Notes under the pieces: generated by a model
Databases searched by the model: none
What the model was told of the DNA's origin: nothing
The model's input: the letters and a program-made list of their open reading frames with translations, nothing else
Shown here: piece after piece, positions 1-64,000 of the stretch
How the letters are laid out: each line of letters opens with the position of its first letter
Position numbering within the stretch: the stretch's first letter is position 1
Made by a program: the position numbers and the translations under genes
From: an uncultured Gammaproteobacteria bacterium
Lineage (GTDB): Bacteria; Patescibacteriota; Patescibacteriia; UBA9570
Assembly: GCA_964385285.1 (NCBI GenBank)
Contig: CAYLOJ010000002.1
Span: 559-64,558, forward strand
Length of the DNA stretch: 64,000 nucleotides
Reading direction: 5' to 3'

Positions 1-133
1 GATCGACATAATCATCAAGGCGGTGTAATACACAAATTCAACATTGCCACGTACTAGGGCATTGAGCGAAAAGATAAACGTGTAGATTGACGTAAAGTAA
101 ACAATGAACTTCTCTAGTTGATTGGTAGTCATG
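1..133 (-). CDS. Partial CDS (N-terminal ~44 aa, continues beyond the window start); hydrophobic hypothetical protein
   Basis: Reverse complement of 1-133 reads ATG at 131-133 then MTTNQLEKFIVYFTSIYTFIFSLNALVRGNVEFVYYTALMIMSI... with no stop before the window edge. Not in the ORF track because it is incomplete. Confidence 0.25.
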
Positions 134-911
134 GTTTGACGATTAAAATTACCTTAGCGCCATTGTTAATATTATCTGGATCCCAATCATGATTGGCGGA
201 CATCAGCGTATCATAACTATAGGTGTAATCTGCGCCACGCCGAGTACCGGGGTCATTTGTAATGACATGCTCCGCGGTATATCCCTTAATGACGAGCATA
301 TGATATATCGGGCCGGGGGCAGTAAAGTTCGGATTGCCAAGTTCACGTCCAGCAGCAGGAAAGATGACTGGATACCCTTGTGCCAAAGCAGTTTTTACAT
401 CATCCCAGGTCCAATCGTAAATGACCTCGGTATGGAGATCATAAAAATCTGAGATCAAATGGGCAGTTTCCTCGGCAGTCGTATCGATTGGCTGTTTCAA
501 GGTATCTTTGTTGTATTGCACTAAGGTGACAATTGCTGTATCGGCATCATTTGCATCCGGGATGTCACGTCCCTGTAAAAAGCGCGCAGCCATTAATACA
601 CTGGCTTCTTCACAAGACTCTTCATGCAGGGCATCCCAATTCGTGAGTGGAGCCTGGGAAGTAAAAGGAATATCTAAATTTAATTCTGTAGGGATCTCAA
701 TGGCTACAGGTGTATTGCTATTGGTTTCCTCCGTCGTGTTAGTGGTAGATGCATTGTGAACAACATCCACATAGGAAACAGCGCTCGGTACTTCGGCTTT
801 GGGGTTACGCCATTCATTAATAGATTCTTTAATCCGAACGCGCTGTGTCCAGGCGAATACAACCATGATGATGACCAGGAGAACACTAAGGGTAATCAGA
901 ATTTTTTTCAT
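129..911 (-). CDS. Membrane-anchored/secreted peptidase C39-like (BtrH-like) domain protein
   Basis: N-terminal TM/signal (MKKILITLSVLLVIIMVVFA). C-terminal domain with IPFTSQAPLTNWD...ESCEEASVLMAARF...YPVIFP...HMLVIKGY...ITNDPGTRRG is typical of the Peptidase_C39_2 fold. Paralogous to the C-terminus of CDS 18692-19744. Confidence 0.5.
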   Translation of the reverse strand: MKKILITLSVLLVIIMVVFAWTQRVRIKESINEWRNPKAEVPSAVSYVDVVHNASTTNTTEETNSNTPVAIEIPTELNLDIPFTSQAPLTNWDALHEESCEEASVLMAARFLQGRDIPDANDADTAIVTLVQYNKDTLKQPIDTTAEETAHLISDFYDLHTEVIYDWTWDDVKTALAQGYPVIFPAAGRELGNPNFTAPGPIYHMLVIKGYTAEHVITNDPGTRRGADYTYSYDTLMSANHDWDPDNINNGAKVILIVKP

Positions 912-931
912 ACATTACTATCTTAACTATC

Positions 932-2434
932 TTACCGATGTTTAAGCTGGTTTAGCACTAAACGCACTTCGTTATTGCGTAGGCTAAGGATAATGATAGT
1001 ATAGCTAATCATACCACTTCCAGCCATCAATACTAATTGCACCAAAGTGCCTACCGTGAGTTGCCCGACAAGCCAGACCACTACGCCCATAACGATACTT
1101 GCTAGTCCACATTGCAATATGGTTTTACCCATGGCAGGATCCATCAGTTTCGGTAAGCGCCAGAGCAGCAGGAGATCGATCACTAGGGACATGCTGACAA
1201 AGCCCAGTGCTAAACCGGTGACACCAAACCACCAACTGCCGACTAAACAGACCACCACATTCAAGACTGCTCCGATGATACTGATCAATGCCGGAGTCCG
1301 GGTGTCATGTTTCGCATAATAGATCCGTGCCAAGATATGCTGAAAACTCTCTAAGGGGATTGCGAGGGCAAAGACCATTAGAGTGATCGTTGTGCGTGTA
1401 ATCGCCTCTGCATCAAATTCACCGCCACCTAGAAATACAGTAATTAGTGGTCGACTGACAAAAATCATGCCCACCATCGCTGGAAGTGTAAACAATACAA
1501 TGGTGCGCAGCGCGGTCTTAGCATTCCCTAACATTTGATCATGGCGCTCAGCGGCGACATCCGCTGCTAAGAGTGGAAACAAAACGGTGGCAATGGCGAT
1601 GCCAATAAAACTAACCGGCAGACTTTGAAAGTTTCGCGCGAAATTAAAGACCGCGACACTTCCATGTTCAAGCGTAGAACCTACTGCATTGTAGGTCCAC
1701 AAACTGGCTTGGACAGCTAGTAAGCCAATGACCCGTGGCCCCATCAACGCTAGAGTCTGGCGGACAGCGGGGTCATGGAATGCACCAACCCGAATCGTCG
1801 GTTGATAACCGATGCGCCAACTCGCTAGAATCCGAATGGCTAAGTGTAGACAGGCACCGATAATGACACCAAACACGACACCTTGAATGCCAAAGCGCGG
1901 AGCAAAGACAAGGATACCCAGTACAATCCCAACGTTGTACAGCATGGGGGAGAGTGCATAGGCTAAGAACCGGTGCCGGCCTTGTAAGACAGCACCAAAT
2001 AATGTACTGACACCGAAGAGTAATGGTGAGAGCAACATCCAACGACTAGTACTAGTCAGTGTCGCTAAATCGGCAGTGGAGAATCCTGGAGCAATCCAGG
2101 GTGTGATCAGCGGCATACCGGCCAGCGCAAGGAGATCCACGCAAAGTAACGCTACGAGCACAACGGTGAACACACTATTAGCTGCCTGATAAGCAGCCGG
2201 TTCTTGTTTGTGTTTTAAAATTTGTGCAAAGATAGGGATGAAGGCCGTGGTTAATGCCGCCGCAAATAGATTCATAATTAGATCCGGCAATAAAAAAGCC
2301 GAATTAAAAATGTCGACTTCACGACTAGCGCCAAAACTTTGTGCTAACAAACGATCGCGCAATAATCCAAATAGATAACTGCCGGCGGAAGCGCCCGCTA
2401 AAATAATTGCATTACGGCCGAGATGGGAACGCAT
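932..2434 (-). CDS. murJ: Lipid II flippase MurJ/MviN
   Basis: 500 aa polytopic membrane protein. The N-terminus (LAGASAGSYLFGLLRDRLLAQSFGASREVDIFNSAFLLPDLIMNLF) matches the MurJ/MviN family signature. Confidence 0.85.
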   Translation of the reverse strand: MRSHLGRNAIILAGASAGSYLFGLLRDRLLAQSFGASREVDIFNSAFLLPDLIMNLFAAALTTAFIPIFAQILKHKQEPAAYQAANSVFTVVLVALLCVDLLALAGMPLITPWIAPGFSTADLATLTSTSRWMLLSPLLFGVSTLFGAVLQGRHRFLAYALSPMLYNVGIVLGILVFAPRFGIQGVVFGVIIGACLHLAIRILASWRIGYQPTIRVGAFHDPAVRQTLALMGPRVIGLLAVQASLWTYNAVGSTLEHGSVAVFNFARNFQSLPVSFIGIAIATVLFPLLAADVAAERHDQMLGNAKTALRTIVLFTLPAMVGMIFVSRPLITVFLGGGEFDAEAITRTTITLMVFALAIPLESFQHILARIYYAKHDTRTPALISIIGAVLNVVVCLVGSWWFGVTGLALGFVSMSLVIDLLLLWRLPKLMDPAMGKTILQCGLASIVMGVVVWLVGQLTVGTLVQLVLMAGSGMISYTIIILSLRNNEVRLVLNQLKHR

Positions 2435-2850
2435 TAGTTGGGGCTAGTGAATTGGTACACTTGGACAGTGCCATTATCTAAGTAGACTTTGCTACCCGGG
2501 AAGACGATGAGATCACTATAACTTAATCGACCTTTGGGATCTTCCGGGAAGGGCAAGGGTAAGCTATTGCCACAGTGGGTGCAGTGGGGGTGGGCATTAA
2601 ACAAAAATAGTCCGCCACATTCGCAAACTGGTGCATGGCTTTGCAGATCATGCTGTTCGCGCAGTGCTGACCGTTGCAACCACAACCCCTTAATTCTGAC
2701 CTTTGCTTTTGGCTCGATATAGGCATTATGACAGCGTGCACAGTAGAGGTGAGGGAAAACGTTAGAAATCACCGCAAAACGTAGTTGTGACTGGCACGAG
2801 GTACAGGCCATCGTCTGTTGTTGTTCTCCTTGAACGGGTATGGATTTCAT
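2434..2850 (-). CDS. Cys-rich zinc-ribbon protein (hypothetical)
   Basis: 138 aa with paired CxxC motifs (CTSCQSQ...CARCHN, CECGG...CTHCGN). Its stop overlaps the murJ start as TAATG. Confidence 0.4.
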   Translation of the reverse strand: MKSIPVQGEQQQTMACTSCQSQLRFAVISNVFPHLYCARCHNAYIEPKAKVRIKGLWLQRSALREQHDLQSHAPVCECGGLFLFNAHPHCTHCGNSLPLPFPEDPKGRLSYSDLIVFPGSKVYLDNGTVQVYQFTSPN

Positions 2851-2857
2851 AGCATGG

Positions 2858-2866
2858 ATTATAACA
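2858..2866 (-). promoter_or_regulatory. Extended -10 (TGnTATAAT) promoter element 7 nt upstream of the ATG of CDS 2434-2850; near-leaderless transcript
   Basis: Minus-strand sequence reads aaaaaatgTTATAATccatgctATG. No SD sequence is present. Confidence 0.3.
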
Positions 2867-2924
2867 TTTTTTGATGATTCCCGATACTTGCCCCCCGCAG
2901 TATTTTCCGCTAAGGTAGATCCCC

Positions 2925-4703
2925 ATGGCAGATGCAGTGATCGAACAAATTAAGCAGCGCATTGATATTATTGAGTTATTATCAGAGTCGTTGCGTTTAC
3001 AAAAAGCAGGTGGTAATTGGCGGGCGCTGTGTCCCTTTCATCATGAGAACAGTCCGTCATTTATGGTTAGCCAAGAAAAGCAGATTTGGCATTGCTTCGG
3101 TTGTGACAAGGGCGGTGATATTTTTGCCTTCATCCAAGAGATGGAAGGAATAGAGTTTCCGGAAGCGCTCAAAATTTTAGCCCAGCGGGCCAATGTTACG
3201 CTCACACAATTTAATCCTTCCAAGCAACAACGCAAGCAGCAATTATTGCAGGCTGTCGCTTTGGCACAGCAATTTTATGCGCAGGCGTTTCAACAATCTC
3301 AAGAAGCGTTAGTGGCACGCACTTATATTCAGGAACGTGGTTTGAATGCAGACAGTATTACCGGATTTGGTCTCGGATACAGTTACCAAGATTGGTCGCG
3401 TTTAAAAGATTATTTAAAACAGCAAGGGGTGAGTGAGGCTGATCAAGCTGCAGCTGGTTTGGTGATTCACCAGGACTCTGGCGGATACTATGATCGTTTC
3501 CGCGGCCGCGTCATGATTCCATTGCACGATAGTAATGGGGTAGTGGTTGGGTTTACCGCACGTACGTTGAATCCGGCAGAACCGGCAGGCAAATATATTA
3601 ATTCACCACAGTCTGAGATTTACGATAAATCTAGTTTGGTATTTGGCCTGTTTCGCGCGAAGCAAGCGATCAAAAAATTGAACGCTACTTTAGTGATGGA
3701 AGGAAATATGGATGCCATTACGGCGCCGCAACGCGGCTGTCCTATTGCGGCTGCCTCCTCCGGGGCGGCAGTCACTGAACAACAACTTTTACAATTGAAG
3801 CGCTACTCGCATAATTTGTTGCTGGCCTTCGATTTAGATGCCGCCGGTGAAAAAGCGGCTGAACGTGGTATCGATTTAGCCATGCAGCATGCCATGAACA
3901 TTAAAGTGGTGCGCTGGCCAGAACAGTATAAAGATCCTGACGACTGCATCCGTGCTAATCCCGCTGCCTTTAAAGAAGCAATCCGTCAGGCTATTGGAAT
4001 TGTCGATTACTGGTTCATGCAAGCGATGCGTGATCTACAACTTACCAGAGTTGAACATAAAAAATTATTAGTACAACGCTTGCTACCCAAACTGGCCAAG
4101 CTAAAGGATCCGGTTGAGATTGCTCATTATGTGCAGCAGCTAGCCGATGTGGTACGGGTAGATGCACATTTACTACAAGAACAGGTACGGCGTTTAGCGG
4201 GTGGAAAGGGGAATGCCGTGCGTGTGAAGCAAGCTCCAGTGAAACCACGTGGCCAGGATCGCTCTGCACGGTTGGCGGAACATGCTCTCGGTTTGTTGCT
4301 GTTAATGCCTGAGCAGTTAGGATATGCTCAGACCTATCTTGATATCGGATTCATTGCTGACCCTACCCTAGAGGAGCTTTACAGAAGAATGCTAGATCAG
4401 TATAATAAGGCCGGTCAGTTTTCAGAGGAAACCTATCTAAACGCATACCCGGCGGATGCTCCGCTCTTGGGAAAACTACGTTTACAAGTCACTAAAGATT
4501 TCCCTGAACGGTCGCTCGTAGATCAGCAAGAAGCTCTCATTACGGTCATCCGTGAATTACATAAGCGCTATGTAGAGCAACGCTTGCGTTCTATCGAAGT
4601 AGAACTAAAACAAGCCGATTTACAAGAGCAGCAAGAGCTCTCTAATCAATTGATGGAAGAAGCTCAGCTCCTTACGCAACAATTAACTGCGTTATCTCAA
4701 TAA
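2925..4703 (+). CDS. dnaG: DNA primase DnaG
   Basis: CHC2 zinc finger ([34 protein letters not shown]), a TOPRIM region (VMEGNMDAI...[12 protein letters not shown]) and a C-terminal helicase-interaction region. 592 aa. Confidence 0.9.
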
Positions 4704-4705
4704 TA

Positions 4706-6040
4706 ATGGCAAAGCGTCCGGTTACATCCATGAAAGCCAAATCTAAAACTCCAGCCAAAGGGAAGGTTAAGCCTAAAGCAAAACCAAAAGCACAACCTAA
4801 ACCCAAAGCAAAACCTGTAAAGAAACAACCGGCAAAAAAACCTGTAAAGAAACCGGTTGTTAAAAAGAAAACCGCTGAAAAAAAACCGCTAGCTAAAAAG
4901 TCTTCAGACAAAAAGGTTAAAGCTCCAGCTCTCGTTTTGTCTGCACCCGTTCCATTTCCTGTTGATGGCGCTGAGTTATTGTTGAAAAAGGGCCGCACCC
5001 GCAACTTCCTCACAGAAACTGAGATGCTCTATACCTTCAATAGTTTGGAAGATTACGTTTCTGAATTTGAATTCTGGTTAGGGTTAGTAGAAAAATCGGG
5101 TATTCAGGTGATTGAAACCGATGGTAACGTACTTGGGTTAGATGCAAAACGTGTCGGCTTAGTAGATGCAAATCGTGAAAAGGCTGGTAAAGCGGCGATG
5201 GATCTGTCTGATATTTCTGGTGACTCCATTCAGATGTATTTGCGAGAAATTGGTAAAGTACCGTTATTGTCGACCGAAGAGGAGATTCGTTTAGCCAAAT
5301 TAAAAGAGGCCGGAGACCTGGAAGCAAAGCGCAAGTTGCTAGAAGCAAACTTACGCTTGGTAGTAAGTATTGCTAAAAAATTCACCGGCCGCTCATTATC
5401 CTTATTGGATCTTATCCAAGAGGGCAACATTGGTTTACATCGCGCTGTTGAAAAATTTGATTATCGTAAAGGTTATAAATTTTCTACCTACGCTACCTGG
5501 TGGATTCGCCAAGCCATTACCCGTAGTTTGGCCGATCAATCTCGTACCATTCGTATTCCGGTGCACATGGTGGAAACAATCAATAAATTTCAACAGATTG
5601 AACGTGGCTTAATTCAGATCCTTGGTCGCGAACCCCTACCTGAAGAGATCGCCGCAGAAATGGGTGAAGAGTTGGACAAGGTCCATACCATTATTAAGAT
5701 CTCTCAAGAAACTGTTTCATTAGAAACTTCTGTTGGGGATGATGAATCTGAAGATTCTACACTTGGCGATTTCATCGAAGATCAAAAGACCATGTCTCCA
5801 GATCGTTCGGCTTCACTGCAACTCTTAAAGGATCACGTCTTTGATATTATTAAAGATCTACCACCACGCGAGCAAAAAATTCTTGAAATGCGTTTTGGAT
5901 TGATCGACGGTGTGTCCCATACCTTGGAAGAGGTTGGTCAGGAGTTTGGAGTTACTCGTGAACGTATTCGTCAGATTGAAGCTAAAGCTTTGGATAAAAT
6001 TCAACAGCACGTCGGCATGCGCAAGCTAAGGGATTATTAA
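4706..6040 (+). CDS. rpoD: Primary sigma factor RpoD (sigma-70) with a lysine-rich N-terminal tail
   Basis: Regions 1.2-4 are conserved ([58 protein letters not shown]). The first ~90 aa are KPKAKP/KKPV repeats. It lies immediately downstream of dnaG, the conserved operon order. Confidence 0.9.
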
Positions 6041-6152
6041 AAGATCCTAATCTACCCACGGGGATAAACCCCGGGACTCCAATGGGAGGCGCCGGCTTTA
6101 GGCCGGTTGCTGGTATGTTCAATTTTGTAAGGTGCTTTATTTTTTTCATCAC

Positions 6153-6181
6153 TTGCAATGGTGTGTCAGCTGGGGTATAAA
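6153..6181 (+). promoter_or_regulatory. Sigma70-like promoter (TTGCAA-17-TATAAA) with the predicted TSS at or next to the thyX-like ATG (leaderless)
   Basis: TTGCAA at 6153-6158, a 17-nt spacer, TATAAA at 6176-6181, ATG at 6188. Confidence 0.45.
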
Positions 6182-6187
6182 TAGTAC

Positions 6188-7747
6188 ATGAAACAGAAGT
6201 CTAAAACTCCACAACGACGTAAATTACAACGCAGTATCTATGCCGTGGGAGGCTTAGCGCTACCACCGGAAGCTGGCGCCTACGGTTTAGCCCGTTACAG
6301 TCGGTCTGATAAACCAGCCAGAGAGACCTTTACTGCAATGGCTGAAAAAATTCTCGAAGGGAATGACGCGATGAAGCGTTTTTTTGAGATTTTTTATTTC
6401 CAATATGGTCATGCCTCGATTGCTGACTTAGCCCATGTGGGGATGGCGGTAGAAAATATCTCCATGATCGCTGCGATGGATTTAGTGGACGAACAGCTAT
6501 GGGATGGCCAAGAACGTTCTACACGTTATCAACACTTCAGTGAAGATGCCGTGCATGAACCGAACAGCGTGACGAAGAATGCCAAAGTCGCTAAGCAGTA
6601 TCGCACGGGCATTGCCTACCTGATGGCTGAGTATGAAAAGCTGTATCCAGAATTGTTAGCCGCCGTACAAGAGCAAAATCCATTACCGAAAGATTATCCA
6701 GAGGGTGCCTACAAATCAGCTACCAAAGCGCGCGCTTTTGATATGGCACGCTATCTGTTGCCCTTAGCTACGTTGACCAGCGTTGGTCAGATTACCTCTG
6801 GCCGCACCTTAGAGAAGATGATTTCGCGGTTATACTCAAGTGACTATAGTGAAATTCGAGCGATGGCGGATGATCTGAAAACAGCTTGTAATTCTCCAGC
6901 GTTTAACCCGTTCAGCCAAGAGATTGCGAGCGGATTGAAGAAAATTCCGGATGCTAAATTACGTAAACGGTTAGAAAAAATTCTCGCTCCAGGACACCCA
7001 CTACCAACCTTAGTGAAGTACACGGCACCGATGAAGTATCAGATGGAGACAAAAAAAGATCTTCAACAAGCGGCACGTGAATTGTTGAAAATAAAAACGG
7101 TGGATTCGAGTTTTGATGTCCAGGCATTTCATAAACAAGACCCATTGGTGGAGGCTGTGACTACAGCGCTCTATGGCGTAACCCACTATTCCTACAAACA
7201 AATTTACACACAAGTAAAAGAGTGGAGTGAGAAGCGATTGATTGAGGTCTATGAATTAGCCACACGTAAACGAGGCGCGCATGATGAATTACCGCGCTAC
7301 TTAGATACTCATAGTGTGACGATGGATATCTTAATGGATGTGGGTTCTTACCGTGATATGCACCGACATCGTCGTACTATCCAAGTTCCGCAAGATTATA
7401 CTCCAATCCATGGTTACGATACGCATCCTGAAACCGGAAAATATGGTGGTCTCTATCCATATCAAGTCGCCATGGATAATATTTCAGAAACGTTGAAGAA
7501 ACTAGATGCAGTTAATCATGAAGCGGCCATTTATTTAATGCCGATGGGCTTTAAGCGTCGTTCATTGTTCAAGATGGGCTGGAATGAGATTGATTACATT
7601 GGCAAATTGCGTACCGGACCAGGCCGTCATTTATCGTATTGGACGATTGCACTCAGAATGGTTGAAGAGGCCAAAAAATTATCTCCTGTGCGCACACGAC
7701 ATATTCCCACCAAACCGTTATCGATGGATACGGTCTATGAGCGTTAA
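6188..7747 (+). CDS. thyX: ThyX-like (Thy1 family) flavin-dependent thymidylate synthase homolog, atypically long (519 aa)
   Basis: GHASIADLAHVGMAVENIS, QERSTRYQHF, ARYLLPLATLTSVGQITSGRTLEKMI and GSYRDMHRHRRT resemble ThyX blocks (GHFSVLEHASVSF, SQLSQRYV, ARAVLPNATETR..., GNYRAWRHF), recalled from memory of M. tuberculosis ThyX. The canonical RHR of the RHRx7-8S signature is not at the expected position. Confidence 0.5.
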   Translation: MKQKSKTPQRRKLQRSIYAVGGLALPPEAGAYGLARYSRSDKPARETFTAMAEKILEGNDAMKRFFEIFYFQYGHASIADLAHVGMAVENISMIAAMDLVDEQLWDGQERSTRYQHFSEDAVHEPNSVTKNAKVAKQYRTGIAYLMAEYEKLYPELLAAVQEQNPLPKDYPEGAYKSATKARAFDMARYLLPLATLTSVGQITSGRTLEKMISRLYSSDYSEIRAMADDLKTACNSPAFNPFSQEIASGLKKIPDAKLRKRLEKILAPGHPLPTLVKYTAPMKYQMETKKDLQQAARELLKIKTVDSSFDVQAFHKQDPLVEAVTTALYGVTHYSYKQIYTQVKEWSEKRLIEVYELATRKRGAHDELPRYLDTHSVTMDILMDVGSYRDMHRHRRTIQVPQDYTPIHGYDTHPETGKYGGLYPYQVAMDNISETLKKLDAVNHEAAIYLMPMGFKRRSLFKMGWNEIDYIGKLRTGPGRHLSYWTIALRMVEEAKKLSPVRTRHIPTKPLSMDTVYER

Positions 7748-8489
7748 AACGTGGTTGCAGTTGGTGGGTGGGGCACTGGCCTGCGTTGCCATTGGTCTGA
7801 CTGCGTTAACACTCTGGTTATATTTTGTAATTGCTAGTGGTTTGCCGGCTGAGCGACCAGCCGAGTTTACATTTGAAATTGCCGAAGGCGGTGGCATGCT
7901 AAATCAATCCTCGAGTTATGAATTAACAAATGGCCAACTGACCTATACGGATCACTATGAAGACAGTACGGTCACGACGCAATTTGATCTGAGTGAAGAG
8001 GAGTTGGATTATTTTTGGCAGATTTTGCGAGTGCAGCGGTTTGATCGCATGCGCGCGCATGAAGAGCAAGGCGTCTATGATCGTGGCGGTACTACGATGC
8101 GGCTGAACTACAATGATGTCAATATTTCAGCCACCGATGCCGGCATGACCTTTTTAAATGGTTCGAGCTCAAAGCGTTTTTATGCTATCGAACGAGAGCT
8201 GACCACATTAGTAAAACCATACCTAGATAATCGTATGCGTTCCGTTGCAGTGAAGATTGACCCTGCAGTTGCGCCTGCTGTTCAGTTTGTACAACTCAAT
8301 GCGCAAGTGCTGTACGCACAGACTGGTGATGCCAGTGGACACCTTTCGGTATTACCTGGTGATTATCTTGTCAGTCTGACAACGCAAGATGGCTATGAAA
8401 CCAGCATGGTCACCATTACAGAAGCCTCAAATATTGTGGTGAGTGGTTCACCAGATGCGATTACCGTAACCGTAGAACCAATTCTTTAG
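7737..8489 (+). CDS. Hypothetical membrane-anchored protein
   Basis: In-frame ATG at 7737 overlaps the thyX stop. N-terminal TM (WLQLVGGALACVAIGLTALTLWLYFVIASGL). No recognised domain. Confidence 0.4.
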   Translation: MSVKTWLQLVGGALACVAIGLTALTLWLYFVIASGLPAERPAEFTFEIAEGGGMLNQSSSYELTNGQLTYTDHYEDSTVTTQFDLSEEELDYFWQILRVQRFDRMRAHEEQGVYDRGGTTMRLNYNDVNISATDAGMTFLNGSSSKRFYAIERELTTLVKPYLDNRMRSVAVKIDPAVAPAVQFVQLNAQVLYAQTGDASGHLSVLPGDYLVSLTTQDGYETSMVTITEASNIVVSGSPDAITVTVEPIL

Positions 8490-8617
8490 TTCTTGAACTC
8501 TAGTTTCTACAGCGTAGTATTACGCTCTACAAACTAGGTGTGCTCCGAAATGAATCATTTCAGGAGCACCGGAGCGTTCCACCCATGTGGTCACGTTCCG
8601 TCCTCCTAGTGGGCCGA

Positions 8618-9295
8618 CTACTCGCAGTCCGTGTCGCCGAACGTGTCGGCGGCGCCGTCGCAGTCGTCATCAAGGCCGTTGTTGCAGTTCTCGGGCGCGG
8701 CTGGGTTGATGACGTCGCTGGTGTCGTCGCAGTCGTCGCTGGCTGCGCCGTAGCCATCCCCGTCGTTGTCGTCGGTGATGCAGGTGGCGCCCACCTCCCA
8801 GTCCTCATCGAGCACACCGTCACAGTCCTCGTCCTCCTGATCCCCGCATTGCTCGGTGGCACCGGGGTGGATGGACGGATCCTGATCGTTGCAGTCGACG
8901 TCGTACTCATGGCCGTCGAGGTCACGGTCGAAGTCGTTGTCTCCGGCGCAGTTGGAGTCGAGACCGTCGTACCAGATCTCGGGCGCGGCTGGGTTGACGC
9001 TGGCATCGGCATCGTTGCAGTCTCCGCCCGTCCAGCTGGTGCCCGCGGGGAGCACACAGGTGGTGTTGAGGGCGTCGTAGCCGTAGCCATCGTCGTCCTC
9101 ATCCAGGTAGGCGATCTGTTGTAGGCCCTGGTCGATGAGACCATCACAGTCGTCATCGAGGCCGTTGCAGACCTCTGCGGTGGGAGTGCAGGACGGGCCG
9201 GTGTCGGCAACCGTCGCCGTGTCTTCCCCAAGGATCACCACCTTACCGGCGGTGCAGCCCGAGAGTAGACACAGGCACAGAATCATCAGTTTCAT
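8618..9295 (-). CDS. Secreted lipoprotein with MopE-like Cys/Asp-rich putative metal-binding repeats; GC-rich foreign gene
   Basis: Lipoprotein signal (MKLMILCLCLLSGC) preceded by a GGAGG RBS. Repeated CNGLDDDCDG / EDCDGVLDE / NGLDDDCDGAAD motifs. GC about 65%, with overlapping shadow ORFs in every frame. Confidence 0.6.
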   Translation of the reverse strand: MKLMILCLCLLSGCTAGKVVILGEDTATVADTGPSCTPTAEVCNGLDDDCDGLIDQGLQQIAYLDEDDDGYGYDALNTTCVLPAGTSWTGGDCNDADASVNPAAPEIWYDGLDSNCAGDNDFDRDLDGHEYDVDCNDQDPSIHPGATEQCGDQEDEDCDGVLDEDWEVGATCITDDNDGDGYGAASDDCDDTSDVINPAAPENCNNGLDDDCDGAADTFGDTDCE

Positions 9296-9419
9296 GGAAC
9301 CTCCGTTCCTGTTGAGGGTCGTTGCCTGAAAACGCGGATCATTTTTAGCTGACTTTGATGGAACTGTCAACGCTAACTGATGATCAAAATACCCAATTTT
9401 ACTATTGTAAAACCAAGCG

Positions 9420-9448
9420 TTGACAGTTTTTTAGCTCAGCACTATAAT
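9420..9448 (+). promoter_or_regulatory. Consensus sigma70 promoter (TTGACA-17-TATAAT) for tRNA-Asn
   Basis: TTGACA at 9420-9425, a 17-nt spacer, TATAAT at 9443-9448, about 32 nt upstream of the tRNA 5' end. Confidence 0.6.
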
Positions 9449-9480
9449 CACAGGCGTTCTTTGAGTAAAGAATAAACTAT

Positions 9481-9552
9481 TCAGGAGTAGCTCAGCGGTA
9501 GAGCAATACGCTGTTAACGTATGGGTCCTGGGTTCAAATCCCAGCTCCTGAG
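9481..9552 (+). tRNA. tRNA-Asn (anticodon GTT)
   Basis: Manual cloverleaf: acceptor TCAGGAG/CTCCTGA, D-arm GCTC-AGCGGTA-GAGC, anticodon stem ATACG/CGTAT with loop CTGTTAA, T-arm CTGGG-TTCAAAT-CCCAG, discriminator G. 72 nt with no encoded CCA. Confidence 0.9.
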
Positions 9553-9598
9553 CATAAATAAAATCACGCCCATCTGGGCGTGATTTTATTTGATTGTT
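9536..9598 (+). repeat. Direct repeat copy 1 (tRNA-Asn 3' end plus terminator; attL-like)
   Basis: aaatcccagctcctgagcataaataaaatcacgcccatctgggcgtgattttatttgattgttc is repeated at 10702-10767 with about 90% identity. Confidence 0.75.
9562..9591 (+). terminator. Rho-independent terminator of tRNA-Asn
   Basis: Hairpin AATCACGCCCA-tc-TGGGCGTGATT followed by TTTATTT. Confidence 0.7.
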
Positions 9599-9710
9599 CA
9601 AGTAGCTAAGGATTTGAAGGGTATCCGAAGAAAGTGCCGGTGGCACTTTGTGAGGAACCCAGGCCGTGAAGGAACTCTGAGCCGGCTTGCGGCGAAGAGT
9701 AGGTGAACGG

Positions 9711-9729
9711 AAATCCCAGCTCCTCAGGA
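9711..9729 (+). repeat. Third, degenerate partial copy of the tRNA-Asn 3' end (aaatcccagctcctcagga)
   Basis: Matches 16 of 19 nt of the tRNA acceptor/T-arm 3' segment. It lies between the two full repeats. Confidence 0.5.
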
Positions 9730-9801
9730 TATCACCCTACTGTTCTTTGAAGCATTGAGCATGATACACTGTAAACAATTTGATATTAGAAATGAATTCA
9801 A

Positions 9802-10689
9802 ATGAGCGATAAGTTAACACGTCAGAGTATATATTCTCAGATATCTCAGTCAATGCGATCTAGCTTTGAAGAATCAAGACAGCTGCCCCATCCAGGAGAA
9901 AAAGGTAGAGCTGCGGAGCTGGTTTTGCGTAACTTCTTATCAAAACATCTGCCAAAACGTTTTGAAGTTTGCTCAGGTTTTATTTTAGATAAAGAGGATA
10001 ATGTTTCTGGTCAAACAGATGTAATAATCTACGATTCTTTAAATTGCCCAGTCTATTCTGTTCATGATGACCTGAGAATTATTCCAAGTGATAACGTTGC
10101 TGCCGTAGTAGAAGTGAAGTCAACGCTCAGGAATCAAGATTTTAATGATGCAGCGACTAAGGCATCAGTAATAAAGCATTTAGTTAAAACACCTGAACAA
10201 CCATCTAAAGAGATGGTCTTAACCAATACTTATGTTTCTTTGTTTGCATTTGACAGCGACCTTCCAAAGGAGAAAGTATGCGAACTTCATGCCACTTCAG
10301 TAAATGGTCGTGGATTAACTTGGCATCTTGATTCTGTATGCATTCTAGATAAAGTAATTAGCTATACGTCTGTAGAAATCGAACAACAAACACAAGGTCC
10401 ACAACCCATGGAACTTTCAGCCTTGAATCCTGCTGTTACTCGAGATAGATTGACTAAATTTAGTATCAGCGCTGAAGAAAAGAACCAGGACAGTCTAGAA
10501 ATATGGTTGCGTTTACTGCTAGCACACTTATCATTCTTTCGACACCGCGTTGACCATCCTGGCTTTGATTGGGACCGTAGCACACTCACGTGCGTATCTT
10601 TATTTGATATGCCTAGACGAAACCCAGAACGGAATGATCCTTGCTATTGCCTATCAGGCAATAAGTGGAAGTACTGTCATGGCGCTTAG
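9802..10689 (+). CDS. PD-(D/E)xK nuclease-fold protein with a C-terminal SEC-C zinc-binding motif (cargo of the tRNA-flanked cassette)
   Basis: Nuclease-core motifs QTDVIIYD and AAVVEVKSTL (D...E-V-K). The C-terminus (RNDPCYCLSGNKWKYCHGA) matches the SEC-C CxC-x8-CH motif. Low GC (about 38%) and no SD sequence. Confidence 0.55.
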   Translation: MSDKLTRQSIYSQISQSMRSSFEESRQLPHPGEKGRAAELVLRNFLSKHLPKRFEVCSGFILDKEDNVSGQTDVIIYDSLNCPVYSVHDDLRIIPSDNVAAVVEVKSTLRNQDFNDAATKASVIKHLVKTPEQPSKEMVLTNTYVSLFAFDSDLPKEKVCELHATSVNGRGLTWHLDSVCILDKVISYTSVEIEQQTQGPQPMELSALNPAVTRDRLTKFSISAEEKNQDSLEIWLRLLLAHLSFFRHRVDHPGFDWDRSTLTCVSLFDMPRRNPERNDPCYCLSGNKWKYCHGA

Positions 10690-10701
10690 GCTTAAAACCT
10701 A

Positions 10702-10767
10702 AAATCCCAGCTCCTGAGCATAAATAAAATCGCGCCCAGACGGGCGTGATTTTATTTTATTGTTCCC
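10702..10767 (+). repeat. Direct repeat copy 2 (attR-like), including a second copy of the terminator hairpin
   Basis: aaatcccagctcctgagcataaataaaatcgcgcccagacgggcgtgattttattttattgttc. It begins 12 nt after the stop of CDS 9802-10689. Confidence 0.75.
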
Positions 10768-10848
10768 TTGCTGGGCAATGAACCTATTGCACCGCAAGCA
10801 GTGTTTCGACGTATTCACATAGCCAATGGGATAATGTAAAGGCCACCG

Positions 10849-10881
10849 GAAACATCGTCTCCGGTGGCCTTGCCGTGCCTC
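10849..10881 (-). terminator. Candidate terminator hairpin downstream of the GC-rich M23/MopE gene
   Basis: Perfect 12-bp stem AAGGCCACCGGA / TCCGGTGGCCTT with a 9-nt loop. The following U-tract on the minus strand is weak. Confidence 0.35.
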
Positions 10882-10945
10882 GCTTGGTCGACGCCTCGTC
10901 GCCGAGACGCCGACGCCTGTTGGGCACGGTGCCTACCTTCCCCCG

Positions 10946-13729
10946 CTACAGTCCGTTGCCGTAGCTGAAGCTCCAGCTGGCGCTGTTGCTGCAGGTCGAG
11001 CAGGTCCGCGGGATGCTGGTGTTGTTCAGCACGTAGAAGGTACCGCTACGCCGGACGATGATCTCGTCCTTACCGTCTCCGGTCAGGTCGGCGAAGTAGT
11101 AGTCGTCGCTGTCGCCATACCCGTAGGTGAAGTAGAAGTCGTCCCCGCCTTCGTGGGTCTGATCCACCGTGAAGAGGTTGCCCTCCCGGAAGGTCAGGTC
11201 GATCTCTCCGTCACCATTGAAGTCGGCCAGGTAGTAGTGCTGCGTACTGGTACCCCAACCGAAAGGGTAATACCACTCCTCGCCGCCCGCCGCGTTGTTG
11301 TCCACGACGAAGTAGCGAGTCGACCGCTGGATGGCCAAGGCGCCTCCGTTGCCGAAGTAGTGCCCAACATCACCGCTGACGCCGAAGTTGTAGGTGCGAT
11401 CCGTCTCTCCGTCCGCATCCTCGTCGAGGTAGAAGGTGCCGTAGCCGAACACCACCGCCACACCGTCGCCGGTGGAGAAGTAGGTTGCGCTGACACCATC
11501 ACCATAGGCGAAGACGTAGTCGCTGCTGCCGTCGAGGCCCTCATCGCAGAGGAGCATGTCCAGGCGCCGCAGGCACGGGTCGAGGATGCCGTCGTGGTCG
11601 GAGTCGATGAACAGGTACTGATCTTCCGGACCAGTCCAACTGTCGATCACCCACTCGTTGTTGTCCAAGGTGACACCGATCCCGTCGGAGTCATCATCCG
11701 GTTCGTAGTCGATCGCCTGGAAGCAGACGTTGTCGTTCGTGACCGTAGATTGGAGCTGGACCGATTGAGCCGCCTCGCTGAACCACAGCCCTTGGAAGGT
11801 GTCCGTGGCTGAGTCCAGTGTGAGGTCGTAGCACTCCAGCAGATCGCCCGTTGCGTAGGGGCCGCTGTAGCCACAGGCCGTCATCGGCTGTTCGAGACTG
11901 TACGTCACCAACCCCAGCGTGCTGAAGGTGTGGTCGAACGTCAGGGTCAACTGGGTCTGGTCGTGGCTGTTCGCCATGATGCAGGCATAGTTGCCCCAGG
12001 AGTACTGCATCCAATCTCCCTGGTTGAGGGACAGGATGAAGTGTCCGAAGTCCCAGCCACTGGGGATCAAGGTACCGCTCGCCGCTTCGTCAAAGTGTTC
12101 GCCGTCGAGATGATCCAGACCGGTTTCGGTCAAGAAGTCCTCGAAGTCGAGCTCAACTCCGCTCAGAGCGACCGAGTTGTTGTCGATGACGCCATCACAG
12201 TCGTTGTCGACGCCGTCGTACCACTCCCAGCTGTCCGGGTTGATGTTCGCATCGGTGTCGTCACAGTCACCATCGGCGACGCTGTCCCCATCGTTGTCGA
12301 GGTCATTGTCGTCCGCGGCGGCTGAATCCACATCGAGCGCGTCGTCGGTAATGCTGAACGCAGAGTAGATGCAGGTGAGCTGGGAGTTGTTGGTGATGGT
12401 TGCACTGCCCTCGCTCAGATCGTAGTAGACGACCCGTTGGTAGCCAGCGGCGTTGGTGCCGCTGAAGGTCTGCAGGTAGCGGTCTCCGTTCGCGCAGACA
12501 CCCCCCGTGGGGTAGCCGAAGTGCTTGGAGGCACCGTACTTCTCGTACTTGCGCGCGATGGCATAGGAAACGACGTCGTCCCAACCTCCGCTGGTGAACT
12601 CACCCGGTGCGAAGCCGCTCGGGTAGTCGAGCACGTCCACCGGATTCGCTCCGGTGTTGGTGTCGTCCGGGTGGTAGGTCACACGACAGTCCTGGAAATC
12701 CTGCACCCACTTGTGGCCCTTGCCGTAGACGTTGGTGATGGGATTGCCGCAGTACTGCGGATCATGGGACGTGGAGCCCTGCGGACCGTTGGTCTGCAAC
12801 CAGCCGGACCACTGCTGCGCTTGCACAACGTAGGCGTGGTTTGCACCGCCCCAATCGTCGAAGACGACGGCGCCAGTGCAGGAGCCCGTGTAGTCCTGGG
12901 TGTAGAGCGTGGTGTACTCGTAGTTGCCCGTGCGGCAATCCCGACAGGTTGAGGACTGGCTCGGCGTCTGGCCGCTGCTGTAGCCCCACCAGTGCAAGGT
13001 TCCATTGGCGCTGCTGATGCAGATGCCCGGACTCTCCTTGGTGCCCGTCGCCGAGTTCTTCCGCTTGTTGTGCTTGTTGTAGGTACCGAAGTCGGTAGTG
13101 AGAGCGGTGGAGATGAGAGTGGAGGTGGAGGTAGAACTACCAGGGAGAACCGGAGGACACTGAGTCCACAAGTTGTCATCTCCACACCCAGTATCTTCGT
13201 TGTAGATGTCGGGGTAGATTTCCTGAGTGGAATACAGGTCGTAGGGGTCAAGATTTTCACCGCACCCAGGCTGACCGTAGCTATCCTCACTGACTTCGTA
13301 GTGGAGGTGAAGATAGCCATTCGAAGCATTACCACTCTTGCCGGACATACCGAGATAATCACCCACACTGAAATACCCAGAGCTGAACTCGCAGCTCTCA
13401 AGGTGAGCATAGACAGTGTAGTAGGTGTGGGAGCCAGTAGCATAGCTACCCTTAGCGTACCAACCCCAACTGTCGCTCCAACCACACGTGTAGTTACCAT
13501 CATGGGAAGCGGTCACCTCGAAGGTCAACCACTGGCCAGAGGTCCCCTTGCGGTAATCAATGCCGCAATGGTTCGCGGTAGTATAGTCGTAGATCCAACC
13601 CTGCTGAACATAAACAGCAGCATCATTGGTCGGCAAGTACAGATAGTTCGGCGAATCGGCCTTGGCAGGCACAGTGAACAGGAACAGAGCCAAGATGCTC
13701 AGAACGAGGATGCGCAAAGAGCGTTCCAT
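10946..13729 (-). CDS. Secreted multidomain protein: N-terminal M23 (LytM) peptidase, Ser/Thr linker, MopE-like Cys/Asp repeats, C-terminal FG-GAP/VCBS-like repeats; GC-rich foreign gene
   Basis: Signal peptide MERSLRILVLSILALFLFTVPAKA with a GAGGT RBS. M23 motifs YYTVYAHLES...GMSGKSGNASNGYLHLHYEV. MopE-like DGDCDDTDANINPD and WYDGVDNDCDGVIDN. FG-GAP-like DFNGDGEIDL and DLTGDGKDEIIV. GC3 is very high, with shadow ORFs in all frames. Confidence 0.65.
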   Translation of the reverse strand: MERSLRILVLSILALFLFTVPAKADSPNYLYLPTNDAAVYVQQGWIYDYTTANHCGIDYRKGTSGQWLTFEVTASHDGNYTCGWSDSWGWYAKGSYATGSHTYYTVYAHLESCEFSSGYFSVGDYLGMSGKSGNASNGYLHLHYEVSEDSYGQPGCGENLDPYDLYSTQEIYPDIYNEDTGCGDDNLWTQCPPVLPGSSTSTSTLISTALTTDFGTYNKHNKRKNSATGTKESPGICISSANGTLHWWGYSSGQTPSQSSTCRDCRTGNYEYTTLYTQDYTGSCTGAVVFDDWGGANHAYVVQAQQWSGWLQTNGPQGSTSHDPQYCGNPITNVYGKGHKWVQDFQDCRVTYHPDDTNTGANPVDVLDYPSGFAPGEFTSGGWDDVVSYAIARKYEKYGASKHFGYPTGGVCANGDRYLQTFSGTNAAGYQRVVYYDLSEGSATITNNSQLTCIYSAFSITDDALDVDSAAADDNDLDNDGDSVADGDCDDTDANINPDSWEWYDGVDNDCDGVIDNNSVALSGVELDFEDFLTETGLDHLDGEHFDEAASGTLIPSGWDFGHFILSLNQGDWMQYSWGNYACIMANSHDQTQLTLTFDHTFSTLGLVTYSLEQPMTACGYSGPYATGDLLECYDLTLDSATDTFQGLWFSEAAQSVQLQSTVTNDNVCFQAIDYEPDDDSDGIGVTLDNNEWVIDSWTGPEDQYLFIDSDHDGILDPCLRRLDMLLCDEGLDGSSDYVFAYGDGVSATYFSTGDGVAVVFGYGTFYLDEDADGETDRTYNFGVSGDVGHYFGNGGALAIQRSTRYFVVDNNAAGGEEWYYPFGWGTSTQHYYLADFNGDGEIDLTFREGNLFTVDQTHEGGDDFYFTYGYGDSDDYYFADLTGDGKDEIIVRRSGTFYVLNNTSIPRTCSTCSNSASWSFSYGNGL

Positions 13730-13823
13730 GATGACCTCACAACAGATTGTAAAAGTACGTCCTAGCTAGGAGGATTCCTGAACTAGCCATACCAATCCAA
13801 TGGTTGGATTGGTAGTGGCCAAG

Positions 13824-14612
13824 TCAGGAATTGGTTTGAAATGTGTGCACAATATTTAATAAGTCATTTTGGTCATAATTGCCATTATTTGTTTCCATTG
13901 TAAAAACTACACTTTGGACTGGCTTACCCATGTTCGTTAATTCAGCATCCGGGAGCGGAATGTAAATATAGTGGTAATTTGAGTTGCCTTCCCAGCTTTT
14001 TTTCAGGTAAACATTAGTTGCTACAATATTGTTATCCAGTAGTGTTGTATCGCCAATTGTAAAAGCAAAACCTTGTTCACTAACTAAGTCAGAAACTTCA
14101 AGGTCAGAAACAGCAACTGAAATTAACTTACCTCTTGCAACTGATTCCATTACTCCTACTCCCATCACATCTGTTAGAGATTTGTAGTGATCAATTTCTG
14201 CAGTAATATCTGCGTTGTCAAGCGAAGTAGCAAATACTATATCTGTCGTATTGACCTGATATCGTGGGTTATCATATGATTTTTTATATTCTTCAAAGAT
14301 ATCGTTTGAAATTTGCCAGTCCTTTGGATACTTAAAACTAAATCCATATTTCTCATTTGTATATGTCTGCCAATCGGAAGTATCTAAATCTGAAACTTCA
14401 GTGTTGCTATTCTCGTTCAGATTGGTATTAGCAATGGCCTCGTTCACATTGTCATTCGCAGTGGTAGTATTTGTGACTGTGTTTGTATTGTTCACACTAG
14501 TATTCACCACTGCATTGGCATTGGTATTGGTCTTTGTATCAGTAACGCAGCCTGCGAGTGTGATGGCGCTCAAGGCTAGGGCTGGTAGTAGATAAGGTGG
14601 TTTGTATGTCAT
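13824..14612 (-). CDS. Lipoprotein with an N/T-rich low-complexity linker (hypothetical surface protein)
   Basis: Lipobox LALSAITLAGC. Linker TNTNANAVVNTSVNNTNTVTNTTTANDNVN. Globular C-terminal domain with no recognised family. Confidence 0.5.
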   Translation of the reverse strand: MTYKPPYLLPALALSAITLAGCVTDTKTNTNANAVVNTSVNNTNTVTNTTTANDNVNEAIANTNLNENSNTEVSDLDTSDWQTYTNEKYGFSFKYPKDWQISNDIFEEYKKSYDNPRYQVNTTDIVFATSLDNADITAEIDHYKSLTDVMGVGVMESVARGKLISVAVSDLEVSDLVSEQGFAFTIGDTTLLDNNIVATNVYLKKSWEGNSNYHYIYIPLPDAELTNMGKPVQSVVFTMETNNGNYDQNDLLNIVHTFQTNS

Positions 14613-14758
14613 AAGCTGAATGTGGATAATTATGAATGTGTTAGATCAGGTTAGTTTGGCATAGTGGATACTAATGTAGATTTCTGGTATTCACTGCAAT
14701 ACTAGTGAAAGTGTCATCTTAGTGTACGGGACGCCCAAAATTGATCAATAGTTCTGTC

Positions 14759-14841
14759 GCGACGGCGCTATGCAAAAAACACTACTTTATCTAAGCAGAG
14801 TAGAATAATCTGCGAACAGTTGTGTTATCCCCAGACGGCGC
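14759..14841 (+). repeat. 83-nt paralogous intergenic element, copy A (starts GCGACGGCGC, ends CCCCAGACGGCGC)
   Basis: About 75% identical to 16092-16174, same length and orientation. It lies about 150 nt upstream of minus-strand CDS 13824-14612. Confidence 0.6.
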
Positions 14842-14904
14842 TAAAGTACACATCGGCAAGTATTTGAGTCCACAAAAGATATATGACAGTATCTGATTGC
14901 TCTT

Positions 14905-16047
14905 CTACCTGGATGGGGTTAACAAAGTTCTGTAAATGCGATTATACTCAGTGACAAAATAAAGATAGTTTTCAGTCAATACCATATCATTAATGCTAGC
15001 GTCATGTGTAGACCCAATTTGTTTCCAATTAGTAAAGTCTTTCGTACTTAGCACAACACTTTGTCCAGTATCATTCAGTGCTGACAGATATATTAATTCA
15101 GAGCTGCTATCAAAAAGTATGTGATCTTGAACTTTGAATCCAGTTATTCTCAATTTTTTCCAAGTTGTCCCTGCATCAGCTGAGTAGTATAATATACGAC
15201 GCTCTCCTTGCTCGAAGTATTCAAAAATATAGTTGCCTATTAAACCAACGTCCGTAGGACTAGTTTGAAATTTTTTAATGGATTGCCAGTGCGTGGCGTC
15301 ATCAGATATAAATAACTTTTTATTTGACTGAAGATATATTTTTTGATTAAAAACAAAAGAATGAACTGGCATGATAACTTCATGATCTGGCACATTCTGA
15401 TAATCAAGTACATCTGATTGGTTTGATTTTAGCGTATATGCACCCAAACGTTGGTTGCGGCTTCCAAAAAAATAGTACTTACCATTAAAGCGTACGCCCG
15501 ACATTTCCAATAAGTATGATTCTACCGTTGGCAATAATACAGCCTTTGAATCGCCCACGCCATGATGAAACTTGGTAACGACAAGCTGACTAGAACCACA
15601 AGAAGTATAAAGCCACTCTTTATAAGAGAAGAAATATTGTTGGCTTTGAGTGTAATAACAGTTATTCAAGAAAGTGATGGTGTTATTAGTCGTGATCCTG
15701 TACAAACCATCCCCAAAGTAAACATACAATGCATTGTTGTAGACAACTGCTGGTTTATGCCCAACCTGGTAGCTAGAGTAATCAAACGAACCTTGAAGTA
15801 GATAGCTCCAACCAGCTTGCGTCAGTGTTGCGAATGTGTAGGGATACGATGAACTTATGGGCCCCCCACTATCATAGTGAGTAAAGTAAATAGTATTATT
15901 GAAACTGTATAAGTGCTGGCTTGCATTGGAATAAGGGCTAATAATTTCTGGAGAAACATCTTCCCAGGTTGCATCAACGACATCCATAGCAAAACCCCTA
16001 CAGGGTAACAATAACAGTGCTGCTAAAACGATACATTTATAATCCAT
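14905..16047 (-). CDS. Secreted BNR/Asp-box repeat protein (beta-propeller, sialidase-like fold)
   Basis: Signal peptide MDYKCIVLAALLLLPCRGFA. Asp-box motifs YYSADAGTTWKKL and STKDFTNWKQI. The annotated longer start at 16128 runs into repeat copy B, so the start was moved to the internal Met at 16047. Confidence 0.5.
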   Translation of the reverse strand: MDYKCIVLAALLLLPCRGFAMDVVDATWEDVSPEIISPYSNASQHLYSFNNTIYFTHYDSGGPISSSYPYTFATLTQAGWSYLLQGSFDYSSYQVGHKPAVVYNNALYVYFGDGLYRITTNNTITFLNNCYYTQSQQYFFSYKEWLYTSCGSSQLVVTKFHHGVGDSKAVLLPTVESYLLEMSGVRFNGKYYFFGSRNQRLGAYTLKSNQSDVLDYQNVPDHEVIMPVHSFVFNQKIYLQSNKKLFISDDATHWQSIKKFQTSPTDVGLIGNYIFEYFEQGERRILYYSADAGTTWKKLRITGFKVQDHILFDSSSELIYLSALNDTGQSVVLSTKDFTNWKQIGSTHDASINDMVLTENYLYFVTEYNRIYRTLLTPSR

Positions 16048-16091
16048 ATGTGCAGCATAAAAGTTCACACCAATAAACACAAGGGCGCTGA

Positions 16092-16174
16092 TGCGACGGC
16101 GCAAGGGCAAAAACGCTACTTTCATCAAGCAGAGTAAAATAATTTACGCATGAATGAGTTTTCCCCAGACGGCG
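16092..16174 (+). repeat. 83-nt paralogous intergenic element, copy B
   Basis: gcgacggcgcaagggcaaaaacgctactttcatcaagcagagtaaaataatttacgcatgaatgagttttccccagacggcgc. It lies about 45-125 nt upstream of minus-strand CDS 14905-16047. Confidence 0.6.
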
Positions 16175-16317
16175 CACTCATGGCACGGAACGTTCTCATA
16201 ACTTCTTCCGAGATGGTGTCTACCATGAGGTCAGAATTTGGCCAGTTTTTGTTTTGCGCTATAAAAAAAACACAAACTTTGCTAAGGTATAAATATAATC
16301 AATAACTGAATGCACTT

Positions 16318-16689
16318 ATGGCTAAAGGTACTTACGTCGACGGTTTCGTCATTGCGATTCCAAAGAAGAATACAGCCAAGTATAAGGCGATGGCTAAAGA
16401 AGGACTCACCATTTGGAAAAAATTCGGAGCGCTAGATTACAAAGAATGTATCTTTGATCAAACACCGCCGCAAGTTAGTCTGACCTTTAAGAAATTGATT
16501 AACGCCAAACCGACGGAAACCGTTTGGTTTTCATTTGTGACCTATAAATCGAAAGCCCATCGCGATGCCGTGAATAAAAAAGTGATGGCGTATTTTGCGA
16601 AAAAATATAGTGACGCCGATCTGATGAACATGCCCTTTGATATGAAGCGCATGGCGACTGGTGGGTTTAAAGTAGTAGTAGGGATTTAG
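16318..16689 (+). CDS. DUF1428 family protein
   Basis: 123 aa. MAKGTYVDGFVIAIPKKNTAKYKAMAKEGLTIWKKFGAL... matches the DUF1428 N-terminal signature. Confidence 0.5.
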   Translation: MAKGTYVDGFVIAIPKKNTAKYKAMAKEGLTIWKKFGALDYKECIFDQTPPQVSLTFKKLINAKPTETVWFSFVTYKSKAHRDAVNKKVMAYFAKKYSDADLMNMPFDMKRMATGGFKVVVGI

Positions 16690-16694
16690 AGTCT

Positions 16695-17576
16695 GTGCAA
16701 AAAATCGTTACCCATTTATGGTTCGATACACAAGCTAAAGAAGCTGCGGCTTTTTATGTAGATCTCTTTGGTGGAGATTCTAAAATTAAGCACAGCTCCA
16801 AGCTACAGGGCACGCCGTCTGGTGATGTGGATTTACTAGCGTTCACCTTGCTGGGGCAGGATTTTATGGCCATTAGTGCAGGACCCTATTTCAAATTTAA
16901 TCCATCCATTTCATTTCATGTGAAATGTAAAACGGTAGAACAGGTAAACCAGATCTGGAGTAAATTATCACCCGGTGGAAAAGTATTAATGGAGTTAGGT
17001 AAGTACCCATTTAGTGAACGCTACGGTTGGGTAGAAGATCGTTATGGATTATCTTGGCAAATTATCCATTCCGGAGATCAGCCGATTACGCAAGCGATTG
17101 TGCCGGTGTTGATGTTTACGAATAACGTCTGCGGTAAAGCTAAACCTGCTATGGAGTTTTATACCTCAGTCTTTCACAACGCAAAGATTCACTTTACGGC
17201 TCCGTATGGTGTTGGCGCCGAACCCGATGCACCGGACAGTATTAAGTATGGCCATTTCAGTATGGAAGGCCAAGAGTTTGGTGCTATGGATAGCGCGCGG
17301 CAGCATGACTTCAATTTTAATGAAGCTATATCCTTTCTTGTGCGTTGTGATACCCAAGCCGAAATTGATTACTATTGGGAAAAATTGTCAGCCGTTCCTG
17401 AAGCGGAACAATGTGGTTGGCTAAAGGATCAATTTGGTGTGTCTTGGCAAATTTCACCGACAGTGATGGAAACAATGCTACAAACTACCGATCAGGCCAA
17501 GCTTGACCGGGTGACCAAGGCGTTTTTGCAAATGAAAAAATTTGATCTTGCCGCTTTGGAGCAATCCAGTCAGTAG
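16695..17576 (+). CDS. PhnB-like / 3-demethylubiquinone-9 3-methyltransferase-domain (VOC superfamily) protein, two tandem domains
   Basis: Two tandem ~140 aa PhnB-like (3-dmu-9_3-mt) domains: HLWFDTQAKEAAAFYVDLFGG... and PVLMFTNNVCGKAKPAMEFYTSVF... Confidence 0.5.
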   Translation: MQKIVTHLWFDTQAKEAAAFYVDLFGGDSKIKHSSKLQGTPSGDVDLLAFTLLGQDFMAISAGPYFKFNPSISFHVKCKTVEQVNQIWSKLSPGGKVLMELGKYPFSERYGWVEDRYGLSWQIIHSGDQPITQAIVPVLMFTNNVCGKAKPAMEFYTSVFHNAKIHFTAPYGVGAEPDAPDSIKYGHFSMEGQEFGAMDSARQHDFNFNEAISFLVRCDTQAEIDYYWEKLSAVPEAEQCGWLKDQFGVSWQISPTVMETMLQTTDQAKLDRVTKAFLQMKKFDLAALEQSSQ

Positions 17577-17607
17577 GTGATCGATCAATTTCTGCTATAC
17601 TGCACAG

Positions 17608-18681
17608 ATGCCAAATGCCATTGCCAGAATACTACGTCTGACTGCCTTGACGATCCAAATCATTTCGCCTTTGGTCGGCGTCTTAGTATTCGGTTGGGAT
17701 ATCACCGAAGTAGTATTTATCTTTGGGGTGGAGGCTGCCGTCATGGCTGGTTTTCACGCCTACAAATATAGTCGTACCTATCGGCAATTGCCCGCGGGGG
17801 ACCACAAACGATTTTATGGTGGTACGGCCACCGTACGCGTAGGGATGGAAATAGTGCTGGTCATTGGAGCCTTTACGGTTTTCATTGATTCCGTACTAGG
17901 TTATCGATCCACTGTCTTTGATGATCCACAGGTTTTAGTTCAATATCTCTTCATCACGCTAGTTCCAGTCTTGGCGATTGTTGCCCATTATATTCAAGCG
18001 ATTACGCGCTTCTATCAACAACCCATTACGCGCGTGAGTATTACTCCGATCTGGATCTGGATTTTTCAATTGCCATTACCGGGTTTAGTCTATAGCTATC
18101 TACTGTCGAGTCACTACACCAGTTGGCTATTAGGTTTATTGAGCGTGTTAACTCTCTCTCGTGTCATCGTAGAGTGGTATCAAGCAACACATTCATCACA
18201 GGTTTCCAACACTAATCCCACAGATCCGCTACTACTACAATCTTCTCCCTATTCAACGGCTGGGGTTCTGAGCATGTTATTTAGTTACCTGCTGGTCTTG
18301 ATGGGATTTTTAGCAGTCAATCCATTTACACAAGATCCTAAGTTTACACCCACACAAAATGCTTTGATCTATTTGGGTTGCATCATCGTATTGATTCCTG
18401 TGTTGCATCGTCGTCAGATCTCGGCGCAGATTCATCCCACTACACAAACGATTACCGTTGAGCGTGGCCGCTATTGGAAGCGACAGCGCACGATTGTGTT
18501 CGCGGATATCACCGAGATTGAGATTCAACGTAATCAGCAGCATATGGCGTATCAATGTACGTTTCATCTGCGCGGACAACGACCATGGAAATGTAGTAAT
18601 TCGCCATTCGCCATTACCGATTGGCATGCATGGTTACGGCGACTCAATGTCATTGCCAACTTGAATATGCCTAAATTGTAA
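17608..18681 (+). CDS. Hypothetical polytopic membrane protein
   Basis: Multiple hydrophobic helices. No recognised motif. Start uncertain. Confidence 0.35.
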   Translation: MPNAIARILRLTALTIQIISPLVGVLVFGWDITEVVFIFGVEAAVMAGFHAYKYSRTYRQLPAGDHKRFYGGTATVRVGMEIVLVIGAFTVFIDSVLGYRSTVFDDPQVLVQYLFITLVPVLAIVAHYIQAITRFYQQPITRVSITPIWIWIFQLPLPGLVYSYLLSSHYTSWLLGLLSVLTLSRVIVEWYQATHSSQVSNTNPTDPLLLQSSPYSTAGVLSMLFSYLLVLMGFLAVNPFTQDPKFTPTQNALIYLGCIIVLIPVLHRRQISAQIHPTTQTITVERGRYWKRQRTIVFADITEIEIQRNQQHMAYQCTFHLRGQRPWKCSNSPFAITDWHAWLRRLNVIANLNMPKL

Positions 18682-18691
18682 TGGTAGTCGC

Positions 18692-19744
18692 ATGATGAAC
18701 AGATATTTTACAGCAACAGTGATTGTCTTACTCTCTGTTGTAGCACCTACTATGACTTCAGCTAGTACTGTGGCGGAGCGCACGCAAGGCAAAATTTTAT
18801 TACAAGTGGAACAGCACGGGGAAGCCTGGTATGTGAATCCAGCGAATGAGTTACGTTATTATTTAGGTGCGCCCAGTGATGCCTATCAAGTGATGAAATC
18901 GTTGGGGGTTGGAATTACAAATGCAAATTTGCAATTGATTCCAAAACAAGGCCAACCCTGGGATGGTAATAGCGCGGTCATGAATAGTGTGCGTGGGAAA
19001 ATTGTGCTGCAGGTCGAAAAACACGGCGAGGCTTGGTACGTGAATCCTACTGATGGTAAGCGCTACTTTTTGGGACGGCCAAAAGCTGCCTGGAAATTAA
19101 TGACTAAATTTGGCTTAGGCATTAGTGACGCTGATCTGGATCAAATTGAAATAGCAGGGGAGTACGACAGCGATCATATTCCAAGCTCATATTTATTAGA
19201 TGTGCCATTTACTAGCCAAGCACCCAGTGGAGATTGGTCTTCACCCTACAGCGAAGCTTGTGAAGAAGCGATTTTGGTCATGCTTAGCCATTGGAAAGCA
19301 GGAACAAGTTTTTCGGTCACGCAAGTCGAAGATGAAATCCAAAGTATTGTGCAATGGGAGCTAGCGAACTATGGTCATCACGAAGATACTGCTATGGCTG
19401 AAACAGCTAACACGGCGAGCCAATATGAGGGTTTAAAGGTGAAGGTTTCGCGGACGGTCACTATTAATCGTTTGAAGCAACTGGTCAGCGAAGGTAAACC
19501 AGTGATTGTGCCGGTCTATGGCAAGGCCTTGGGCAACCCTCATTTTCTAAATGGAGGACCAGATTATCATGTTGTACTACTGGTGGGATACGAAGGTACA
19601 GATTTTATAGTGCATGATCCAGGTACGCGTTACGGTGAAAATTACCATTATAATGTAGATATATTTTACAATGCCATTCACGATCTAACGGATCCAGAAT
19701 CAAATATTGCGAACGGTGAGAAAGCTATTGTTGTTGTCCAATAA
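18692..19744 (+). CDS. Secreted C39-like peptidase domain protein with two tandem ~50-aa N-terminal repeats
   Basis: Signal peptide. Repeats GKILLQVEQHGEAWYVNPANELRYYLG... and GKIVLQVEKHGEAWYVNPTDGKRYFLG.... The C-terminus (VPFTSQAPSGDWS...EACEEAIL...KPVIVP...HVVLLVGY...HDPGTRYG) is paralogous to CDS 129-911. Confidence 0.5.
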   Translation: MMNRYFTATVIVLLSVVAPTMTSASTVAERTQGKILLQVEQHGEAWYVNPANELRYYLGAPSDAYQVMKSLGVGITNANLQLIPKQGQPWDGNSAVMNSVRGKIVLQVEKHGEAWYVNPTDGKRYFLGRPKAAWKLMTKFGLGISDADLDQIEIAGEYDSDHIPSSYLLDVPFTSQAPSGDWSSPYSEACEEAILVMLSHWKAGTSFSVTQVEDEIQSIVQWELANYGHHEDTAMAETANTASQYEGLKVKVSRTVTINRLKQLVSEGKPVIVPVYGKALGNPHFLNGGPDYHVVLLVGYEGTDFIVHDPGTRYGENYHYNVDIFYNAIHDLTDPESNIANGEKAIVVVQ

Positions 19745-19764
19745 TCCGCTATAATTAATGGATT

Positions 19765-20556
19765 ATGACTGTTAAAATTTTACTGTGTCTGGTGATTCTT
19801 GGTGGAGTAGTATTTAGTATGCAGGCGTCCGCTGCGGTGTTTCACGACAGCATCATAACGAACGGAAAATTTGATGATGGTGTATTAGCTTGGACACTTG
19901 AAAATGTGGATAGCTCAGATCTCGAAGATCAATACGCCTTGGATGGTCAGTACCTGACACTTGGCCAATTGAATCAGACAGAAGCGATTAGTCAGACCCT
20001 CACGATTCCAGCAGAGACCGGTCAAGCTGCACTCAGTTTTTATTATCGGTTCTATACCGATGACGCAACCAGTAGCGATGATCTAACGGTAGAGTTTGTG
20101 CGCGCTGGTACGAGCACGGTGTTATTTACGAAAACAATTCCCGCCAGTAATGGCGATGTCGTGACTTGGACAAAACGCACAATGGATGTGAGTGCGTTAG
20201 CCGGAGAGACAGTGATTATGCGCATAGCGGTGACCAATAATGCTAGTCAATTTACCTTTGTTGATCTGGATACTATCCGGCTGACCGTCGATTCGTACGG
20301 AGAATTAAAGGCTACAGTAGTAGATGCTAGTGGAGATCCAGTACGGAATGCCGAGATTACTCTACGGAATGCGAAGGACAAAAAAATTTGGACCGGTACG
20401 ACAAATGCGAAGGGTAAATTTACAGCTACGACTTTGCCCGGCAATAATAAAAAATACCGCTTGGTGATTAAAAAGAATGACAGTGTTACCACGAAACACA
20501 CTAAAATTCAGTGGGCAGAACGTACCACTAAAACATTTAGGATTGAGTCACTATAA
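19765..20556 (+). CDS. Secreted protein with a C-terminal carboxypeptidase-regulatory-like (CarboxypepD_reg) beta-sandwich domain
   Basis: Signal peptide. C-terminal segment GELKATVVDASGDPVRNAEITLRNAKDKKIWTGTTNAKGKFTATTLPG. Confidence 0.4.
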   Translation: MTVKILLCLVILGGVVFSMQASAAVFHDSIITNGKFDDGVLAWTLENVDSSDLEDQYALDGQYLTLGQLNQTEAISQTLTIPAETGQAALSFYYRFYTDDATSSDDLTVEFVRAGTSTVLFTKTIPASNGDVVTWTKRTMDVSALAGETVIMRIAVTNNASQFTFVDLDTIRLTVDSYGELKATVVDASGDPVRNAEITLRNAKDKKIWTGTTNAKGKFTATTLPGNNKKYRLVIKKNDSVTTKHTKIQWAERTTKTFRIESL

Positions 20557-20564
20557 AGAATCAT

Positions 20565-22289
20565 ATGCCAAAATTCATCGTGCGTTTATTGCTTACCATC
20601 ACGCTGTTATGTGCAGGATATGCCCTACCAGTCTTGGCGATTGAGGATGATGGCTATTGGGATAATATCGATGATTATGCAGTGCAGTTACAGGTGCGCC
20701 CGAATGGAACACTGCATGTGCATGAAGTGATTACCTATACATTTGGCGATGGCTTGGAACCAGCACATGGCATCGAGCGCTATGTGCCATACAACTATGC
20801 TAACGGTTGGTTCACCGATCAATTAGATATTCGTTTGAATAGCGTTACAGATCAACAAGGTGAAGAGTGGCCAGTAGAAACGTATCAATCAAACGGAAAT
20901 TCGGTTTGGCGCATTGGCAGTGACGCGACCACAGTACGTGGGACACAAGTGTATGCGTTGGACTATGACGTCGACTGGGTGATGACGGATTATCAGGATT
21001 ACGTCGAGTTATATTGGAACGCAATTGGTACAGAATGGAACGTACCGATCAGCAAAGCCAAAATTAGCGTGACTGTCCCACCGGATAGTCAGCTAGAACA
21101 GTATCCAGCCAGTTGTTTTTATGGGGCTAGTGGAGACGATAATACTTGCTCATATTCTGTTGCTGGAAATACTTATACGGCTGAACTGAAGAATTTAGGC
21201 GACTATCAAGGTATGACTGTCCTTTTTGCATTCAAGCCAGGCACAGTAACATTGCACTCCACTAGCGAGCGTATTGTACATTGGGCGTTAGCCAATTGGA
21301 CGCTATTTTTGATTCCAGGCTGGCTGCTCTTGGCGTTATTGCTCTTGGTATTGAGCCGCCGTCGTAAACCCAGTAAAGCATTGATTCCAATTTACGAAAT
21401 TCCGACTGGCATTGAAAACCCAAGTCAGGCCGAATATTTATTGACTGGTAAAATTACGCCGCGTGCATTGGCAGGCGAATTGATTGAATCAGCCCGATTG
21501 GGGGAGATGGAGCTAATCTACGATGAGAAAAAAGGCGAGGTAAAGACGTTACGTGCCACGGGCAAGGTTGTGCGCACAGATCCGACCACAACACTCTTAC
21601 GCAATCAGATCTTTGGTGTGAAGTATGCGGCCGGTAGAGAAGTAGAATTAAAAAAGACCACGTTAATCAGCACTGGATTTATGGTGTCGACCAAAAAACA
21701 GGCTGCAGACCATCTGCAAGCCATGAGCTGGATCGATTCCATGAAGAAAACTATTAAAACGATGGTCGGGCTCTATGGGTTAGGAGGCTTTGTGCTCGGT
21801 GGCTTTGTTGTCTCAAGTTATTCATCCGCCGGCGTGAACCATTACATCATTACCGGAGTGAGTATGATGATCCTCAGTGTGATCACCTTCTTTGTTCAAA
21901 ATAATCGTTTGCCATTGAATGTAGCTGGGGCCGACGCTCGACAACTCGTTGAGGGGTTTAAGTGGTTCTTAGGCGTCACGGAAACTGAGCGATTAAAGTT
22001 TTCACAGGTCCCAAAACTGACACCGAAAATGTTTGAAGAGTATTTACCCTATGCTATCGTCTTCGGGGTAGAGAGGCAGTGGGTGAAACAGTTTGAAGGT
22101 ATTTTGCAAGATCCGCCCACTTGGATGCACGGTGTCAATCAGGCTTTACTGTACAACGCTTTGTTGTCGACCAGTCGTACGCCTAGTCAGTTTAAAGTGC
22201 CTGCCTCTGCACGCTCGGGTGGTTCTGGCTTTAGTGGTGGCGGTTTTTCTGGCGGCGGCTTCGGTGGTGGCGGCGGTGGACGCTGGTAA
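20565..22289 (+). CDS. DUF2207 family membrane protein
   Basis: Signal peptide plus extracellular domain, internal TM segments and a glycine-rich tail (SGGSGFSGGGFSGGGFGGGGGGRW), all characteristic of DUF2207. Confidence 0.5.
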   Translation: MPKFIVRLLLTITLLCAGYALPVLAIEDDGYWDNIDDYAVQLQVRPNGTLHVHEVITYTFGDGLEPAHGIERYVPYNYANGWFTDQLDIRLNSVTDQQGEEWPVETYQSNGNSVWRIGSDATTVRGTQVYALDYDVDWVMTDYQDYVELYWNAIGTEWNVPISKAKISVTVPPDSQLEQYPASCFYGASGDDNTCSYSVAGNTYTAELKNLGDYQGMTVLFAFKPGTVTLHSTSERIVHWALANWTLFLIPGWLLLALLLLVLSRRRKPSKALIPIYEIPTGIENPSQAEYLLTGKITPRALAGELIESARLGEMELIYDEKKGEVKTLRATGKVVRTDPTTTLLRNQIFGVKYAAGREVELKKTTLISTGFMVSTKKQAADHLQAMSWIDSMKKTIKTMVGLYGLGGFVLGGFVVSSYSSAGVNHYIITGVSMMILSVITFFVQNNRLPLNVAGADARQLVEGFKWFLGVTETERLKFSQVPKLTPKMFEEYLPYAIVFGVERQWVKQFEGILQDPPTWMHGVNQALLYNALLSTSRTPSQFKVPASARSGGSGFSGGGFSGGGFGGGGGGRW

Positions 22290-22292
22290 TGT

Positions 22293-23123
22293 ATGCGTTT
22301 TGCACCAGATTTACCACAACGACGGCAACTTGCCGAGGAACGCAAGAACCTGATCCAAAGAGAAGGAGAAGGTTATGGTTTTATGATGGGAGAATATCGA
22401 CAGCCATTATATGTCGATGAACCAGCACAAACTAATCAGCAGCGCGTCGAAAAATTGTATGGCGTGGAAGAGGACTTAGCTCACCTGTTAGCACAATATC
22501 CAGGAGTTCTGGCTGAGCACAACATTGATCGGCCAGCCATTTTGGTTGATTTTGGTGGCATGGTTGGTTTAAGCGCGTTGCGCATCGCTGCTCAACCACT
22601 GATTAGACAAAAGATAGAGCAGGGTAAGATTGCTATTGTAGTCACTAATTTAGACTTTCACCTGTCAGATCAAAGTAGTCCATCCGTCAAAGAATTATTA
22701 CCCTTCTTAGGCATGGAAGAACAGATGTTTATTGAAGTATTTCGTCGCATGGTGCATTATCTCAAAGGAGATGCCTCCACTATTTTGCGCAGCAGCATAA
22801 CCTTGCCGGATGAGCGCACGATTCAGCTCAAAGGGAATGTAGATGTAGTACACGAGCGGCTGGCGTTAGCACATGGTTTCAAAAATGATTTAGATATTCC
22901 ACGTTTAGGGAAGTTATTAAGTCCAGTCGGGCAGTTGTGGTTAGGTACTAAGTCGAATGGTTTAATGCAGGCAGCCGATGTAGGTTTACGCGTGAATAAA
23001 ACTGTACAAAGCTCGCGCGAGCAGGCACATCAGTTGGGCACAACTAACTTAGAGGAGCTTGGTTTACATGCAGTGCAGCCTACGCGACCGATGACTTATC
23101 AAATCTTTAAGCATGATCGCTAG
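22293..23123 (+). CDS. Hypothetical protein
   Basis: 276-aa ORF with no recognised motif. Confidence 0.3.
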   Translation: MRFAPDLPQRRQLAEERKNLIQREGEGYGFMMGEYRQPLYVDEPAQTNQQRVEKLYGVEEDLAHLLAQYPGVLAEHNIDRPAILVDFGGMVGLSALRIAAQPLIRQKIEQGKIAIVVTNLDFHLSDQSSPSVKELLPFLGMEEQMFIEVFRRMVHYLKGDASTILRSSITLPDERTIQLKGNVDVVHERLALAHGFKNDLDIPRLGKLLSPVGQLWLGTKSNGLMQAADVGLRVNKTVQSSREQAHQLGTTNLEELGLHAVQPTRPMTYQIFKHDR

Positions 23124-23167
23124 CTATTGCTGATCAACCTGATTTATACTACACTAGCAGCGCTTTA

Positions 23168-23239
23168 GCCCTCGTCGTTCAATGGATAGGACACAAGTTT
23201 CCGGAACTTGCGATAGAAGTTCGATTCTTCTCGAGGGCA
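23168..23239 (+). tRNA. tRNA-Arg (anticodon CCG)
   Basis: Manual cloverleaf: acceptor GCCCTCG/CGAGGGC, D-stem GTTC/GGAC, anticodon stem CAAGT/ACTTG with loop TTCCGGA, T-arm AGAAG-TTCGATT-CTTCT, discriminator A. 72 nt. Confidence 0.85.
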
Positions 23240-23270
23240 CAAACCAAAGATTTAACAATCATCGAATGCT

Positions 23271-23579
23271 ATGGCTGGAATTGAATTATCTGAAGAAGCA
23301 TATCGAGTCCTGCGTGAAAGTGGGGCAGAAGATTTATTGATAGCAAACCTTGAGGTCTTATTGGATATTTTATTTCAGCGCCAACCCGGTACGGTAGGTG
23401 CTATTTACGATGCCGCGGTTGAAGCCATTAAGGAATTACAGGAGCAGCGTCCAGATTTATTGGAAAATATTCAAGCGTATGCCGACGCTCAACAACCATT
23501 TTTATTTGGTCAGTTATTAATGCTAATGTCTTGTTATTTACGGGATGAAGCATTGAAGCGTGTAGAAATTATCGAATAA
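23271..23579 (+). CDS. Small hypothetical protein (102 aa)
   Basis: ORF with no recognised motif. Confidence 0.3.
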   Translation: MAGIELSEEAYRVLRESGAEDLLIANLEVLLDILFQRQPGTVGAIYDAAVEAIKELQEQRPDLLENIQAYADAQQPFLFGQLLMLMSCYLRDEALKRVEIIE

Positions 23580-23712
23580 GGTGAACTCACCGTGAAGTTT
23601 TTTTGTGTTATCCCATTGTGTGGGTAACCTGTGTATATCTACTACCCTTGATAGTATGAATCACCATAGTATACTAAAATTATAATTCAATCATTAACTT
23701 ATTAGTGATCGT

Positions 23713-24924
23713 ATGTCATTTAAATCTAATGCCTTATCCATCATATTGGGATCCCTTGCTGGTGGTTTTATGACCTTGATCATTGGCGGGGTTCTGGTGT
23801 CTGTCATTTACTTAAAACCCGAATGGGTTCGTGATGGACTCAATTTATCCACCTCAACCATGAGTGATTCGGTCTCCCAAGTAATTCCAACTACCACTGA
23901 TCAAGAAGTACAAATTGTCGATGTGGTCCAGCGGGTAACTCCGGCAGTCATTTCGATTGTGGCTACGCAAGATGTCCCCGTGTATGAACAGTACTATGAG
24001 CAACAGCAGTTCGATCCGTTTGGTTTGAATTTACCGCAATATCGACAAAATGGAACAGAGAAACAAGAGGTGAGTAGTGGGTCAGGATTTTTAGTCTCTG
24101 CAGATGGCTATATTGTAACGAACAAACATGTGGTCTCTGAAGAAGAAGCCGAGTATACCGTTTATGCGAACGATGGCACGACGTATCCGGCCACCATCAT
24201 TGCGCGCGATCCAGCGAACGATATTGCCATCCTCAAAATTGAAGGGACTGATTTTCCCTATTTAGAATTTGCAGATTCGGATACGTTACAAGTTGGCCAA
24301 ACCACCATTGCCATTGGCAATGCACTTGGAGAGTTTAGCAATTCAGTGTCGGTGGGAATTGTTTCCGGTTTGGCGCGCTCGATCGAGGCTGGAAACGGGC
24401 TAGGAAGTTCAGAACAACTACAAGGATTGATTCAGACAGATGCCGCGATTAACTTAGGCAATTCCGGCGGTCCCTTGCTGAATACCTCGGGCCAAGTGAT
24501 TGGGGTAAATGTCGCCATGGCTGCTGCAGAAAATATTGGTTTCGCGTTACCTGGAAATTTAGTGAAGAATACATTCGAAAGTGTTCAGACGACTGGTAAA
24601 ATTAGTCGTCCGTATCTTGGAGTACGCTATGTTGCGATTACGCCGACGTTTAAACAAGAGGCGAACTTGCCGGTAGAATACGGTGCCCTGGTGCGCCGTG
24701 GTGATGCCCCAACTGATTTAGCCGTGATTCCTAGCTCACCAGCGGACAAAGCCGGCCTAGAGGAGAATGATATCCTTTTGGAAATGAATGGCCAGAAATT
24801 GAATGATACCCACGACCTTGGCACGTTAATTGGCCAACATCAGGTAGGGGATGTAGTGGAGTTAAAAGTGTTGCATGATGGAGAAGAAAAAACTGTGGAA
24901 GTCACTTTGGAAGAACGGCAGTAA
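23713..24924 (+). CDS. htrA: HtrA/DegP family serine protease with a PDZ domain
   Basis: N-terminal TM anchor. Catalytic-triad motifs GSGFLVSADGYIVTNKHVV, DIAILKI and GNSGGPLLN. C-terminal PDZ domain. Confidence 0.85.
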   Translation: MSFKSNALSIILGSLAGGFMTLIIGGVLVSVIYLKPEWVRDGLNLSTSTMSDSVSQVIPTTTDQEVQIVDVVQRVTPAVISIVATQDVPVYEQYYEQQQFDPFGLNLPQYRQNGTEKQEVSSGSGFLVSADGYIVTNKHVVSEEEAEYTVYANDGTTYPATIIARDPANDIAILKIEGTDFPYLEFADSDTLQVGQTTIAIGNALGEFSNSVSVGIVSGLARSIEAGNGLGSSEQLQGLIQTDAAINLGNSGGPLLNTSGQVIGVNVAMAAAENIGFALPGNLVKNTFESVQTTGKISRPYLGVRYVAITPTFKQEANLPVEYGALVRRGDAPTDLAVIPSSPADKAGLEENDILLEMNGQKLNDTHDLGTLIGQHQVGDVVELKVLHDGEEKTVEVTLEERQ

Positions 24925-24926
24925 TC

Positions 24927-24955
24927 TTGACAAAAACTATTTTTTAGGTTATATT
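24927..24955 (+). promoter_or_regulatory. Sigma70-like promoter (TTGACA-17-TATATT) for CDS 24964
   Basis: TTGACA at 24927-24932, a 17-nt spacer, TATATT at 24950-24955, ATG at 24964. Confidence 0.45.
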
Positions 24956-24963
24956 ATTAACCT

Positions 24964-26640
24964 ATGCCTCAGCGTTATGAACGCCCACCTCGTCGTGAAG
25001 CTCCGACAGAACAAAACAATCCAAACTTGGATCTAATTGTCGCGCATTGGTTTGAACATGCCCCGAAGGAAGAGGTAGATTTATCGACTAGTGACGGCGT
25101 ACTGCACTCGGCTCAGACAGCGAATCCGGCGGAGCGTGAGCGACAACGCAGCTGGTTCGAACGACAAGCACATAGTCGGTTCGCCAATCTTGTACCTGCT
25201 CTGGTAGCAATGATGGCTGCCTCTTGTGAAATGGATTTAGAGCAAGCTAGCAAAGGAGTGGATCTGAATACGATCGTACCGCTCGAGTTAACGGAAGAGC
25301 AAGGGGATGTAGTGATTACGTTAAATGCCGATACCGCAATTCGTATTTCCGATTACGCTGGTCGAGCCCATTGGGATGCCCCCTTACTTGGGGTTGATAA
25401 TCATGAAGTTGAGCACAATGTAACCTTTCAGATGCACGAACGCGTGATGCGAGATCAATATGAACGTTCGATTCGACAAGAGGATCATCTCTATCAGGCA
25501 GATCAGCATGGCCCACTTGGAACGACTGTTAAATACACCAGTGAGCCAAGTCGTATGTATCCGGGAGAGTATCCTAGCTATGGTGATGTGTACGGTAATA
25601 TGGCTTTAGGAGCCACGGAGGATGATGTGCTCTATGCAAAAAATTATCTTGAAACGAGTTGGTTACAAGCTGCGAATGCCCATTTTGGTGAACACTACAA
25701 AACAGTGCAGGATTTAGAGGCGTTAACAGCAGCGCAATGGATGGTGGTGTTGCAAGAACCGACTTCAGCACTAACGTACGATCCAACATTGACCTCCTTG
25801 TATCCACAGTATGATGCTGCAAAAACACAGCTACACATCCAAAAAACGATTGCCGAATTGTTAGAAGCATCGAATGGAGTGTGTCGCGATTTTGAGCGTC
25901 TGAATATTTCTAGCTATGTTTTAGCCGATGAGGAGTTTCATTTAGCAGAACGTGGTTTGTTGTACATCCCGCAAGTGAATATGAGTGATGCTGCGCATAC
26001 AGAAGGGATATTTATGTTTGCTAAATCTGCAACGGAAACCATAGTAGTCGGTGTAAATTCTACCGATGCCACTGGTGATCGATTAGATAGTTTTATCGCT
26101 GTGCCGGACACTGCAGCGTGGTATAGTCAACAGTATGGTAAAGAGTTCGTGGATAGCCCAGACCACGCCATTGAAGCCTATCAAGGCACCTTAGATATTC
26201 TGGGTGCTGATATGAACCCTACGGCGCGTGCCATGTTAAAACGTGAAGTTGTCTTGGCTAATTTGCGTGGTGCCGAATTGGCAGATAATCAAGTCGATAA
26301 AAAGAAGTATTTAGAGTCTGCATTTACTGGACTGCAAAATCAACTGATTGAAGAAGCTGCTTTGAACACCCCAACTTTGGATCGTCCATCACGGGTTGTG
26401 CCAATGTATGATTTATTGTTAGCCACAGCTGCCGCGTACGACGAGGTAGACCGCAGTTCGGCTGCCGGACTACATACCGTAGCTGCTCGATCATTATTTG
26501 AATCCTACTTACAGAAACACACTGGGGTTGAATTAGATGCCGCTCGCGAGGCAGTTGAGTTGATTGATCGCGCCGGTACTCAACAAGAGCGTAATCAATA
26601 TTATATTCAATTGATACAACTACTCGAACAGAAGCGCTAG
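24964..26640 (+). CDS. Hypothetical protein (558 aa)
   Basis: Long ORF with a coding-like composition and no recognised motif. Confidence 0.35.
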   Translation: MPQRYERPPRREAPTEQNNPNLDLIVAHWFEHAPKEEVDLSTSDGVLHSAQTANPAERERQRSWFERQAHSRFANLVPALVAMMAASCEMDLEQASKGVDLNTIVPLELTEEQGDVVITLNADTAIRISDYAGRAHWDAPLLGVDNHEVEHNVTFQMHERVMRDQYERSIRQEDHLYQADQHGPLGTTVKYTSEPSRMYPGEYPSYGDVYGNMALGATEDDVLYAKNYLETSWLQAANAHFGEHYKTVQDLEALTAAQWMVVLQEPTSALTYDPTLTSLYPQYDAAKTQLHIQKTIAELLEASNGVCRDFERLNISSYVLADEEFHLAERGLLYIPQVNMSDAAHTEGIFMFAKSATETIVVGVNSTDATGDRLDSFIAVPDTAAWYSQQYGKEFVDSPDHAIEAYQGTLDILGADMNPTARAMLKREVVLANLRGAELADNQVDKKKYLESAFTGLQNQLIEEAALNTPTLDRPSRVVPMYDLLLATAAAYDEVDRSSAAGLHTVAARSLFESYLQKHTGVELDAAREAVELIDRAGTQQERNQYYIQLIQLLEQKR

Positions 26641-26762
26641 TCGTCGTAGAGGTAAGTTAGACCATTTGCTTGATCACGCCGCTTAGTGTGGTCATGACCT
26701 TCTACGTATGTAGGGATCGTGCTATACTACTGCGTAGCGGCATTATTAGTAAATATTTTACT

Positions 26763-27740
26763 ATGCAAAAATTATTCAAACACCAAGGAAAATTGGCAAT
26801 CAGTTTGGCCTTGATGGCGATGCTATCCGTAGCCTTGCAGCCAGCCTTAGCTCGTAGCAATAACCCTACTACAGATAACAGTACCTCCATTGATACGGAT
26901 GGAGATGGCTATTATGACTGTGTTGAAAAGGGCCAATATCGTGATGATAGCGACAATGATGGGGTCGACGACTCTGAAGATGACACTACTGACGATCTGC
27001 AAAGTTCGGCGGACCATGACACTGATGGTATTCCAGACTATATTGAGAAGAGTGAATATCGTAACAATCATGATAATACCGGCAAGCATGACGCCGAAGA
27101 TCTAGATGACGATGATGATGGCATGCGTGATCGTAATGAAGCTGCTGCAGACAAGAAGGATCATGATAATAGCGGTAAGTCCGACAAAAAGGATCTAGAT
27201 GACGATGAAGATGGTACTGAAGATTTGAGTGAGGATTCTTGCGGCCAAGTATTGGATCATGATAATGATGACACGAAAGATCGTGTAGATAGTGATGATG
27301 ATAATGATGGTGTAGAGGATGACGAAGATGAACATTTGAATGATCACGATAACGATGGATCAGACGATAAAGAAGATGGCGATGATGATGCAGATGGAAT
27401 TGAAGACAGTGAGGATACTCATCAGTACGATCATGATAACGATGGAACTGATGACAACCGTGATTCGTCAGATGATTCAGAAGATAATGTGGAAGCCGTC
27501 GAGGTGGAGATCGATAATTCTGAATTTAGCCCAACCGATTTGACAATCCAAGTAGGCGATATGGTTACCTTTACCAATAAGGATAATATGGTGCACACGG
27601 CTAGCGCAGTTGATGGAACCTTTACGACTGGCGATTTATCTGAAGATGAATCCTACACAGTGACCTTTGATGAGGCCGGTACCTATGACTACTACTGCGT
27701 CTATCATCCATCCATGACTGGGACGATCACGGTAGAGTAG
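26763..27740 (+). CDS. Secreted protein with 11 DxDxDG-type Asp-rich Ca-binding-like repeats and a C-terminal type-1 copper (amicyanin/plastocyanin-like) cupredoxin domain
   Basis: Signal peptide MQKLFKHQGKLAISLALMAMLSVALQPALA. Repeats DTDGDGYYD, DHDTDGIPD, DHDNDGSDD, DHDNDGTDD and others. The C-terminus MVHTASAV...YDYYCVYHPSMTGTITVE carries the His...C-x2-H-x2-M ligand set. Confidence 0.55.
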   Translation: MQKLFKHQGKLAISLALMAMLSVALQPALARSNNPTTDNSTSIDTDGDGYYDCVEKGQYRDDSDNDGVDDSEDDTTDDLQSSADHDTDGIPDYIEKSEYRNNHDNTGKHDAEDLDDDDDGMRDRNEAAADKKDHDNSGKSDKKDLDDDEDGTEDLSEDSCGQVLDHDNDDTKDRVDSDDDNDGVEDDEDEHLNDHDNDGSDDKEDGDDDADGIEDSEDTHQYDHDNDGTDDNRDSSDDSEDNVEAVEVEIDNSEFSPTDLTIQVGDMVTFTNKDNMVHTASAVDGTFTTGDLSEDESYTVTFDEAGTYDYYCVYHPSMTGTITVE

Positions 27741-27832
27741 TAGTGACTTTTCCACACCCCTCGTCAAAAACCTTCAAGAAACCCAATAAATAGTGTATAG
27801 TAGAGCAAATTTATTAAACTAACAGAACTGTT

Positions 27833-28117
27833 ATGGCCAAACCAATGACCAAAAGCCAATTCATGGCTGCAATGGCTGACAAAGCCGGTTTAAGTAAGAA
27901 GCAAGTTGCCACCATGTGGGATATGCTCGTGGACCTCGTCTACAAGCAAACCAAAGATGCTGGTGAATGCACTCTTCCAGGCTTAGGCAAAATGCAAAAG
28001 AAACATCGCGCTGCTCGTATGGGCCGCAACCCAGCTACTGGTGCTCAAATTCAGATCCCAGCCAAAACTGTTCTGAAATTCCGCGTTGCCAAGCAAGCTA
28101 AAGACGCAATCTTGTAA
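27833..28117 (+). CDS. hup: HU/IHF family DNA-binding protein
   Basis: 94 aa. FMAAMADKAGLSKKQVATMWDMLVDLV...GLGKM...RAARMGRNPATGAQIQIPAKTVLKFRVAK matches the HU arm-region motif RxGRNPxTG. Confidence 0.8.
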   Translation: MAKPMTKSQFMAAMADKAGLSKKQVATMWDMLVDLVYKQTKDAGECTLPGLGKMQKKHRAARMGRNPATGAQIQIPAKTVLKFRVAKQAKDAIL

Positions 28118-28142
28118 GATCAGCGTTTTATCACAGAAATTC

Positions 28143-28180
28143 GTAGAGACGTTGTTCGCAACGTCTCTACTTTTGTATTT
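28143..28180 (+). terminator. Rho-independent terminator (12-bp perfect stem, T-tract) after hup; member of the TAGAGACG hairpin family
   Basis: GTAGAGACGTTG-ttcg-CAACGTCTCTAC followed by TTTTGTATTT. Confidence 0.75.
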
Positions 28181-28249
28181 AGACCGATTTCAGCTTGTCT
28201 ATTCAACCCAATGTTTGTATACTAGGAACGTTATTCTTAATGCCAATCT

Positions 28250-28747
28250 ATGCAAAGTTTTCGTTATCGTTTAATTGCTAGTTCTGCTGTCATCGTATTG
28301 ATGGCCACGGGATGCGCAACTAATAGTTCTACAGTCACAACCAACGTGAATACTGCTACTGTGAACACGAATACTGTAAATCCTGCAGGGGAAACCACTT
28401 TGAGTGGTAGTGCGGATGCCAATGTGAATGATACTCCAACAGCAACTGCAGATGATGACACCACAGTGAATACCACGAAAACATTTGACGTTGTAGCTAG
28501 TCAATTTTCCTTTAGTCCAAGTACGGTTACTGTGAATCAAGGTGATACCGTAGTCATCAACCTAACTACGGAAGACGTTCCCCATGGCTTTTCCTTGCCA
28601 GATTTCGATATCAACGAGACGATTACTCCAGGCAAAACAACTACGGTAGAGTTTGTGGCTGATCAAACAGGCAGCTTCTCCTTTTCCTGTTCAGTGGCTT
28701 GTGGCGCTGGCCACAGTAGTATGCGGGGTACACTGGTCGTCAATTAA
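28250..28747 (+). CDS. Cupredoxin-fold lipoprotein with a CuA-like binuclear copper motif (CoxII-like domain)
   Basis: Lipobox LMATGC, an N/T-rich linker, then VPHGFSLPDF...FSCSVACGAGHSSMRG, which gives H...C-x3-C-G-x2-H-x2-M as in the cytochrome oxidase subunit II / N2O reductase CuA site. Confidence 0.5.
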   Translation: MQSFRYRLIASSAVIVLMATGCATNSSTVTTNVNTATVNTNTVNPAGETTLSGSADANVNDTPTATADDDTTVNTTKTFDVVASQFSFSPSTVTVNQGDTVVINLTTEDVPHGFSLPDFDINETITPGKTTTVEFVADQTGSFSFSCSVACGAGHSSMRGTLVVN

Positions 28748-28789
28748 TTTTTTTGCTAACTAATTTTTATTACTAACGTTTTTGCATCT

Positions 28790-29362
28790 ATGCGTACAAC
28801 AACCTCGTTAGCTGCTCTGTTGCTCTCCACTGTCGTAGTGGCCGGCTGCATGGGTGGTTCAGACAATGTTAACCGCCCAGCTCGTACCTCTGGTACGAAC
28901 GATACCAACAGTGTGGCCGTTAAGGACTATGCCGTTGGGGAAGAAGCTCCAGCCGGTGATATCGTCCACAAAGTAGTCTCCGTTGAACAGATGGATGTAA
29001 TTCCATCTTCAGCGACCTTACCAGAATGGGAGATCATTGCTGAAGAAACTCCAGCGGATGAAGGCTTTACATGGCTCCATATTAAAGGTGAAGTGACCAA
29101 CAACAGTAAAGAAACTCAGACCGTTAGTACTAACGGAGTCTATGTGATGGATGCTGATGAAAACCAATTTGAGGTTTCCACAGACACCACGATTTATGTA
29201 GATAGTGATTCCTCACCTGTCTACATCAGTTTGCAGCCCACTCAAACCGTTGACTGGGAAGGTTATTTTGAAGTGCCTAAGGCAGCGACTGGCTTAGTTC
29301 TCGTAGGGAACGATCTTTCGTTCTTACCAGAAAGCGAAGTCCATATCGACTTAGGATTGTAA
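28790..29362 (+). CDS. Hypothetical lipoprotein
   Basis: Lipobox VVVAGC. 190 aa. No recognised domain. Confidence 0.4.
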   Translation: MRTTTSLAALLLSTVVVAGCMGGSDNVNRPARTSGTNDTNSVAVKDYAVGEEAPAGDIVHKVVSVEQMDVIPSSATLPEWEIIAEETPADEGFTWLHIKGEVTNNSKETQTVSTNGVYVMDADENQFEVSTDTTIYVDSDSSPVYISLQPTQTVDWEGYFEVPKAATGLVLVGNDLSFLPESEVHIDLGL

Positions 29363-29378
29363 GATTTCTCCAGAGCAT

Positions 29379-29441
29379 AACACCCGGTGTCATACCGGGT
29401 GTTATAAAAAATAACCCCACACGTGATGTGTGGGGTTATTT
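29379..29441. terminator. Bidirectional terminator region between convergent genes (two hairpins; the second is flanked by an A-tract and a T-tract)
   Basis: Hairpin 1: AACACCCGGT-gtcat-ACCGGGTGTT (29379-29403). Hairpin 2: ataaaaaataa-CCCCACAC-gtgat-GTGTGGGG-ttattt (29404-29441). Confidence 0.6.
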
Positions 29442-29453
29442 AGTTATTGCGGT

Positions 29454-30233
29454 TTATTGTGCAGTGTTGGTATTGCTATTATCGTTGGTAGCATCAGCGT
29501 TAGGATCTTGTCCTTCTGGATACCCAACGACTACTTTCCCATCGGCGGTCGCTTTGACATCAAACATGACATTAGCTGTTTGGATCAATTGTGCATCGAC
29601 CGTTGCTTTGTCGCAATCATTCAAGGCATCATAAGCTTCGTTGACATACACGATTGAACCTTCACTAGTATATTCCACCCAACGTAAACGAATGCCGCTA
29701 GCAGCATTGTCATAACCAGTTTCCTCGGAAGTAGGGCCAGCGAGATCAGCCAAGATAATTTGGCCGTAGAAATCATCGCTAGGCGTGACAGCTCGTTTCA
29801 CCGGAGAAACTTCACCGCAACTCGCACCGTCTTTAGGGAAGTAAAGGGTAATAACCTCTTCACCTTCACCGGCTACAACCTCATCGGCAGTTTCATCCGC
29901 GCTGTTGGTATTGCTGTTACTGTTAGTGTTGGTATTACTATTCTCGGGTTCTACTAAACCAGCATTCGTGTTGCTGTTATTTGTATTCGCATTACTATTG
30001 CTATTACCATTGCTATTTGCGTTCTTGTTCGCATTCGCATTTTTATTCTTGTTTGCGTTGCTATTGGCAGTAGCATTTACTGTATTGGTACTTGTGTCGG
30101 TATCGTCGCTTGGGGCAATTAATAAATAAGCGAAGTAGCCGATTAGGGCCAATAAAACGGCGATAACTACGCCGAAAATTAGATAGAGTGATTTGGATTG
30201 TTTGTTCTTCATCATGGCTTCACTATACACCAT
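29454..30233 (-). CDS. Membrane-anchored protein with an Asn-rich low-complexity linker (possible GerMN-like domain)
   Basis: N-terminal TM (LYLIFGVVIAVLLALIGYFAYLLI). Linker ANSNANKNKNANANKNANSNGNSNSNANTNN, encoded by imperfect tandem DNA repeats at about 29950-30070. Globular C-terminal domain. Confidence 0.4.
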   Translation of the reverse strand: MVYSEAMMKNKQSKSLYLIFGVVIAVLLALIGYFAYLLIAPSDDTDTSTNTVNATANSNANKNKNANANKNANSNGNSNSNANTNNSNTNAGLVEPENSNTNTNSNSNTNSADETADEVVAGEGEEVITLYFPKDGASCGEVSPVKRAVTPSDDFYGQIILADLAGPTSEETGYDNAASGIRLRWVEYTSEGSIVYVNEAYDALNDCDKATVDAQLIQTANVMFDVKATADGKVVVGYPEGQDPNADATNDNSNTNTAQ

Positions 30234-30249
30234 GTGCTATCATATTGTC

Positions 30250-30975
30250 ATGTTCAAATCAACGTATTTGTTGGCTGTTTGCCTAGGGTTGAGTGTAATG
30301 GTATTAGCTGGTTGCACCCTGCCGGTATTGCAAAAGTCTAGCTCTACCACTGTGATTGCTGATCCGATAAAACAGTTTCAACAGCAGGCGGAGGATTTGG
30401 GTAATACCATAGAGTTAGAATCACAGATGCAGAATTTGTTCGCCAGCCAGGCGAAATCTGAAGATGTAAATTTTACCTACCCCATTGAAGCATACACCAC
30501 TGCACGTACTCAAAAAACGTTTGGTCAGTATATTGAACCTGACAGTGGGGATCGTTTCAGTGGTTATCACACTGGTGACGATGTTGAAGTGTCCGACCGT
30601 TCAGTAGAAGTCCCTGTCTATGTGTTAGCAGATGCCATGGTCATACAGAAGCAGGTAGTATCTGGTTATGGTGGAGTAGTCATTCTTGAATTTACTGCGG
30701 ATGCCGTCACTTACCATGCCTTATACGGTCACTTAGATTTAGCATCTGTTACTGCCGAGGTTGGTGATCAGCTTAAACAAGGTGATCAGTTAGGTGTATT
30801 AGGCGAAGATCAATCTACCGAAACGGATGGTGAACGTAAACACTTGCATTTTGGTCTTTATCCTTACACAGGCACAGAGTTATATGCTGGGTATGTACAA
30901 AATAATGCAGATTTAGTCCATTGGATTAATCCCGCTGATTTTTTACGCGAGCATCAGGCCATTGCCGCAAAATAA
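30250..30975 (+). CDS. M23 family metallopeptidase lipoprotein
   Basis: Lipobox MVLAGC. HxxxD motif (GYHTGDD) and HxH motif (KHLHFGLYP) of LytM/M23. Confidence 0.65.
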   Translation: MFKSTYLLAVCLGLSVMVLAGCTLPVLQKSSSTTVIADPIKQFQQQAEDLGNTIELESQMQNLFASQAKSEDVNFTYPIEAYTTARTQKTFGQYIEPDSGDRFSGYHTGDDVEVSDRSVEVPVYVLADAMVIQKQVVSGYGGVVILEFTADAVTYHALYGHLDLASVTAEVGDQLKQGDQLGVLGEDQSTETDGERKHLHFGLYPYTGTELYAGYVQNNADLVHWINPADFLREHQAIAAK

Positions 30976-31039
30976 TGTGATATTCAAGAGGCAATTCCGG
31001 TAAGGGCAACCCTAGGGTTGTCCCTACTTGACCATTTTG

Positions 31040-31232
31040 AGACCCTGGTTTATCCTAAGCCATACCTTTACAACTTTTAGGGGAATCCGGTTAGAATCCG
31101 GAGCTGTGCCGCAACCGTATGTCTGAATGTTAGACGAGCCGGGATACCTCTTATCGTGTATGTTCTCGAGCAAGGACAGACGATCGATGTATCCTCATCT
31201 GTTGTCGTCCTGCTCTCAGCAGGATTTTTTTA
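31040..31232 (+). ncRNA. Cobalamin (B12) riboswitch with a terminator expression platform
   Basis: Core AGGGGAATCCGGTTAGAATCCGGAGCTGTGCCGCAACCGTATG is close to the E. coli btuB leader core (AGGGAATCCAGTGCGAATCTGGAGCTGACGCGCAGCGGTAAGG, as recalled). It is followed by terminator TCCTGCT-ctc-AGCAGGA + TTTTTTT at 31208-31231, 22 nt before the start of CDS 31253. Confidence 0.7.
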
Positions 31233-31252
31233 TTCTCTATCCAAAAGCCGAC

Positions 31253-31879
31253 ATGCTAAAACGCCTCATCACAATTTATCTCCCTATGCTGGTTGTGATT
31301 AGCGTTGCGTTCATCGCTGGCCGCCAATTGTATTACGATAATGATGTCACGTTGGATGATGTAGCATTCGTGGAATCATCGAATACTCTAAATAGCAATG
31401 CAAATGTAGTGCAGCCTGCTGATGAATCATTAAATACAGAGCAGATACCGGAAGATGCAGTACTTGTAAACACTGAAACTGTAGTTGCACCGGTAGATGC
31501 TGTAGAGACTGAGCCAGTCAAGGAGATTGTGGAGCCAGTAGCGGTGACTGAGCCAGAAGCAGAGGTGGTGACACAGAATGTGGTTGTCACGATCAGTGGA
31601 CCGGGGATCACTAAACGTTGTGTGGTGACATACACAGATGATTTATCTGTACATCAGTTGATGCAGCAAGCGAGTCAACAGTGCAATTTTGCTTACCGCG
31701 TTAAAGATTATACCTCTCTCGGTGCGTTTGTGGATGAGCTGGGTGGTGTGACTTCGAGTCGCAAAGAGGGGAGATACTGGATTTACTACGTGAATGGCAA
31801 AAAAGCAAACGTCGGTGTGTCGTCCTATACAGTGGCGCCGGACGATCTGGTGGCCTGGGTGTATGAGCAAGAATATTAA
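31253..31879 (+). CDS. DUF4430 (transcobalamin-like) domain protein, membrane-anchored; putative B12-binding surface protein
   Basis: N-terminal TM (MLKRLITIYLPMLVVISVAFIAG). C-terminus GAFVDELGGVTSSRKEGRYWIYYVNGKKANVGVSSYTVAPDDLVAWVY matches the DUF4430 signature (YW-Y-VNG ... GD-V-W-Y). Lies directly downstream of the B12 riboswitch. Confidence 0.6.
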   Translation: MLKRLITIYLPMLVVISVAFIAGRQLYYDNDVTLDDVAFVESSNTLNSNANVVQPADESLNTEQIPEDAVLVNTETVVAPVDAVETEPVKEIVEPVAVTEPEAEVVTQNVVVTISGPGITKRCVVTYTDDLSVHQLMQQASQQCNFAYRVKDYTSLGAFVDELGGVTSSRKEGRYWIYYVNGKKANVGVSSYTVAPDDLVAWVYEQEY

Positions 31880-31897
31880 TTAGTTAATTGATTAGTA

Positions 31898-33433
31898 GTG
31901 TATTTTATGAAACGTTATTTACTCAGCCTGCTCATGTTCGTAGTCGCTAGTCCGGCTGCGGCTAGTAGTTATATTCAAACTAATCTGCGCGTTGAGACTG
32001 CCGACGAGACAGTGTATGCCGGTGATGTCTACATCAGTTCCGATGGTTGCGCAGTACGCGACACAGATGGCGTGAAACATCAGATTGATGGTGCTGCAGC
32101 CGTCTGTGCGTTAAAAGCGGCTGCAACGCTAGGTGGCTTTGAGTATGCATTGCAAGATTCCAGTTACGGTTTATACCTAACGAGTGTGGATGGTCATGCT
32201 GCCACGAGTGCCGACTATTGGTCCTTCTTTGTGAACTATACCGTCGCTTCAACCGGCTTAACCGATTACACTTTGAGTAATGGTGACAATGTGATTTTGT
32301 CATTAGGCGGGTATCCCAATAATGCTTTAGAATTAAAAGTGCCTAGTAAACAAGTATTGGTCAATGAAAAATTGGTAGTGCGGGTGAAATCTAATGGTGA
32401 ACCGGTCAGTGGGGCAACGGTCCATTTTGGAGATGTGACGACGCAGACTGATAGTTTAGGAAAGGCTCGCTATACACCAACCGATACCACAAATGGTTTG
32501 GAGGTGTATGCTACTGCAGACGGAGCTACGCGTACTCCGACTGCAAGTATTCGTGTGATGCGCCGCTATACAGAGAATACTAGAGTGAACGTTGCTAATC
32601 AGCAGACGATGTTAACAGCAGCCGCAGATTTTTTACTGGCTCGTGTCGATGCCGATGGCATGATCTCGGGTAGTCAGAGTGTGACCGATTGGACAGCAAT
32701 TGCGTTTGCCAATGCAGGCATTACGGTTCCCGCAGCTATGCAAACTGCGGTCTTAGCTTACGATCCAACCATTGAGGTTGCCTATGCGACCAATGAAATC
32801 GCGCGTCATATTTTGGCTGTTGAAGCATTGGGCTATGATGCGACCGATCAAAACGGCGTCAATTATGTAGCCCGCTTGCTCAATACAAAGGCGCACGGTC
32901 AATTTGGTGATACTGCCTACGTCAATGATGATCTCTACGCTGGCTTAGCGCTATTGGCCGCTGGTGTTGCCAGTGATGATGCGGATGTATTGCGTGCTGT
33001 CACTGCTGCCAAAGACAGTCTGAATAGTGACGGTGGATTATCCTATGCTGTGGCGTTAGACGAAAGTGATAATGATACCACTGCCATTTTTGTACAGTTG
33101 CTTAGTAACATCGGTGATAATTCTAAGGCGTATCGCCAGGCAGTGCAGTATCTGCTCGATCAGCAAAACTATGATGGGGGTTGGGGCTACGATAATCATG
33201 GATTATCTAACTCCTCAAGCACAGCGGTAGTCTTACAGGCCTTGCATGCAGCTGGGTATACGCCTAATAAAGTACGCAGTAATCACCGCACAGGTTACAA
33301 CTTCTTAGCCTCGATCCAAAATAGTAATGGAGCTTTTGATTATGACGTGCTCGGCTCGTATAGTTACAAGACCTTAAATTCTGAAGCCGCCATTTTGGCC
33401 CTGGCCCACGCTTGGCTAGGTATGGTAGACTAA
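31898..33433 (+). CDS. Secreted protein: N-terminal DUF4430-like domain, CarboxypepD_reg-like domain, C-terminal prenyltransferase/squalene-oxidase-like alpha-alpha toroid repeats
   Basis: Signal peptide. The N-terminal block ending SADYWSFFVNYTVASTGLTDYTLSNGDNVILSLGGY is DUF4430-like. QW-type repeats (QQNYDGGWGYDNHGLSNSSSTAVVLQALHAAGY) are typical of the prenyltransferase-like toroid. Confidence 0.5.
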   Translation: MYFMKRYLLSLLMFVVASPAAASSYIQTNLRVETADETVYAGDVYISSDGCAVRDTDGVKHQIDGAAAVCALKAAATLGGFEYALQDSSYGLYLTSVDGHAATSADYWSFFVNYTVASTGLTDYTLSNGDNVILSLGGYPNNALELKVPSKQVLVNEKLVVRVKSNGEPVSGATVHFGDVTTQTDSLGKARYTPTDTTNGLEVYATADGATRTPTASIRVMRRYTENTRVNVANQQTMLTAAADFLLARVDADGMISGSQSVTDWTAIAFANAGITVPAAMQTAVLAYDPTIEVAYATNEIARHILAVEALGYDATDQNGVNYVARLLNTKAHGQFGDTAYVNDDLYAGLALLAAGVASDDADVLRAVTAAKDSLNSDGGLSYAVALDESDNDTTAIFVQLLSNIGDNSKAYRQAVQYLLDQQNYDGGWGYDNHGLSNSSSTAVVLQALHAAGYTPNKVRSNHRTGYNFLASIQNSNGAFDYDVLGSYSYKTLNSEAAILALAHAWLGMVD

Positions 33434-33437
33434 ACCT

Positions 33438-34025
33438 ATGATTCACACTCCAAAAGATTTCAAACACTTAGTTGGCCAACTTCCTGGCATGACTGATCGT
33501 CAAGTGGAAACCCATTTAGGCTTATATGCGGGTTATGTTAAGAAGCTCAATGAAATTCAGGACAAGCTCAAGACGGTTGATCCAGCCGATAGTAACTATA
33601 GCTTTGGTGCGTTTTCCGAATTAAAACGTCGTGAAACGGTTGCTTTCAATGGTTCTTATCTCCACCAAGCATATTTCGAAAACATGACGCCGGCTAAAAC
33701 CGAAGTATTATCAAGCTTTCATGCTGCAATTGAGCAGAGTTGGGGTACTTGGGATAAGTTCGTGGCTGATATCAAGGGTTCAGCAGCTTCAACTCCAGGC
33801 TGGGTGATTTTGACGAAGAATCAAGTAGATGGATTGCTGCACACCTATATCATGTATGAGCATCATGTAGGCTTTCCAGTCCACAATAACGTTATCATGG
33901 CGTTAGATTGTTGGGAACATGCCTTTGCCATCGATTATGGTACTGATAAAGCCAAATACGTGGAAAATTTCTTGAGTGTGGTCGATTGGAATATTGTCGC
34001 TGAACGGTTTGCTGCACTGAAGTAG
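33438..34025 (+). CDS. sod: Fe/Mn superoxide dismutase
   Basis: VAFNGSYLHQAYFENM and DCWEHAFAIDYG are the classic Fe/Mn-SOD metal-ligand motifs. 195 aa. Confidence 0.85.
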   Translation: MIHTPKDFKHLVGQLPGMTDRQVETHLGLYAGYVKKLNEIQDKLKTVDPADSNYSFGAFSELKRRETVAFNGSYLHQAYFENMTPAKTEVLSSFHAAIEQSWGTWDKFVADIKGSAASTPGWVILTKNQVDGLLHTYIMYEHHVGFPVHNNVIMALDCWEHAFAIDYGTDKAKYVENFLSVVDWNIVAERFAALK

Positions 34026-34040
34026 TCAGCAGACAGATCA

Positions 34041-34075
34041 ATAGAGACGTAGCTAGCTACGTCTCTATTTTTTTA
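34041..34075 (+). terminator. Rho-independent terminator after sod; TAGAGACG hairpin family
   Basis: ATAGAGACGTAGC-ta-GCTACGTCTCTAT followed by TTTTTTT. Confidence 0.75.
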
Positions 34076-34127
34076 GCGAGGTTTCTATTTAGGCTTTTTT
34101 TCAATTCGTGTTATACTAAAGCCCGTT

Positions 34128-35189
34128 ATGCTCACTGATCAGCCGGTTTGGCAAGCTTTATTTAATCACGTGCGCGAAGCCGTAGTTGTGATCGATAAAA
34201 ACGAGAAGATCGCAGATTGCAATGGAAGTTTTGTAGACTTGGCGCAGCAAGATCAAGCTGCAATGATTGGCAAAAGCTTGGACGAGATTTTACCATTACT
34301 GCAACCGAGCAGTAATCTCTCGGCTGCTTGGCAATATACACCTACGCATCAGTGGGTGACTACGCAAAAATTCAAACGGCCGAATAAGCTGGAGCAGGTG
34401 TCTATTGGTTTTCAAGTGGTGAAAACCGAAACAGACGATGAAGTCACAACCTTAGTGTTAATTCGTGATTTGACCCGCGAGCAAGAGCTCATGGAGCTGC
34501 GTTCTGAGTTTGTTTCCATTGTTTCGCATCAATTACGCACTCCGGCTTCTGCAGTGAAATGGTACTTAGAAACTTTAATCGACAATCGTCGCGGCAACGA
34601 ACTCAATGAATGGCAAGTAGATAAGCTACACCAAGCCTATCAAAGTAATGAACGCATGATCTCACTGATCAATGATCTACTGAATGTATCACGTTTAGAT
34701 TCTGGAAAATTCCTATTAAAACCGACCGAGGTATCGCTTTATAAATTATTCGAAGAGGTGAAGGACGAACTCTATCATTTTGCGCATGCACATAATGTTG
34801 ATATCGTGAATAAAGCTCCAGCCGATTTACCTGTGGTCTCGGCAGATAGGGATAAAGTCCGTGAGGTGATCTTAAATTTAGTGAATAACGCCATTAAGTA
34901 TAGTCCTCCTGGTCATCGTGAAGTGGTGATTAGTACACGCATCCAAGACGGTTTTGTGGAGAGCAGCGTACAAGATCAAGGCATTGGGGTTCCAGCTAAA
35001 GATCAGGCCCATTTATTTGAAAAATTTTACCGCGCTGATAATGCCATTGAATCACAAACCGAAGGCTCTGGCTTAGGCCTATATATTGCTCGTGAAATCG
35101 TCCGCCTCCACGGCGGTGATATTTGGCTTACTTCTAAAGAGGGAGTAGGAACCACAGTCTATTTTTCATTACCCATTTATGCCCATTGA
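34128..35189 (+). CDS. Cytoplasmic PAS-domain sensor histidine kinase
   Basis: No TM segment. H-box SHQLRTPASAVKWYLETL. N-box and G-box LNLVNNAIKYS, GSGLGLYIAREIVRLHGGDIW. Confidence 0.8.
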   Translation: MLTDQPVWQALFNHVREAVVVIDKNEKIADCNGSFVDLAQQDQAAMIGKSLDEILPLLQPSSNLSAAWQYTPTHQWVTTQKFKRPNKLEQVSIGFQVVKTETDDEVTTLVLIRDLTREQELMELRSEFVSIVSHQLRTPASAVKWYLETLIDNRRGNELNEWQVDKLHQAYQSNERMISLINDLLNVSRLDSGKFLLKPTEVSLYKLFEEVKDELYHFAHAHNVDIVNKAPADLPVVSADRDKVREVILNLVNNAIKYSPPGHREVVISTRIQDGFVESSVQDQGIGVPAKDQAHLFEKFYRADNAIESQTEGSGLGLYIAREIVRLHGGDIWLTSKEGVGTTVYFSLPIYAH

Positions 35190-35583
35190 TTTCAAATCCT
35201 ACACTATATTAATCGTCGAAGATGAATCCTTCTTATCCAAAGTGTTAGCGGAACGGATGGAAGATGAAGGATTTGGTCGCATTACTGTGGCTGGAAATGG
35301 CGAAGAAGCATTAGAACAGGTGAAGGCGCATATCCCCAACATCATTTTATTAGATATGATTTTGCCACGCATGAATGGTTTTGAGGTCTTAGAGCACTTG
35401 CAGGCTGATCCTAAATTCAAAAAAATTCCCGTATTAGTACTGTCGAATCTTGGTCAAGATCAAGATATTGAACAGGCTAAAACACTTGGTGCTACCGACT
35501 ACATCGTCAAAAGTAATTTCTCGTTACAGAAAGTTGTAGAAAAAATTGTCACTATTTTGTCAGCGACCACTCCTAAAGCTTAA
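35179..35583 (+). CDS. Receiver-only (CheY-like) response regulator
   Basis: ILIVEDE...LLDMILPRMNGFEVL...VLSNLG...TDYIVKS. 134 aa with no output domain. Overlaps the kinase stop. Confidence 0.75.
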   Translation: MPIDFKSYTILIVEDESFLSKVLAERMEDEGFGRITVAGNGEEALEQVKAHIPNIILLDMILPRMNGFEVLEHLQADPKFKKIPVLVLSNLGQDQDIEQAKTLGATDYIVKSNFSLQKVVEKIVTILSATTPKA

Positions 35584-35588
35584 CGTGT

Positions 35589-37259
35589 TTGACTATGCTC
35601 AGTGACGCCAAATTACAACAGATCATCAGTGAAACAAAGGTTGTGCCTGAGGCCGACTTAGCTGAAGCGCTTAGTTTTGCCCAGAAGGAGCAACGTCCAC
35701 TCGCAGATATTTTAGTCGAGCGCGATCTGTTATCCGATGAACAACTTGGTCAGTTGATTGCTGAACACGCCGGTTATGCATTTGTTAATTTGCGGAAGGT
35801 AAGTATTCCTGACGATGTTTTGCGTATTGTTCCAGAAAGCATGGCACGAGCGATGCGTGTCATCGCCTTTGGGCAAACTAGCCAATCCATTCAGTTGGCA
35901 ATGGCTAATCCGTTAGACGTTGCCACAGTTCACTTGATTGAGAAAAAAATAGGCAAGTTAGCAGAGGTAGCATTCGCAACCGATCGCGATGTACGTGACG
36001 CCCTGGGTTACTATAAACGGGGATTACAATTTGAATTTGCAAAGTTAGTGGAAGATAAATTAGGCGGTAACGATGCCACTCCGCCCGTCGTAGAGTTGTT
36101 AGAAATCATGGTGCAGTATGCCTATTTGCAAAAAGCCTCCGATATTCATATTGAGCCCACAGATGACAATGTAGTGGTGCGGTTCCGTGTTGATGGTGTG
36201 CTGCATGACATGGTTAAGTTGCCCAAACATCTCTTGGAAACCTTGATTACACGTATTAAAATTTTAGCTAAACTCCGTACCGATGAACATCGCTCTGCAC
36301 AGGATGGGAAAATGGTACAAAAATTAGAACAAGAAGATCTAGATATTCGTGTTTCCATTCTGCCTGTGTCCGAAGGGGAAAAGGCAGTTTTGCGTTTGTT
36401 ATCTAGTCGATCACGTCAGTATGCATTAGAAGATATTGGCTTTGGATCAAGCGATGTTGAACGCGTACGTAAATATTTGAAACGTCCTCAAGGCATGATT
36501 TTAGTGACTGGACCTACCGGTTCGGGTAAGACGACAACATTGTATGCGTTTTTGAAAATTCTAAATCGCCGTGAGGTGAATATTTCTACGATTGAGGATC
36601 CTGTGGAATATGCGATCGCTGGGATTAATCAAATTCAGGTCAACGCTGCTACTAATCTAACTTTTGCAACTGGCTTGCGCTCCATTGTCCGGCAAGATCC
36701 TGACATTATCATGATTGGAGAAATCCGTGATCAAGAAACAGCTAGTATTGCCGTGAATTCGGCAATGACTGGCCACTTGGTGTTATCCACGTTGCACACG
36801 AATGACGCAGCAACAACGTTGCCACGGTTACTGGATATGCAAGTAGAGCCCTACTTGGTTGCATCTACAGTGAACATCGCCGTGGGGCAACGGTTAGTAC
36901 GAAAAATTTGTACTCAATGTGTGATGAGTGAGGTAGTGACCGGGGATCAGATGAAAGAGTTGATGCAGCAATTCCACTTGGAGAAATATATCAAAAAGGA
37001 TGCGAAGCAGTTACGCTTCTATAAAGGCCGTGGTTGCAACAGTTGTAATCATTCCGGTTACGTAGGTCGAGTAGGTGTATTTGAAGTGCTAGAGATGTCT
37101 ACGGCAATTCGCCAGTTGATTTTAAATCATGCTGATTCCGATCAGATTAAGCAGCAAGCCATTAAGGAGGGGATGACCACTATGTTTGAAGATGGTTTTC
37201 ATAAAGCTTTGTTGGGGGTAACAACCTTAGAAGAGGTTTTACGCGTCGTGGCTGAATAA
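35589..37259 (+). CDS. pilB: Type IV pilus assembly ATPase PilB (GspE family)
   Basis: GSPII_E N-terminal domain, Walker A GPTGSGKTTTLYA, and a tetracysteine motif CTQC...CNSCNHSG. Confidence 0.85.
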   Translation: MTMLSDAKLQQIISETKVVPEADLAEALSFAQKEQRPLADILVERDLLSDEQLGQLIAEHAGYAFVNLRKVSIPDDVLRIVPESMARAMRVIAFGQTSQSIQLAMANPLDVATVHLIEKKIGKLAEVAFATDRDVRDALGYYKRGLQFEFAKLVEDKLGGNDATPPVVELLEIMVQYAYLQKASDIHIEPTDDNVVVRFRVDGVLHDMVKLPKHLLETLITRIKILAKLRTDEHRSAQDGKMVQKLEQEDLDIRVSILPVSEGEKAVLRLLSSRSRQYALEDIGFGSSDVERVRKYLKRPQGMILVTGPTGSGKTTTLYAFLKILNRREVNISTIEDPVEYAIAGINQIQVNAATNLTFATGLRSIVRQDPDIIMIGEIRDQETASIAVNSAMTGHLVLSTLHTNDAATTLPRLLDMQVEPYLVASTVNIAVGQRLVRKICTQCVMSEVVTGDQMKELMQQFHLEKYIKKDAKQLRFYKGRGCNSCNHSGYVGRVGVFEVLEMSTAIRQLILNHADSDQIKQQAIKEGMTTMFEDGFHKALLGVTTLEEVLRVVAE

Positions 37260-37262
37260 CCT

Positions 37263-38327
37263 ATGCGGAATATCGAGCTATCATTTTGGGTGAATCGCAA
37301 GGATGTAGCTTTTTTTACCAAGAATTTTTCCGTGATGCTGGGTGCTGGTTTGACGGTTGTGGAATCGCTGGCCGTTTCAGAAGAACAGACACACGGTAAG
37401 CTACGACGTATTATTCGCAACATGCGTTTATATGTGGAGCAGGGCAATCAATTAGCTGACGCGTTCGCAAAATATCGCCGGCAGTTCTCTCCAGTATTTG
37501 TGGACGTCATTCGTACTGGTGAGTTTTCTGGCAACTTAACGCGTAACGTGCAGCAGTTGGCCAATCGTTTGACGGATGATTTAGAGTTACGGCGCAAGAT
37601 TCGTGGCGCGATGATCTATCCGATGGTCATACTTGCTGGCATTATCGCCCTAGGCACAGTATTATCATTGTTTGTCATGCCCAGATTCATTCGTTTGTTT
37701 AGTTCCCTGGAGGTGGAGTTACCATATTTAACACAGATCACGCTGAAAGTTGCTGGTTGGATGCAAACGTATTGGTGGTGGTTCCTGTTTGCTTGTGTCA
37801 TCGCTGGCATCATCGGCAAGCTATTACTCCGTATTGCTACTCTTGAGCGATTCTGGCATGCCGTGTTGGTGCGACTTCCCATTATCGGTCCGATGATTCG
37901 ATCGATTAATTTAGCTCGGTTCACTGGCACATTAGGTTCACTGTTGAGTAGTGGAGTGCCGATTAGCGAAGCTTTACATTCGGTGGTTCATTCTTGTACC
38001 AATTTATCGTATCAGTATAGTATCCGACGTGCGCTACAGGCTGTAGAAGATGGTGGTAGTTTATCCTCGGTGATTGCGCGAGAGGCATTATTATATCCGC
38101 CGTTAGTAATTCGCATGGTAGCGGTGGGTGAGCGCACGGGGCAACTAGCTGAGTTGCTGAGTTATTTGGGACATTATTATGAAGGAGAAGTAGACAGTAC
38201 GACTAAGCAGTTGGGTGTGTTAATTGAGCCTGTCTTACTATTTGTGATCGGCGCAGTGGTGCTGATTATTGGCTTGGCAGTGATTACCCCGATTTATCAA
38301 TTCACTGCCTCTGTTGGGGCTTTATAA
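37263..38327 (+). CDS. pilC: Type IV pilus platform protein PilC (GspF family)
   Basis: Two GspF-like repeats with 3 TM helices. Lies immediately downstream of pilB. Confidence 0.8.
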   Translation: MRNIELSFWVNRKDVAFFTKNFSVMLGAGLTVVESLAVSEEQTHGKLRRIIRNMRLYVEQGNQLADAFAKYRRQFSPVFVDVIRTGEFSGNLTRNVQQLANRLTDDLELRRKIRGAMIYPMVILAGIIALGTVLSLFVMPRFIRLFSSLEVELPYLTQITLKVAGWMQTYWWWFLFACVIAGIIGKLLLRIATLERFWHAVLVRLPIIGPMIRSINLARFTGTLGSLLSSGVPISEALHSVVHSCTNLSYQYSIRRALQAVEDGGSLSSVIAREALLYPPLVIRMVAVGERTGQLAELLSYLGHYYEGEVDSTTKQLGVLIEPVLLFVIGAVVLIIGLAVITPIYQFTASVGAL

Positions 38328-38329
38328 TT

Positions 38330-38776
38330 ATGGGCGTGGCCCGGGGTTTTTCTTACATTCAACTCCTACTCGTCATCACCATGTTGGCGGTATTGGCTGC
38401 AGTGGCTTCGCCGTATTATTTATCGTGGCAAACTCGTCAGCAAGTGCGTAGTACTAGTGCGATGTTATGGTCAGATCTTCACTATGCGCAAAGTCGAGCC
38501 ATGCAACTTGAACAATCGGACGCATGGGGCGTGCATATAAATCAGAGCCAACATGAATATGTGATTTTTCATGGTTCTACTTATGACAGTAGCGATCTCT
38601 ATAACGAAACAATTACCTATTCAGACGGCGTGACGATTACACCAGATACAGACATTGCATTTGCAGGTTTAACAGGCGCAGTTGCTAGTGACCTTACCTT
38701 AACCATTACGGCTAATGCCTTACCGAGTGAAAGCCGAACCATTACGATCAATGAAGAAGGTCTCATTTCACAATAA
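38330..38776 (+). CDS. Prepilin-type N-terminal domain protein (minor pilin/pseudopilin; Gln rather than Glu at +5)
   Basis: MGVARG^FSYIQLLLVITMLAVLAAVASPYY. Confidence 0.45.
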   Translation: MGVARGFSYIQLLLVITMLAVLAAVASPYYLSWQTRQQVRSTSAMLWSDLHYAQSRAMQLEQSDAWGVHINQSQHEYVIFHGSTYDSSDLYNETITYSDGVTITPDTDIAFAGLTGAVASDLTLTITANALPSESRTITINEEGLISQ

Positions 38777-41700
38777 TTCATCCGGGATATTAATCGTTGA
38801 GGCGGTCATTAGTATTGCTTTATTTGTGATATTTGCAGCCGGAGCGATCTACCTTTTAACTGCTTCTATTTTAACTAGTCGCACCGCACAACGTCATGCC
38901 ACAGCAGCAGCTTATGCGACCGAAGCAATTGAAGCAGTACAAACCATTGACCGGTTAGCTTGGAATGCATTAGCGGATAGTCCAGATAGTACATACGGCT
39001 TGGCTCTATCTGGTGATGATTGGACGCTCACTGCTGAGCCAGATCATCCTGATCTTGCTGGAGACTACACGCGCACCATTCAAATCAGTGATGTCTATCG
39101 TGATAGCAGTAATCTGATCACGGATACGGAGACGGGAAATACATTCGATCCTCATACACGCAAGGTCAATGTTACGATCGATTGGTCAAATGATACTGGT
39201 ACAGCACAGAGTCTAACCACTGCTACCTATTTAACCGATTGGGATGACTCGGCGTTGCAAGAGGATCTGGTGACCGATTGGACAGCGGGAACAGTTGATC
39301 ATTTGCGGGTCAGTAATCTAGATGATGGCGAACTGCAAATAGTACAACCCACTTTAGAGATCGGCACCGTCACCGCCACCAATAGTTGGCAGACCATTAC
39401 GTTATCCAATGAGTATGACGAGGCGGTTGTCGTAGCAAGTGTGTTAGATGGTAATAACCCAAATTCACCGGTGAGTGTACGGGTGCGCAACGTTACGGCC
39501 ACCACCTTTGATCTGCGCTTACAATTTCCAACTGATAACTTTGCACCTAGCACCACGAATAGTGAGCAGGTCAATTATATGGTCATTGAAGCTGGTGTCT
39601 GGACACTGGGAGATGGTAGTACAAAAATTGAAGCGGGGATTGTTCCGTCTGTTTCGCGCGTGAATTGTTCTACCTGTGGTAGCTGGAATCAGGGCACAGA
39701 TGTCTATTTTCAGAGTGGCTTTAGCACGGGTCCTGTAGTGTTACATCAAGTGATGACTGAGAATGATGCTTCGTGGATTACCACGTTTGCGTCGGATGAT
39801 ACCAATGCAGCACTGCCACCTGGCACAGATGGATTTCAAGTGGCATTAAATGGTGCTGAGGTGACTGCTGCGCATAGTGCCGAAGATATCGGCTATATCG
39901 CTTTTCAAAGTGAAACGACAGATCGTTTTGAAGGAGTTAAATTTGAAACCGATCTGACTGGCAATACGGTACGTGGTGCAACGGATGTGCATCGGGTTGA
40001 AAATTTTGATCAAACTTATACTGCCGCACCCATTGTGTTGACTAGCATGTTAACCGCACGTACTACGGAAGGTAACTGGGCTATGTTAGATAGTGTCACA
40101 GCCACGCGTGTCACGCTTTATGCAGATGAAGATCAAACCCTAGATGCAGAACGCACGCATGCTGTTGATTACGCTGGCTATGTGACCTTTGCGACAACCG
40201 GTACGTATTATTTAAACGCGGCCATTACTGCGTATGATGAACCACCCATGGAAGTGGGAGTGATCCGCGGCAGTGCGTCGGGACATATGGAGGTGGGCAC
40301 GACCACGGCGTCGAGTAGTTGGTCAACCATTACATTAACGAATACATACACTAAGCCAGTGGTGATTGTGAGTTTATTGGATGGCAATAATCCGAATAGT
40401 CCAGTTTCCACGCGCGTCAAGAATGCCAGTGGCAATAGTTTTGAGGTGCGTTTAGATTTTCCTAACGATCGCTTTGCGCCGGTCACTACGAATAGTGAGA
40501 CGGTCTATTACATGGTTGTGGAGGCTGGTGTTTGGTTAATGGGTGATGGTAAAACAAAGGTGGAAGCCAATATTGCTGAAGATGTTTCTCGGGTGAACTG
40601 TTTTACCTGTGGTTCATGGAATAATGGTACGCAGATTGTACACACCAGTGGTTACAGTGCCAATCCCGTATTTTTGCATCAAGTGATGAGTGAGAATAGT
40701 TCAGCTTGGATCAGCTCCTTTGCTTCCAATAGTACGGATTATCGTAGCCCACCAGGCACGAATGGTTTTCGCATTGCACTGAACGGTGCTAGTGTCACCT
40801 CCACCCATGCCGCAGAAGACATCGGTTATGTGGTAATGGAGACAGAAAAAGTGGACACTGCTAATAGTATTCAGTATGAGACAGATACCACAGGGATTAG
40901 TGTACGTGGCTTCGACGATGCGCGTTACAGTGAAAGTTTTGATCAAGCCTATACTACAGCTCCATTAGTATTGGTTTCACAGTTAGGCATGCGTGGCACC
41001 GAGGGAAGTTGGGCGATGATAGATAGTATTACTACTACCACCCTCACTATGTATGAAGATGAGGATCAAGCAACCGATCGTGAACGGTCGCACCAAGCGG
41101 AATATTACGCGTATTCGGCATTTGCATCCGCGGGTAGCTTCACTCTAACGGATCAGACGTTTTTGCAAAATCCAGTGAGTATTTCTTTGAATAATACCTA
41201 CACGAATCCCGTGGTCATCACGACTCCATTTTTTACGAATGATCAAAATTCGCCAGCGTCAGTACGGGTGTATGATGTGACTAGTAATAGTTTTACAGCA
41301 AAACTAGATTTTCCAACTGATCGTTTTACACCTACCAATACCAGCTATTCTAACGATGTGTATTATATGGTGATTGAAGCGGGGACCTGGCAAATTGGTG
41401 ATCTGAAGATTGAAGCTCATGTGGACAATATTTCTACTGTGAATTCATTAACGAATGGATGGACCGGCACAACCACAACTTTTGATCATGCCTTTACGGC
41501 TGCACCCATTGTATTGCAACAAGTGATGAGTAATAGTGATACGGCCTGGATTACCACCTGGCTCGCGCGCACGGCTGATCGCACTAATCCTCCTTCCTAC
41601 ACCTCAATGCAGATCGGTTTGAATGCAGCTGAGGTGGCCACAAGTAATGCGCATGGTCCGGAAGATGTGGGTTGGGTCGCCTTTTCGAACATTGGGTCTG

Positions 41701-42338
41701 GCACTGTAGATGCATATGATTTTAGAACTTTCTTTCAGTTAGATTTGCCGTTTGGGCATCAAAATGGTTGCTATACATTTACACCTGGTGATACCTATGC
41801 TGATCCGATTCCACTCATTTCACAAATGAGCATGGATGGAGCGGAGGGTTCGTGGCCTTCGATCTGTTCATTATCTACTACGACGGTTGGTGTGCACGTG
41901 GAAGAAGATGATTATTTAGATAGCGAGCGCTCGCATACAGATGAGGCCATTGGCGCTATTGTCTTTGATGGTGCATTTGCCTATGCAGGCAGCACTAACC
42001 CAGATAACCATACCAGTGGTACCTATGAATCTCCGGTATTAGGTGATAGCGCACTCTGGCGCAACTTCAATATTGTGCAATGGGTAGAAGATATCGATTG
42101 TGCCAATTGTGCAATCGAAATCCAGGTGCGGACAGGCGATTCTGTTGGGGCAGTCGGCAGCGCTACCTACATTGGTCCGGATGGTACTGCTGATACCTAT
42201 TATGATAGCTCTGCTGGGGCACTACTTAGCTTAGAACATCTGAGCCAGCCCTATATTCAGTATCAGGTCACCATGCGTGGTTCTACGGTGCGTTCGCCAA
42301 TATTTTACGATGCTACCATTTGGGGCTATGCACAATAA
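38751..42338 (+). CDS. Giant pilin-like protein (1196 aa) with a prepilin N-terminus and three tandem ~280-aa internal repeats (putative tip adhesin)
   Basis: MKKVSFHNNSSG^ILIVEAVISIALFVIF has Glu at +5. Repeats at about 39365-40205, 40297-41125 and 41166-41960 share W-TI-L-N-Y-PVV...GNNPNSPVS-RV, YMV-EAGVW-GDG-TK-EA, SRVNC-TCGSWN and FDQ-YT-AP-VL...TEG-WAM-DS. Confidence 0.5.
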   Translation: MKKVSFHNNSSGILIVEAVISIALFVIFAAGAIYLLTASILTSRTAQRHATAAAYATEAIEAVQTIDRLAWNALADSPDSTYGLALSGDDWTLTAEPDHPDLAGDYTRTIQISDVYRDSSNLITDTETGNTFDPHTRKVNVTIDWSNDTGTAQSLTTATYLTDWDDSALQEDLVTDWTAGTVDHLRVSNLDDGELQIVQPTLEIGTVTATNSWQTITLSNEYDEAVVVASVLDGNNPNSPVSVRVRNVTATTFDLRLQFPTDNFAPSTTNSEQVNYMVIEAGVWTLGDGSTKIEAGIVPSVSRVNCSTCGSWNQGTDVYFQSGFSTGPVVLHQVMTENDASWITTFASDDTNAALPPGTDGFQVALNGAEVTAAHSAEDIGYIAFQSETTDRFEGVKFETDLTGNTVRGATDVHRVENFDQTYTAAPIVLTSMLTARTTEGNWAMLDSVTATRVTLYADEDQTLDAERTHAVDYAGYVTFATTGTYYLNAAITAYDEPPMEVGVIRGSASGHMEVGTTTASSSWSTITLTNTYTKPVVIVSLLDGNNPNSPVSTRVKNASGNSFEVRLDFPNDRFAPVTTNSETVYYMVVEAGVWLMGDGKTKVEANIAEDVSRVNCFTCGSWNNGTQIVHTSGYSANPVFLHQVMSENSSAWISSFASNSTDYRSPPGTNGFRIALNGASVTSTHAAEDIGYVVMETEKVDTANSIQYETDTTGISVRGFDDARYSESFDQAYTTAPLVLVSQLGMRGTEGSWAMIDSITTTTLTMYEDEDQATDRERSHQAEYYAYSAFASAGSFTLTDQTFLQNPVSISLNNTYTNPVVITTPFFTNDQNSPASVRVYDVTSNSFTAKLDFPTDRFTPTNTSYSNDVYYMVIEAGTWQIGDLKIEAHVDNISTVNSLTNGWTGTTTTFDHAFTAAPIVLQQVMSNSDTAWITTWLARTADRTNPPSYTSMQIGLNAAEVATSNAHGPEDVGWVAFSNIGSGTVDAYDFRTFFQLDLPFGHQNGCYTFTPGDTYADPIPLISQMSMDGAEGSWPSICSLSTTTVGVHVEEDDYLDSERSHTDEAIGAIVFDGAFAYAGSTNPDNHTSGTYESPVLGDSALWRNFNIVQWVEDIDCANCAIEIQVRTGDSVGAVGSATYIGPDGTADTYYDSSAGALLSLEHLSQPYIQYQVTMRGSTVRSPIFYDATIWGYAQ

Positions 42339-42342
42339 CTGG

Positions 42343-42840
42343 ATGATTAAATTACGTCATGGTTTTTCACTCTTTGAGGTGATTGTGTATATTGCGATCA
42401 TTAGCGTGGTGATGACCGCAGTCTTAAGTATCGTTGCACGCAGTGTGTTAAATCGTGTGAAAGCGGAGGCGCTGTTTAGTGTCACTAGTAGTACTCGCTT
42501 TGCGATGGAACGCATGGTGCAAGATATCCGGGCCGCTGCGGATATTGATGAGACAGATTTAGCCAGTAACGTACTGACGGTCGAATCAGCTCAAGGGGTG
42601 ATTCGGCAGTACGCGGTGATTAATGATCAATTAACTGTCTCTACCAACGGCGCTACTCCCATTGCCCTCACCCCAGACAACCTGATGGTGACCGAGTTTA
42701 GCCTGGCTGATCGCACTACAGTGGGGACTGCTACAACCGCGGTGGAAGTGACCTTAACACTGGAAACGGTCAGTACTAATCCTAGCCCTGAATACCATGC
42801 CGATTTTAGTTTAGAAACTACTGCTACGAGTCGTTTATGA
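42343..42840 (+). CDS. Prepilin-type pseudopilin
   Basis: MIKLRHG^FSLFEVIVYIAIISVVMTAVLSIVA has Glu at +5. Confidence 0.55.
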   Translation: MIKLRHGFSLFEVIVYIAIISVVMTAVLSIVARSVLNRVKAEALFSVTSSTRFAMERMVQDIRAAADIDETDLASNVLTVESAQGVIRQYAVINDQLTVSTNGATPIALTPDNLMVTEFSLADRTTVGTATTAVEVTLTLETVSTNPSPEYHADFSLETTATSRL

Positions 42841-43235
42841 AAATCACGCGAATTTTACCACCAGGCTATGCCGCCTTAATCACTGTAGTGATGGTCATGT
42901 TAACCGTTACAGCCATTGGCTTCACTCTCACGGTGCTTAGTGCTGATAATCTATTAAGTACTCTGCGGTATGATGCCGGCATCCAAACACAAGCTGTGGC
43001 AGACAGTTGCGCATATGAGGCCGCTTTACAGATGCGTGATCTCGGGTTGGCCTATGTGGGTACACATACACTGACTATTGGTGAAGATCAATGCACGATG
43101 ATCGTGACTAATACGAGTGGAACAATCTTGGAGGTAGCGATTGATGCACAGCATGACCAATATCATCGTTTAGTAGAACAGACCATGGACGTCAGTGATG
43201 ATCGTATCTTGCTCTGGCAGGAAGTAGGCGATTAA
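42837..43235 (+). CDS. Hypothetical minor pilus component (membrane-anchored)
   Basis: N-terminal hydrophobic segment (LPPGYAALITVVMVMLTVTAIGF), non-canonical for prepilin. Sits in the pilus operon. Confidence 0.3.
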   Translation: MKITRILPPGYAALITVVMVMLTVTAIGFTLTVLSADNLLSTLRYDAGIQTQAVADSCAYEAALQMRDLGLAYVGTHTLTIGEDQCTMIVTNTSGTILEVAIDAQHDQYHRLVEQTMDVSDDRILLWQEVGD

Positions 43236-43250
43236 GCTACAATTATTTTC

Positions 43251-44279
43251 ATGCGCATCTTAGGACTCAATTTATCTGATGCTTCCGCCGAACTTGTCGA
43301 ATTGAGTGGTGGTTTATTGCAACGTCCAGGTTGGACCACACATCTTCGAGTTGAGCTATCGGAAGGGATCGTAACGAACGGCATTATTCATGATGTCAGT
43401 CTATTGGCGAGCAAGTTAAAAGGGCAGTTTCGCCCGGGCAATTTAGCGATGTCCATTCCTGAATCTCAAGTGTATTCCCGTTGGTTGCGTTTTCCTGCCA
43501 AGACAAAACTCAGTGAAATTCGCGCGACGATCGCTCAACATGCGGCTGAATATTTTCCGTTTGAGGCTCATGAGATTGTGTTTGATTGCGTTTCCGCTGG
43601 CCAACACGGAGAATCGCAAGATGTCTTTACAGCAGCTGTACCACATTTGGTTTTGAATAGCTACCGTGAATTTGCTAAGGCTTTGGATTGTACATTAGTT
43701 AGGTTAGAACTAGAGTCACTTAGTTCTGCCCGCGCGACTCTACCTAGTTTGCCTAAGGTCGGCGCTACGCTATTATTAGATATTGGAGCACGGACTACAA
43801 TCGCCAGTTGGTTTACTGATCAGGGTTTGCGTTTCACGTTCAATGTGCCGTTGGCAGGGCAATATTTTACCGAACGGATTCAGCAAGGCTTAAAATTGAC
43901 TGCACTAGAAGCCGAGCGTCTGAAGCAAACACAGGGACTCAGCGGAAAAGTGGAATCAGTGTTAGTTGCGGCTTTAGAACCATTGGTGAAGTCGCTGAAT
44001 GAGGGGATTAGTTATGTGCAATCAGAGTGGCAGATTGATACCAAAGCAATCGTATTGATTGGCGGGTCTTCCCAGTTGCCAAAATTAGCGGATTATCTAG
44101 CCACTCAATTTCAGGTTACTACCAACTTACCACCAGCGTTGCCCTGGCAAACCACATATGGTATGGTATCTGCGTCAGATCAGGAGGGGAATTATATGCT
44201 TAATGCCGTAGGGTTAGCCCTAGGTGAGCTAAAGGCCTATCGTGACTGGCCAACCGTTAACTTTTTAAATACAAAATAA
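43251..44279 (+). CDS. pilM: Type IV pilus assembly protein PilM (actin-like ATPase)
   Basis: N-terminus MRILGLNLSDASAELVEL. C-terminal LIGGSSQLPKLADYLATQF. Actin/Hsp70-like fold within the pilus operon. Confidence 0.7.
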   Translation: MRILGLNLSDASAELVELSGGLLQRPGWTTHLRVELSEGIVTNGIIHDVSLLASKLKGQFRPGNLAMSIPESQVYSRWLRFPAKTKLSEIRATIAQHAAEYFPFEAHEIVFDCVSAGQHGESQDVFTAAVPHLVLNSYREFAKALDCTLVRLELESLSSARATLPSLPKVGATLLLDIGARTTIASWFTDQGLRFTFNVPLAGQYFTERIQQGLKLTALEAERLKQTQGLSGKVESVLVAALEPLVKSLNEGISYVQSEWQIDTKAIVLIGGSSQLPKLADYLATQFQVTTNLPPALPWQTTYGMVSASDQEGNYMLNAVGLALGELKAYRDWPTVNFLNTK

Positions 44280-44282
44280 GTT

Positions 44283-44765
44283 ATGAAAGTTCTCCGTAAG
44301 TTCCGTCGTGGTTTTACACTCGTTGAATTGCTCATCGTGATTGCAGTGATCTCTATTTTGGCAGCGGTTGCCTTTGTGGCTATTGATCCAGCTACGCGTA
44401 TTAATCAAGCTCAAGATTCAGAGCGTTGGAGTGCAGTGAATGCGTTAATGGATGCATTTTTAGATTCCACAGTTGATAATGATGGCAACTATCCAGCCGG
44501 TGTCTCGGCCAATGGTACAGTACATATGATTTCTAGCAGCGGTACTTGCACAGACGCAATTTCTGGTTGCCCAACAGCCGTCAGTACCTGCACAGATTTT
44601 GATTCCTTAGTCACCGATGGTTATATTGCAAGTTTGCCGGCAGACCCTGATGGTGTCACCACATATGGTGGCGGCTATGGATATACGCTATCGGTTGCTT
44701 CGAATGGCATCGTTTCCGTTGCCTCCTGTGGTGCGGAAGAAGACACGATTGAAGTGTCCCGCTAA
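44283..44765 (+). CDS. pilA: Type IV major pilin
   Basis: MKVLRKFRRG^FTLVELLIVIAVISILAAVAFVAI is the canonical class III signal with Glu at +5. Cys pair in the C-terminal domain. Confidence 0.8.
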   Translation: MKVLRKFRRGFTLVELLIVIAVISILAAVAFVAIDPATRINQAQDSERWSAVNALMDAFLDSTVDNDGNYPAGVSANGTVHMISSSGTCTDAISGCPTAVSTCTDFDSLVTDGYIASLPADPDGVTTYGGGYGYTLSVASNGIVSVASCGAEEDTIEVSR

Positions 44766-44790
44766 ATAGTCCAATCATCATCATAAAGAA

Positions 44791-44821
44791 ATAGAGACGT
44801 AGTATTACGTCTCTATTTTTG
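44791..44821 (+). terminator. Rho-independent terminator after pilA; TAGAGACG hairpin family
   Basis: ATAGAGACGTA-gtat-TACGTCTCTAT followed by TTTTT. Confidence 0.75.
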
Positions 44822-44836
44822 CTTGCTGTTCGAATG

Positions 44837-44920
44837 TGCCGCGAGAGAGAATCGAACTCTCATGAGTGTGAACCCGTACGATTTTGAGTCGTATGCGTCT
44901 ACCAATTCCGCCATCGCGGC
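44837..44920 (-). tRNA. tRNA-Leu (anticodon CAA), class II with a long variable arm
   Basis: The reverse complement reads GCCGCGA-tg-GCGG-AATTGGTAGA-CGC-A-TACGA-CTCAAAA-TCGTA-long variable arm-GAGAG-TTCGATT-CTCTC-TCGCGGC-A. 84 nt. Confidence 0.8.
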
Positions 44921-45000
44921 TTACTGCTGTGACGCGCTTGATCATATACAGTTTTGAATTCAGTGTCAACTTCAAGAAAGCATGGTGATCGTGTATACTA

Positions 45001-45768
45001 TTGAGCATGGCTAGAATCATTGCATTTGCTAATCAAAAGGGTGGAGTGGGTAAAACAACGACGGCTGTTAATGTGGCTAGTTTTTTGGCCTTATCTGGTA
45101 AAAAAGTCCTCCTAATTGATGCTGATCCACAGGCCAATGCCACGAGCAATTTAGGAATCAATGCTAAGCAGCTACAGCGTGGCGTCTATGATGTTCTGAT
45201 TGGACAACATTCGCTACGGGATGTGTTATTTCAGACCGCCGTGGATAATTTGCATATCGCCCCAGCCACATCAGCATTAGCTGGTGCTACCGTCGAATTA
45301 GTGCCGCTCGAGCGACGAGAGTTTCGTCTACACGAGGCTGTGCAGAGCGTCGCGTATTACTATGATTATATCATTATCGATTGCCCACCTTCACTCGATG
45401 TATTGACGTTAAATGCCTTGGTGGCGGCGACAGAGGTGATTGTTCCGGTGCAGTGTGAATACTTTGCCTTAGAGGGCTTAGGACAATTGCTGCATACGAT
45501 TACGTTAGTGCAGCAACACCTACAACCAACGTTGAAAGTCACTGGTGCGGTGATTACGATGTTTGATAAACGTAACTCACTCTCGAAAGAGGTAATGGGT
45601 GAATTAGAGAAATTTTTTCCAGATCGCTTGTTTAAAGCGGTGATTCCACGCAATGTGACCTTGGCCGAGGCTCCATCCTTTGGTCAGCCGATTGCCATTT
45701 ATGATAAGAAATCGAAGGGTGGAAAAGCCTATGCTGATCTTACAGAAGAAATTATGCTATACTCTTAA
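45001..45768 (+). CDS. parA: Chromosome partitioning ATPase ParA/Soj
   Basis: Deviant Walker A IIAFANQKGGVGKTTTAVNVA. 255 aa. Adjacent to parB. Confidence 0.85.
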   Translation: MSMARIIAFANQKGGVGKTTTAVNVASFLALSGKKVLLIDADPQANATSNLGINAKQLQRGVYDVLIGQHSLRDVLFQTAVDNLHIAPATSALAGATVELVPLERREFRLHEAVQSVAYYYDYIIIDCPPSLDVLTLNALVAATEVIVPVQCEYFALEGLGQLLHTITLVQQHLQPTLKVTGAVITMFDKRNSLSKEVMGELEKFFPDRLFKAVIPRNVTLAEAPSFGQPIAIYDKKSKGGKAYADLTEEIMLYS

Positions 45769-45773
45769 GTGAT

Positions 45774-46619
45774 ATGGCTTTAGGTCGTGGTTTAAGTTCA
45801 CTCATCCCATCAAAACAGTCTCCAGGCCCGGAGTCTGATTTAACGTCCGTGTCCCAGGCTACCATTCTAGATGTGCCGGTAGATCAGATTGTTCCGAATC
45901 CGCACCAACCACGCTTACAGTTCGCCCATCATCAGTTAGAAGAGTTGATTGCATCCATTAAAGAGCATGGTGTACTGCAGCCATTATTAGTGACCAAAGC
46001 GGAACATGGCTACGAACTGATTGCTGGAGAGCGCCGATTACGGGCTTCAAAATTAGCTGGACGCGCCACTGTGCCGGTCATTGTGCGTGATGCCAAAGAA
46101 TTGCAAAAAGTAGAAATTGCACTTATTGAAAATATTCAGCGTGCGGATTTAAATCCGATGGAAAAAGCGGAAGGCTATCGAAAATTATTGCAGGAATTCG
46201 GCTTAACCCATGATGAAGCTGCCCGCAAGTTGGGTTTATCACGCTCAACGTTTTCGAACACATTGCGACTATTGGATCTACCTGGTGATATGCAGAAGGC
46301 GTTGGGGGACGGGAAAATTACTGAGGGCCACGCTAAGTTGTTGCTAGGCCTAGAAACTGAACGAGAACAACGCAAATATTTTGAATTAATTCAGACTGAT
46401 CATCTCTCTGTACAACGTCTCTCGAAAGCGGTGGCGGGAAAAACGAAGCAGCCACGCGCCACGGGGTCTGGCAACGTTCAACTCAACGCCTATCAAGAAG
46501 AGTTAGCACTAACCTTAGGCACGAAAGTAACCATTACACCCAGACAAATTTTGATCGATTATTACTCGCCAGAGGAGTTGGCGACTTTAATCCGCAAGCT
46601 GACGCGCAGTCGTCCGTAA
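45774..46619 (+). CDS. parB: Chromosome partitioning protein ParB/Spo0J
   Basis: ParB N-terminal motif GERRLRAS and the HTH region GLTHDEAARKLGLSRSTFSNTLRLL. Confidence 0.85.
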   Translation: MALGRGLSSLIPSKQSPGPESDLTSVSQATILDVPVDQIVPNPHQPRLQFAHHQLEELIASIKEHGVLQPLLVTKAEHGYELIAGERRLRASKLAGRATVPVIVRDAKELQKVEIALIENIQRADLNPMEKAEGYRKLLQEFGLTHDEAARKLGLSRSTFSNTLRLLDLPGDMQKALGDGKITEGHAKLLLGLETEREQRKYFELIQTDHLSVQRLSKAVAGKTKQPRATGSGNVQLNAYQEELALTLGTKVTITPRQILIDYYSPEELATLIRKLTRSRP

Positions 46620-46621
46620 CG

Positions 46622-48052
46622 CTAACTGGTACGGTTTAGTTTCTGTAAGATATGGCGTTTAGCCGAGTGTGTTTTTACCATTTCGATCCAGTCCGCATTT
46701 GGAGCTTTGCGGTTTTTGTCGACTAAAATTTCGATGACATCACCCGATTTTAATTTAACATCCAAGGCGACCATCTGATCATTCACTTTGGCGCCAACAC
46801 ACTTGTGTCCGATATCAGTGTGAATGTGATATGCAAAATCTATCGGAGTGGCGTCTTCTGGCAAATCAATGACATCACCACGTGGGGTAAAGACAAAGAT
46901 CCGCGTTTGGAAGAGGTCAATTTTGAGCGACTCTAAATATTGACCTTCATCTCGAATTTCGTTTTGCAATTTTGAGAGCTGTTCCACCCAACCTAATTTT
47001 TCTTTTGGTATTTGTTGATGACCGGTTTCCTTGTAATGCCAGTGGGCAGCAATTCCATACTCAGCTTCTTCATGCATTTCAGCAGTACGGATTTGAATTT
47101 CAGCGATGTCACCATCCGGTGTAAATACAGTTGTGTGTAACGAACGATAACCATTAGGTTTCGGTTGAGCAATGTAGTCCTTGATTCTCCCTTTTAATGG
47201 AGCGCAAAGCTTATGGACGATGCCTAAAGTTTCATAACAACGTGAGACATCCGGTACGATAATCCGTAAGGCCACGAGATCATATATTTTAGCCATGTCC
47301 CGGTTGTGTCGTAACAATTTTTTGTAGAGCGAATAGATATGCTTAGCTCGACCATGTACCGAGATGTAGGGGATATGGTGTTCGTCTAGAGTTTTTTCTA
47401 CGGCCAATTGCAAGCGATTCACAATTTTTGCCTTTTGATGCTTTTCAACCTCAATCTTTTTGACTAACCAGGCATGCTCTTCCGGGTAGACATACGGAAA
47501 CGATAGATCTTCTAATTGACCACGTACATCACACATGCCCAATCGATTAGCAATAGGTACGTAAATTTCCAAAGATTCTAAAGCGATGCGCCGCTGTTTT
47601 TCAGGGGGGAGTGCAGATAGGGTTTCCAGATTATGCATCCGATCGGCAAATTTTATCACAATCACCCGAATGTCCTGAGCCATAGCCACAAACATGCGTC
47701 TTAGGTTTTCTACGTAGCGTTGCATGCCACGATATTTCAGTTTGCCTAACTTGGTTACCCCTTCCACTAAGAAGGCGATCTCTGACCCGAATTCTTTTTT
47801 GACATCCTTTATGGTGCGTTCAGTATCTTCTGGTACATCATGTAGTAAACCAGCGGCAATTGTGCGATCATCCATACGCAAGCTGGCCAACTTATAGGCC
47901 GTGGCTTTGGGGTGATCAAAGTAAGGCGCACCCGATTTTCGCATTTGACCGGCATGGGCAGTCTCGGCAAAGGTATAAGCCCGTTCGAGTAACTCAAAAT
48001 CGGCATCTGGTACCTGTTCGCGAATATATTGCATTAACTCTTCTTTCTTCAT
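46622..48052 (-). CDS. rel: Short bifunctional RelA/SpoT homolog (HD hydrolase + (p)ppGpp synthetase + TGS; no ACT domain)
   Basis: HD motif LLHDVPEDT, synthetase motif DYIAQPKPNGYRSLHTTV, TGS domain VFTPRGDVIDLPEDATPIDFAYHIHTDIGH. 476 aa. Confidence 0.75.
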   Translation of the reverse strand: MKKEELMQYIREQVPDADFELLERAYTFAETAHAGQMRKSGAPYFDHPKATAYKLASLRMDDRTIAAGLLHDVPEDTERTIKDVKKEFGSEIAFLVEGVTKLGKLKYRGMQRYVENLRRMFVAMAQDIRVIVIKFADRMHNLETLSALPPEKQRRIALESLEIYVPIANRLGMCDVRGQLEDLSFPYVYPEEHAWLVKKIEVEKHQKAKIVNRLQLAVEKTLDEHHIPYISVHGRAKHIYSLYKKLLRHNRDMAKIYDLVALRIIVPDVSRCYETLGIVHKLCAPLKGRIKDYIAQPKPNGYRSLHTTVFTPDGDIAEIQIRTAEMHEEAEYGIAAHWHYKETGHQQIPKEKLGWVEQLSKLQNEIRDEGQYLESLKIDLFQTRIFVFTPRGDVIDLPEDATPIDFAYHIHTDIGHKCVGAKVNDQMVALDVKLKSGDVIEILVDKNRKAPNADWIEMVKTHSAKRHILQKLNRTS

Positions 48053-48134
48053 AGCGAATAACCAATCGAAAGAATTTTAAGATGCTTACAGCCTACTGAA
48101 AAAAACAGTTTTGTTCAAGTGCTAGCAAGATGAA

Positions 48135-50750
48135 CTACTTGCTGCGTTTTTGATCAACGACGGTAATGGCTTGTTCTAGCGTGATGCTTTCAGGTGGAAT
48201 TTCCTTGGGAATGGTCGCATTCACTTTGCCACATTTTAGGTAAGGACCATATTTACCGTTACACACTTGAATCGCTGCTTTCAGTTGTGGATGCTCACCC
48301 AAGATTTTTAACACCGTGGTGCGACGACCTTTGATTTTGGGAGTATCCAACATGGCAATGGCTCGCTCGGCAGTTAAGGTCAGTAAATTATCTTCCGGAC
48401 TCAAGCTCCGTGTCTCGATGCCACAACGGATATACGGACCAAACCGACCATTGTCTGCAATCATTGCTTCTCCAGTTTTGGGGTAAGGTCCTAAATTTTT
48501 TGGGAACGCCAATAACTGCAAAGCAATTTCTAAAGTGACATCCGTTGGCAACATTCCTTTTAACAAACCTTTCATTTTTGGTTTGATCAGTTTGGCTTTT
48601 TTTACTTTCTTTGGCTTCTTAGTCTTTGTATCAGTGACTTCGATGTTCGCAGGGTCTACAACAACTTCTGGTGCAGAGGTTTGTTTGTCACCTAATTGGA
48701 CATAAGGACCAAATCGACCATCTAGCAAATAGACCGGCTTACCAGAGTTAGGATCTGTGCCCAGTGGGGTTGGTCCCGCTGCGCGTTTTGTAATGAAATC
48801 TAAAGCTTGTTCGACGGTTAACTCATCGGGAGCAATAGTATCAGGAATACTAGCCGTTTTTTCACCTTCAGATAACACCTGTTCCACAAATGGACCAAAC
48901 CGACCAACGCGCACATTGATGGCATGACCGTCCTGGTCATGGCCAATCGGAATAGTGCAGGTGGCACGGGGGTCAATTTCTACATTCAACATGTCATGTA
49001 GCCCAGTGTGCTCTGGAGAACCAAAGTAAAATTGCTTTAAATAGGGGATCGATTCGATTTCACCAGCCGCAATGCGATCTAAATCTTCTTCCATGGCCGC
49101 CGTATAGTGCGTGTTTACCAAGTTAGAAAAATTATTACCCAGCAAGGCATCCACTGCAAAGGCCACGAACCGTGGTACTAGCGCACTACCTTGTTTATAC
49201 ACATAACCACGATTTTGAATTGTATCAATAATGGTTGCATAGGTACTAGGACGTCCAATGCCGTCACTTTCTAATTGTTTGATTAGCGAGGCTTCGGTAT
49301 AACGGGCCGGAGGCTTGGTGTTGTGTTCATCTGCCTGGGCAGTAGTGGATTGAACGGAGTTGCCAGCACTGACCGCTGGTAATACCATTTCAGCTTCATC
49401 TGCCTCATCTGTGCTTTCTGCATAGGCCTGCATATAACCTGCAAACTGAACGGTGCGGCCACTGGCCTGAGCAACAACATCATCCCATGTTAACTGAATT
49501 GAGGTTTGTTGCAGTTTTGCATCAGCCATTTGGGAGGCGACAGTACGTTTCCAAATCAGATCATACAAACTGGCTTCTTCACCGCCCAATGCGTCGCCGA
49601 TATCTTCTAAACTGCGCATCTCTTTACCAGCGGGACGAATCGCTTCATGTGCCTCTTGTGCAGATTTGTTCTTATTTTTGTATTGACGAGGTTCGGGGGT
49701 TAGAAAACGATCACCATACAGCTTAGAAATTTTTTGCCGGGCTGCTTGAATGGCTTCGGCCGATAACGTCACGGAATCAGTACGCATGTAGGTAATAAAT
49801 CCATGTTCATAGAGCCGTTGAGCAGTACGCATCGTTTTGCCGGCGGGCCAACCCAATTTTCGTCCGGCATCTTGCTGTAGGGTACTAGTAATAAATGGAG
49901 GTTTGGGAGTCAGGGTTAATGGTTTTTGTTGGACATCTGCTACCTGCCAAGTTTGTGGTGCAACACGTTGGGCTAAGTTCTGACTCGCCTGATGATCTAG
50001 TACTATGACTTCATCCGCGACTTTGGCTAACACAGCGCCACTGGTGCTATCAAAATCTTTTGTGCCTGCGATGCGTTTACCAGCAACCGTATGGATTTTA
50101 CCCGTAAATGTTGTGGCATCATGCTGATAACTGACGGTGACATCATGATAGACTGAGCTATGGAATGCCATCCGACTTTTCTCACGTTCAACAATCACGT
50201 GTAACGCCGCGCTCTGTACACGACCAGCTGACAACTTTGGAGCAACTTTTCGCCACAGCACTGGAGAGATCTCGTAACCATATAAGCGATCCAAAATACG
50301 GCGGGTTTCCTGTGCAGAGACAAGATGCATATCCACTGTGCGGGGATGCTCAAGGGCTGCCAAGATCGCTTCCTTAGTGATTTCATGAAACACCATGCGT
50401 TTAATGGGCACTTTGGGCTGCAACACTTCTAGCAGGTGCCAACTAATGGCCTCTCCTTCGCGGTCTTCGTCAGTTGCCAGATAAACCTCTTCAGCTTCTT
50501 TGACTAATTTTTTCAATTCAGCAATGTGCTTTTTTTTGGCGCTCGGAACAATATAAAGTGGTTGAAAATCATGATCTACATCAATACCCAAGCGTGCCCA
50601 TTTTTCCTTTTTGTATTGGGCGGGGATCTCTGTAGCAGATTGTGGTAGATCTCGAATATGACCTAAGCTAGACTCCACGACGTAACCAGCCGGTAGGAAT
50701 TTTTTAATCGTCTTAGCTTTGGTTGGACTTTCCACAATGACCAGCTTCAT
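48135..50750 (-). CDS. topA: DNA topoisomerase I
   Basis: TOPRIM MKLVIVESPTKAKTIKKFL, a topoisomerase IA core, and C-terminal zinc-ribbon/Topo_C repeats (GRFGPYV... x3). Start placed at Met13 of the annotated ORF. Confidence 0.85.
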   Translation of the reverse strand: MKLVIVESPTKAKTIKKFLPAGYVVESSLGHIRDLPQSATEIPAQYKKEKWARLGIDVDHDFQPLYIVPSAKKKHIAELKKLVKEAEEVYLATDEDREGEAISWHLLEVLQPKVPIKRMVFHEITKEAILAALEHPRTVDMHLVSAQETRRILDRLYGYEISPVLWRKVAPKLSAGRVQSAALHVIVEREKSRMAFHSSVYHDVTVSYQHDATTFTGKIHTVAGKRIAGTKDFDSTSGAVLAKVADEVIVLDHQASQNLAQRVAPQTWQVADVQQKPLTLTPKPPFITSTLQQDAGRKLGWPAGKTMRTAQRLYEHGFITYMRTDSVTLSAEAIQAARQKISKLYGDRFLTPEPRQYKNKNKSAQEAHEAIRPAGKEMRSLEDIGDALGGEEASLYDLIWKRTVASQMADAKLQQTSIQLTWDDVVAQASGRTVQFAGYMQAYAESTDEADEAEMVLPAVSAGNSVQSTTAQADEHNTKPPARYTEASLIKQLESDGIGRPSTYATIIDTIQNRGYVYKQGSALVPRFVAFAVDALLGNNFSNLVNTHYTAAMEEDLDRIAAGEIESIPYLKQFYFGSPEHTGLHDMLNVEIDPRATCTIPIGHDQDGHAINVRVGRFGPFVEQVLSEGEKTASIPDTIAPDELTVEQALDFITKRAAGPTPLGTDPNSGKPVYLLDGRFGPYVQLGDKQTSAPEVVVDPANIEVTDTKTKKPKKVKKAKLIKPKMKGLLKGMLPTDVTLEIALQLLAFPKNLGPYPKTGEAMIADNGRFGPYIRCGIETRSLSPEDNLLTLTAERAIAMLDTPKIKGRRTTVLKILGEHPQLKAAIQVCNGKYGPYLKCGKVNATIPKEIPPESITLEQAITVVDQKRSK

Positions 50751-50758
50751 AAAAAAAG

Positions 50759-51634
50759 TTATGGATTTATTTCGTACCGCATCCAAATATTCTTCCGTAC
50801 TATTCCTTGTATTTCTAATTCTGTCAAGCCAACTTGGAGCGATTCACTTGAACAACCCAATGTTTGTGCTAGTTCTTCAGCGTCACTCGATTGCCGTTGC
50901 AAGGCTTCGATGATACTGCGCTGTAGGGAAGAGCAGTGTGTTGTAGAGAGCGTCTTGGGTGATAATGGAGGGATAGATAAATCACTAAACAGATCCTCGA
51001 TGGAGTGCAATACTTGGGCCCCTTCTTTTAGTAAGCGGTGCGTGCCAGCAGAACGGGTGCTGAAGATTGATCCCGGAACAGCAAATACTGAGCGATTCGC
51101 CTCCAATGCGTGATGGGCAGTATTAATTGCGCCGGATTGATAGGCGGCTTCGATGACGATAGTGGCCAGGCTTAACCCAGCAAGAATGCGATTGCGTTCT
51201 AAAAAATGATGACGTCGTGCCTGGGTCGTGGCTGGATATTCAGACAACAATGCTCCACCATGTTGCAGGATGTTTTGAGCGAGTCGTCGGTTACCGGCCG
51301 GAAAAATCACCTCAGTGCTTAAACCAGAACCAAGCACTGCTAAAGTCGTGCCGCCTAATTCTAAGGTGGCTTGGTGTGCAATGGCATCAATGCCTGTTGC
51401 CAAGCCGCTGACAATCGCCAGCCCGGCCCGGACACAGGCCGACACCACATAGCGACAAACATGTTCGCCGTAGGGGGTCATGGCCCGACTTCCTACAATG
51501 GCAATGCTAGGTAAGTAGAGAGCCGAGGAGTTGCCGGCAATATATAATAGGTGTGGCGGAGAGGGGATTTCTGCAAGCAAGGGAGGTAAACCGGCAGTCG
51601 TTAAAATGGTCGTATCCATACAAAAAACCCACAC
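50759..51634 (-). CDS. dprA: DNA processing protein DprA (Smf)
   Basis: Rossmann-like DprA core LLYIAGNSSALYLPSIAIVGSRAMTPYGEHVCRYVV...SGLATGIDAIAHQATLE. It lies 8 nt upstream of topA, the conserved dprA-topA pair. Confidence 0.8.
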   Translation of the reverse strand: MWVFCMDTTILTTAGLPPLLAEIPSPPHLLYIAGNSSALYLPSIAIVGSRAMTPYGEHVCRYVVSACVRAGLAIVSGLATGIDAIAHQATLELGGTTLAVLGSGLSTEVIFPAGNRRLAQNILQHGGALLSEYPATTQARRHHFLERNRILAGLSLATIVIEAAYQSGAINTAHHALEANRSVFAVPGSIFSTRSAGTHRLLKEGAQVLHSIEDLFSDLSIPPLSPKTLSTTHCSSLQRSIIEALQRQSSDAEELAQTLGCSSESLQVGLTELEIQGIVRKNIWMRYEINP

Positions 51635-51701
51635 TTCGGTGGGCTCTTATTTCTAACCTATCATGCTTTACGGTGCTTGGCAACTTTGTTATAGTCACTG
51701 C

Positions 51702-52466
51702 ATGAAACCTAAGTACTTAATCGTAGTCAGTGTTGCGATCATCGGGCTATTACTCGCAGCAGTAGTTGGGTTTGTCTGGTGGCAAAATGGCTTTGAAGAA
51801 TATCCGCCTATTAGTGGCAATCAAGTGTCTGTTGGTTTAGTGCCCGCAGAGGGAACTTATCTTGCTGCTCGTTATTATGCTGCTCCCGGTAAAGTTTCGA
51901 ATCGTGGTGTGATTTTGCTGCATCAATACAATAGTAACCAAAATGCCTGGAATGAATTTGCAGCTGAATTGCAAGATCGCGGATTTGCCGTCATGACGTT
52001 GGATTTTCCAGGTCACGGTACATCGTCAGGTGATCTCGCAACCATGACGGAAGACGACTATCAAAAATTTGCTACGGATGCAGCCGATGCAGTGGAATAT
52101 TTGCGTGATATTAACGCTGATATGAAGATTGCAGTCATTGGGGCAGGCTTAGGAGCGAATGTAGGCTTGCAGTTAGCGGCCAATGATGAATCAATTGCCG
52201 CTGCCGTACTGGTGTCTCCACAATATAATTATCGTGGAGTAAAAATTACTACAATTAATAAAAATTTTACCCGACCTATATATTATCTTGTGAGCCGAAC
52301 TGATACGATTAGTTTGGAGGCGACTCAAGGTTTATATGACCACACAGCCGCATCAACAAAGGAATTACGCATTGCGGAAGAAGCCAAGGGTCGCGGTACA
52401 AATTTGTTACGCCACGCTCCAAAGCTAAGAGATGCAATGGTGGATTGGCTCGAGTTATCGCTATGA
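51702..52466 (+). CDS. Alpha/beta hydrolase family protein (membrane-anchored)
   Basis: N-terminal TM. GVILLHQYNSNQNAWNEFAAELQDRGFAVMTLDFPGHGTSSGD and a nucleophile-elbow-like VIGAGLGANV. Confidence 0.5.
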   Translation: MKPKYLIVVSVAIIGLLLAAVVGFVWWQNGFEEYPPISGNQVSVGLVPAEGTYLAARYYAAPGKVSNRGVILLHQYNSNQNAWNEFAAELQDRGFAVMTLDFPGHGTSSGDLATMTEDDYQKFATDAADAVEYLRDINADMKIAVIGAGLGANVGLQLAANDESIAAAVLVSPQYNYRGVKITTINKNFTRPIYYLVSRTDTISLEATQGLYDHTAASTKELRIAEEAKGRGTNLLRHAPKLRDAMVDWLELSL

Positions 52467-53026
52467 CCACTGTATTCATGGATTGGTTTCAAGGTAATGT
52501 GTGGAAAATTATTTTGATTTTAGTGTTATGGGTAGCGACTTCCTACACCGCTACTAAATTTGGACGCCAATTGGTTTCTTTAATTTTGACTAAGGAAAAA
52601 GCCGGTTTACGGCAGCGTCATCGTACGCTAACGGCAGGCGAACAGCACTATATTGAAACACTCAGTGCATTCATCTCACGCTTTTTGAAGCTTTGTATTG
52701 TCCTCATTTTTGTCACAATGTTACTGACGCAGTTTGGAATCTCCGTAACACCACTCTTCGCGAGTGCTGGAATCATTGGTGTGGCGCTTGGCTTTGGGGC
52801 GCAATCGCTCATTAAAGATATGTTAGCCGGACTCTTCGTATTGATTGAGAATCAATATGCTAAGGGCGATCGGGTGCGGTTAGGCGCCGTGACGGGCATG
52901 GTGGAAGATCTCTCCTTGCGCGCTACCATTCTGCGGGACGACCAAGGTGTGGTTCATTATATTCCTAACGGCTCTATTACGGTCATCTCAAATTTTTCTA
53001 AACAGGACCAGCAACAGCATTTATAA
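52463..53026 (+). CDS. mscS: Small-conductance mechanosensitive channel (MscS family)
   Basis: TM helices plus the conserved MscS block LIENQYAKGDRVRLGAVTGMVEDLSLRATILRDDQGVVHYIPNGSI. Overlaps the previous stop as ATGA. Confidence 0.65.
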   Translation: MTTVFMDWFQGNVWKIILILVLWVATSYTATKFGRQLVSLILTKEKAGLRQRHRTLTAGEQHYIETLSAFISRFLKLCIVLIFVTMLLTQFGISVTPLFASAGIIGVALGFGAQSLIKDMLAGLFVLIENQYAKGDRVRLGAVTGMVEDLSLRATILRDDQGVVHYIPNGSITVISNFSKQDQQQHL

Positions 53027-53039
53027 TCGATCAATACTT

Positions 53040-53768
53040 ATGGGAATTAGTTTGTGGCGTCAAATTGCGTTAGCGGTACTGGTCGGGGTGATGCCGCTGA
53101 TGCCAACAGCGCAACCCGCTGTTGCTCAGCATGCGGTAGTCACTAATGTGCAGATGACACAAGTGATCTCCACACAGCGGATTAAGTTTACGTGGGATAA
53201 AATCGCTACTGCCAAAAAATATCGGATTCGGATTATGCATGGTAGCGATAAGATTGCAAAAAAAAATGTGGATAAGCCGCATGCTAAATTTAAAGAATCC
53301 AAATTTTCTGATTACGAAACCTACACAGTCTATATCCGTGCCAAAGGTAACGCTAACTACACAGTCAATGCGTGGACAGAGTATACATTTATCTATTTTG
53401 ATGCAGATCATGACAATGATTTGATTTCCGATGAGGATGATTATGACGACGATAATGATGGAATTCCTGATACGATTGATGATGATCCCTACAGTGTGAG
53501 CGGGACAGTGTATCCAATCATTATTGAAAATAATGCATTGCAAAGTGGTACGATCAGCATTCTACAGAATGATAGCGTGACCTGGATTAATAAAGATGAG
53601 GGTGGCCATGCTGTAGCAGCGAGTAACGGCAGTTGGTATAGTCCGCCCTTACAACGCAACGAATCCTACACACATGTATTTGGTAGTACGGGTATATTTA
53701 CTTACTATGATCCCACCTATCCCGGTGTCGCCAATATGATGGGAACGATCACAGTTTCAACAGAGTGA
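53040..53768 (+). CDS. Secreted protein: FN3-like domain, Asp-rich linker, C-terminal cupredoxin-like domain that lacks the copper ligands (paralog of the C-terminus of CDS 26763)
   Basis: Signal peptide MGISLWRQIALAVLVGVMPLMPTAQPAVAQ. DADHDNDLISDEDDYDDDNDGIPDTIDDDPY. The C-terminus YTHVFGSTGIFTYYDPTYPGVANMMGTITVS aligns with ...YDYYCVYHPSMTGTITVE but has no Cys and no His. Confidence 0.45.
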   Translation: MGISLWRQIALAVLVGVMPLMPTAQPAVAQHAVVTNVQMTQVISTQRIKFTWDKIATAKKYRIRIMHGSDKIAKKNVDKPHAKFKESKFSDYETYTVYIRAKGNANYTVNAWTEYTFIYFDADHDNDLISDEDDYDDDNDGIPDTIDDDPYSVSGTVYPIIIENNALQSGTISILQNDSVTWINKDEGGHAVAASNGSWYSPPLQRNESYTHVFGSTGIFTYYDPTYPGVANMMGTITVSTE

Positions 53769-54463
53769 AGATGAAACACTATCTGTGGTTAGTAGCATTA
53801 CTAGGGTTAGCGGGTTGTGGCACAACTAGTGATGCGCCGTTATTACAATCCCAGGTAGTAACGTGGGGTGATATTCAAATTACAGCAGAGCAGACACCGG
53901 CCGAATGGGATTGGTCGGGTGTTGATGACGCATTAGCGACGCAGAAGACGGATCTCATTGTGCCGATTTATCCATACGCTCTGTGGGATCAAGCAAATTG
54001 TCATGCGGATTGGCCAAGTGTCGTGACTATTTTTGGTCCCAGCTTTCAAGCACCCTACCCACCGTGTGATCAAGCTGCCTACACGCGTTGGTTAACAGCT
54101 CTAGTTGAGCGCTATGGTGATCGTGTAGCTGCTTGGCAGATCTTGGCGAGTCCTACAGATCAAGCACCACCCACTGCCCAATTTATTGGCGGGGAGCAGA
54201 GCTATGCAGAGTTGCTCACCCTATCGGCCAGTGCCATTCGCGCAGCGGATGATCAGGCAGTGGTGTATGTTGGTAATCTGCATGATCTTTCCCCCGAAAC
54301 CATTACATTCTATACAGAGTTATTAGCACGATCCGAGGTGCAATCCGCAGCTAATGGATTCACCGTGAATGCCAATGTGACAGATGATCGGTCTGTGATT
54401 GAATCGTTGGTCGAGCGTGCACAATGGGACCAACTAACACAGAAGGTGTATACTGTTCAATAG
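53765..54463 (+). CDS. Hypothetical lipoprotein
   Basis: Lipobox LLGLAGC. 232 aa. No recognised domain. Confidence 0.35.
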   Translation: MKMKHYLWLVALLGLAGCGTTSDAPLLQSQVVTWGDIQITAEQTPAEWDWSGVDDALATQKTDLIVPIYPYALWDQANCHADWPSVVTIFGPSFQAPYPPCDQAAYTRWLTALVERYGDRVAAWQILASPTDQAPPTAQFIGGEQSYAELLTLSASAIRAADDQAVVYVGNLHDLSPETITFYTELLARSEVQSAANGFTVNANVTDDRSVIESLVERAQWDQLTQKVYTVQ

Positions 54464-54465
54464 TT

Positions 54466-54855
54466 ATGGAATTGCTTTTAAAACAAGGTGACGTGCTCAC
54501 CGCGCAAACTCAAGCGATCGTTTATCCGGGTGATGCGGCAGGCTATGTGGGAGAGGCGAGCGTGGTGGAGGGTCGCATTGTTGCTCCAACCATGAAACAT
54601 CCCAATGAACCCATTCCACCCAAGCAAGTAGAATTGGCCACAGTGGCAGCGTTACGCTGTGCAGATGAACAGGGTTATACTTCTGTCGCATTTCCACCAT
54701 TGGGTACGGGCGTTGGAGCGGTAGATTTAGACACCGCCGCGCGGATCATGATGGAAACTATTCAAATGTTTCGCTGTGATCACGGTTTACAGCGCGTCGA
54801 GATTTGGCTGCCTACAGCTGAAGCCGTCACTATCTTTCAGCGTTATGGCTTATAA
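54466..54855 (+). CDS. Macro domain protein (ADP-ribose binding / deacetylase-like)
   Basis: About 130 aa. GDVLTAQTQAIVYPGDAAG...SVAFPPLGTGVGAVDL matches the macro-domain FPxIGTGxxG motif. Start placed at the internal Met. Confidence 0.5.
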   Translation: MELLLKQGDVLTAQTQAIVYPGDAAGYVGEASVVEGRIVAPTMKHPNEPIPPKQVELATVAALRCADEQGYTSVAFPPLGTGVGAVDLDTAARIMMETIQMFRCDHGLQRVEIWLPTAEAVTIFQRYGL

Positions 54856-55927
54856 CAAAACTGCCGTTGCTGGTGGCATGGTCGTCGGTATGATTATTGT
54901 GGCTGGTATTCTCCAAGTAAAGTTTTACTTTAATCCTCCGAAGGATAATTTTGACAATGAGATTGATTTTTTGTTAGATCGGCAAATGGCTTTATTGGCA
55001 GACAGCATCGATGATGCTCCGTTTGCTGATTCTGTGGATGCTCTGAGTGTCACACCAACGGAGTCTTCGCAACCGATCTATGGAGATTTTCAAACGATCA
55101 CACTTAGCACTGGAATCCCATTGGCTAGTCTAACGGAGACCGCTGGGGTGAGTAGTGTGGTGCTGCGTGGTAATCAATTATTACTAATGCAGTACGATCA
55201 ACAGTGGCAAGTTCGTCCGGATGGCGAACATGTCTTAATGACAGAGATTAGTCTGGTGAACGGCAAGGCTCCATTGGCTAGCCTGACATCGACGCCCAAT
55301 GGTTATCAACTGTTAATCACACAACCAACCGCTGTCGGTACGATTGTGAAAGTCATATCCATTGATGAGCAATTTGCGGTCACTACCACTAATAGTTTAG
55401 CAGTTGATCCAGTAGTGATGGCTGCTACAGGTAATACGCTGTGGAGTTATACTGTGGATGCTAAGTTACAGATTTATAGTATCGCGGAAGGAACGTTAGT
55501 GGCCGAACAAACCAATACACTTGTTCCGTGTAATTTGATTACGGATGGCGATAGTGTCATCGTTTTATCAGCACAAAGTGATCAGTTATTGTTTTCAAAG
55601 ATTTCAGCGGTGGGAGAGACTCGGTCCAAGATTATCGTGTCTGCAGCCGGCATTACCAGCTGCGTTGTCAGCGGGCGACTAAACCAGCACCTAGCGGTAG
55701 TACTGCCAAATACAATTCAATTATTTAATGATAATCTAACCGTCAGTTATCCAGCAGTCGATCTTCCGACCAATGCATTATTCCCTCTGATCGGATTCAG
55801 CGGAGAGCAACTGTGGGTCATGTACAGTACCTCAGAAACGTTAGGAGAGTATCAATTCCATGTCGCTATGTATGATCCGCTTGCAGTTGTAACACAGCCT
55901 GATGCAGCAAACGTGTATACAAATTGA
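54845..55927 (+). CDS. Hypothetical membrane-anchored protein
   Basis: N-terminal TM (AGGMVVGMIIVAGILQV). No recognised domain. Its 3' end overlaps the convergent mfd. Confidence 0.3.
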   Translation: MAYNKTAVAGGMVVGMIIVAGILQVKFYFNPPKDNFDNEIDFLLDRQMALLADSIDDAPFADSVDALSVTPTESSQPIYGDFQTITLSTGIPLASLTETAGVSSVVLRGNQLLLMQYDQQWQVRPDGEHVLMTEISLVNGKAPLASLTSTPNGYQLLITQPTAVGTIVKVISIDEQFAVTTTNSLAVDPVVMAATGNTLWSYTVDAKLQIYSIAEGTLVAEQTNTLVPCNLITDGDSVIVLSAQSDQLLFSKISAVGETRSKIIVSAAGITSCVVSGRLNQHLAVVLPNTIQLFNDNLTVSYPAVDLPTNALFPLIGFSGEQLWVMYSTSETLGEYQFHVAMYDPLAVVTQPDAANVYTN

Positions 55928-58187
55928 GACCGATTTGTTGCATGTGTCCATGTTGATTTTTCCCAAGAATATCGCCGACACCGCGAATCTCTAAATCTTT
56001 CATAGCCAATTCAAACCCTCCACCCAACTCTTTGATTGAATGCAAAGCACGCAGGCGTTCTTGGCCTTGTTTGGTTAAGTGTTGCTTAGAGTAGAGTAGA
56101 TACGCATAACCTTGAGTATGGCTTCGTCCGATTCTGCCGCGCAGTTGGTAAAGTTGAGCGAGCCCAAAATCTTCTGCATGTTCCACAATCAACGTATTGG
56201 CATTAGCGATATCTAAGCCATTTTCAATGATCGTAGAGGCAATCAGTACATCAATGTTGCCGCTATAGAATTCTTCCATGATATGAATCAGCCGATCTGC
56301 AGATAATTGGCCATGTGCAACTGCTACGGTATGCTTTGGGAAATGTTGATGTACAAAACTCTCTCGGACATGAATAGTGCTGAGATCATTGTGGACGAGA
56401 TAAACTTGGCCATCGCGTTCTAGTTCTTCATGGATGGCTTGCAGCTCAAGTTCGGGAGCAAATTCATTAATGATTGTTTTAACACCGAGGCGTTGTGGTG
56501 GGGCAGTGTTCAACACAGAGATATCGCGTAAGCCAGACATAGCTAAATTTAATGTCCGCGGAATGGGTGTGGCGGTCATCGTTAAGACATGCGCAGCGGC
56601 CCGCAAGGCTTTTAACCGTTCTTTATGCAACACACCAAAGCGTTGCTCTTCATCAATAATGACGCACTGTAACTTTGGAAATTGAATGTCACTCGATAAT
56701 AAACGATGCGTTCCGATCACAATATCTACTTGTCCAGCGCGAATTGCCCGCACTGTTTCTTTGGTTTGTTTAGGAGTTTGTAATCTAGACAAACAGCCTA
56801 CCTTTACGCCATAGCGTTCTAAGCGGCGATGAAATGTATGCCAATGCTGATCGGCCAAAACGGTAGTGGGGGCCAAAATGGCAACCTGTCCACCGCCTTG
56901 GAGTACAACATGGAGGGCGGCACGGAGTGCGACCTCTGTCTTCCCAAAACCGACATCACCACATAATAGGCGATCCATGGGCTTCTCTAAACTAAGATCA
57001 TTAAGAATGTCGACGATGGCTTCTTCTTGATCCGGTGTGAGCGTAAATTCAACATCTTGAGCACATGCAAGCTCTTCAGCGGCTTGGAGGTTAGGAATTG
57101 CACTTGCCTGGGCAGCATCGCGTTGGGCGTGTAGTTCCAATAGCTCTTTGGCAGTATGACGAACATCATCTTGTACGCGGTGCACAATGGTTTCCCACTG
57201 GGTGCCAGATAAACGTGTTAAACGGGGTTGGGCCTGACCAATATATTTTTCTACGCGATTAGCGGCCGATAGTGGAACGAATAGCTTGTCATTCCCCAAA
57301 TATTTTAATTTGAGATACTCTTCACCATCAATGGTTTGACGACCCTCAAATAAACCGATGCCGTGGTCGATATGAACAACATAGTCACCTAATTCCAAGT
57401 CACTGACATCAAGTACATTGGCGAAAGTGGCAATCGACTCTTCTTCGCCAAAAATATGTTCATCGGTTAAAAATAGGAAATGTTCAGCAGGAAACACAAA
57501 GCCATCTAGTAACTTTAATGGTGTGCTTATGGTGATCTCTGGTAAAAGCGTAACAATCTGTTCCGGATTGCGCGTGGCTACTTGAATGCGTAAATATTTC
57601 TCGGCATCCTGCTTCAGCAAGTTAAATCGCTTGTGATAAAATTTTGGAGTGACAAATTCGTATTGTAATTGCTCTTCCTCCCATAACGGCAGGTGAGCGG
57701 CATAGGCATGGGGATAAAACGTGATGTGATAAAGTTTGGGCCCCGATTGTTGGCTAGAGATATTGAAGCTATTCAGTTGTTCGATGGTATTGCCATCAAA
57801 TTCTAGGCGGACTGCAATATGATCCACGATATCAACGATATTGCCACGTACGGCAAAGGTACGAGGGGAGACTGCCCTGGGAAAGCGTTCAAATCCCATA
57901 GTCGTTAACTGTTGTGTTAACGTGGTGATGGATAGGTTTAATTTTGCTTCCAATTCTAAGGTTTGATGGTGGTACTCTTTGGTTGTAATGGTGTGTTCAT
58001 CCAGAAACAGTTGAGAGATAATGGTTTCTTCTGGAAAGGTGTCGTTGAAATAACGGGCTAGGGTACGTAGTTGGATGGCCTCCTTCTCAGATTGCGCTAA
58101 AAAAAAGACTGGCCCCGTATGTAGGAGAGGGGGTAAACGACGCGATAGCTCGAAGGCGATTTCTGTAAGAGTCCGGAAGTGCGGCAC
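55866..58187 (-). CDS. mfd: Transcription-repair coupling factor Mfd, short form (773 aa)
   Basis: CarD/TRCF RNAP-interacting domain DYVVHIDHGIGLFEG...EYLKLKYLGNDKLFVPL. SF2 helicase motifs GDVGFGKTEVALRA, VIIDEEQRFG, QLRGRIGRS. About 220 aa shorter at the N-terminus and about 80 aa shorter at the C-terminus than canonical Mfd. Confidence 0.75.
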   Translation of the reverse strand: MPHFRTLTEIAFELSRRLPPLLHTGPVFFLAQSEKEAIQLRTLARYFNDTFPEETIISQLFLDEHTITTKEYHHQTLELEAKLNLSITTLTQQLTTMGFERFPRAVSPRTFAVRGNIVDIVDHIAVRLEFDGNTIEQLNSFNISSQQSGPKLYHITFYPHAYAAHLPLWEEEQLQYEFVTPKFYHKRFNLLKQDAEKYLRIQVATRNPEQIVTLLPEITISTPLKLLDGFVFPAEHFLFLTDEHIFGEEESIATFANVLDVSDLELGDYVVHIDHGIGLFEGRQTIDGEEYLKLKYLGNDKLFVPLSAANRVEKYIGQAQPRLTRLSGTQWETIVHRVQDDVRHTAKELLELHAQRDAAQASAIPNLQAAEELACAQDVEFTLTPDQEEAIVDILNDLSLEKPMDRLLCGDVGFGKTEVALRAALHVVLQGGGQVAILAPTTVLADQHWHTFHRRLERYGVKVGCLSRLQTPKQTKETVRAIRAGQVDIVIGTHRLLSSDIQFPKLQCVIIDEEQRFGVLHKERLKALRAAAHVLTMTATPIPRTLNLAMSGLRDISVLNTAPPQRLGVKTIINEFAPELELQAIHEELERDGQVYLVHNDLSTIHVRESFVHQHFPKHTVAVAHGQLSADRLIHIMEEFYSGNIDVLIASTIIENGLDIANANTLIVEHAEDFGLAQLYQLRGRIGRSHTQGYAYLLYSKQHLTKQGQERLRALHSIKELGGGFELAMKDLEIRGVGDILGKNQHGHMQQIGLNLYTRLLHQAVLQLQADHT

Positions 58188-58225
58188 CTCTGTATTCTAA
58201 CAAAGATCCTCGTGGGATGGTAGGG

Positions 58226-58253
58226 CTTGACAACTCTCTGTTACCTGCTATAC
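58226..58253 (+). promoter_or_regulatory. Candidate promoter (TTGACA-16-TATACT) with no downstream CDS for about 220 nt
   Basis: TTGACA at 58226-58231, TATACT at 58248-58253. The downstream 200 nt ends in a T-rich run. Confidence 0.3.
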
Positions 58254-58432
58254 TGGCGCCGCTTTTGCACTTTCTATCGCGTTGCAGTGCTACTAGAACT
58301 AGCGCTCAGCCATCCAGATGTATGGGTTGGTCGGATATGCTCACTCCTCCTAAAGCATGCCGATCACTCAAGTAGGCTTTTGTCTCACCTATACATTTGG
58401 ATGATTGAGCGTTTTTTTGTTTTTTACTCCTC

Positions 58433-58461
58433 TTGAAATTAATTGAAAATTCTGTTATAAT
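58433..58461 (+). promoter_or_regulatory. Sigma70-like promoter (TTGAAA-17-TATAAT) for CDS 58474 (12 nt from -10 to ATG; leaderless or near-leaderless)
   Basis: TTGAAA at 58433-58438, a 17-nt spacer, TATAAT at 58456-58461. Confidence 0.55.
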
Positions 58462-58473
58462 ATTTATCACCAA

Positions 58474-58818
58474 TTGTTTATGGATCCACGCCTACATACA
58501 TATTTAAAGCATCTGCTTAATACAGCTCACCATTTACAGGGTGATCGCACGATGCCCGCACCGTTAGCTGAAAAAATGCTTGCGGATCTTCATATTCAGC
58601 TGGAACAGCGCTTAACTGCAACCTTAGTAGATCAATTGCCAGAAGAGGATCAAGAGGCGTTTGCAGCCCTAACTGCCACTACACCTGATCAAAAAGCGGT
58701 GTTTGATTTTTTGAATGCCAAAGTCCCGAATGCGGAAGCAGTCATACAGGTTGTTTTAGTAAAATTTGAAGAGGACTATATTAGTATTGTGAATCGCGGT
58801 AAAGCCAATGCCAATTAG
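58474..58818 (+). CDS. Small hypothetical protein (114 aa), translationally coupled to the giant ORF
   Basis: ORF overlapping the next gene's start by 11 nt. No recognised motif. Confidence 0.35.
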   Translation: MFMDPRLHTYLKHLLNTAHHLQGDRTMPAPLAEKMLADLHIQLEQRLTATLVDQLPEEDQEAFAALTATTPDQKAVFDFLNAKVPNAEAVIQVVLVKFEEDYISIVNRGKANAN

Positions 58819-61800
58819 TAACGAACATTATCAGAAGGTGTTAGAAACACGTACACCTGCAGCTGCGTTCAGTGTTGATCAGTTTCGTAGTGCACTAAAG
58901 CATAAAGAATTGGCTGGAGTTTTGACTGATGAAACAAACCCAGAGGCAGTTTCAGTTTTAACGACCTTAGCTGAACAAGCCAAACTACATGGCTTGGAGA
59001 TCTCTGATTTAGATCACACGCTTCAAGAAATTTCTGAGCAGTTGGATATTGAAGCCAATAGTGTAGCTCGTCATGAGCACGAGGCGGATCGTAAAGGAAC
59101 AAGTCTGTTGAATATTCCACATATAGTGGCGGTGCGTTGGAACAGTATGTTGGAGACATTCGGTAAAGGTGTTATTGCAAAGCGCGCCGATGAACAACGT
59201 AAACAACGCCTGTCAGATAAAGATTATATTGCTCAGGTGACGGCAGCAGCGATTGAACGCGCATCGTTACGCAAGCGTTTCCAAGAATATATTGCCATTG
59301 GAGGCTCCGACTTTAGCCAGCGATTGCAAGAGTATATGCATGGCTCCGTTACGCGTGAGTCGGTAGAAAAATCCAAACAGTTTGGAGATGGTGTCGATGC
59401 CATTGTGCAGCAGATTGACTTGCCTAAACCGTTTGAAATCGACGGAGTTGAAATTGAGGCGACGCCGGAAAATTTGGCGATGATTCGTAATCATCTGAGG
59501 TTTGTTATTTCTGATGAAGTCATTCAGTTAGCACAATTGAGTCAGATGCGCGTCATGGAAACCGATGTTTACCATGTGACGGCGAAACGCGATGGCGGCA
59601 AAATGGGGACGCTGCTTTCTAAAGTCCTTGGTTCCGGTACTCTGTGGGGAATGACAATTCGCGGCGGTAGTCGCGCCATCGGAATCGGAGGCTCCATTGT
59701 GGGCGCTAGCTTTGCGGCGAGCCCAGTTGGTTGGAGTGTGTTAGCAGCGGCTGTTGGCACAGGTGCTGTAGCTGGCTATGTTTCCCAGTGGGCGCAATAC
59801 AAATTTGTGCGTCGTCAACAGAAGAAAATGGATTTAGCCACTGGGGCATTGCGAGAGACAGTTGCCATTACTGATCACGATGAAACCGGGGAAAAAATCG
59901 GTGAACGACAAGTTGAGGTCGTGAAAAGCGCCGAGCAAATTAATCATCAATTAAAGGCGGAGGTAGATAAAATTTCCAATTTAGTAACCGCGTTGCAAGA
60001 TGGCGGATTGACCGATTACACACCATTAGAGGAAGCCATTACTGCGGCCTATCGGATTATGATGGATGCTGAGTGTCGCTTATTGCAATCCAAACCCACT
60101 GAAGACAATGCTGAGAAGCAGGATCTGATTTCGTTCGGGATGACAAATCGTTTGCAAGCAGGATTAGATCTAGTCAAGAATTTGAAACAAGCTGCCCTGG
60201 TAGTGCGTGATGCGAAACAGATCGTCAAGCGGAAACGGTATGGTGATTTCTCCAGCAGTGCACAATTGGAGGAACAGTTGCGCAACATCGCAGTGGCCAG
60301 TCGTCAGGAAATTTCCGCTGTAAAAGAAAATTTAGAACGAGCTCTATTAAAAGGAGAAGGAAAGCGTCGGATCATGAGTGCTGTCGTAGGCGGAAGTTTT
60401 GCCGGACTATCGTCCGTAGCCATGGATTATTTCCATCATTGGTTTGGCGAGCACGACGTATCGCCCGCGCAGGCGCCGAGCTTTGAGCATCAGCAGACAG
60501 TCACGGTACATCAAGCTGGTGCCGAATATACAGTGAGTGCTGTTGATCAGCATCAGCTAATGGTACAGGCCGCGGATGGTCAGCAAGAGTTGATTACTCT
60601 ACCCGATGGTGTAGAAACAAATCACATTGTAATCGATGATCAGTTCCAGCTCTATCAAGCAGCTACGGGCGAGCCAGTAGCAGCAATTCACCTGGAATTT
60701 GCAACGGCGGAGACACTGAAGGTGCCTGAGTTAGCCGTATCGTTAGATGTAGATCATTATGCGCCCATTGATATCCAAGGCCATCAATTTGGGATGGTGG
60801 TGAATCAAGATGGCAACCTGGCCTTATATCAGATGAAATTGGATGGCACTGTAGATTTGTCACAGCCGGTTGGCCATACCCCAATGCAGATTTTTTCTGA
60901 GCCGTTACATCAGAAATTTTCCGCCTTGGCACAGACAGATCCTACTCAGGCGACAGAACTCATCAAAGCAGCTAGTAAATTGAATGTCGAAACTCAACCC
61001 GACGGTACAGTCTTGGTAAAATCCGTGTACGATCAATCCATCGTGGCTCAATTTAAAATTGAAACGAGCGGAGTGGTAACCGTGCCTGAGCCGACCACAA
61101 CCCCAGTTTCTGGAGATGTTATTAGCAAATTATTTGCGGATCCGAATAGCGAGGTTGCGCAGGCATTGAATAAAATGGGCGTACAAGCCGGTGAAGTGAG
61201 TGTAGACGCGCAAGGTCATCTGCAGATCCCTGATGCAGCGGTGCGTGGAGAATATTTAGGTCAAACAGCCGGTTGGCGTCAGATGCGTCTAACGTTGCTG
61301 TTAGAAGCGTATCAATCCGGTAAAATATCTGGTACAGAACCGGCAGATGTGGTGGTTGCACGTTTAGAGCGTGCCACTCGTCATCTGCTGATGGAGTCGG
61401 GAAAATATCACGATCCTCAATCTGCCTTAAATGAGGCCTTTGGTAAACCAGCTGACTTTATTGCTAAAAATGAGTTGCCCTTTGTGAATGGGGCCAAGAG
61501 CAATATTGGTGGTCAGTGGGGCGAGTTAGTGGATACCATGCGTCGTGTATCGGTTGATCATCCTGCGGTTGAACAGGCAGCTGCGGTAGGTGATCCTGCC
61601 ACTGCCATTGCAGAAGCCAACCTCATGCCAGATGCTTTGGTCAATGTACATCCTATTACACCGGAACAGTTATTTGAGCACGCAGCTGATTTACAAGCCA
61701 GCACTGCAGCCACAGAAGCTGTGCACCAAGCGTGGAGTCAAGTGGCTGAGCAGAGTGCGAACCTAGTGCTAGGTATAGTTGGTGGTGCTTTAGATTCTTC

Positions 61801-63247
61801 ACTATCTGCCTCGCATTTAATCGGCCGACGGCAGTCAGATCAAATTGAACACGGCACACAACTGCCACCGTTTGTGTTTTCTCCAGAATTTTCTGGCGGT
61901 GACGATGAGGAAGACCTGAGCGTTCCCGCCAAGGCTGAACCCACCAAAGTGGAGGTCGCACACGATGCGAGTGTAGATTATGATGCGGTAGTAGCGGTGT
62001 TACGTCCAGAAGTTACGCAGTCGGAATATATGTATAGATGGCTGAAAAGGGATTATTGGGACAATGACAAAATGAGCACGACCGATGAAGTTAAATTAAT
62101 CACACAGTGCAATGAGATTCTCAAGTTAGTGCAGATTAATATTGGTAATACGGATCAAGCAATCTTGGAGGCTAAAGTGATAGGCAGGGATCCTGATCAG
62201 TTAATAAAATATCTTAATGAGGCCAGTATTGAGGCTATTCGGAAAAAAAATGAGATTGATCAGCATGCAGCACAGCGCGCTAACAAAAAAATGGACGCGG
62301 CTCAGGCGCAATTAAATGGCCTAAACGGACTGGGGCATGTAATTGACGTAGGGGTATTACAAGTACGTATAAATAGCATGCAAGCGATCGATCGTGAATT
62401 GCAAGACGTAGCCAATAATGTCTCAGTTGTCATGGCGTTTCCTGGAACGGTCGAAGCTAGGTTGCGGAGTGTCCGTGGGGAACTAGCAAGCGCTCAAGCT
62501 CGCATCGGTGAACGTATTCGCGCAATCGAACAAGAACAACGGAATCTGGAGCAATTTGAACGTATGCTCACGGAGACATTTAAATCAGCTGAGTTCAGCA
62601 AAGCGCTGCTCGCGGAATTTCGAACGCTGGGCTTGGGCTTACCTGAACAAGGGGCGGGTGTGGTGATGTTAAACAATAACTTTAAGCGTCTGGTGCGGCA
62701 GCAACCTTATCTTAACGATCTACTCATTGCTGGTAAACCTGTGTTGTCCGCGATTAGCGTGGATCTTGCTGATCCAGCAACAGTGCGGACATTAGCAACC
62801 CATATACAAGCCGCTGTCGGCCGGGCTGAAGCAAATCCGAACATTATTCAGTTAGCTAATATTCCGGAACGCCTGCAATGGCAAATCAATGATAAGCTAG
62901 ATACGATTGTACGTGGATTTGGGCTTGGCAAGAAGTTTGGTACTCAACTGGCCGCACATCTCAATGCGAAGTTATCAGCACAGGACGCACAGGTAGCTGC
63001 ACTGGCCTGGTTTAATGAGCAGTGGAATCGTGTGCTCCAAAAAGACGCTGCCCTGAATACAGCTTCGACCGAGCAAAAATTAAAACGATTGAATTGTTTT
63101 GATGCTGCCGATCGGTGGGATGATGCCAAAGTGGCTCAATTATTTGATCGTATTATGGCTAAAGATCAAACGCTATTCGCAGATAGTCCCGCTCCAGATT
63201 CCATTGCAACACGTCTGAATAAACGTTTAGGTGATCCTGATTTCTAA
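58808..63247 (+). CDS. Giant hypothetical protein (1479 aa) with a glycine-zipper hydrophobic segment and coiled-coil-rich regions
   Basis: Uninterrupted 4.4 kb ORF. Gly-zipper AIGIGGSIVGASFAASPVGWSVLAAAVGTGAVAGYV followed by KFVRRQQKK. Extended heptad-like regions near the C-terminus. No recognised catalytic motif. Confidence 0.45.
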   Translation: MPISNEHYQKVLETRTPAAAFSVDQFRSALKHKELAGVLTDETNPEAVSVLTTLAEQAKLHGLEISDLDHTLQEISEQLDIEANSVARHEHEADRKGTSLLNIPHIVAVRWNSMLETFGKGVIAKRADEQRKQRLSDKDYIAQVTAAAIERASLRKRFQEYIAIGGSDFSQRLQEYMHGSVTRESVEKSKQFGDGVDAIVQQIDLPKPFEIDGVEIEATPENLAMIRNHLRFVISDEVIQLAQLSQMRVMETDVYHVTAKRDGGKMGTLLSKVLGSGTLWGMTIRGGSRAIGIGGSIVGASFAASPVGWSVLAAAVGTGAVAGYVSQWAQYKFVRRQQKKMDLATGALRETVAITDHDETGEKIGERQVEVVKSAEQINHQLKAEVDKISNLVTALQDGGLTDYTPLEEAITAAYRIMMDAECRLLQSKPTEDNAEKQDLISFGMTNRLQAGLDLVKNLKQAALVVRDAKQIVKRKRYGDFSSSAQLEEQLRNIAVASRQEISAVKENLERALLKGEGKRRIMSAVVGGSFAGLSSVAMDYFHHWFGEHDVSPAQAPSFEHQQTVTVHQAGAEYTVSAVDQHQLMVQAADGQQELITLPDGVETNHIVIDDQFQLYQAATGEPVAAIHLEFATAETLKVPELAVSLDVDHYAPIDIQGHQFGMVVNQDGNLALYQMKLDGTVDLSQPVGHTPMQIFSEPLHQKFSALAQTDPTQATELIKAASKLNVETQPDGTVLVKSVYDQSIVAQFKIETSGVVTVPEPTTTPVSGDVISKLFADPNSEVAQALNKMGVQAGEVSVDAQGHLQIPDAAVRGEYLGQTAGWRQMRLTLLLEAYQSGKISGTEPADVVVARLERATRHLLMESGKYHDPQSALNEAFGKPADFIAKNELPFVNGAKSNIGGQWGELVDTMRRVSVDHPAVEQAAAVGDPATAIAEANLMPDALVNVHPITPEQLFEHAADLQASTAATEAVHQAWSQVAEQSANLVLGIVGGALDSSLSASHLIGRRQSDQIEHGTQLPPFVFSPEFSGGDDEEDLSVPAKAEPTKVEVAHDASVDYDAVVAVLRPEVTQSEYMYRWLKRDYWDNDKMSTTDEVKLITQCNEILKLVQINIGNTDQAILEAKVIGRDPDQLIKYLNEASIEAIRKKNEIDQHAAQRANKKMDAAQAQLNGLNGLGHVIDVGVLQVRINSMQAIDRELQDVANNVSVVMAFPGTVEARLRSVRGELASAQARIGERIRAIEQEQRNLEQFERMLTETFKSAEFSKALLAEFRTLGLGLPEQGAGVVMLNNNFKRLVRQQPYLNDLLIAGKPVLSAISVDLADPATVRTLATHIQAAVGRAEANPNIIQLANIPERLQWQINDKLDTIVRGFGLGKKFGTQLAAHLNAKLSAQDAQVAALAWFNEQWNRVLQKDAALNTASTEQKLKRLNCFDAADRWDDAKVAQLFDRIMAKDQTLFADSPAPDSIATRLNKRLGDPDF

Positions 63248-63250
63248 GCT

Positions 63251-64000
63251 ATGGAACCCGGATCACGTGGTGAGCCACGTCCAGAGGTATTAGAAAAGTT
63301 TTCTGTCCAATGGTATATCAAGGAGCTACAAGATCTTTTTGTGATTGCTGATGAAGCTCGCACATCCGGCGCTCCGGAGTTTGGATATATCACTAGATTA
63401 TTAGAACGTCTATCCGTAGAGTTTGTGCAGGCGGACCAAATTCAAACTCACCATGATCAAGATTTGATTCAAACGTATCGTACCCGGGCAGCCACGTTAT
63501 CGCGTGGTACAGAGGAATTTTTTTCTACAGTTGAACTGGGTCGCTGGTTGCGTGTTTGCCAAGATGCCATCGCTAAAGGTCAAACTCCTGAGCAGATTAG
63601 TGCATGGATTACCCCCGTGCTGGAGCAAAAATTAGGGGACTATGGTCTTCGCTCCACTGAAGCTTCATCTGCACCAATTGCTCCTGTGTTACCACCAGAA
63701 CCAATTCAACCACTGCCAACTAAGCCAGTCGGTCCCAAAAAAAACGTGCGTCCTCAGCAATCACCGGTAGGTAAATTAGGGCTCGCCGCTACTATGGCTG
63801 CCGGCGCATTGGCTGGAGGATATTTACTAGCTGAGTATCTGAAGTCGGAGACAGCCGAGCCAACCGCCTGGCATGAACAGTATAGAGATATTCCACCTCA
63901 ACTATTAGAGCATGTTGTCGGCATTCCACATACTGAGCAACCTGTAGAATTTAAGCCCCAGGCTGATTGGAGAGAGTTAAATCCAGGTGTCTACCAATGG
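63251..64000 (+). CDS. Partial CDS (N-terminal 250 aa, continues beyond the window end); hypothetical, with a glycine-zipper segment
   Basis: ATG at 63251. MEPGSRGEPRPEVLEKF... LGLAATMAAGALAGGYLLA. No stop before the window edge. Confidence 0.3.
   Translation, partial: MEPGSRGEPRPEVLEKFSVQWYIKELQDLFVIADEARTSGAPEFGYITRLLERLSVEFVQADQIQTHHDQDLIQTYRTRAATLSRGTEEFFSTVELGRWLRVCQDAIAKGQTPEQISAWITPVLEQKLGDYGLRSTEASSAPIAPVLPPEPIQPLPTKPVGPKKNVRPQQSPVGKLGLAATMAAGALAGGYLLAEYLKSETAEPTAWHEQYRDIPPQLLEHVVGIPHTEQPVEFKPQADWRELNPGVYQW

Follow-up and report, generated by a model that had tools for sequence, protein, structure and literature searches.

A GC-rich predicted M23 peptidase gene and a MopE lipoprotein gene in a variable region at tRNA-Asn of a Candidatus Kerfeldbacteria chromosome

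Two GC-rich genes on either side of tRNA-Asn

The 64-kb stretch of DNA analysed here (the window) is a chromosome segment of Candidatus Kerfeldbacteria (CPR/Patescibacteria), as observed from host identity and synteny. Its mean GC content is 0.459. Two blocks stand out, with a GC of 0.64-0.65 at 8601-9200 and of 0.58-0.64 at 10801-13200, and each carries a secreted-protein gene on the minus strand: a 225-aa MopE lipoprotein gene (8618-9295; GC 0.64, GC3 0.82) and the gene for a 927-aa protein (10946-13729; GC3 0.79). Compared with the other 48 ORFs (GC3 mean 0.415, standard deviation 0.042, maximum 0.50), their GC3 is raised by 9.7 and 8.8 standard deviations, respectively. SD-like motifs are located 4-5 nt upstream of both ATGs (GGAGG at 9300-9304 and GAGGT at 13734-13738) and of none of the 48 other ORFs, and both blocks contain many overlapping shadow ORFs. 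These traits, as well as the secretion of both MopE-motif proteins and the hairpins at the outer GC edges, had been proposed in a sequence-only reading of the window and hold up throughout, with two corrections: the smaller gene starts at ATG 9295 and not at a TTG upstream, and the high-GC block of the larger gene takes in a 107-nt 3′ UTR. By every measure of composition the two genes look foreign. Both look expressed, code for secreted proteins and lie in the variable region around an ancestral tRNA-Asn, one to each side of it.

The 225-aa protein has the lipobox LLSGC (by inspection) and four Cys/Asp repeats that match PF11617 in Pfam (98.6 bits, E=2e-28; gathering score 27 bits). Its closest homologue is 44% identical and stems from a 73% GC genome, and many of the named matches belong to Myxococcota or Polyangiales. 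A low-GC, sigma-70-like promoter (TTGACA-18-AAAAAT, 9341-9370, minus strand) is predicted upstream by a consensus scan. Downstream of the gene, a hairpin at 8541-8575 (minus strand) marks the left GC boundary (fold of 8530-8620 with -37.7 kcal/mol, z -4.0 against shuffled sequences). The outer left edge carries the boundary motif TCCTCCTAG at 8601-8609 (plus strand). There are only two copies in the 64 kb; the other, at 13766-13774, is inverted, so that a perfect 9-bp inverted repeat TCCTCCTAG/CTAGGAGGA spans 8601-13774. The motif is always found at GC steps in related loci, with the same polarity.

The 927-aa protein consists of a signal peptide (AKA|D, by inspection), a predicted M23/LytM peptidase, a middle domain specific to the family, a single MopE repeat (PF11617, 31.1 bits, E=2.8e-7, also above the gathering score), and a beta-propeller-like C-terminus. 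With 25.1 bits (E=2.1e-5) the match to the M23 family PF01551 is below the gathering score of 28.7, while relatives reach 50-81 bits. The zinc-ligand motifs HxxxD and HxH are intact (HCGID and HLH; HNGVD and HLH in the family protein P0001). The 5′ part, which codes for the signal peptide and the M23 domain (13100-13729, 630 nt), is of intermediate GC (about 0.52; GC3 0.54-0.66), and the remainder of the gene (residues ~211-927) with the 3′ UTR (10839-13099) has a GC3 of 0.76-0.88. The UTR (10839-10945) is itself GC-rich and forms two strong hairpins (-64.7 kcal/mol, z -6.6; terminator at 10839-10871); it is conserved in the related locus L001.

About 40 nt upstream of the ATG is a palindromic leader, GCTAG-N-TCAGGAATCCTCCTAG-CTAG (13761-13787), which contains the right boundary motif. 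It occurs once in the window, and in the predicted fold it forms a small hairpin and is able to base-pair with the SD motif. It is preceded by a hairpin at 13784-13821 (z -3.8), which is retained across loci in structure but not in sequence, and which lies directly 3′ of a PsbP_2-like lipoprotein gene (13824-14612; GC 0.37, GC3 0.33; Pfam PF18933, E=5.6e-8) that constantly accompanies the M23 gene on its upstream side. All of these features are on the minus strand.

The gap between the blocks holds the tRNA-Asn(GTT) gene (9481-9553), whose promoter is a perfect TTGACA-17-TATAAT (together 9420-9553, plus strand). The earlier view that the tRNA-Asn locus splits the GC-rich DNA is correct as to its position, but the gap also contains a separate nuclease islet. 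The 3′ end of the tRNA gene with its terminator (9536-9599, 64 nt) recurs with 92% identity at 10702-10765 as an att-like remnant. The two direct repeats (plus strand) close a low-GC islet of 1.17 kb, the cargo of which is a gene for a DUF6602 and SEC-C protein (9802-10689, plus strand; GC3 0.31; Pfam) that does not belong to the GC-rich material. This protein is a NucC-like PD-(D/E)xK nuclease (PADLOC: PD_DExK E=9e-38, NucC E=5e-22). The repeats enclose only this islet and not the GC-rich genes, there is no further copy past 10765, and a Pfam scan of the ORFs between 932 and 23123 found no integrase or recombinase gene. A comparison with integron cassettes gave no integrase either, and the boundary motif CCTCCTAG/CTAGGAGG instead of GTTRRRY.

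The locus is variable. Compared with sister genomes, the window has about 6.6 kb of extra DNA 3′ of tRNA-Asn, a region completed by a low-GC gene for 407 aa (14905-16128, minus strand) with weak DUF6242 and Sortilin-like matches. Both GC-rich genes are missing at the locus in four sister genomes (L002, L003, L005 and L009), and they thereby combine absence in relatives with atypical composition (GC3 about +9 standard deviations), as is used to recognize genomic islands. The tRNA gene and its promoter are kept in L004 and L009. In L004, a different GC-rich gene (GC3 0.86) occupies the same slot beside tRNA-Asn. The proposal of a tRNA hotspot is thus borne out as far as the variable locus and the tRNA-derived repeat around the islet are concerned, but it does not extend to the GC-rich genes, which lack both flanking repeats and an integrase.

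A mosaic module in Patescibacteria-type contexts

The 927-aa protein belongs to a family that was found in nine independent assemblies, several of these loci being short, and that has the common architecture of a secreted M23 peptidase, family-specific middle domain, MopE and beta-propeller-like tail. In all nine, the M23 gene has a GC3 of 0.53-0.84, the flanks have 30-45% GC, and the GC3 of neighbouring genes is 0.23-0.43; all nine contexts are of low-GC Patescibacteria type. A low-GC lipoprotein gene and the leader directly precede the M23 gene in seven of the nine assemblies (the leader is conserved in six loci). The lipoproteins share the same N/T-rich linker (L001, L082, L083, L086, L087, L088 and L091), with a GC3 of 0.24-0.43 for their genes. 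The order of the module is thus a low-GC PsbP-like lipoprotein gene, a hairpin, a palindromic leader, an SD-led GC-rich M23/MopE/beta-propeller gene, and a long GC-rich 3′ UTR. Among the contexts found, this two-gene module is confined to those of Patescibacteria type. At six of seven loci, the 150-nt 3′ flank of the M23 gene also has a GC of 0.53-0.63, and the GC-rich unit is therefore a block of DNA; it is not the choice of codons that is at issue.

Family members are more than one substitution per 4-fold site apart, yet GC-rich, while their GC1 is host-like (0.50-0.57). The copy with the lowest value (L091, GC3 0.53) has ftsZ on one side and low-GC genes on the other. In L001, a MopE lipoprotein gene adjoins the M23 gene with no tRNA between them, and the module lies beside element genes of 61-66% GC (Replic_Relax, DUF932, HTH) and an att-like remnant of tRNA-Asn. 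Truncated remnants adjoin fresh modules, and one of them shows no extra decay towards AT. In relatives, the DNA that codes for these MopE repeats has a low, intermediate or mixed GC (L007, L001), and sister genomes carry unrelated GC-rich genes.

Sequence comparison shows that the M23 module is mosaic and has been exchanged laterally within the clade. The N-terminus of the window protein is 28% identical to that from L001 (~28-35% for the divergent 5′ part as a whole), but the remainder is 94% identical. Equivalent breaks occur between L086 and L087 (33% against 90%) and, in the opposite sense, between L082 and L087 (69% against 56%). Between loci, the similarity of the lipoproteins and that of the M23 proteins are discordant. 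The 3′ 2.26 kb of the window gene with its UTR (10839-13099) matches L001 7416-9676 with 91.8% nucleotide identity (blastn); in a recent exchange, this part gave way to an allele with 92% identity to that of the L001 lineage. The flanking genes of the L001 lineage are only ~30-35% identical in protein to those of the window. Most horizontal gene transfer in Patescibacteria has been reported to occur within the phylum (PMC12455944).

Origin of the GC-rich state

The junction between the lipoprotein gene and the GC-rich M23 gene recurs in many independent assemblies, and an assembly or binning chimera, the alternative named in the sequence-only reading, is therefore very unlikely. A fusion of GC-rich pieces from another organism with a contig of Kerfeldbacteria would agree with the metagenomic source of the sequence and with its four sharp compositional junctions. 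However, the same lipoprotein/leader/M23 junctions occur in NCBI, ENA, JGI and Logan assemblies from different pipelines, the junctions coincide with promoters, SD sites and terminators and do not interrupt genes, both blocks are embedded in low-GC flanks within a contig reported as 133 kb, and the intermediate-GC copy of L091 has its own low-GC surroundings. That a single high-GC segment was imported once and recently from a remote Myxococcota-like donor at a tRNA hotspot, and was later split by the tRNA, is also improbable in our view, even though GC3, SD usage and CTAG avoidance fit a donor of ~60% GC. GC-rich genomes are the native setting of MopE proteins, and the matches of the 225-aa protein, the adjacent M23 and MopE genes of L001, the inverted repeat around 8601-13774 and the unrelated GC-rich genes of sister genomes all point the same way. 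Against this, identity to the best MopE match does not exceed 44%, sister genomes show this to be the ancestral position of tRNA-Asn and its promoter, nothing but the low-GC islet lies between the tRNA-derived repeats and no integrase was found, the 927-aa gene combines, as a mosaic, two parts that differ in composition, and its family occurs in low-GC contexts only, with a conserved low-GC partner and leader. Of the acquisition proposed earlier, the foreign-looking composition remains, and the donor search by protein homology led, for the 225-aa protein, to the 44% identical match in a 73% GC genome; for the 927-aa protein, it led only to relatives in low-GC contexts, which are diverged yet GC-rich and have reassorted modules. 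The larger gene belongs to a clade-limited, GC-rich, piece-swapping module, and therefore was not simply imported from a remote donor of high GC.

It is less improbable, though still doubtful, that the family is a long-term resident and not a foreign relic, its high GC being actively kept in place by GC-biased gene conversion in a multi-copy, hyper-recombining family of surface proteins, or else by selection on DNA or mRNA. The rampant reassortment of modules, the GC-richness of all members despite their divergence, the host-like GC1, and the failure to find a GC-rich donor in the searches made would all be accounted for, as would the lowest GC3 being that of the M23 domain, the most diverged part, in several copies. 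Precedents are the higher GC3 that genes undergoing recombination have in many bacteria (PMC4450053) and the vls cassettes of Borrelia, held at 49% GC in 28.6% GC genomes (PMC11499132), which likewise represent a recombining surface-protein family far above the genomic GC across a clade. Unlike vls, no silent-cassette array was seen here, there is no strong GC skew and there are no G-runs, and the elevation covers the whole 2.8-kb gene and its 3′ UTR. In addition, GC changes abruptly, within ~100 nt, where the cassettes end, and does not grade into the flanks; the equally variable partner gene, only 95 nt away, stays at low GC3; reported effects of biased conversion in bacteria are far below +0.35-0.45 in GC3; and the L091 copy is only intermediate.

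We slightly favour, as the best overall explanation, a clade-specific, mosaic and exchanged module that codes for a predicted secreted effector and whose GC would be upheld by re-introduction. As to the source, we tentatively suggest that the GC-rich state persists by repeated recombination from a GC-rich mobile gene pool, with decay between these events. Segments of the cassette would re-enter from the pool and would then drift towards host composition; the older 5′ part of the window gene (GC3 ~0.6) and the L091 copy would represent partly decayed states. In the searches made, none of the family members came from a genome, replicon, phage or plasmid that is GC-rich throughout, and the proposed pool therefore was not observed. 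It fits poorly with a cassette from outside that a low-GC partner gene and a low-GC leader are so tightly linked to it, the GC1 is not typical of a 60% GC proteome, and the undecayed truncated remnant also speaks against such a pool. The lasting high GC may stem from a mobile pool of GC-rich genes or from GC-biased gene conversion.

Predicted function and related systems

From its domains, the 927-aa protein is predicted to be a zinc endopeptidase, exported by Sec, which cleaves the cross-links of peptidoglycan. The MopE (Cys/Asp) and beta-propeller modules would target it to a cell surface, and the target is plausibly the envelope of the bacterium that carries the episymbiont, or that of competitors. 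The adjacent lipoprotein would be its partner or an immunity factor, and the 225-aa MopE lipoprotein would serve as an accompanying surface adhesin.

With LytM/lysostaphin-type M23 endopeptidases the protein shares the zinc motifs, secretion and the order of a catalytic domain followed by a surface-targeting region. It differs in its M23 score just below the Pfam threshold and in a targeting region (middle domain, MopE, beta-propeller-like repeats) that has no solved or annotated relative. The MopE (PF11617) proteins of Myxococcota and other GC-rich bacteria have the same C-x-G-x-DDDCDG-type repeat and are also secreted or lipoproteins, but identity to the best matches is only 33-44% and the genes described here are encoded in a 46% GC CPR genome. 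The locus resembles tRNA-associated genomic islands in the adjoining tRNA, atypical composition, absence in sister genomes and duplicated tRNA 3′ end around an insert. In contrast to these, the repeats bound the low-GC islet only, an integrase is lacking, GC-rich genes are on both sides of the tRNA, and the M23 module also occurs elsewhere, such as beside ftsA-ftsZ in L091.

Polymorphic effector modules with lipoprotein immunity, for example T6SS peptidoglycan-hydrolase pairs or Rhs/CDI toxin cassettes, similarly combine a secreted cell-wall hydrolase with a small lipoprotein gene, and they share recombining modular domains, truncated remnants next to intact copies and sharp composition breaks both in and between genes. 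However, the protein described here has a Sec signal peptide, with no T5, T6 or T7 secretion markers and no RHS/YD repeats, its GC-rich C-terminus is conserved while the N-terminal enzyme is variable, and the immunity role of the lipoprotein is putative. A more speculative proposal, which we regard as rather unlikely, is that Kerfeldbacteria-like CPR possess an undescribed cassette system, in which GC-rich secreted-effector genes between inverted CCTCCTAG/CTAGGAGG sites are paired with low-GC lipoprotein genes and are moved and reassorted from lineage to lineage, an active process (a recombination route of their own, or biased gene conversion) keeping their GC far above that of the genome. If so, this cassette system would be the CPR counterpart of antigenic-variation or polymorphic-effector loci.

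Composition and start signals of the two GC-rich genes

Compared to a mean GC content of 45.9% over the 64 kb window, two regions are outliers, 8601-9200 with 64-65% and 10801-13200 with 58-64%. Each carries one minus-strand gene, the first for a MopE lipoprotein of 225 aa (8618-9295, with an ATG at 9295; the ORF listing extends to an upstream TTG) and the second for a protein of 927 aa (10946-13729; P0281 in the protein collection, from an NCBI contig 132,960 bp long). GC content of the third codon positions (GC3) is 0.82 and 0.79, compared to a mean of 0.415 (SD 0.042, maximum 0.50) for the remaining 48 ORFs of the window, which confirms the two high-GC blocks reported by the sequence-only reading. 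First and second codon positions are shifted much less. Ribosome-binding sites set these genes apart, as had been claimed: both have a Shine-Dalgarno-like (SD) motif 4-5 nt upstream of the ATG (GGAGG, GAGGT), which is found in none of the 48 other ORFs. In many of these host ORFs, a TANNNT box precedes the ATG by 6-9 nt. These boxes, together with the missing SD motifs, suggest that leaderless or SD-independent initiation is widespread in this Kerfeldbacteria genome.

The MopE motifs noticed previously in both secreted proteins were recovered by Pfam (PF11617), four in the 225 aa protein (E=2e-28) and one in the 927 aa protein, which additionally gave a sub-threshold match to M23 peptidases. 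By inspection, the former has a lipobox (LLSGC) and the latter a signal peptide (AKA|D). The HxxxD and HxH zinc motifs of the 927 aa protein are intact. Its C-terminal 237 residues yielded an all-beta, beta-propeller-like model (pLDDT 73) for which Foldseek returned WD40, BamB and YxaL propellers (TM 0.35-0.49), and its relatives match FG-GAP models. For the middle domain, AlphaFold gave an unusable model (pLDDT 49), and sequence searches against the PDB gave nothing informative.

A family of mosaic lipoprotein-M23 modules

Look-ups by exact protein sequence returned no match for window proteins, although the 927 aa protein is in the collection. A word-based search revealed one close relative of the 927 aa protein (P0001, 77% identity). 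An exhaustive HMMER search with the C-terminal 699 residues added a handful of relatives which have the non-MopE parts in common. An M23 domain is present at the N-terminus of all of these, and the signal peptide MERY.R..LLSI is common to several. A scan of JGI metagenomes with the C-terminal module gave no match, and a second one with a middle-domain alignment gave 3 short loci. The full-family alignment was too divergent for a pattern search, and a large protein search with a short alignment found no relatives. The DNA set comprises nine genes from nine assemblies (NCBI, ENA, JGI, Logan), which are the window, L001, L082, L083, L084, L085, L086, L087/L088 and L091; these are few loci, and several are short.

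All nine family genes are GC-rich (52-61%; GC3 0.73-0.84, with 0.53 in L091) and have flanks of 30-45% GC. In seven of them (window, L001, L082, L083, L086, L087/L088, L091) a low-GC lipoprotein gene (GC3 0.24-0.43) is located directly upstream. An N/T-rich linker occurs in all of these lipoproteins except that of L091 (6 of 7), and the window copy matches PsbP_2. From sequence motifs and models, the 927 aa protein would most likely be exported by Sec and act as a peptidoglycan endopeptidase whose tail targets a surface, with the low-GC lipoprotein as its putative partner or immunity factor and the 225 aa lipoprotein as a putative surface adhesin or metal-binding protein.

The lipoprotein and M23 genes are separated by ca. 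95 nt. A hairpin, kept in structure while its sequence varies between loci, immediately follows the lipoprotein stop codon. The region also contains a conserved palindrome, GCTAG-N-TCAGGAATCCTCCTR-N-CTAG, and a CTTYNACAAT box followed by the SD. The palindromic leader or operator (13761-13787 in the window, with equivalents in L001, L082, L083, L086 and L088) occurs ca. 40 nt upstream of every family gene examined. It includes an anti-SD-like CCUCCU that can pair with the SD of the M23 gene in the predicted fold. The hairpins described earlier at the outer edges of the GC-rich segment are also real in fold prediction. The GC-rich genes themselves contain no CTAG.

The 150 nt downstream of the stop codon have a GC content of 0.53-0.63 in six of seven loci, while the 150 nt upstream of the start have 0.35-0.43. 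The GC-rich unit thus consists of SD, ORF and 3′ UTR and is a DNA block, not an effect of codon choice. Base usage at 4-fold sites of the family genes (A 0.03-0.10, C 0.46-0.55, G 0.21-0.36, T 0.13-0.22) looks like the ordinary codon usage of an organism with ca. 60% GC. Adenine-specific (DGR-like) depletion was rejected on this pattern, with C exceeding G and T exceeding A. Translational selection for C-ending codons was also rejected, because GC richness extends to the 3′ UTRs and is not seen in the ribosomal protein genes of L007.

Only two copies of the 9-mer TCCTCCTAG, a part of the leader palindrome, exist in the window (0.23 expected), at 8601-8609 (plus strand) and 13766-13774 (minus strand). 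They lie at the outer edges of the segment delimited by the sequence-only reading and form a perfect 9 bp inverted pair bracketing 8601-13774. The 8-mer CTAGGAGG/CCTCCTAG has six occurrences (five independent ones) in 236 kb of window and Patescibacteria loci, and each lies at a step from low to high GC and in one polarity. Sites outside the window are L004 2289-2297, at the edge of an unrelated GC-rich gene, L085 1664-1671, at the 3′ edge of the M23 block, and L087 654-662. Such a step with this polarity is found for 3.5% of all position/orientation pairs (p ~4e-5 when the count is restricted to the three hits that do not depend on the discovery context). The CCTCCTAG motif may serve in recombination, act as an operator or be a regulatory element of anti-SD-like type; in the predicted fold it can pair with the SD.

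The module has a mosaic structure. Window positions 13099-10839 and L001 7416-9676 share 91.8% nucleotide identity over 2263 nt, extending through the terminator; the first ca. 225 residues, signal peptide and M23 domain, are only ca. 28-35% identical, and the adjacent lipoproteins ca. 35%, over part of their length only. At the identity breakpoint, GC3 of the window gene also changes, stepping from 0.54-0.66 to 0.76-0.88. Reassortment is also seen in other pairs (L086/L087, 33% vs 90%; L082/L087, 69% vs 56%), and across the family lipoprotein similarity does not follow M23 similarity. Substitutions between window and L001, when polarised, gave no clear signal. In L086 (2-529) and L088 (1-440), a GC-rich M23 remnant ends abruptly at low-GC DNA and is followed by a complete module, giving the order M23 remnant, lipoprotein, M23 gene. 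This suggests that modules are turned over or replaced in tandem. A search for AT-ward decay in a truncated remnant gave no clear signal.

Surroundings of the module

The window codes upstream for murJ, dnaG and rpoD, and the ThyX adjoining the locus has its closest relatives (67-81% identity) in MAGs of Candidatus Kerfeldbacteria and other Patescibacteria. Synteny with sister loci shows that thyX, its 301 aa neighbour, tRNA-Asn(GTT) (9481-9553) with a sigma-70 promoter that is perfect, and all genes beyond ca. 17.6 kb are ancestral. The suggested comparison with sister genomes revealed a variable locus. There is no GC-rich gene at the corresponding position in L002, L003, L005 and L009, and L004 (thyX 81%) has a different one exactly in the slot of the 225 aa gene, flanked by the thyX neighbour and the tRNA-Asn promoter (2354-3151; PF06181 Urate_ox_N-type membrane protein, GC3 0.86). 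The MAGs containing L003 (CAYZUI010000196.1) and L004 (CAZSXL010000023.1) are labelled 'uncultured Gammaproteobacteria'; thyX identity of 78-81%, the tRNA-Asn match and synteny show the two contigs to be Kerfeldbacteria-like, so that the MAGs are probably mislabelled or mis-binned.

Downstream of the tRNA, the window has ca. 6.6 kb that the sisters lack: an islet, the 927 aa gene, the low-GC lipoprotein gene and a low-GC gene of 407 aa. An 88 nt direct repeat (14754-14841 and 16088-16175, 76% identity) is found upstream of the low-GC genes at 13824-14612 and 14905-16128, and may represent a promoter or leader common to both. The 1.17 kb islet (9536-10765) represents a small insertion of the classical type at the 3′ end of a tRNA and is distinct from the GC-rich genes. 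The final 19 nt of tRNA-Asn plus terminator (9536-9599) are duplicated at 10702-10765 (64 nt, 92% identity), with a third, partial copy at 9711-9731. The islet codes, between the repeats, for a DUF6602 + SEC-C protein (GC3 0.31) which matches NucC-type and Cas-associated PD-(D/E)xK nucleases and is therefore a candidate defence gene. Thus, tRNA-Asn does stand between the two GC-rich blocks, as had been observed, but a separate low-GC nuclease islet is located there too. Positions 9478-9727 are conserved in L009, and an Rfam search found only the tRNA.

In L091 the lipoprotein-M23 pair follows ftsA-ftsZ, so the module is not bound to tRNA-Asn. L001 begins with a 57 nt copy of the tRNA-Asn 3′ end and terminator (88% identical to the window) with no tRNA beside it. 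EcoRI-type restriction-modification genes and Replic_Relax, DUF932 and HTH genes follow (1-5855 with the tRNA-Asn copy), then the low-GC lipoprotein gene, the M23 gene and a MopE/FG-GAP lipoprotein ORF (10277-12478) with 42% GC for its first ca. 190 codons and 67-70% thereafter. The Replic_Relax, DUF932 and HTH genes have 61-66% GC (GC3 0.73-0.89). At least one lineage thus has GC-rich mobile-element genes and an att-like tRNA-Asn remnant beside the module. Relatives of the M23 protein and of the L001 Replic_Relax gene were not found in viral contigs, plasmids or phages. Unrelated GC-rich genes occur in sisters and relatives, which are the L004 membrane protein, a PNP phosphorylase gene at the contig end of L006 (17222-17998, GC3 0.75) and an SD-led 228 aa gene in L091 (8481-9167, GC3 0.51). 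L007 has a MopE protein gene (4828-5973) with a GC3 of 0.61 in a contig of 40% GC. Taken with the L001 element genes, the unrelated genes make it evident that GC-rich DNA enters these genomes repeatedly.

Origin of the GC richness and its implications

An assembly chimera, the alternative raised from the sequence alone, is very unlikely: independent assemblies show the junction architecture again, and both blocks are embedded in low-GC sequence on either side. Horizontal acquisition from a high-GC donor had been preferred there, and the composition of the genes and the taxonomic home of MopE proteins agree with it. As a one-off transfer from a distant GC-rich phylum, however, it does not fit: family contexts are exclusively low-GC (protein and DNA searches and the nine loci revealed no member in a GC-rich context), the low-GC partner and the leader are conserved, and the history of the family is mosaic. 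Diverged members show a 4-fold identity of 0.44-0.68 in conserved blocks (saturation expectation 0.32-0.49) and thus more than one substitution per site, so that a single old, unameliorated import is a strained explanation.

Best supported is a clade-endemic, laterally exchanged cassette family. We tentatively favour the view that the family owes its GC richness to a mobile, GC-rich pool from which it is re-introduced time and again, decaying between events, because of the older, lower-GC 5′ part of the window gene, the L091 copy with a GC3 of 0.53 and the element genes adjoining the module in L001. That GC richness is held in place by GC-biased gene conversion or selection has precedents (PMC4450053; Borrelia vls, PMC11499132), but the GC edges are sharp and the low-GC partner gene is only 95 nt away, and we consider this less likely. 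If GC richness were actively maintained, few bacterial cases would be as strong for testing biased gene conversion against selection on base composition.

GC-atypical islands adjoining tRNAs are known, and horizontal transfer within Patescibacteria has been described (PMC12455944). In the literature searched, we found no account of a lipoprotein/M23 module specific to Patescibacteria that combines consistent GC richness within AT-rich genomes with mosaicism between lineages and an association with the CCTCCTAG boundary motif. Island callers based on GC, like tools for MAG decontamination, would mark or discard precisely these genes as foreign DNA or contamination, yet the genes recur within the lineage's own gene pool. 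Patescibacteria are believed to spend their lives attached to other microbes, and to our knowledge the molecules of attachment and attack are mostly uncharacterised. A concrete candidate for this interface is the predicted peptidoglycan hydrolase, which is clade-specific, recombines fast, would be secreted, carries adhesin-like domains and is paired with a fixed lipoprotein.

What the first reader, a model, noticed from the sequence alone, without database searches (positions are those of the whole stretch)
9536..10767. 1.15 kb single-gene cassette bounded by ~63 bp direct repeats of the tRNA-Asn 3' end plus terminator (att-like), carrying a PD-(D/E)xK + SEC-C protein
The last 17 nt of tRNA-Asn together with its terminator hairpin (9536-9598) recur about 90% identical at 10702-10767. 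That is the classic footprint of site-specific integration into a tRNA 3' end, here giving attL and attR.

The bounded 1.15 kb holds one ORF (9802-10689). It encodes a nuclease-fold core (DVIIYD ... VVEVK) fused to a C-terminal SEC-C CxC-x8-CH zinc knuckle. The ORF is low-GC (about 38%) against a ~45% host, and there is no integrase in the cassette.

Single-gene PD-(D/E)xK proteins at integration hotspots are often anti-phage or abortive-infection effectors, or mobile-element remnants. I do not recognise this PD-(D/E)xK / SEC-C combination as a named defence family.
Basis: partly seen in the sequence, partly recalled or inferred. Interest (0 to 1): 0.85.

Follow-up and report, generated by a model that had tools for sequence, protein, structure and literature searches.

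The report
NucC-like nuclease cassette at tRNA-Asn
A small piece of foreign DNA sits behind the tRNA-Asn gene of an ultra-small (CPR) bacterium, bounded by copies of the tRNA's tail; it carries a lone DNA-cutting enzyme related to the phage-defence nuclease NucC, so it is an uncommon variant of a known kind of defence gene and not a new system.

Summary

**Repeats.** The last 18 nt of tRNA-Asn plus its terminator (9536-9599) recur at 10702-10765, 59 of 64 identical. A third, 21-nt copy lies at 9711-9731.

**Interval contents.** It holds two things:
- a ~115-nt structured RNA-like element (9609-9722) with no Rfam match, shared with one related genome;
- the 295-aa ORF (9802-10689).

**Host and relatives.** The host is a Candidatus Kerfeldbacteria bacterium. 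Two relatives have an identical tRNA-Asn. One has neither insert; the other has only the RNA element. The ORF is therefore accessory, and its GC3 is 0.31 against 0.40-0.48 for host genes.

**The protein.**
- It belongs to Pfam DUF6602.
- Its predicted fold matches the cyclic-trinucleotide-activated nuclease NucC over the full length.
- The D73/E104/K106 active site is intact.
- The adenine-stacking Tyr81 is Asn, and the gate-loop region is not conserved.
- No cyclase gene lies beside it or beside 11 homologues.
- It carries a rare C-terminal SEC-C zinc knuckle.
- A single-gene DUF6602 anti-phage system, Damona, is already published.

**Recombinase and a parallel case.** None of the 30 window ORFs I scanned is a recombinase. 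The closest full-length homologues sit in a similar ~1-kb cassette flanked by an 87-nt repeat of the mnmG 5' end.

**Verdict.** This is a new variant of a known kind. Interest is moderate.

The parts
9420..9448 (+). Promoter of tRNA-Asn: TTGACA, 17-nt spacer, TATAAT (12 of 12 consensus positions).
   Evidence: The same promoter is conserved in L004 and L009.
9481..9553 (+). tRNA-Asn (GTT), the target gene of the insertions.
   Evidence: It is 100% identical in L004 and L009.
9536..9599 (+). Repeat copy A: the last 18 nt of the tRNA (from the T-loop AAAT) plus terminator hairpin T_A (9556-9591).
   Evidence: families D1 and I2.
9609..9722 (+). Structured RNA-like element with a three-way junction. 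The 3' strand of its closing stem is repeat copy B. It has no Rfam family.
   Evidence: Minimum-free-energy fold z-score -3.8 here and -4.8 in L009. Four compensatory base pairs and 96% of cells paired. No Rfam match. The covariance model finds only the window and L009.
9711..9731 (+). Repeat copy B: AAATCCCAGCTCCTcAGgATA, a partial tRNA 3' end without a terminator.
   Evidence: (family D2).
9764..9801 (+). Leader of the nuclease gene. TGATACACT resembles an extended -10 element and the promoter found at the equivalent place in L004 and L009. ACAATTTGA...TTAGAAATGA resembles the leader of the mnmG cassettes. Both resemblances are tentative.
   Evidence: alignment; 13-14 nt match, reached by 8-11 of 300 shuffles..
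9802..10689 (+). 295-aa stand-alone NucC-family (DUF6602) nuclease with a SEC-C tail.
10018..10119 (+). Codons of the catalytic residues D73 (10018-10020), E104 (10111-10113) and K106 (10117-10119). They correspond to the NucC IDx30EAK motif.
   Evidence: Alignments; invariant columns; NucC paper.
10630..10683 (+). SEC-C zinc-knuckle motif (aa 277-294, CYC-x8-CH).
   Evidence: Pfam PF02810, 26.8 bits against a cut-off of 20.4. It also matches the SecA metal-binding-domain peptides 1sx0 and 1tm6.
10702..10765 (+). Repeat copy C: tRNA 3' end plus terminator T_C (10722-10757). It begins 12 nt after the stop codon.
   Evidence: Reproduced in the Logan contig L001.

Best explanation
This is a small accessory module that accreted at the 3' end of tRNA-Asn in a Candidatus Kerfeldbacteria (CPR) genome.

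**How it arose.** The 14-18-nt core AAATCCCAGCTCCT(GAGC), which runs from the T-loop to the tRNA 3' end, was used as a recombination site at least twice. That left three direct copies. Two routes would give this topology. One is a tyrosine-type integrase acting in trans or since lost. The other is single-crossover (Campbell-type) recombination of small circles after natural transformation. Which route applied is inferred, not shown.

**Module 1 (9554-9731).** It consists of a terminator and a ~115-nt structured RNA-like element.

**Module 2 (about 9732-10701).** It is a ~1-kb single-gene cassette.

**The protein.** Its product is a stand-alone NucC-family restriction-endonuclease-fold DNase (Pfam DUF6602). 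The Mg2+-binding active site D73/E104/K106 is intact, and a C-terminal SEC-C zinc knuckle is attached.

**Most likely function.** I think it acts as a single-gene anti-phage or abortive-infection nuclease of the Damona type. It would cut DNA once an unknown cue switches it on, probably through a change in oligomeric state as in NucC. It is probably not controlled by cyclic tri-AMP. The SEC-C knuckle would serve as a sensor or tether.

**Shown:** the repeats, the polymorphism among relatives, the family and fold, and the catalytic residues. **Inferred:** the recombination route, nuclease activity, the defence role, and the role of the SEC-C motif.
For: **Repeats and site polymorphism**
- Three copies of the core are present, and the outer pair is 64 nt at 92% identity.
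- Relatives with an identical tRNA-Asn show an empty site (L004) and an RNA-element-only site (L009).
- Synteny with those relatives resumes only near window 19900.
- GC3 of the gene is 0.31 against 0.40-0.48 for host genes.

**Protein**
- Pfam DUF6602, E = 2.6e-27.
- PADLOC: PD_DExK E = 9e-38 and NucC effector E = 3e-27.
- PDB NucC chains match by sequence at E about 1e-12.
- The AlphaFold2 model has mean pLDDT 84.
- Foldseek against PDB gives NucC as the top 14 hits, best E = 1.5e-17, with TM-score 0.70-0.79 normalised by target over about 250 aligned columns.
- D73, E104 and K106 are invariant in 42 homologues and equal the NucC IDx30EAK motif.

**Stand-alone defence context**
- None of 11 homologue loci carries an adjacent CD-NTase or Cas10 gene.
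- Instead the neighbours are an integrase with Type ISP restriction-modification and Prim-Pol; Abi_C with DpnII; Shedu SduA_C with a Schlafen-like ATPase; toxin-antitoxin genes; and serine recombinases.
- Damona is a single-gene DUF6602 anti-phage integron cassette that matches the same PD_DExK and CBASS-endonuclease profiles.
- Rugutis is a single-gene anti-phage protein with a SEC-C motif.

**Comparable cassette elsewhere**
- The closest full-length homologues, P0003 and P0004, sit in a 965-nt cassette flanked by an 87-nt, 90%-identical repeat of the mnmG 5' end.

**Competence genes**
- DprA and type IV pilus genes lie in the window, so uptake of foreign DNA is plausible.
Against: - No integrase or recombinase was found among the 30 window ORFs scanned, and only 64 kb of the genome is visible.
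- The relatives used as the empty site are about 70% identical in flanking DNA. This is polymorphism between genera or species, not within a population.
- Terminator T_C is 92% identical to T_A but not to the terminator that is orthologous in L004 and L009. A simple two-step integration does not predict this. It needs a 64-bp attP, gene conversion, or a local duplication.
- A 13-14-nt promoter-like match upstream of the gene hints that the left cassette border may lie near 9775 and not at copy B. The match is marginal (8-11 of 300 shuffles reach it).
- Seven of ten homologue loci examined show no flanking repeats.
- No activity data exist for this protein.
- Sequence-level relatedness to Damona itself was not tested.
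Confidence: 0.6

Rival explanations
1. The cassette is a self-mobile or semi-autonomous nuclease cassette that behaves like a homing element. The DUF6602 nuclease would cut a conserved host site (the tRNA-Asn T-arm/3' end, or the mnmG 5' end). The ~1-kb cassette would be copied in together with a replacement copy of the target end. This keeps the host gene working and removes the cleavage site.
For: - Two different conserved targets carry single-gene cassettes of almost the same size: 965 nt in L098, and 991 or 1166 nt in the window. Their nucleases are each other's closest full-length relatives.
- In both cases the right-hand repeat starts exactly 12 nt after the stop codon, and the ~25-nt leaders share ACAATTTGA.
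- P0003 and P0004 (77% identical) sit at the identical junction in mnmG.
- The two mnmG copies differ mostly at third codon positions (6 of 9 differences, from the sequence). This suggests that one copy arrived from another lineage.
- No recombinase is present in cis in either case.
Against: - Most family members lie in ordinary defence islands or larger mobile elements without flanking repeats.
- NucC, the closest structure, is largely sequence-nonspecific.
- Homing by double-strand-break repair does not by itself produce direct repeats.
- The two mnmG cases may reflect a single old insertion inherited vertically, because flanks and gene have diverged to a similar degree.
Confidence: 0.12
2. 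The protein is a true NucC-type effector that responds in trans to cyclic tri-AMP. The signal would come from a CBASS or type III CRISPR system encoded elsewhere in the genome.
For: - The fold matches NucC over the full length.
- Arg53, which binds the cA3 phosphates in NucC, is invariant in the family.
- Other non-catalytic motifs (NCP 81-83, HPGF 252-255) are strongly conserved. They could line an allosteric pocket.
Against: - Tyr81, which stacks on adenine and is essential in NucC, is Asn in this family.
- The stretch corresponding to the gate loop, with its latch residues H136 and Y141, is variable in length and sequence.
- Sequence homology to NucC stops at about residue 130.
- No cyclase gene lies beside the gene in the window or in 11 homologue loci.
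Confidence: 0.1
3. The arrangement is not a mobile-element footprint. A local duplication or gene conversion copied the tRNA tail and terminator, and the ORF is simply an acquired or orphan restriction-like gene or a toxin. The middle copy exists only because the RNA element needs that sequence for its closing stem.
For: - T_A and T_C are near-identical paralogues within this genome, and T_C is unlike the terminator that is orthologous in relatives.
- Copy B forms the 3' strand of stem P1 of the structured element.
- No recombinase was found.
Against: - All three copies begin at the same T-loop position (AAAT) and cover exactly the tRNA 3' end. This is the classic crossover region for tRNA-targeting integrases.
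- L009 shows the RNA element bounded by the same 18-bp repeat, and L004 lacks it.
- A second, unrelated locus (mnmG) shows the same repeat-flanked design for the closest homologue.
Confidence: 0.15

Closest known systems
NucC, the cA3-activated endonuclease effector of type III CBASS and type III CRISPR (PDB 6p7p, 6q1h, 6uxf, 7zgv)
   Same: - Restriction-endonuclease fold over the whole ~240-aa core (Foldseek E = 1.5e-17, TM-score up to 0.79 normalised by target).
- Identical active-site spacing and numbering, D73...E104-x-K106.
- Arg53 is kept.
   Different: - Sequence similarity covers only residues ~15-130.
- Tyr81 is Asn.
- There are no conserved gate-loop latch residues.
- There is no cyclase partner.
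- The protein has an extra conserved FFRxxxxHPGF motif and a SEC-C tail.
Damona, a single-gene DUF6602 anti-phage cassette of the Vibrio cholerae chromosomal integron (bioRxiv 10.1101/2024.07.02.601686)
   Same: - Single gene with a DUF6602 domain.
- It matches the same Cas PD_DExK and small CBASS endonuclease profiles.
- It is carried as a ~1-kb promoter-poor cassette.
   Different: - Damona is an integron cassette with an attC site mobilised by IntI. Here the boundaries are tRNA 3'-end repeats, with no attC or IntI.
- No SEC-C motif is reported for Damona.
- Direct sequence comparison was not possible.
tRNA-targeting integrative elements and their decayed or integrase-less derivatives. Examples are tycheposon arrays with partial tRNA copies (bioRxiv 10.1101/2020.12.28.424599) and, from my own knowledge, cis-mobilisable elements (CIMEs).
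   Same: - Direct repeats of the tRNA 3' segment bound each module.
- Several partial tRNA copies lie in tandem downstream of the intact tRNA.
- The region downstream is variable and carries compositionally foreign genes.
   Different: - The modules are extremely small (175 bp and ~1 kb).
- There is no integrase, excisionase or replication gene.
- The outer repeat extends into the terminator.
Elements that integrate into the 5' end of a conserved gene and supply a replacement 5' end. From my own knowledge, SXT/R391 at prfC is an example.
   Same: The mnmG cassettes of homologues P0003 and P0004 leave a truncated native 5' fragment and supply a new start for the gene.
   Different: - Those elements are about 100 kb and encode their own integrase. 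Here the whole insert is 965 nt with one gene.
- That gene is translationally coupled (overlapping ATGA) to the truncated mnmG fragment.
Proteins with a SEC-C motif: the SecA C-terminal metal-binding domain, YecA/YchJ, and the anti-phage protein Rugutis (PMC11381338)
   Same: A CxC-x8-C[H/C] zinc knuckle at a protein terminus.
   Different: - Here it is fused to a NucC-like nuclease. I found this architecture only in P0001, P0002 and P0123.
- Its partner is unknown. Candidates are a ribosome, a SecB-like protein or nucleic acid.

Membership tests
Pfam DUF6602 (PF20247) | Match to the family profile above the curated cut-off. | tested here: met
   95.2 bits against a cut-off of 27; residues 23-127 cover profile positions 2-104 of 104.
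NucC (CBASS / type III CRISPR effector) | Restriction-endonuclease fold with the IDx30EAK active site (Asp73, Glu104, Lys106). | tested here: met
   TD73...E104-V-K106 aligns to the NucC motif. These residues are invariant in 42 homologues. Foldseek top hits are all NucC. The motif is defined.
NucC (CBASS / type III CRISPR effector) | cA3-binding residues Arg53, Tyr81 and Thr226/Val227. | tested here: not met
   Arg53 is conserved. The position of Tyr81 is Asn81, nearly invariant in the family (NucC YDRQYSP against YDSLNCP here). Thr226 could not be placed because sequence alignment ends at about residue 133.
NucC (CBASS / type III CRISPR effector) | Gate loop with latch residues His136 and Tyr141. 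| tested here: not met
   Residues 130-142 are variable in length and sequence across the family. The model shows coil there, not a hairpin.
NucC (CBASS / type III CRISPR effector) | Encoded next to a CD-NTase or a Cas10 cyclase. | tested here: not met
   None was found among 30 window ORFs or beside 11 homologue loci. The rest of the genome was not seen.
NucC (CBASS / type III CRISPR effector) | Homotrimer that forms a hexamer on activation. | not testable with these tools
   Only a monomer model could be made.
Damona (single-gene DUF6602 anti-phage system) | Single gene with DUF6602 that also matches the Cas PD_DExK and small CBASS endonuclease profiles. | tested here: met
   compared with the description.
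Damona (single-gene DUF6602 anti-phage system) | Sequence-level orthology to the V. cholerae protein, and demonstrated anti-phage activity. | not testable with these tools
tRNA-targeting site-specific integrative element | Direct repeats made of the tRNA 3' segment at both ends. | tested here: met
tRNA-targeting site-specific integrative element | Site occupied in some genomes and empty in related ones. | tested here: met
   L004 is empty; L009 carries the RNA element only; all three have the identical tRNA. The relatives are only about 70% identical in flanking DNA.
tRNA-targeting site-specific integrative element | Integrase or recombinase encoded in the element. | tested here: not met
   The interval holds only the nuclease ORF. 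No recombinase domain was found in 30 window ORFs.
tRNA-targeting site-specific integrative element | Excision or a circular intermediate. | not testable with these tools
   This needs read-level data from SRR12487046 or PCR.
Integron gene cassette | An attC recombination site at the 3' end, and an IntI/attI platform. | tested here: not met
   The 3' boundary is the tRNA tail plus a Rho-independent terminator. By inspection it has no RYYYAAC/GTTRRRY core. No integrase was found.
   Pfam at E up to 1 returns only DUF6602 and SEC-C. PADLOC returns no Shedu model.
SEC-C motif (PF02810) | CxC-x8-C[H/C] zinc-binding motif above the curated cut-off. | tested here: met
   26.8 bits against a cut-off of 20.4, residues 277-294.

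The most novel reading that the evidence does not exclude
A subclade of stand-alone NucC-like (DUF6602) nucleases may travel as minimal ~1-kb one-gene cassettes. These would insert into the ends of highly conserved genes (tRNA-Asn 3' end, mnmG 5' end), bring a replacement copy of the target end, and use the host promoter. That would make them a new type of integrase-less, homing-like or Campbell-type defence cassette. In addition, the ~115-nt structured element beside the window's gene may be an undescribed CPR non-coding RNA with a tRNA-like 3' end.
Probability: 0.15. Interest if true: 0.8.

Novelty: new variant of a known kind. Interest (0 to 1): 0.5.

Why it matters
- CPR/Patescibacteria have tiny genomes, and little is known about how they defend themselves. 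A stand-alone NucC-fold nuclease that has lost the cyclic-nucleotide contacts and gained a SEC-C zinc knuckle is an example of a signalling effector simplified into a one-gene system. This is the same trend reported for integron cassettes such as Damona.
- The nested tRNA-tail repeats, together with the parallel mnmG cassette, suggest a very small way of packaging and moving such genes without a recombinase in cis. If this is general, it would help explain how streamlined, naturally competent bacteria exchange defence genes.
- The adjacent structured RNA-like element is an unexplained extra that could be tested directly by RNA-seq.

Tried and rejected
- **Rfam on the RNA element.** Three Rfam 15 scans (permissive on 9300-11000 and on the L009 element, gathering threshold on the whole window) gave no family for the 9609-9722 element.
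- **Collection scans for the RNA element.** The exact 18-mer GTGAAGGAACTCTGAGCC gave 0 hits in viral contigs. It gave 15 hits in JGI metagenome contigs, all chance matches without the flanking element.
- **Covariance model R1 of the element.** It finds only the window and L009 among 24 sources.
- **Flanking repeats in other homologue loci.** None were found at L100, L106, L108, L109, L110 or L116. L111 has 92-nt repeats, but around the neighbouring gene. The repeat-flanked design is therefore not general to the family.
- **Viral contigs.** Only 4 weak relatives were found. The family is not typically phage-borne in that collection.
- **Integrase search.** 30 ORFs were tested against Pfam and none is a recombinase.
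- **Shedu or other named PADLOC systems.** Rejected.
- **Integron attC reading of the 64-nt repeat.** Rejected by inspection.
- **Promoter homology upstream of the gene, compared with L004 and L009.** Only marginal: 8-11 of 300 shuffles reach the score. I keep it as tentative.
- **Extension of the A/C repeat past 64 nt into the start of the RNA element.** About 10 of 16 positions match by eye. This is not significant and is not claimed.
Full report
**1. The observation**

ARAGORN and Rfam place tRNA-Asn(GTT) at 9481-9553. It lies behind a perfect TTGACA-17-TATAAT promoter at 9420-9448.

Positions 9536-9599 and 10702-10765 share 64 nt at 92% identity, 1166 nt apart. The repeat starts at AAAT in the T-loop, covers the rest of the tRNA, and continues through a 36-nt terminator palindrome.

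The 14-nt core occurs three times in the window. With up to two mismatches, 0.44 matches are expected by chance, and none of 100 shuffles reaches three.

The terminator arm occurs only in these two hairpins. The idea that this is an ordinary terminator found at many sites is therefore rejected.

An independent Logan assembly of run SRR12487046 reproduces window 9730-10952. That covers the gene, copy C, its terminator and the downstream junction.

**2. Host and site polymorphism**

The neighbouring ThyX gene finds its closest relatives (67-81% amino-acid identity) in Candidatus Kerfeldbacteria and Patescibacteria MAGs. tRNA-Asn is syntenic there, and it is 100% identical in L004 and L009.

- In L004 the tRNA and one terminator are followed directly by a promoter and a small membrane-protein gene.
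- In L009 the order is tRNA, terminator, a ~115-nt element, a second copy of AAATCCCAGCTCCTGAGC, a second terminator, and then the same promoter and gene.
- The second terminator and the promoter in L009 are clearly orthologous to those of L004 (score 54, 0 of 300 shuffles reach it).

L009 therefore carries a 175-bp insert bounded by 18-bp direct repeats. The window carries the same insert (85% identical) plus the ORF and a further repeat copy. This gives three occupancy states at one tRNA.

Synteny between the window and these relatives resumes only near 19900. The stretch in between is a patchwork:

| Feature | GC3 |
|---|---|
| The ORF (9802-10689) | 0.31 |
| Two flanking genes with MopE-motif / M23-peptidase domains | about 0.78 |
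| The next two genes downstream | 0.33-0.36 |
| Core host genes | 0.40-0.48 |

The tRNA-Asn region is a hotspot for foreign DNA.

**3. The middle element**

Window 9609-9722 and L009 11998-12113 fold into the same three-way junction.

- The fold energies are -53.4 and -60.1 kcal/mol, with z-scores of -3.8 and -4.8.
- Between the two copies, four base pairs show changes on both sides, and 96% of cells pair. When the partners are slid by one to three columns, only 30-51% pair.
- The 3' strand of the closing stem is the tRNA-like core, copy B.
- No Rfam 15 family matches it.

With only two examples I treat it as a probable structured RNA of unknown function. It may be a mini-element, or a relic of one.

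**4. The protein**

*Family.* Pfam gives DUF6602 (E = 2.6e-27) and SEC-C. PADLOC gives the CRISPR-associated PD_DExK profile (E = 9e-38) and NucC effector profiles, but only for the first ~130 residues. PDB sequence searches hit only NucC chains.

*Fold.* An AlphaFold2 model built on 42 homologues has mean pLDDT 84. In Foldseek against PDB its top 14 matches are all NucC. The best E-value is 1.5e-17, with TM-score 0.70-0.79 normalised by target over about 250 aligned columns. Type II restriction enzymes follow far behind. The whole NucC fold is therefore present, not only the catalytic half.

*Active site.* D73, E104 and K106 are invariant in the family and coincide with the NucC IDx30EAK motif.

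*cA3 contacts.* Of the contacts described for NucC:
- Arg53 is kept.
- Tyr81 is Asn.
- The gate-loop region is variable in the family.

*Neighbours.* No cyclase gene lies near the gene or near any of 11 homologue loci. Those loci show instead:
- a tyrosine-integrase element with Type ISP restriction-modification and Prim-Pol;
- Abi_C, a resolvase, an NADase and DpnII;
- a Schlafen-like ATPase and Shedu SduA_C;
- PIN or Zeta toxin-antitoxin modules and serine recombinases.

*Literature.* The literature search shows that DUF6602 is the domain of Damona, a single-gene anti-phage cassette from the Vibrio cholerae integron. Damona is described as matching the same two profile families.

*SEC-C tail.* The fusion is rare. 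Among the best hits from 1.84 billion representative proteins, only P0002 and P0123 share it. A SEC-C motif also occurs in the lactococcal anti-phage protein Rugutis.

**5. A parallel cassette**

The closest full-length homologue is P0003 (45% identity). Its gene lies at L098 8001-8843 and is also a one-gene insert. An 87-nt direct repeat, 90% identical and 965 nt apart, flanks it. The repeat is the 5' end of mnmG.

- The upstream copy is a truncated 36-codon fragment. Its TGA overlaps the nuclease ATG.
- The downstream copy continues into full-length mnmG.
- P0004 (77% identical to P0003) sits at the identical junction in another assembly.
- In L098 and in the window, the right-hand repeat begins exactly 12 nt after the stop codon.
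- The ~25-nt leaders share ACAATTTGA.

This is suggestive of a conserved minimal cassette. It is not general, however. Seven of ten homologue loci examined have no such repeats.

**6. Mechanism**

Shown:
- repeated use of one core site at the tRNA 3' end;
- the accessory status of the ORF;
- an intact NucC-type catalytic centre;
- the absence of a partner gene.

Inferred:
- The modules entered by site-specific recombination, with the integrase in trans or lost, or by single-crossover recombination of small circles. DprA and type IV pilus genes in the window make DNA uptake plausible.
- The protein is a stand-alone DNase that acts in defence or abortive infection and is switched on by something other than cA3.
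- The SEC-C knuckle acts as a sensor or tether.

One point remains unresolved. Terminator T_C is a close paralogue of T_A, and it does not resemble the terminator that is orthologous in relatives. A plain two-step integration does not predict this. It requires a 64-bp attP, gene conversion, or a local duplication.

**7. Verdict**

The nuclease belongs to a catalogued family with a published single-gene defence member. What is new is the SEC-C fusion, the CPR host, and the very small cassette bounded by nested repeats. I rate it a new variant of a known kind, interest 0.5.

The most novel reading is that these are integrase-less, homing-like one-gene cassettes that target conserved gene ends, with an undescribed RNA alongside. 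I give that about 15%.

Noticed in passing
window 9609-9722; L009 11998-12113: A ~115-nt three-way-junction RNA-like element lies between the tRNA-Asn terminator and the nuclease gene. It has compensatory base changes between its two known copies and a tRNA-like 3' end. It has no Rfam family and was not found elsewhere.
   Followed up: partly
window 8618-9370 (-) and 10946-13729 (-): Two genes flanking the tRNA locus have GC 59-62% and GC3 about 0.78 in a 46% GC genome. They encode secreted proteins with MopE-type Cys/Asp-rich metal-binding repeats, and one also has an M23 peptidase domain. They look like imports from a high-GC organism.
   Followed up: partly
L098 7891-8942 (ENA ERZ27249619 k141_119090); L115 (Logan SRR26549046): A DUF6602 homologue is inserted in the 5' end of mnmG/gidA between 87-nt direct repeats (90% identical). 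The truncated 36-codon mnmG fragment is translationally coupled (overlapping ATGA) to the nuclease gene. The same junction is found in a second assembly whose nuclease is 77% identical.
   Followed up: partly
L111 4038-4129 and 4893-4984: A 92-nt direct repeat (77% identical, 855 nt apart) brackets the unknown gene just upstream of another DUF6602 homologue. It may be a cassette-array-like arrangement.
   Followed up: no
window 9730 (start of Logan contig L001): The independent Logan contig begins exactly one base before the end of repeat copy B. The shared core is only 14 nt, shorter than I expect the assembler's k-mer to be (k = 31, from my own knowledge). The break could reflect strain heterogeneity at this junction or simply low coverage.
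   Followed up: no
window 31081-31148: A cobalamin riboswitch (Rfam RF00174, 38 bits, partial model match) lies immediately upstream of, and overlaps the start of, a DUF4430-domain gene (31127-31879).
   Followed up: no
window 9362-9374 / 9416-9428: A perfect 13-nt inverted repeat (AACTGTCAACGCT / AGCGTTGACAGTT) overlaps the -35 box of the tRNA-Asn promoter and a divergent promoter-like site. A weak sub-threshold Rfam hit to 'Bacillus-plasmid RNA' (28.8 bits against a gathering score of 31) covers it.
   Followed up: no
window 35589-44765 and 50759-51634 (-): Type IV pilus / T2SS-F and PilM genes and DprA are present. They are consistent with natural competence in this CPR bacterium.
   Followed up: no
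window 6188-7747: The ThyX homologue is 519 aa, and its relatives in Patescibacteria, Bryobacterales and Chloroflexota match along nearly the full length. By my recollection this is about twice the usual ThyX length, so it may be a duplicated or fused form.
   Followed up: no

What the first reader, a model, noticed from the sequence alone, without database searches (positions are those of the whole stretch)
10946..13729. GC-rich 927-aa secreted fusion: M23 peptidoglycan endopeptidase + MopE Cys/Asp repeats + FG-GAP/VCBS beta-propeller repeats
An N-terminal LytM/M23 catalytic domain (HLHYEV and the rest of the motif intact) is joined through a poly-Ser/Thr linker to metal-binding-like repeats and integrin-like FG-GAP repeats. 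The architecture is that of an exported cell-wall hydrolase with adhesion or targeting modules, typical of predatory or antagonistic bacteria such as myxobacterial lytic factors.

In a small-genome, possibly episymbiotic organism, such an acquired lytic enzyme could act on a host or prey cell wall.
Basis: partly seen in the sequence, partly recalled or inferred. Interest (0 to 1): 0.55.

Follow-up and report, generated by a model that had tools for sequence, protein, structure and literature searches.

The report
Mosaic secreted M23 cell-wall hydrolase
This gene encodes an exported enzyme that most likely cuts bacterial cell walls: a zinc-peptidase head on a long wall-binding stalk, with foreign codon usage for its genome and a head that has been swapped between relatives, which makes it an unusual member of a familiar enzyme class.

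Summary
The ORF is real: window 10946-13729, minus strand, 927 aa. It encodes a very acidic, Cys-rich protein with a Sec signal peptide.

**Domains, N to C:**
- An M23 metallopeptidase head with all zinc and catalytic residues (H54, D58, H109, H141, H143).
- A Ser/Thr linker.
- One MopE motif.
- A ~155-aa orphan domain.
- Six ~45-aa FG-GAP-like repeats, below the Pfam threshold.

**Origin.** Codon usage is foreign: GC3 is 0.84 in the stalk and 0.61 in the head, against 0.31-0.48 in host genes. The gene abuts a tRNA-Asn integration hot spot.

**Relatives.** Only about five close relatives were found. Every relative whose upstream DNA is available follows a PsbP_2-like lipoprotein gene in low-GC DNA.

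**Mosaic history.** Against the closest relative, the stalk is 92% nt identical (dS 0.33, dN/dS 0.11). The heads share only ~28% aa identity. A second pair of loci shows the same break at the linker.

**Verdict.** This is a horizontally mobile, recombining, secreted peptidoglycan endopeptidase with wall-binding modules. Use against a host or prey wall is plausible but untested. It is a new variant of a known kind, of moderate interest.

The parts
10946..13729 (-). Complete CDS, 927 aa: a secreted modular M23 peptidase
   Evidence: The ORF is listed. Full-length homologue P0001 is 77% identical. dN/dS is 0.11 over aa 211-927 against L001.
13658..13729 (-). Signal peptide, aa 1-24 (MERSLRILVLSILALFLFTVPAKA|DS)
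   Evidence: Read from the sequence: a basic n-region, a hydrophobic core and an A-K-A cleavage-type site. This is my inference; no predictor was available. An MER...-type start is shared with P0001 and P0014.
13145..13657 (-). M23 metallopeptidase head, aa 25-195. It carries H54-x3-D58, H109 and H141-x-H143, and has GC3 0.61.
   Evidence: - Pfam PF01551 matches at E 1.7e-6, 28.5 bits, just under the 28.7 cut-off.
- The motif residues align to those of 3slu.
- The head-family profile hits 36 solved M23 structures.
13025..13144 (-). Ser/Thr linker and conserved junction (STLISTALTTDFGTYNKHNKRKNSATGTKESPG). The recombination breakpoint lies near nt 13099.
   Evidence: - Nucleotide homology to L001 starts at window 13099.
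- Identity jumps from about 0.3 to above 0.9 at aa 198-226.
- The LI[ST][TA].. motif is shared by six loci.
12320..13024 (-). LGFP-like repeat domain, aa 236-470, with about three repeats. It is the putative cell-wall-binding module.
   Evidence: - Pfam gives no hit.
- A profile search finds 36 relatives, 24 of 34 scanned carrying M23 and 3 carrying CHAP.
- The family profile hits the LGFP domain of C. glutamicum PS1/MytA, 6swz, at E 2.5e-6.
12182..12268 (-). Single MopE-type Asp/Cys motif, aa 488-516, within an acidic stretch at aa 471-518
   Evidence: Pfam PF11617 scores 31.1 bits against a cut-off of 27.
11714..12175 (-). Orphan domain, aa 519-672, of unknown fold
   Evidence: - There is no Pfam hit at E<=10 and no PDB sequence hit.
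- It is absent from P0014.
- It is 97-100% conserved against P0001.
- The structure model failed, with pLDDT 29.
10949..11713 (-). Six ~45-aa FG-GAP-like repeats, aa 673-927, with D-x-D/N-G-D-G-type motifs. They probably form a beta-propeller.
   Evidence: - Pfam FG-GAP_3 scores 17.2 bits and FG-GAP 14.3 bits, both below cut-off.
- P0013, which carries a valid FG-GAP_3 domain, is the only database hit, at E 1.4e-3, and aligns in several registers.
- A repeat HMM finds six units.
10839..10871 (-). GC-rich hairpin downstream of the stop codon, a probable terminator. It marks the end of the block shared with L001.
   Evidence: The sequence is shown. The homology block ends at 10839, and the same hairpin is present in L001. 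The consensus terminator scan did not call it, because the T-run is weak.
13746..13787 (-). Conserved intergenic motif upstream of the M23 gene: GCTAGTTCAGGAATCCTCCTAGCTAG...CTTTTACAAT
   Evidence: It is shared by five independent loci even though the flanking coding sequence has diverged. No convincing RNA structure was found.
13824..14612 (-). Upstream PsbP_2-like lipoprotein, 262 aa. It is the syntenic partner gene and has host-like GC3 of 0.33.
   Evidence: - Pfam PF18933 scores 33.4 bits.
- A lipoprotein with the motif DTSDW.TY.NE.YGFSFKYP precedes the M23 gene in the window, L001, L082, L084/L087 and L086.
9481..10770 (+). tRNA-Asn followed by three direct copies of its 3' end. The copies bracket a NucC-like DUF6602/SEC-C gene (9802-10689) and form an integration hot spot directly downstream of the M23 gene.
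   Evidence: The tRNA is called. The repeats are at 9536, 9711 and 10702.

Best explanation
**What it is.** The gene encodes a Sec-exported, catalytically competent M23 zinc endopeptidase that cuts peptidoglycan peptides. The head is carried on a long, acidic, disulfide-rich stalk. The stalk consists of an LGFP-like repeat domain that binds cell-wall polymer, a MopE motif, an orphan domain and a six-repeat FG-GAP-like propeller that provides adhesion or calcium-dependent ligand binding.

**How it evolves.** The gene is not native in composition. It belongs to a very small family that always follows a PsbP_2-like lipoprotein gene. The catalytic head and the stalk recombine independently at the conserved linker.

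**Likely use.** The most likely use is lysis or remodelling of another cell's wall (competitor, host or prey) rather than housekeeping growth.

**Shown versus inferred.** Shown: the domain content, the motif integrity, the foreign codon usage, purifying selection, the head/stalk mosaic and the synteny. Inferred: export, enzymatic activity, wall binding and the target being a foreign cell.
For: **M23 head**
- The motif residues align to solved M23 enzymes.
- The head profile hits 36 solved M23 peptidases, down to E 1e-19.

**LGFP-like domain**
- The profile hits the PS1/MytA LGFP domain 6swz at E 2.5e-6.
- MytA's LGFP domains are reported to bind peptidoglycan-arabinogalactan (PMC11299179).
- In 34 relatives the domain is fused to M23 in 24 and to CHAP in 3.

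**Other modules and export**
- The MopE motif scores above its cut-off.
- Six FG-GAP-like repeats are present.
- P0014 repeats the M23, middle-domain, MopE, FG-GAP_3 order with FG-GAP_3 at 51.9 bits.
- A signal peptide, 24 Cys and 136 acidic against 33 basic residues fit an extracellular protein.

**Foreign origin**
- GC3 is 0.84 in the stalk and 0.61 in the head, against 0.31-0.48 in host genes.
- The gene is adjacent to tRNA-Asn att-like repeats.

**Functional and mosaic**
- Against L001, the stalk has dS 0.33 and dN/dS 0.11. The head has saturated dS and 28% aa identity.
- L084 and L086 break at the same place, with the stalk at 92% nt identity and unrelated heads.
- Head and stalk similarity matrices are incongruent.
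- Relatives form tandem arrays.
Against: - There is no biochemical evidence.
- Both structure predictions failed (pLDDT 29-30), so no fold-level check of any domain was possible.
- This head scores just under Pfam's M23 cut-off.
- The FG-GAP assignment is sub-threshold, and the window's C terminus does not align significantly to P0014's FG-GAP region (E 0.04).
- The window protein itself gives no Pfam LGFP hit. The LGFP link is transitive, through a family profile.
- M23 enzymes with intact sites also serve housekeeping roles in growth and division, and the gene lies in a chromosomal neighbourhood with dnaG, rpoD and thyX.
- The host organism and any target organism are unknown.
Confidence: 0.6

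Rival explanations
1. It is a housekeeping autolysin. The M23 endopeptidase opens the producer's own peptidoglycan for growth or daughter-cell separation, and the stalk anchors it to the producer's own wall.
For: - Intact-site M23 enzymes such as ShyA are among the best structural-sequence matches.
- LGFP domains anchor proteins to the producer's own wall in Corynebacterium (PMC11299179; PMC12113857).
- The gene lies near core genes dnaG, rpoD, thyX and murJ.
- It is under strong purifying selection.
Against: - Codon usage is foreign.
- No close relative was found among the 185,579 species-representative genomes, and only about five exist in billions of proteins.
- The head has been swapped, and relatives form tandem arrays.
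- The gene is adjacent to an integration hot spot.
- Core autolysins are normally vertically inherited and native in composition.
Confidence: 0.2
2. It is an effector-immunity pair. The M23 head is a swappable toxin domain, and the upstream lipoprotein is its cognate inhibitor that protects the producer's wall.
For: - The lipoprotein gene lies immediately upstream in every locus that has upstream sequence.
- It adjoins the variable head end of the M23 gene.
- Its C-terminal domain is as variable as the heads.
- Lipoprotein-M23 units occur in tandem.
- The PsbP/Mog1-like fold class includes protein-binding chaperones (my own knowledge).
Against: - Heads and lipoprotein C-domains do not co-vary in the one informative pair. 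The L082 and L084 heads are 69% identical, yet their lipoprotein C-domains are unrelated.
- PADLOC gives no hit, and Pfam gives only a weak PsbP_2 hit.
- No interaction evidence exists.
Confidence: 0.12
3. It is a phage- or mobile-element-derived lysin (a tail-associated or lysis enzyme) left in the chromosome.
For: - M23 domains occur in phage virion proteins that match the head profile (Gp16 9m7n, 'Internal protein' 9k2v).
- The gene sits beside tRNA-Asn att-like repeats.
- In L001 it neighbours a restriction-modification system and Replic_Relax and HTH genes of similarly high GC.
Against: - No relative was found in 2.9 million viral contigs.
- No phage structural, integrase or lysis genes lie nearby in the window.
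- It has a classical signal peptide and a very long stalk.
- Its synteny with a host-like lipoprotein gene is conserved.
Confidence: 0.05
4. It is an artefact: a chimeric assembly joins a high-GC fragment to a low-GC genome, or the gene is a decaying pseudogene.
For: GC changes abruptly at both gene borders and inside the gene.
Against: - The same low-GC lipoprotein to high-GC M23 junction appears in at least four other contigs, recovered from NCBI, ENA, JGI and Logan records, and is always in frame.
- The ORF is intact at 927 aa, and dN/dS is 0.11.
Confidence: 0.03

Closest known systems
Modular bacteriolytic M23 endopeptidases: lysostaphin, zoocin A, LytM, ShyA, TagE
   Same: - The catalytic domain family and the full H-x3-D / H / H-x-H motif set are the same.
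- It is secreted.
- A catalytic domain is joined by a linker to a wall-targeting module.
   Different: - The targeting part is not SH3b, LysM or a zoocin-type recognition domain. It is a ~720-aa stalk made of an LGFP-like domain, a MopE motif, an orphan domain and FG-GAP-like repeats.
- The head sits at the N terminus of a very long acidic protein.
- The substrate bond is unknown.
LGFP repeat domain of Corynebacterium glutamicum PS1/MytA (PDB 6swz, 6sx4; Pfam PF08310)
   Same: - It has the repeat signature: ...GGP.S.LG.P.t.E.....Q.F..G...
- The similarity is at profile level, E 2.5e-6.
- It is associated with cell-envelope enzymes.
   Different: - The window protein gets no Pfam LGFP hit.
- The repeats are longer and Cys-containing, with an inserted 'YP..APG..W...SY.FA.AYE..G' segment.
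- The domain is fused to peptidoglycan hydrolases rather than to a mycoloyltransferase.
- The close family is found in low-GC contigs rather than in Actinomycetota.
Phage endolysins and polymorphic toxin systems, as models of domain shuffling
   Same: - A catalytic module is exchanged on a conserved targeting or delivery module at a linker.
- Loci form tandem arrays with a small adjacent gene.
   Different: - The variable module is N-terminal, whereas polymorphic toxins vary at the C terminus.
- Every head seen is again an M23 domain, of a different subtype, rather than a different enzyme class.
- No dedicated secretion system, phage context or demonstrated immunity protein was found.
M23/CHAP + LGFP-like + FG-GAP proteins with type IX secretion sorting domains
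   Same: - The domain logic is the same: a hydrolase head, then the same middle-domain family, then FG-GAP or carbohydrate-binding modules.
   Different: - Identity in the middle domain is only 30-35%.
- Those proteins are exported through a C-terminal Por_Secre_tail, which the window protein lacks.
- No lipoprotein partner information is available for them.

Membership tests
Peptidase M23 (Pfam PF01551 / MEROPS M23) | Match to the family model at or above the curated cut-off | tested here: inconclusive
   - The full protein scores 25.1 bits and the aa 1-200 fragment 28.5 bits, against a cut-off of 28.7, with E 1.7e-6.
- A profile of this head plus six relatives hits 36 solved M23 structures, the best at E 1.3e-19.
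Peptidase M23 (Pfam PF01551 / MEROPS M23) | Zinc ligands H-x3-D and the second His of H-x-H, plus the two catalytic His residues | tested here: met
   H54, D58, H109 (YAHL), H141 and H143 (HLHYE) align to the same motifs in 3slu and 6muk. D58, H109, H141 and H143 are invariant across the seven heads. H54 is replaced by Cys in two relatives.
Peptidase M23 (Pfam PF01551 / MEROPS M23) | LytM-type beta-sheet fold and zinc-dependent peptidoglycan endopeptidase activity | not testable with these tools
   The AlphaFold model of aa 1-475 had pLDDT 30 and is unusable.
LGFP repeat (Pfam PF08310) | Match of the protein itself to the Pfam model | tested here: not met
   No family matched aa 230-475, even at E<=10.
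LGFP repeat (Pfam PF08310) | Homology to a solved LGFP domain at profile level, with the repeated LG.P...Q.F..G signature | tested here: met
   - The 30-sequence family profile A8 hits PS1 LGFP domains 6swz and 6sx4 at E 2.5e-6 and 1e-4, in several repeat registers.
- The Pfam LGFP hits in relatives P0031 (E 0.011) and P0035 (E 0.067) are weak and fall inside the homologous region; the hits in P0022 (E 4.4e-5) and P0037 (E 0.0029) lie next to it.
- The window has CGNPITNVYGKGHKWVQDFQDC and FGYPTGGVCANGDRYLQTFSG.
LGFP repeat (Pfam PF08310) | Binding to cell-wall polymer | not testable with these tools
   This is inferred only from MytA, as described in PMC11299179.
MopE-type metal-binding motif (Pfam PF11617) | Match at or above the cut-off | tested here: met
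   It scores 31.1 bits against 27 at aa 488-516, as a single copy. The middle Cys of the usual pattern is replaced (EWYDG), a variant also seen in P0009.
FG-GAP / FG-GAP_3 (VCBS-like) beta-propeller repeats (Pfam PF01839, PF13517) | Match at or above the cut-off | tested here: not met
   FG-GAP_3 scores 17.2 bits against 26.9, and FG-GAP 14.3 against 22.1. Both appear only when the C-terminal fragment is scanned alone.
FG-GAP / FG-GAP_3 (VCBS-like) beta-propeller repeats (Pfam PF01839, PF13517) | Tandem ~45-60-aa repeats with a D-x-D/N-G-D-G calcium-loop-like motif, homologous to bona fide FG-GAP repeats | tested here: inconclusive
   - Six repeats were delimited.
- The only database relative of the C terminus, P0013 (E 1.4e-3), carries a valid FG-GAP_3 domain where it aligns.
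- Similarity to the strong FG-GAP repeats of P0014 and P0026 is marginal.
FG-GAP / FG-GAP_3 (VCBS-like) beta-propeller repeats (Pfam PF01839, PF13517) | Closed beta-propeller fold, usually seven blades | tested here: inconclusive
   The model of aa 476-927 had pLDDT 29, although it was all-beta in the repeat region. Only six repeats were recognised.
Polymorphic effector with cognate immunity gene | Variable catalytic module on a conserved carrier, exchanged by recombination | tested here: met
   - Window vs L001: the stalk is 92% nt identical and the heads 28% aa identical.
- L084 vs L086: the stalk is 92% nt identical and the heads are unrelated at the DNA level.
- The similarity matrices are incongruent.
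Polymorphic effector with cognate immunity gene | Adjacent small gene that co-varies with the catalytic module and neutralises it | tested here: inconclusive
   - Adjacency is conserved in five loci.
- L082 and L084 have 69% identical heads but unrelated lipoprotein C-domains.
- Only five loci are available, and no binding test is possible.

The most novel reading that the evidence does not exclude
The locus is a recombining 'lysin cassette' system of a small group of low-GC, possibly episymbiotic bacteria. A conserved promoter and signal peptide on one side, and a conserved linker and LGFP-like stalk on the other, act as recombination anchors, between which different M23 heads are exchanged. 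The always-adjacent hypervariable lipoprotein is the producer's protection. The persistently high GC3 of the whole gene, across at least five low-GC contexts, would reflect either continuing import from a high-GC pool (for example the wall-binding module of a high-GC host lineage) or GC-biased gene conversion at a recombination hot spot. The enzyme would then be a host- or prey-wall-breaching weapon whose specificity is retuned by head swapping.
Probability: 0.15. Interest if true: 0.7.

Novelty: new variant of a known kind. Interest (0 to 1): 0.42.

Why it matters
Modular M23 lysins are well known, so the enzyme class is not new. Three features go beyond the ordinary.

1. **A previously unmodelled LGFP-like domain family.** It is preferentially fused to M23 and CHAP hydrolases. 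This extends a wall-binding module, known structurally only from Corynebacterium MytA, to lytic enzymes outside Actinomycetota.

2. **A clean natural example of catalytic-head exchange.** The break is at a defined linker and is seen twice independently. The head has saturated divergence next to a stalk with dS 0.33. This is useful as a template for engineering chimeric lysins.

3. **A gene that stays GC3-rich in low-GC genomes.** GC3 is 0.7-0.86 in at least five low-GC genomic contexts, while the syntenic partner gene is host-like. This poses a concrete question about gene flow or biased gene conversion.

If the host is an episymbiont, the protein is a candidate for the still poorly known machinery by which such cells engage another cell's wall.

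Tried and rejected
- **Structure prediction.** Models of aa 476-927 (2-sequence alignment) and aa 1-475 (4 sequences) both came back at pLDDT 29-30. No fold search was run, because low-confidence models give meaningless matches.
- **Genome scan for the target.** The scan of species-representative genomes found no relative.
- **Genome scan for host identity.** The second scan, with TopA, gave at most 49% identity to MAGs with conflicting labels, so it did not identify the host.
- **Viral contigs.** No relative was found.
- **Exact-sequence look-up of the target.** It is not on record.
- **Metagenome scan.** The narrower alignment added only three short contigs.
- **Pfam on isolated fragments.** Nothing matched the middle domain or aa 520-690. 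A PDB sequence search with the C-terminal 408 aa found nothing meaningful.
- **Immunity co-variation.** I considered whether the lipoprotein co-varies with the head. The small matrix does not support it.
- **RNA element.** I considered whether the conserved intergenic motif is an RNA structure. RNAalifold gives -0.6 kcal/mol with no compensatory pairs, so it was rejected.
- **Amino-acid composition.** I considered whether composition alone explains the GC excess. It does not, because the excess lies in third codon positions.
- **Promoter and terminator scan.** It was uninformative.
- **Defence-system models.** PADLOC hit none of the target, the lipoprotein or the small MopE protein.


Full report
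**1. The observation**

The ORF exists exactly as stated: 10946..13729 on the minus strand, ATG start, 927 aa.

It is compositionally distinct from its surroundings.
- 300-nt windows run at 0.59-0.64 GC from 10900 to 13000 and at 0.52-0.54 from 13000 to 13600. The window as a whole is about 0.45, and the two flanking genes are 0.35-0.42.
- The excess is in third codon positions, so it reflects codon usage and not amino-acid composition. GC3 is 0.835 for aa 211-927 and 0.61 for aa 1-210, against 0.31-0.48 for 18 other genes of the window.
- The only other window gene with this signature is the small MopE-repeat lipoprotein at 8618-9370 (GC3 0.785).

**2. Anatomy of the protein**

*Signal peptide (aa 1-24).* The sequence MERSLRILVLSILALFLFTVPAKA|DS reads as a Sec signal peptide. 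This is my inference from the sequence, since no predictor was available. The mature protein is very acidic (136 Asp+Glu against 33 Lys+Arg) and has 24 cysteines, as expected for an extracellular protein.

*M23 head (aa 25-195).*
- Pfam gives E 1.7e-6 but 25.1-28.5 bits, just under the 28.7 cut-off.
- The diagnostic residues are all present and align to solved M23 enzymes: H54-CGI-D58, H109 in YAHL, and H141-L-H143 in HLHYEV.
- A profile of this head plus six related heads hits 36 solved M23 peptidases. These include TagE (1.3e-19), zoocin A (3e-17), ShyA (6e-17), lysostaphin (2e-12) and LytM (3e-11).
- I accept the M23 assignment and the integrity of the active-site motifs.

*Linker (aa 196-235).* This is a short Ser/Thr-rich stretch followed by a conserved segment, LISTALTTDFGTYNKHNKRKNSATGTKESPG. 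The segment is shared by all family members.

- Pfam finds nothing here, even at E<=10.
- A full HMMER search of 1.84 billion representative proteins, with a three-sequence profile, found only 36 relatives.
- Of the 34 relatives scanned, 24 carry M23, 3 carry CHAP, 7 carry a type IX secretion sorting domain, 4 carry FG-GAP_3, 5 carry MopE and 2 carry LGFP.
- The 30-sequence family profile hits the LGFP domain of Corynebacterium glutamicum PS1/MytA (6swz at E 2.5e-6, 6sx4 at 1e-4) in several repeat registers.
- Weak Pfam LGFP hits in relatives P0031 and P0035 fall inside the homologous region; the stronger hits in P0022 and P0037 lie just after it.
- According to PMC11299179, MytA's LGFP domains bind the peptidoglycan-arabinogalactan wall. 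PMC12113857 makes a similar statement.
- I therefore read aa 236-470 as about three divergent LGFP-like repeats and as the wall-binding module. The homology is shown; the binding is inferred.

*MopE motif (aa 471-518).* This is an acidic stretch with one MopE motif (31.1 bits against a cut-off of 27). It is one motif and not repeats.

*Orphan domain (aa 519-672).* It has no match in Pfam, in PDB sequences or in the protein databases beyond the one close homologue. The architecture-sharing relative P0014 lacks it.

*C-terminal repeats (aa 673-927).*
- There are six repeats of about 45 aa with the pattern Y-x-aD-x-x-GDG-x-x-D...R-x-G-x-F-x-V...F-x-YG.
- Pfam's FG-GAP_3 and FG-GAP models see them only below threshold, at 17.2 and 14.3 bits.
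- The only database relative of this region, P0013 (E 1.4e-3 in 5.8 billion proteins), has a valid FG-GAP_3 domain exactly where it aligns. It aligns in several shifted registers.
- P0014 has the same overall order (M23, middle domain, MopE, FG-GAP_3 at 51.9 bits). However, its propeller region is not significantly alignable to the window's.
- 'FG-GAP-like' is therefore reasonable, but membership is not demonstrated.

*Structure models.* Both AlphaFold jobs failed for lack of alignment depth (pLDDT 29-30). No fold-level evidence exists for any domain.

**3. Relatives and genomic context**

*Rarity of the family.*
- In 5.8 billion protein clusters the only full-length relative is P0001 (77% identity).
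- The sensitive search adds P0012, P0014 and P0015. The metagenome scan adds L086.
- Nothing was found among the 185,579 species-representative genomes or in the viral contigs.

*Conserved upstream lipoprotein.*
- In every locus with upstream sequence (window, L001, L082, L084/L087, L086), the M23 gene is preceded at about 100-140 nt by a lipoprotein gene.
- That gene has an Asn/Thr-rich linker and the motif DTSDW.TY.NE.YGFSFKYP (Pfam PsbP_2 in the window copy). Its GC3 is host-like at 0.29-0.43, while the M23 gene has GC3 0.70-0.86.
- The intergenic region carries a conserved motif, GCTAGNNCAGGAATCCTCCT..CTAG..CTYTTYACAA, in five loci. It shows no convincing RNA structure.

*Tandem arrays.* In the P0012 lineage the units are tandem: truncated M23, lipoprotein, M23.

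*Integration hot spot in the window.*
- The 3' flank of the M23 gene abuts a tRNA-Asn integration hot spot.
- The tRNA's 3' end plus its terminator is repeated at 9536, 9711 and 10702. The repeats bracket a low-GC NucC-like DUF6602/SEC-C nuclease gene.
- The same att-like repeat lies at the end of L001, next to restriction-modification, Replic_Relax and HTH genes of high GC.

*Host identity.* The host is unresolved.
- TopA is at most 49% identical to MAGs labelled variously Peregrinibacteria/Peribacteria/Patescibacteria, Bdellovibrionales, Planctomycetota and others.
- The gene content is compatible with a Patescibacteria-type cell but does not prove it. That content includes MurJ, type IV pilus genes without a recognised secretin, and short Mfd and RelA/SpoT proteins.

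**4. The mosaic**

*Window vs L001.*
- The two share 2,263 nt at 91.8% identity, from window 13099 (codon ~211, inside the linker) to 10839 (the hairpin after the stop codon).
- Upstream of that point there is no detectable nucleotide similarity, and the heads are 28% identical as proteins.
- In 30-codon windows, amino-acid identity jumps from 0.26-0.45 to 0.8-1.0 between codons 198 and 256.
- By Nei-Gojobori estimates, the stalk has dS 0.33, dN 0.037 and dN/dS 0.11. The head has dS saturated at 3.4 and dN 0.73.

*A second, independent pair.* L084 (P0012) and L086 are 91.9% identical in DNA from the linker onward but carry unrelated heads.

*Incongruent similarity matrices.* L084's head is closest to L082's (69%), while its stalk is closest to L086's (96%, against 50% to L082).

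*Interpretation.* Heads and stalks therefore have separate histories, and the conserved linker is a recurrent exchange point. Strong purifying selection on the stalk shows that the protein is functional.

The lipoprotein C-terminal domains are all mutually unrelated, even where the heads are 69% identical. The attractive idea that the lipoprotein is a head-specific immunity protein is thus not supported by the little data available. It is not excluded either.

**5. How it most likely works**

- *Shown:* a complete M23 motif set, a wall-binding-type repeat domain, an extracellular-type composition, selection for function, foreign codon usage and modular recombination.
- *Inferred:*
  - The protein is exported by Sec.
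  - The LGFP-like domain docks it on peptidoglycan or an attached polymer.
  - The MopE and FG-GAP-like parts probably bind calcium and a surface ligand.
  - The zinc head cleaves peptide bonds in the cross-links or stems.
- *Why a foreign wall is favoured:* the family's rarity, mobility, tandem amplification and head exchange fit an enzyme used against other cells' walls (competitor, host or prey) better than a core autolysin.
- *Rivals:* the autolysin reading is the main rival (about 0.2). Effector-immunity, phage remnant and artefact readings are less likely, for the reasons given in their entries.

**6. Comparison with known systems and verdict**

It works like the modular M23 bacteriolysins (lysostaphin, zoocin A), and its head is a member of M23 by motif and profile evidence. 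The stalk is unlike theirs.
- The middle domain is a divergent LGFP relative that no Pfam model covers.
- The propeller-like part is only FG-GAP-like.
- One domain is an orphan.

The head-swapping resembles endolysin or polymorphic-toxin modularity, but here the variable module is N-terminal and is always M23.

I class it as a new variant of a known kind, of moderate interest.
- It was over-confident on FG-GAP.
- It was incomplete, missing the LGFP-like and orphan domains.
- Its ecological reading remains untested.

Noticed in passing
window 9481-10770: The 3' end of tRNA-Asn plus its terminator is repeated three times (9536, 9711 with 2 mismatches, 10702). The repeats bracket a solitary low-GC gene (9802-10689) that encodes a NucC-like PD-(D/E)xK nuclease (DUF6602; PADLOC NucC effector, 94 bits) fused to a SEC-C motif. 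This is an integrase-less islet with a defence-type nuclease.
   Followed up: partly
window 13746-13787 (- strand); L001 ~6800-6840; L082 ~1245-1290; L084 ~805-850; L086 ~1335-1380: A conserved intergenic DNA motif lies between the lipoprotein and M23 genes: GCTAGNNCAGGAATCCTCCT..CTAG..CTYTTYACAA. It is kept in five loci whose flanking coding sequences have diverged beyond recognition. RNAalifold finds no structure, so it is probably a promoter or operator.
   Followed up: partly
L084, L086, L087 (relatives from metagenomes): Lipoprotein-M23 units are arranged in tandem. A truncated 352-aa M23 gene (head plus the first LGFP-like repeat) is followed by a lipoprotein gene and then by another M23 gene. 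L086 also carries a remnant of a linker and middle domain upstream of its lipoprotein gene.
   Followed up: partly
window 8618-9370 (- strand); L001 10278-12478: A small lipoprotein made of four MopE repeats has the same foreign codon usage (GC3 0.785) as the target. It lies on the other side of the tRNA-Asn. L001 also has a MopE-repeat lipoprotein downstream of its M23 gene, with a low-GC 5' part and a high-GC 3' part.
   Followed up: partly
L001 1-5900: The closest homologue's contig carries an EcoRI-like restriction-modification pair, a Replic_Relax protein, an HTH regulator and a 446-aa protein, all of high GC (GC3 0.65-0.89). They lie between the tRNA-Asn-like att repeat and the low-GC lipoprotein gene. 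This looks like a high-GC mobile element in a low-GC host.
   Followed up: no
relatives P0012 and P0014 (head alignment A11): In two related heads, the first zinc ligand of the H-x3-D motif is Cys instead of His (C-Q-G-V-D). The other motif residues are kept.
   Followed up: no
window 129-911 (-) and 18692-19744 (+); 38715-42338 (+); 31081-31148 (+): The window also contains two Peptidase_C39_2-like proteins and a 1207-aa protein with an H-type lectin hit inside a type IV pilus gene cluster (PilB, PilC, PilM). A cobalamin riboswitch lies ahead of a 250-aa ORF and a prenyltransferase/terpene-cyclase-like protein.
   Followed up: no
window 14905-16128 (- strand): A 407-aa low-GC ORF, probably secreted, lies upstream of the lipoprotein gene. 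It has weak DUF6242 and Sortilin/Vps10-type beta-propeller hits. It is not conserved in the other loci.
   Followed up: no
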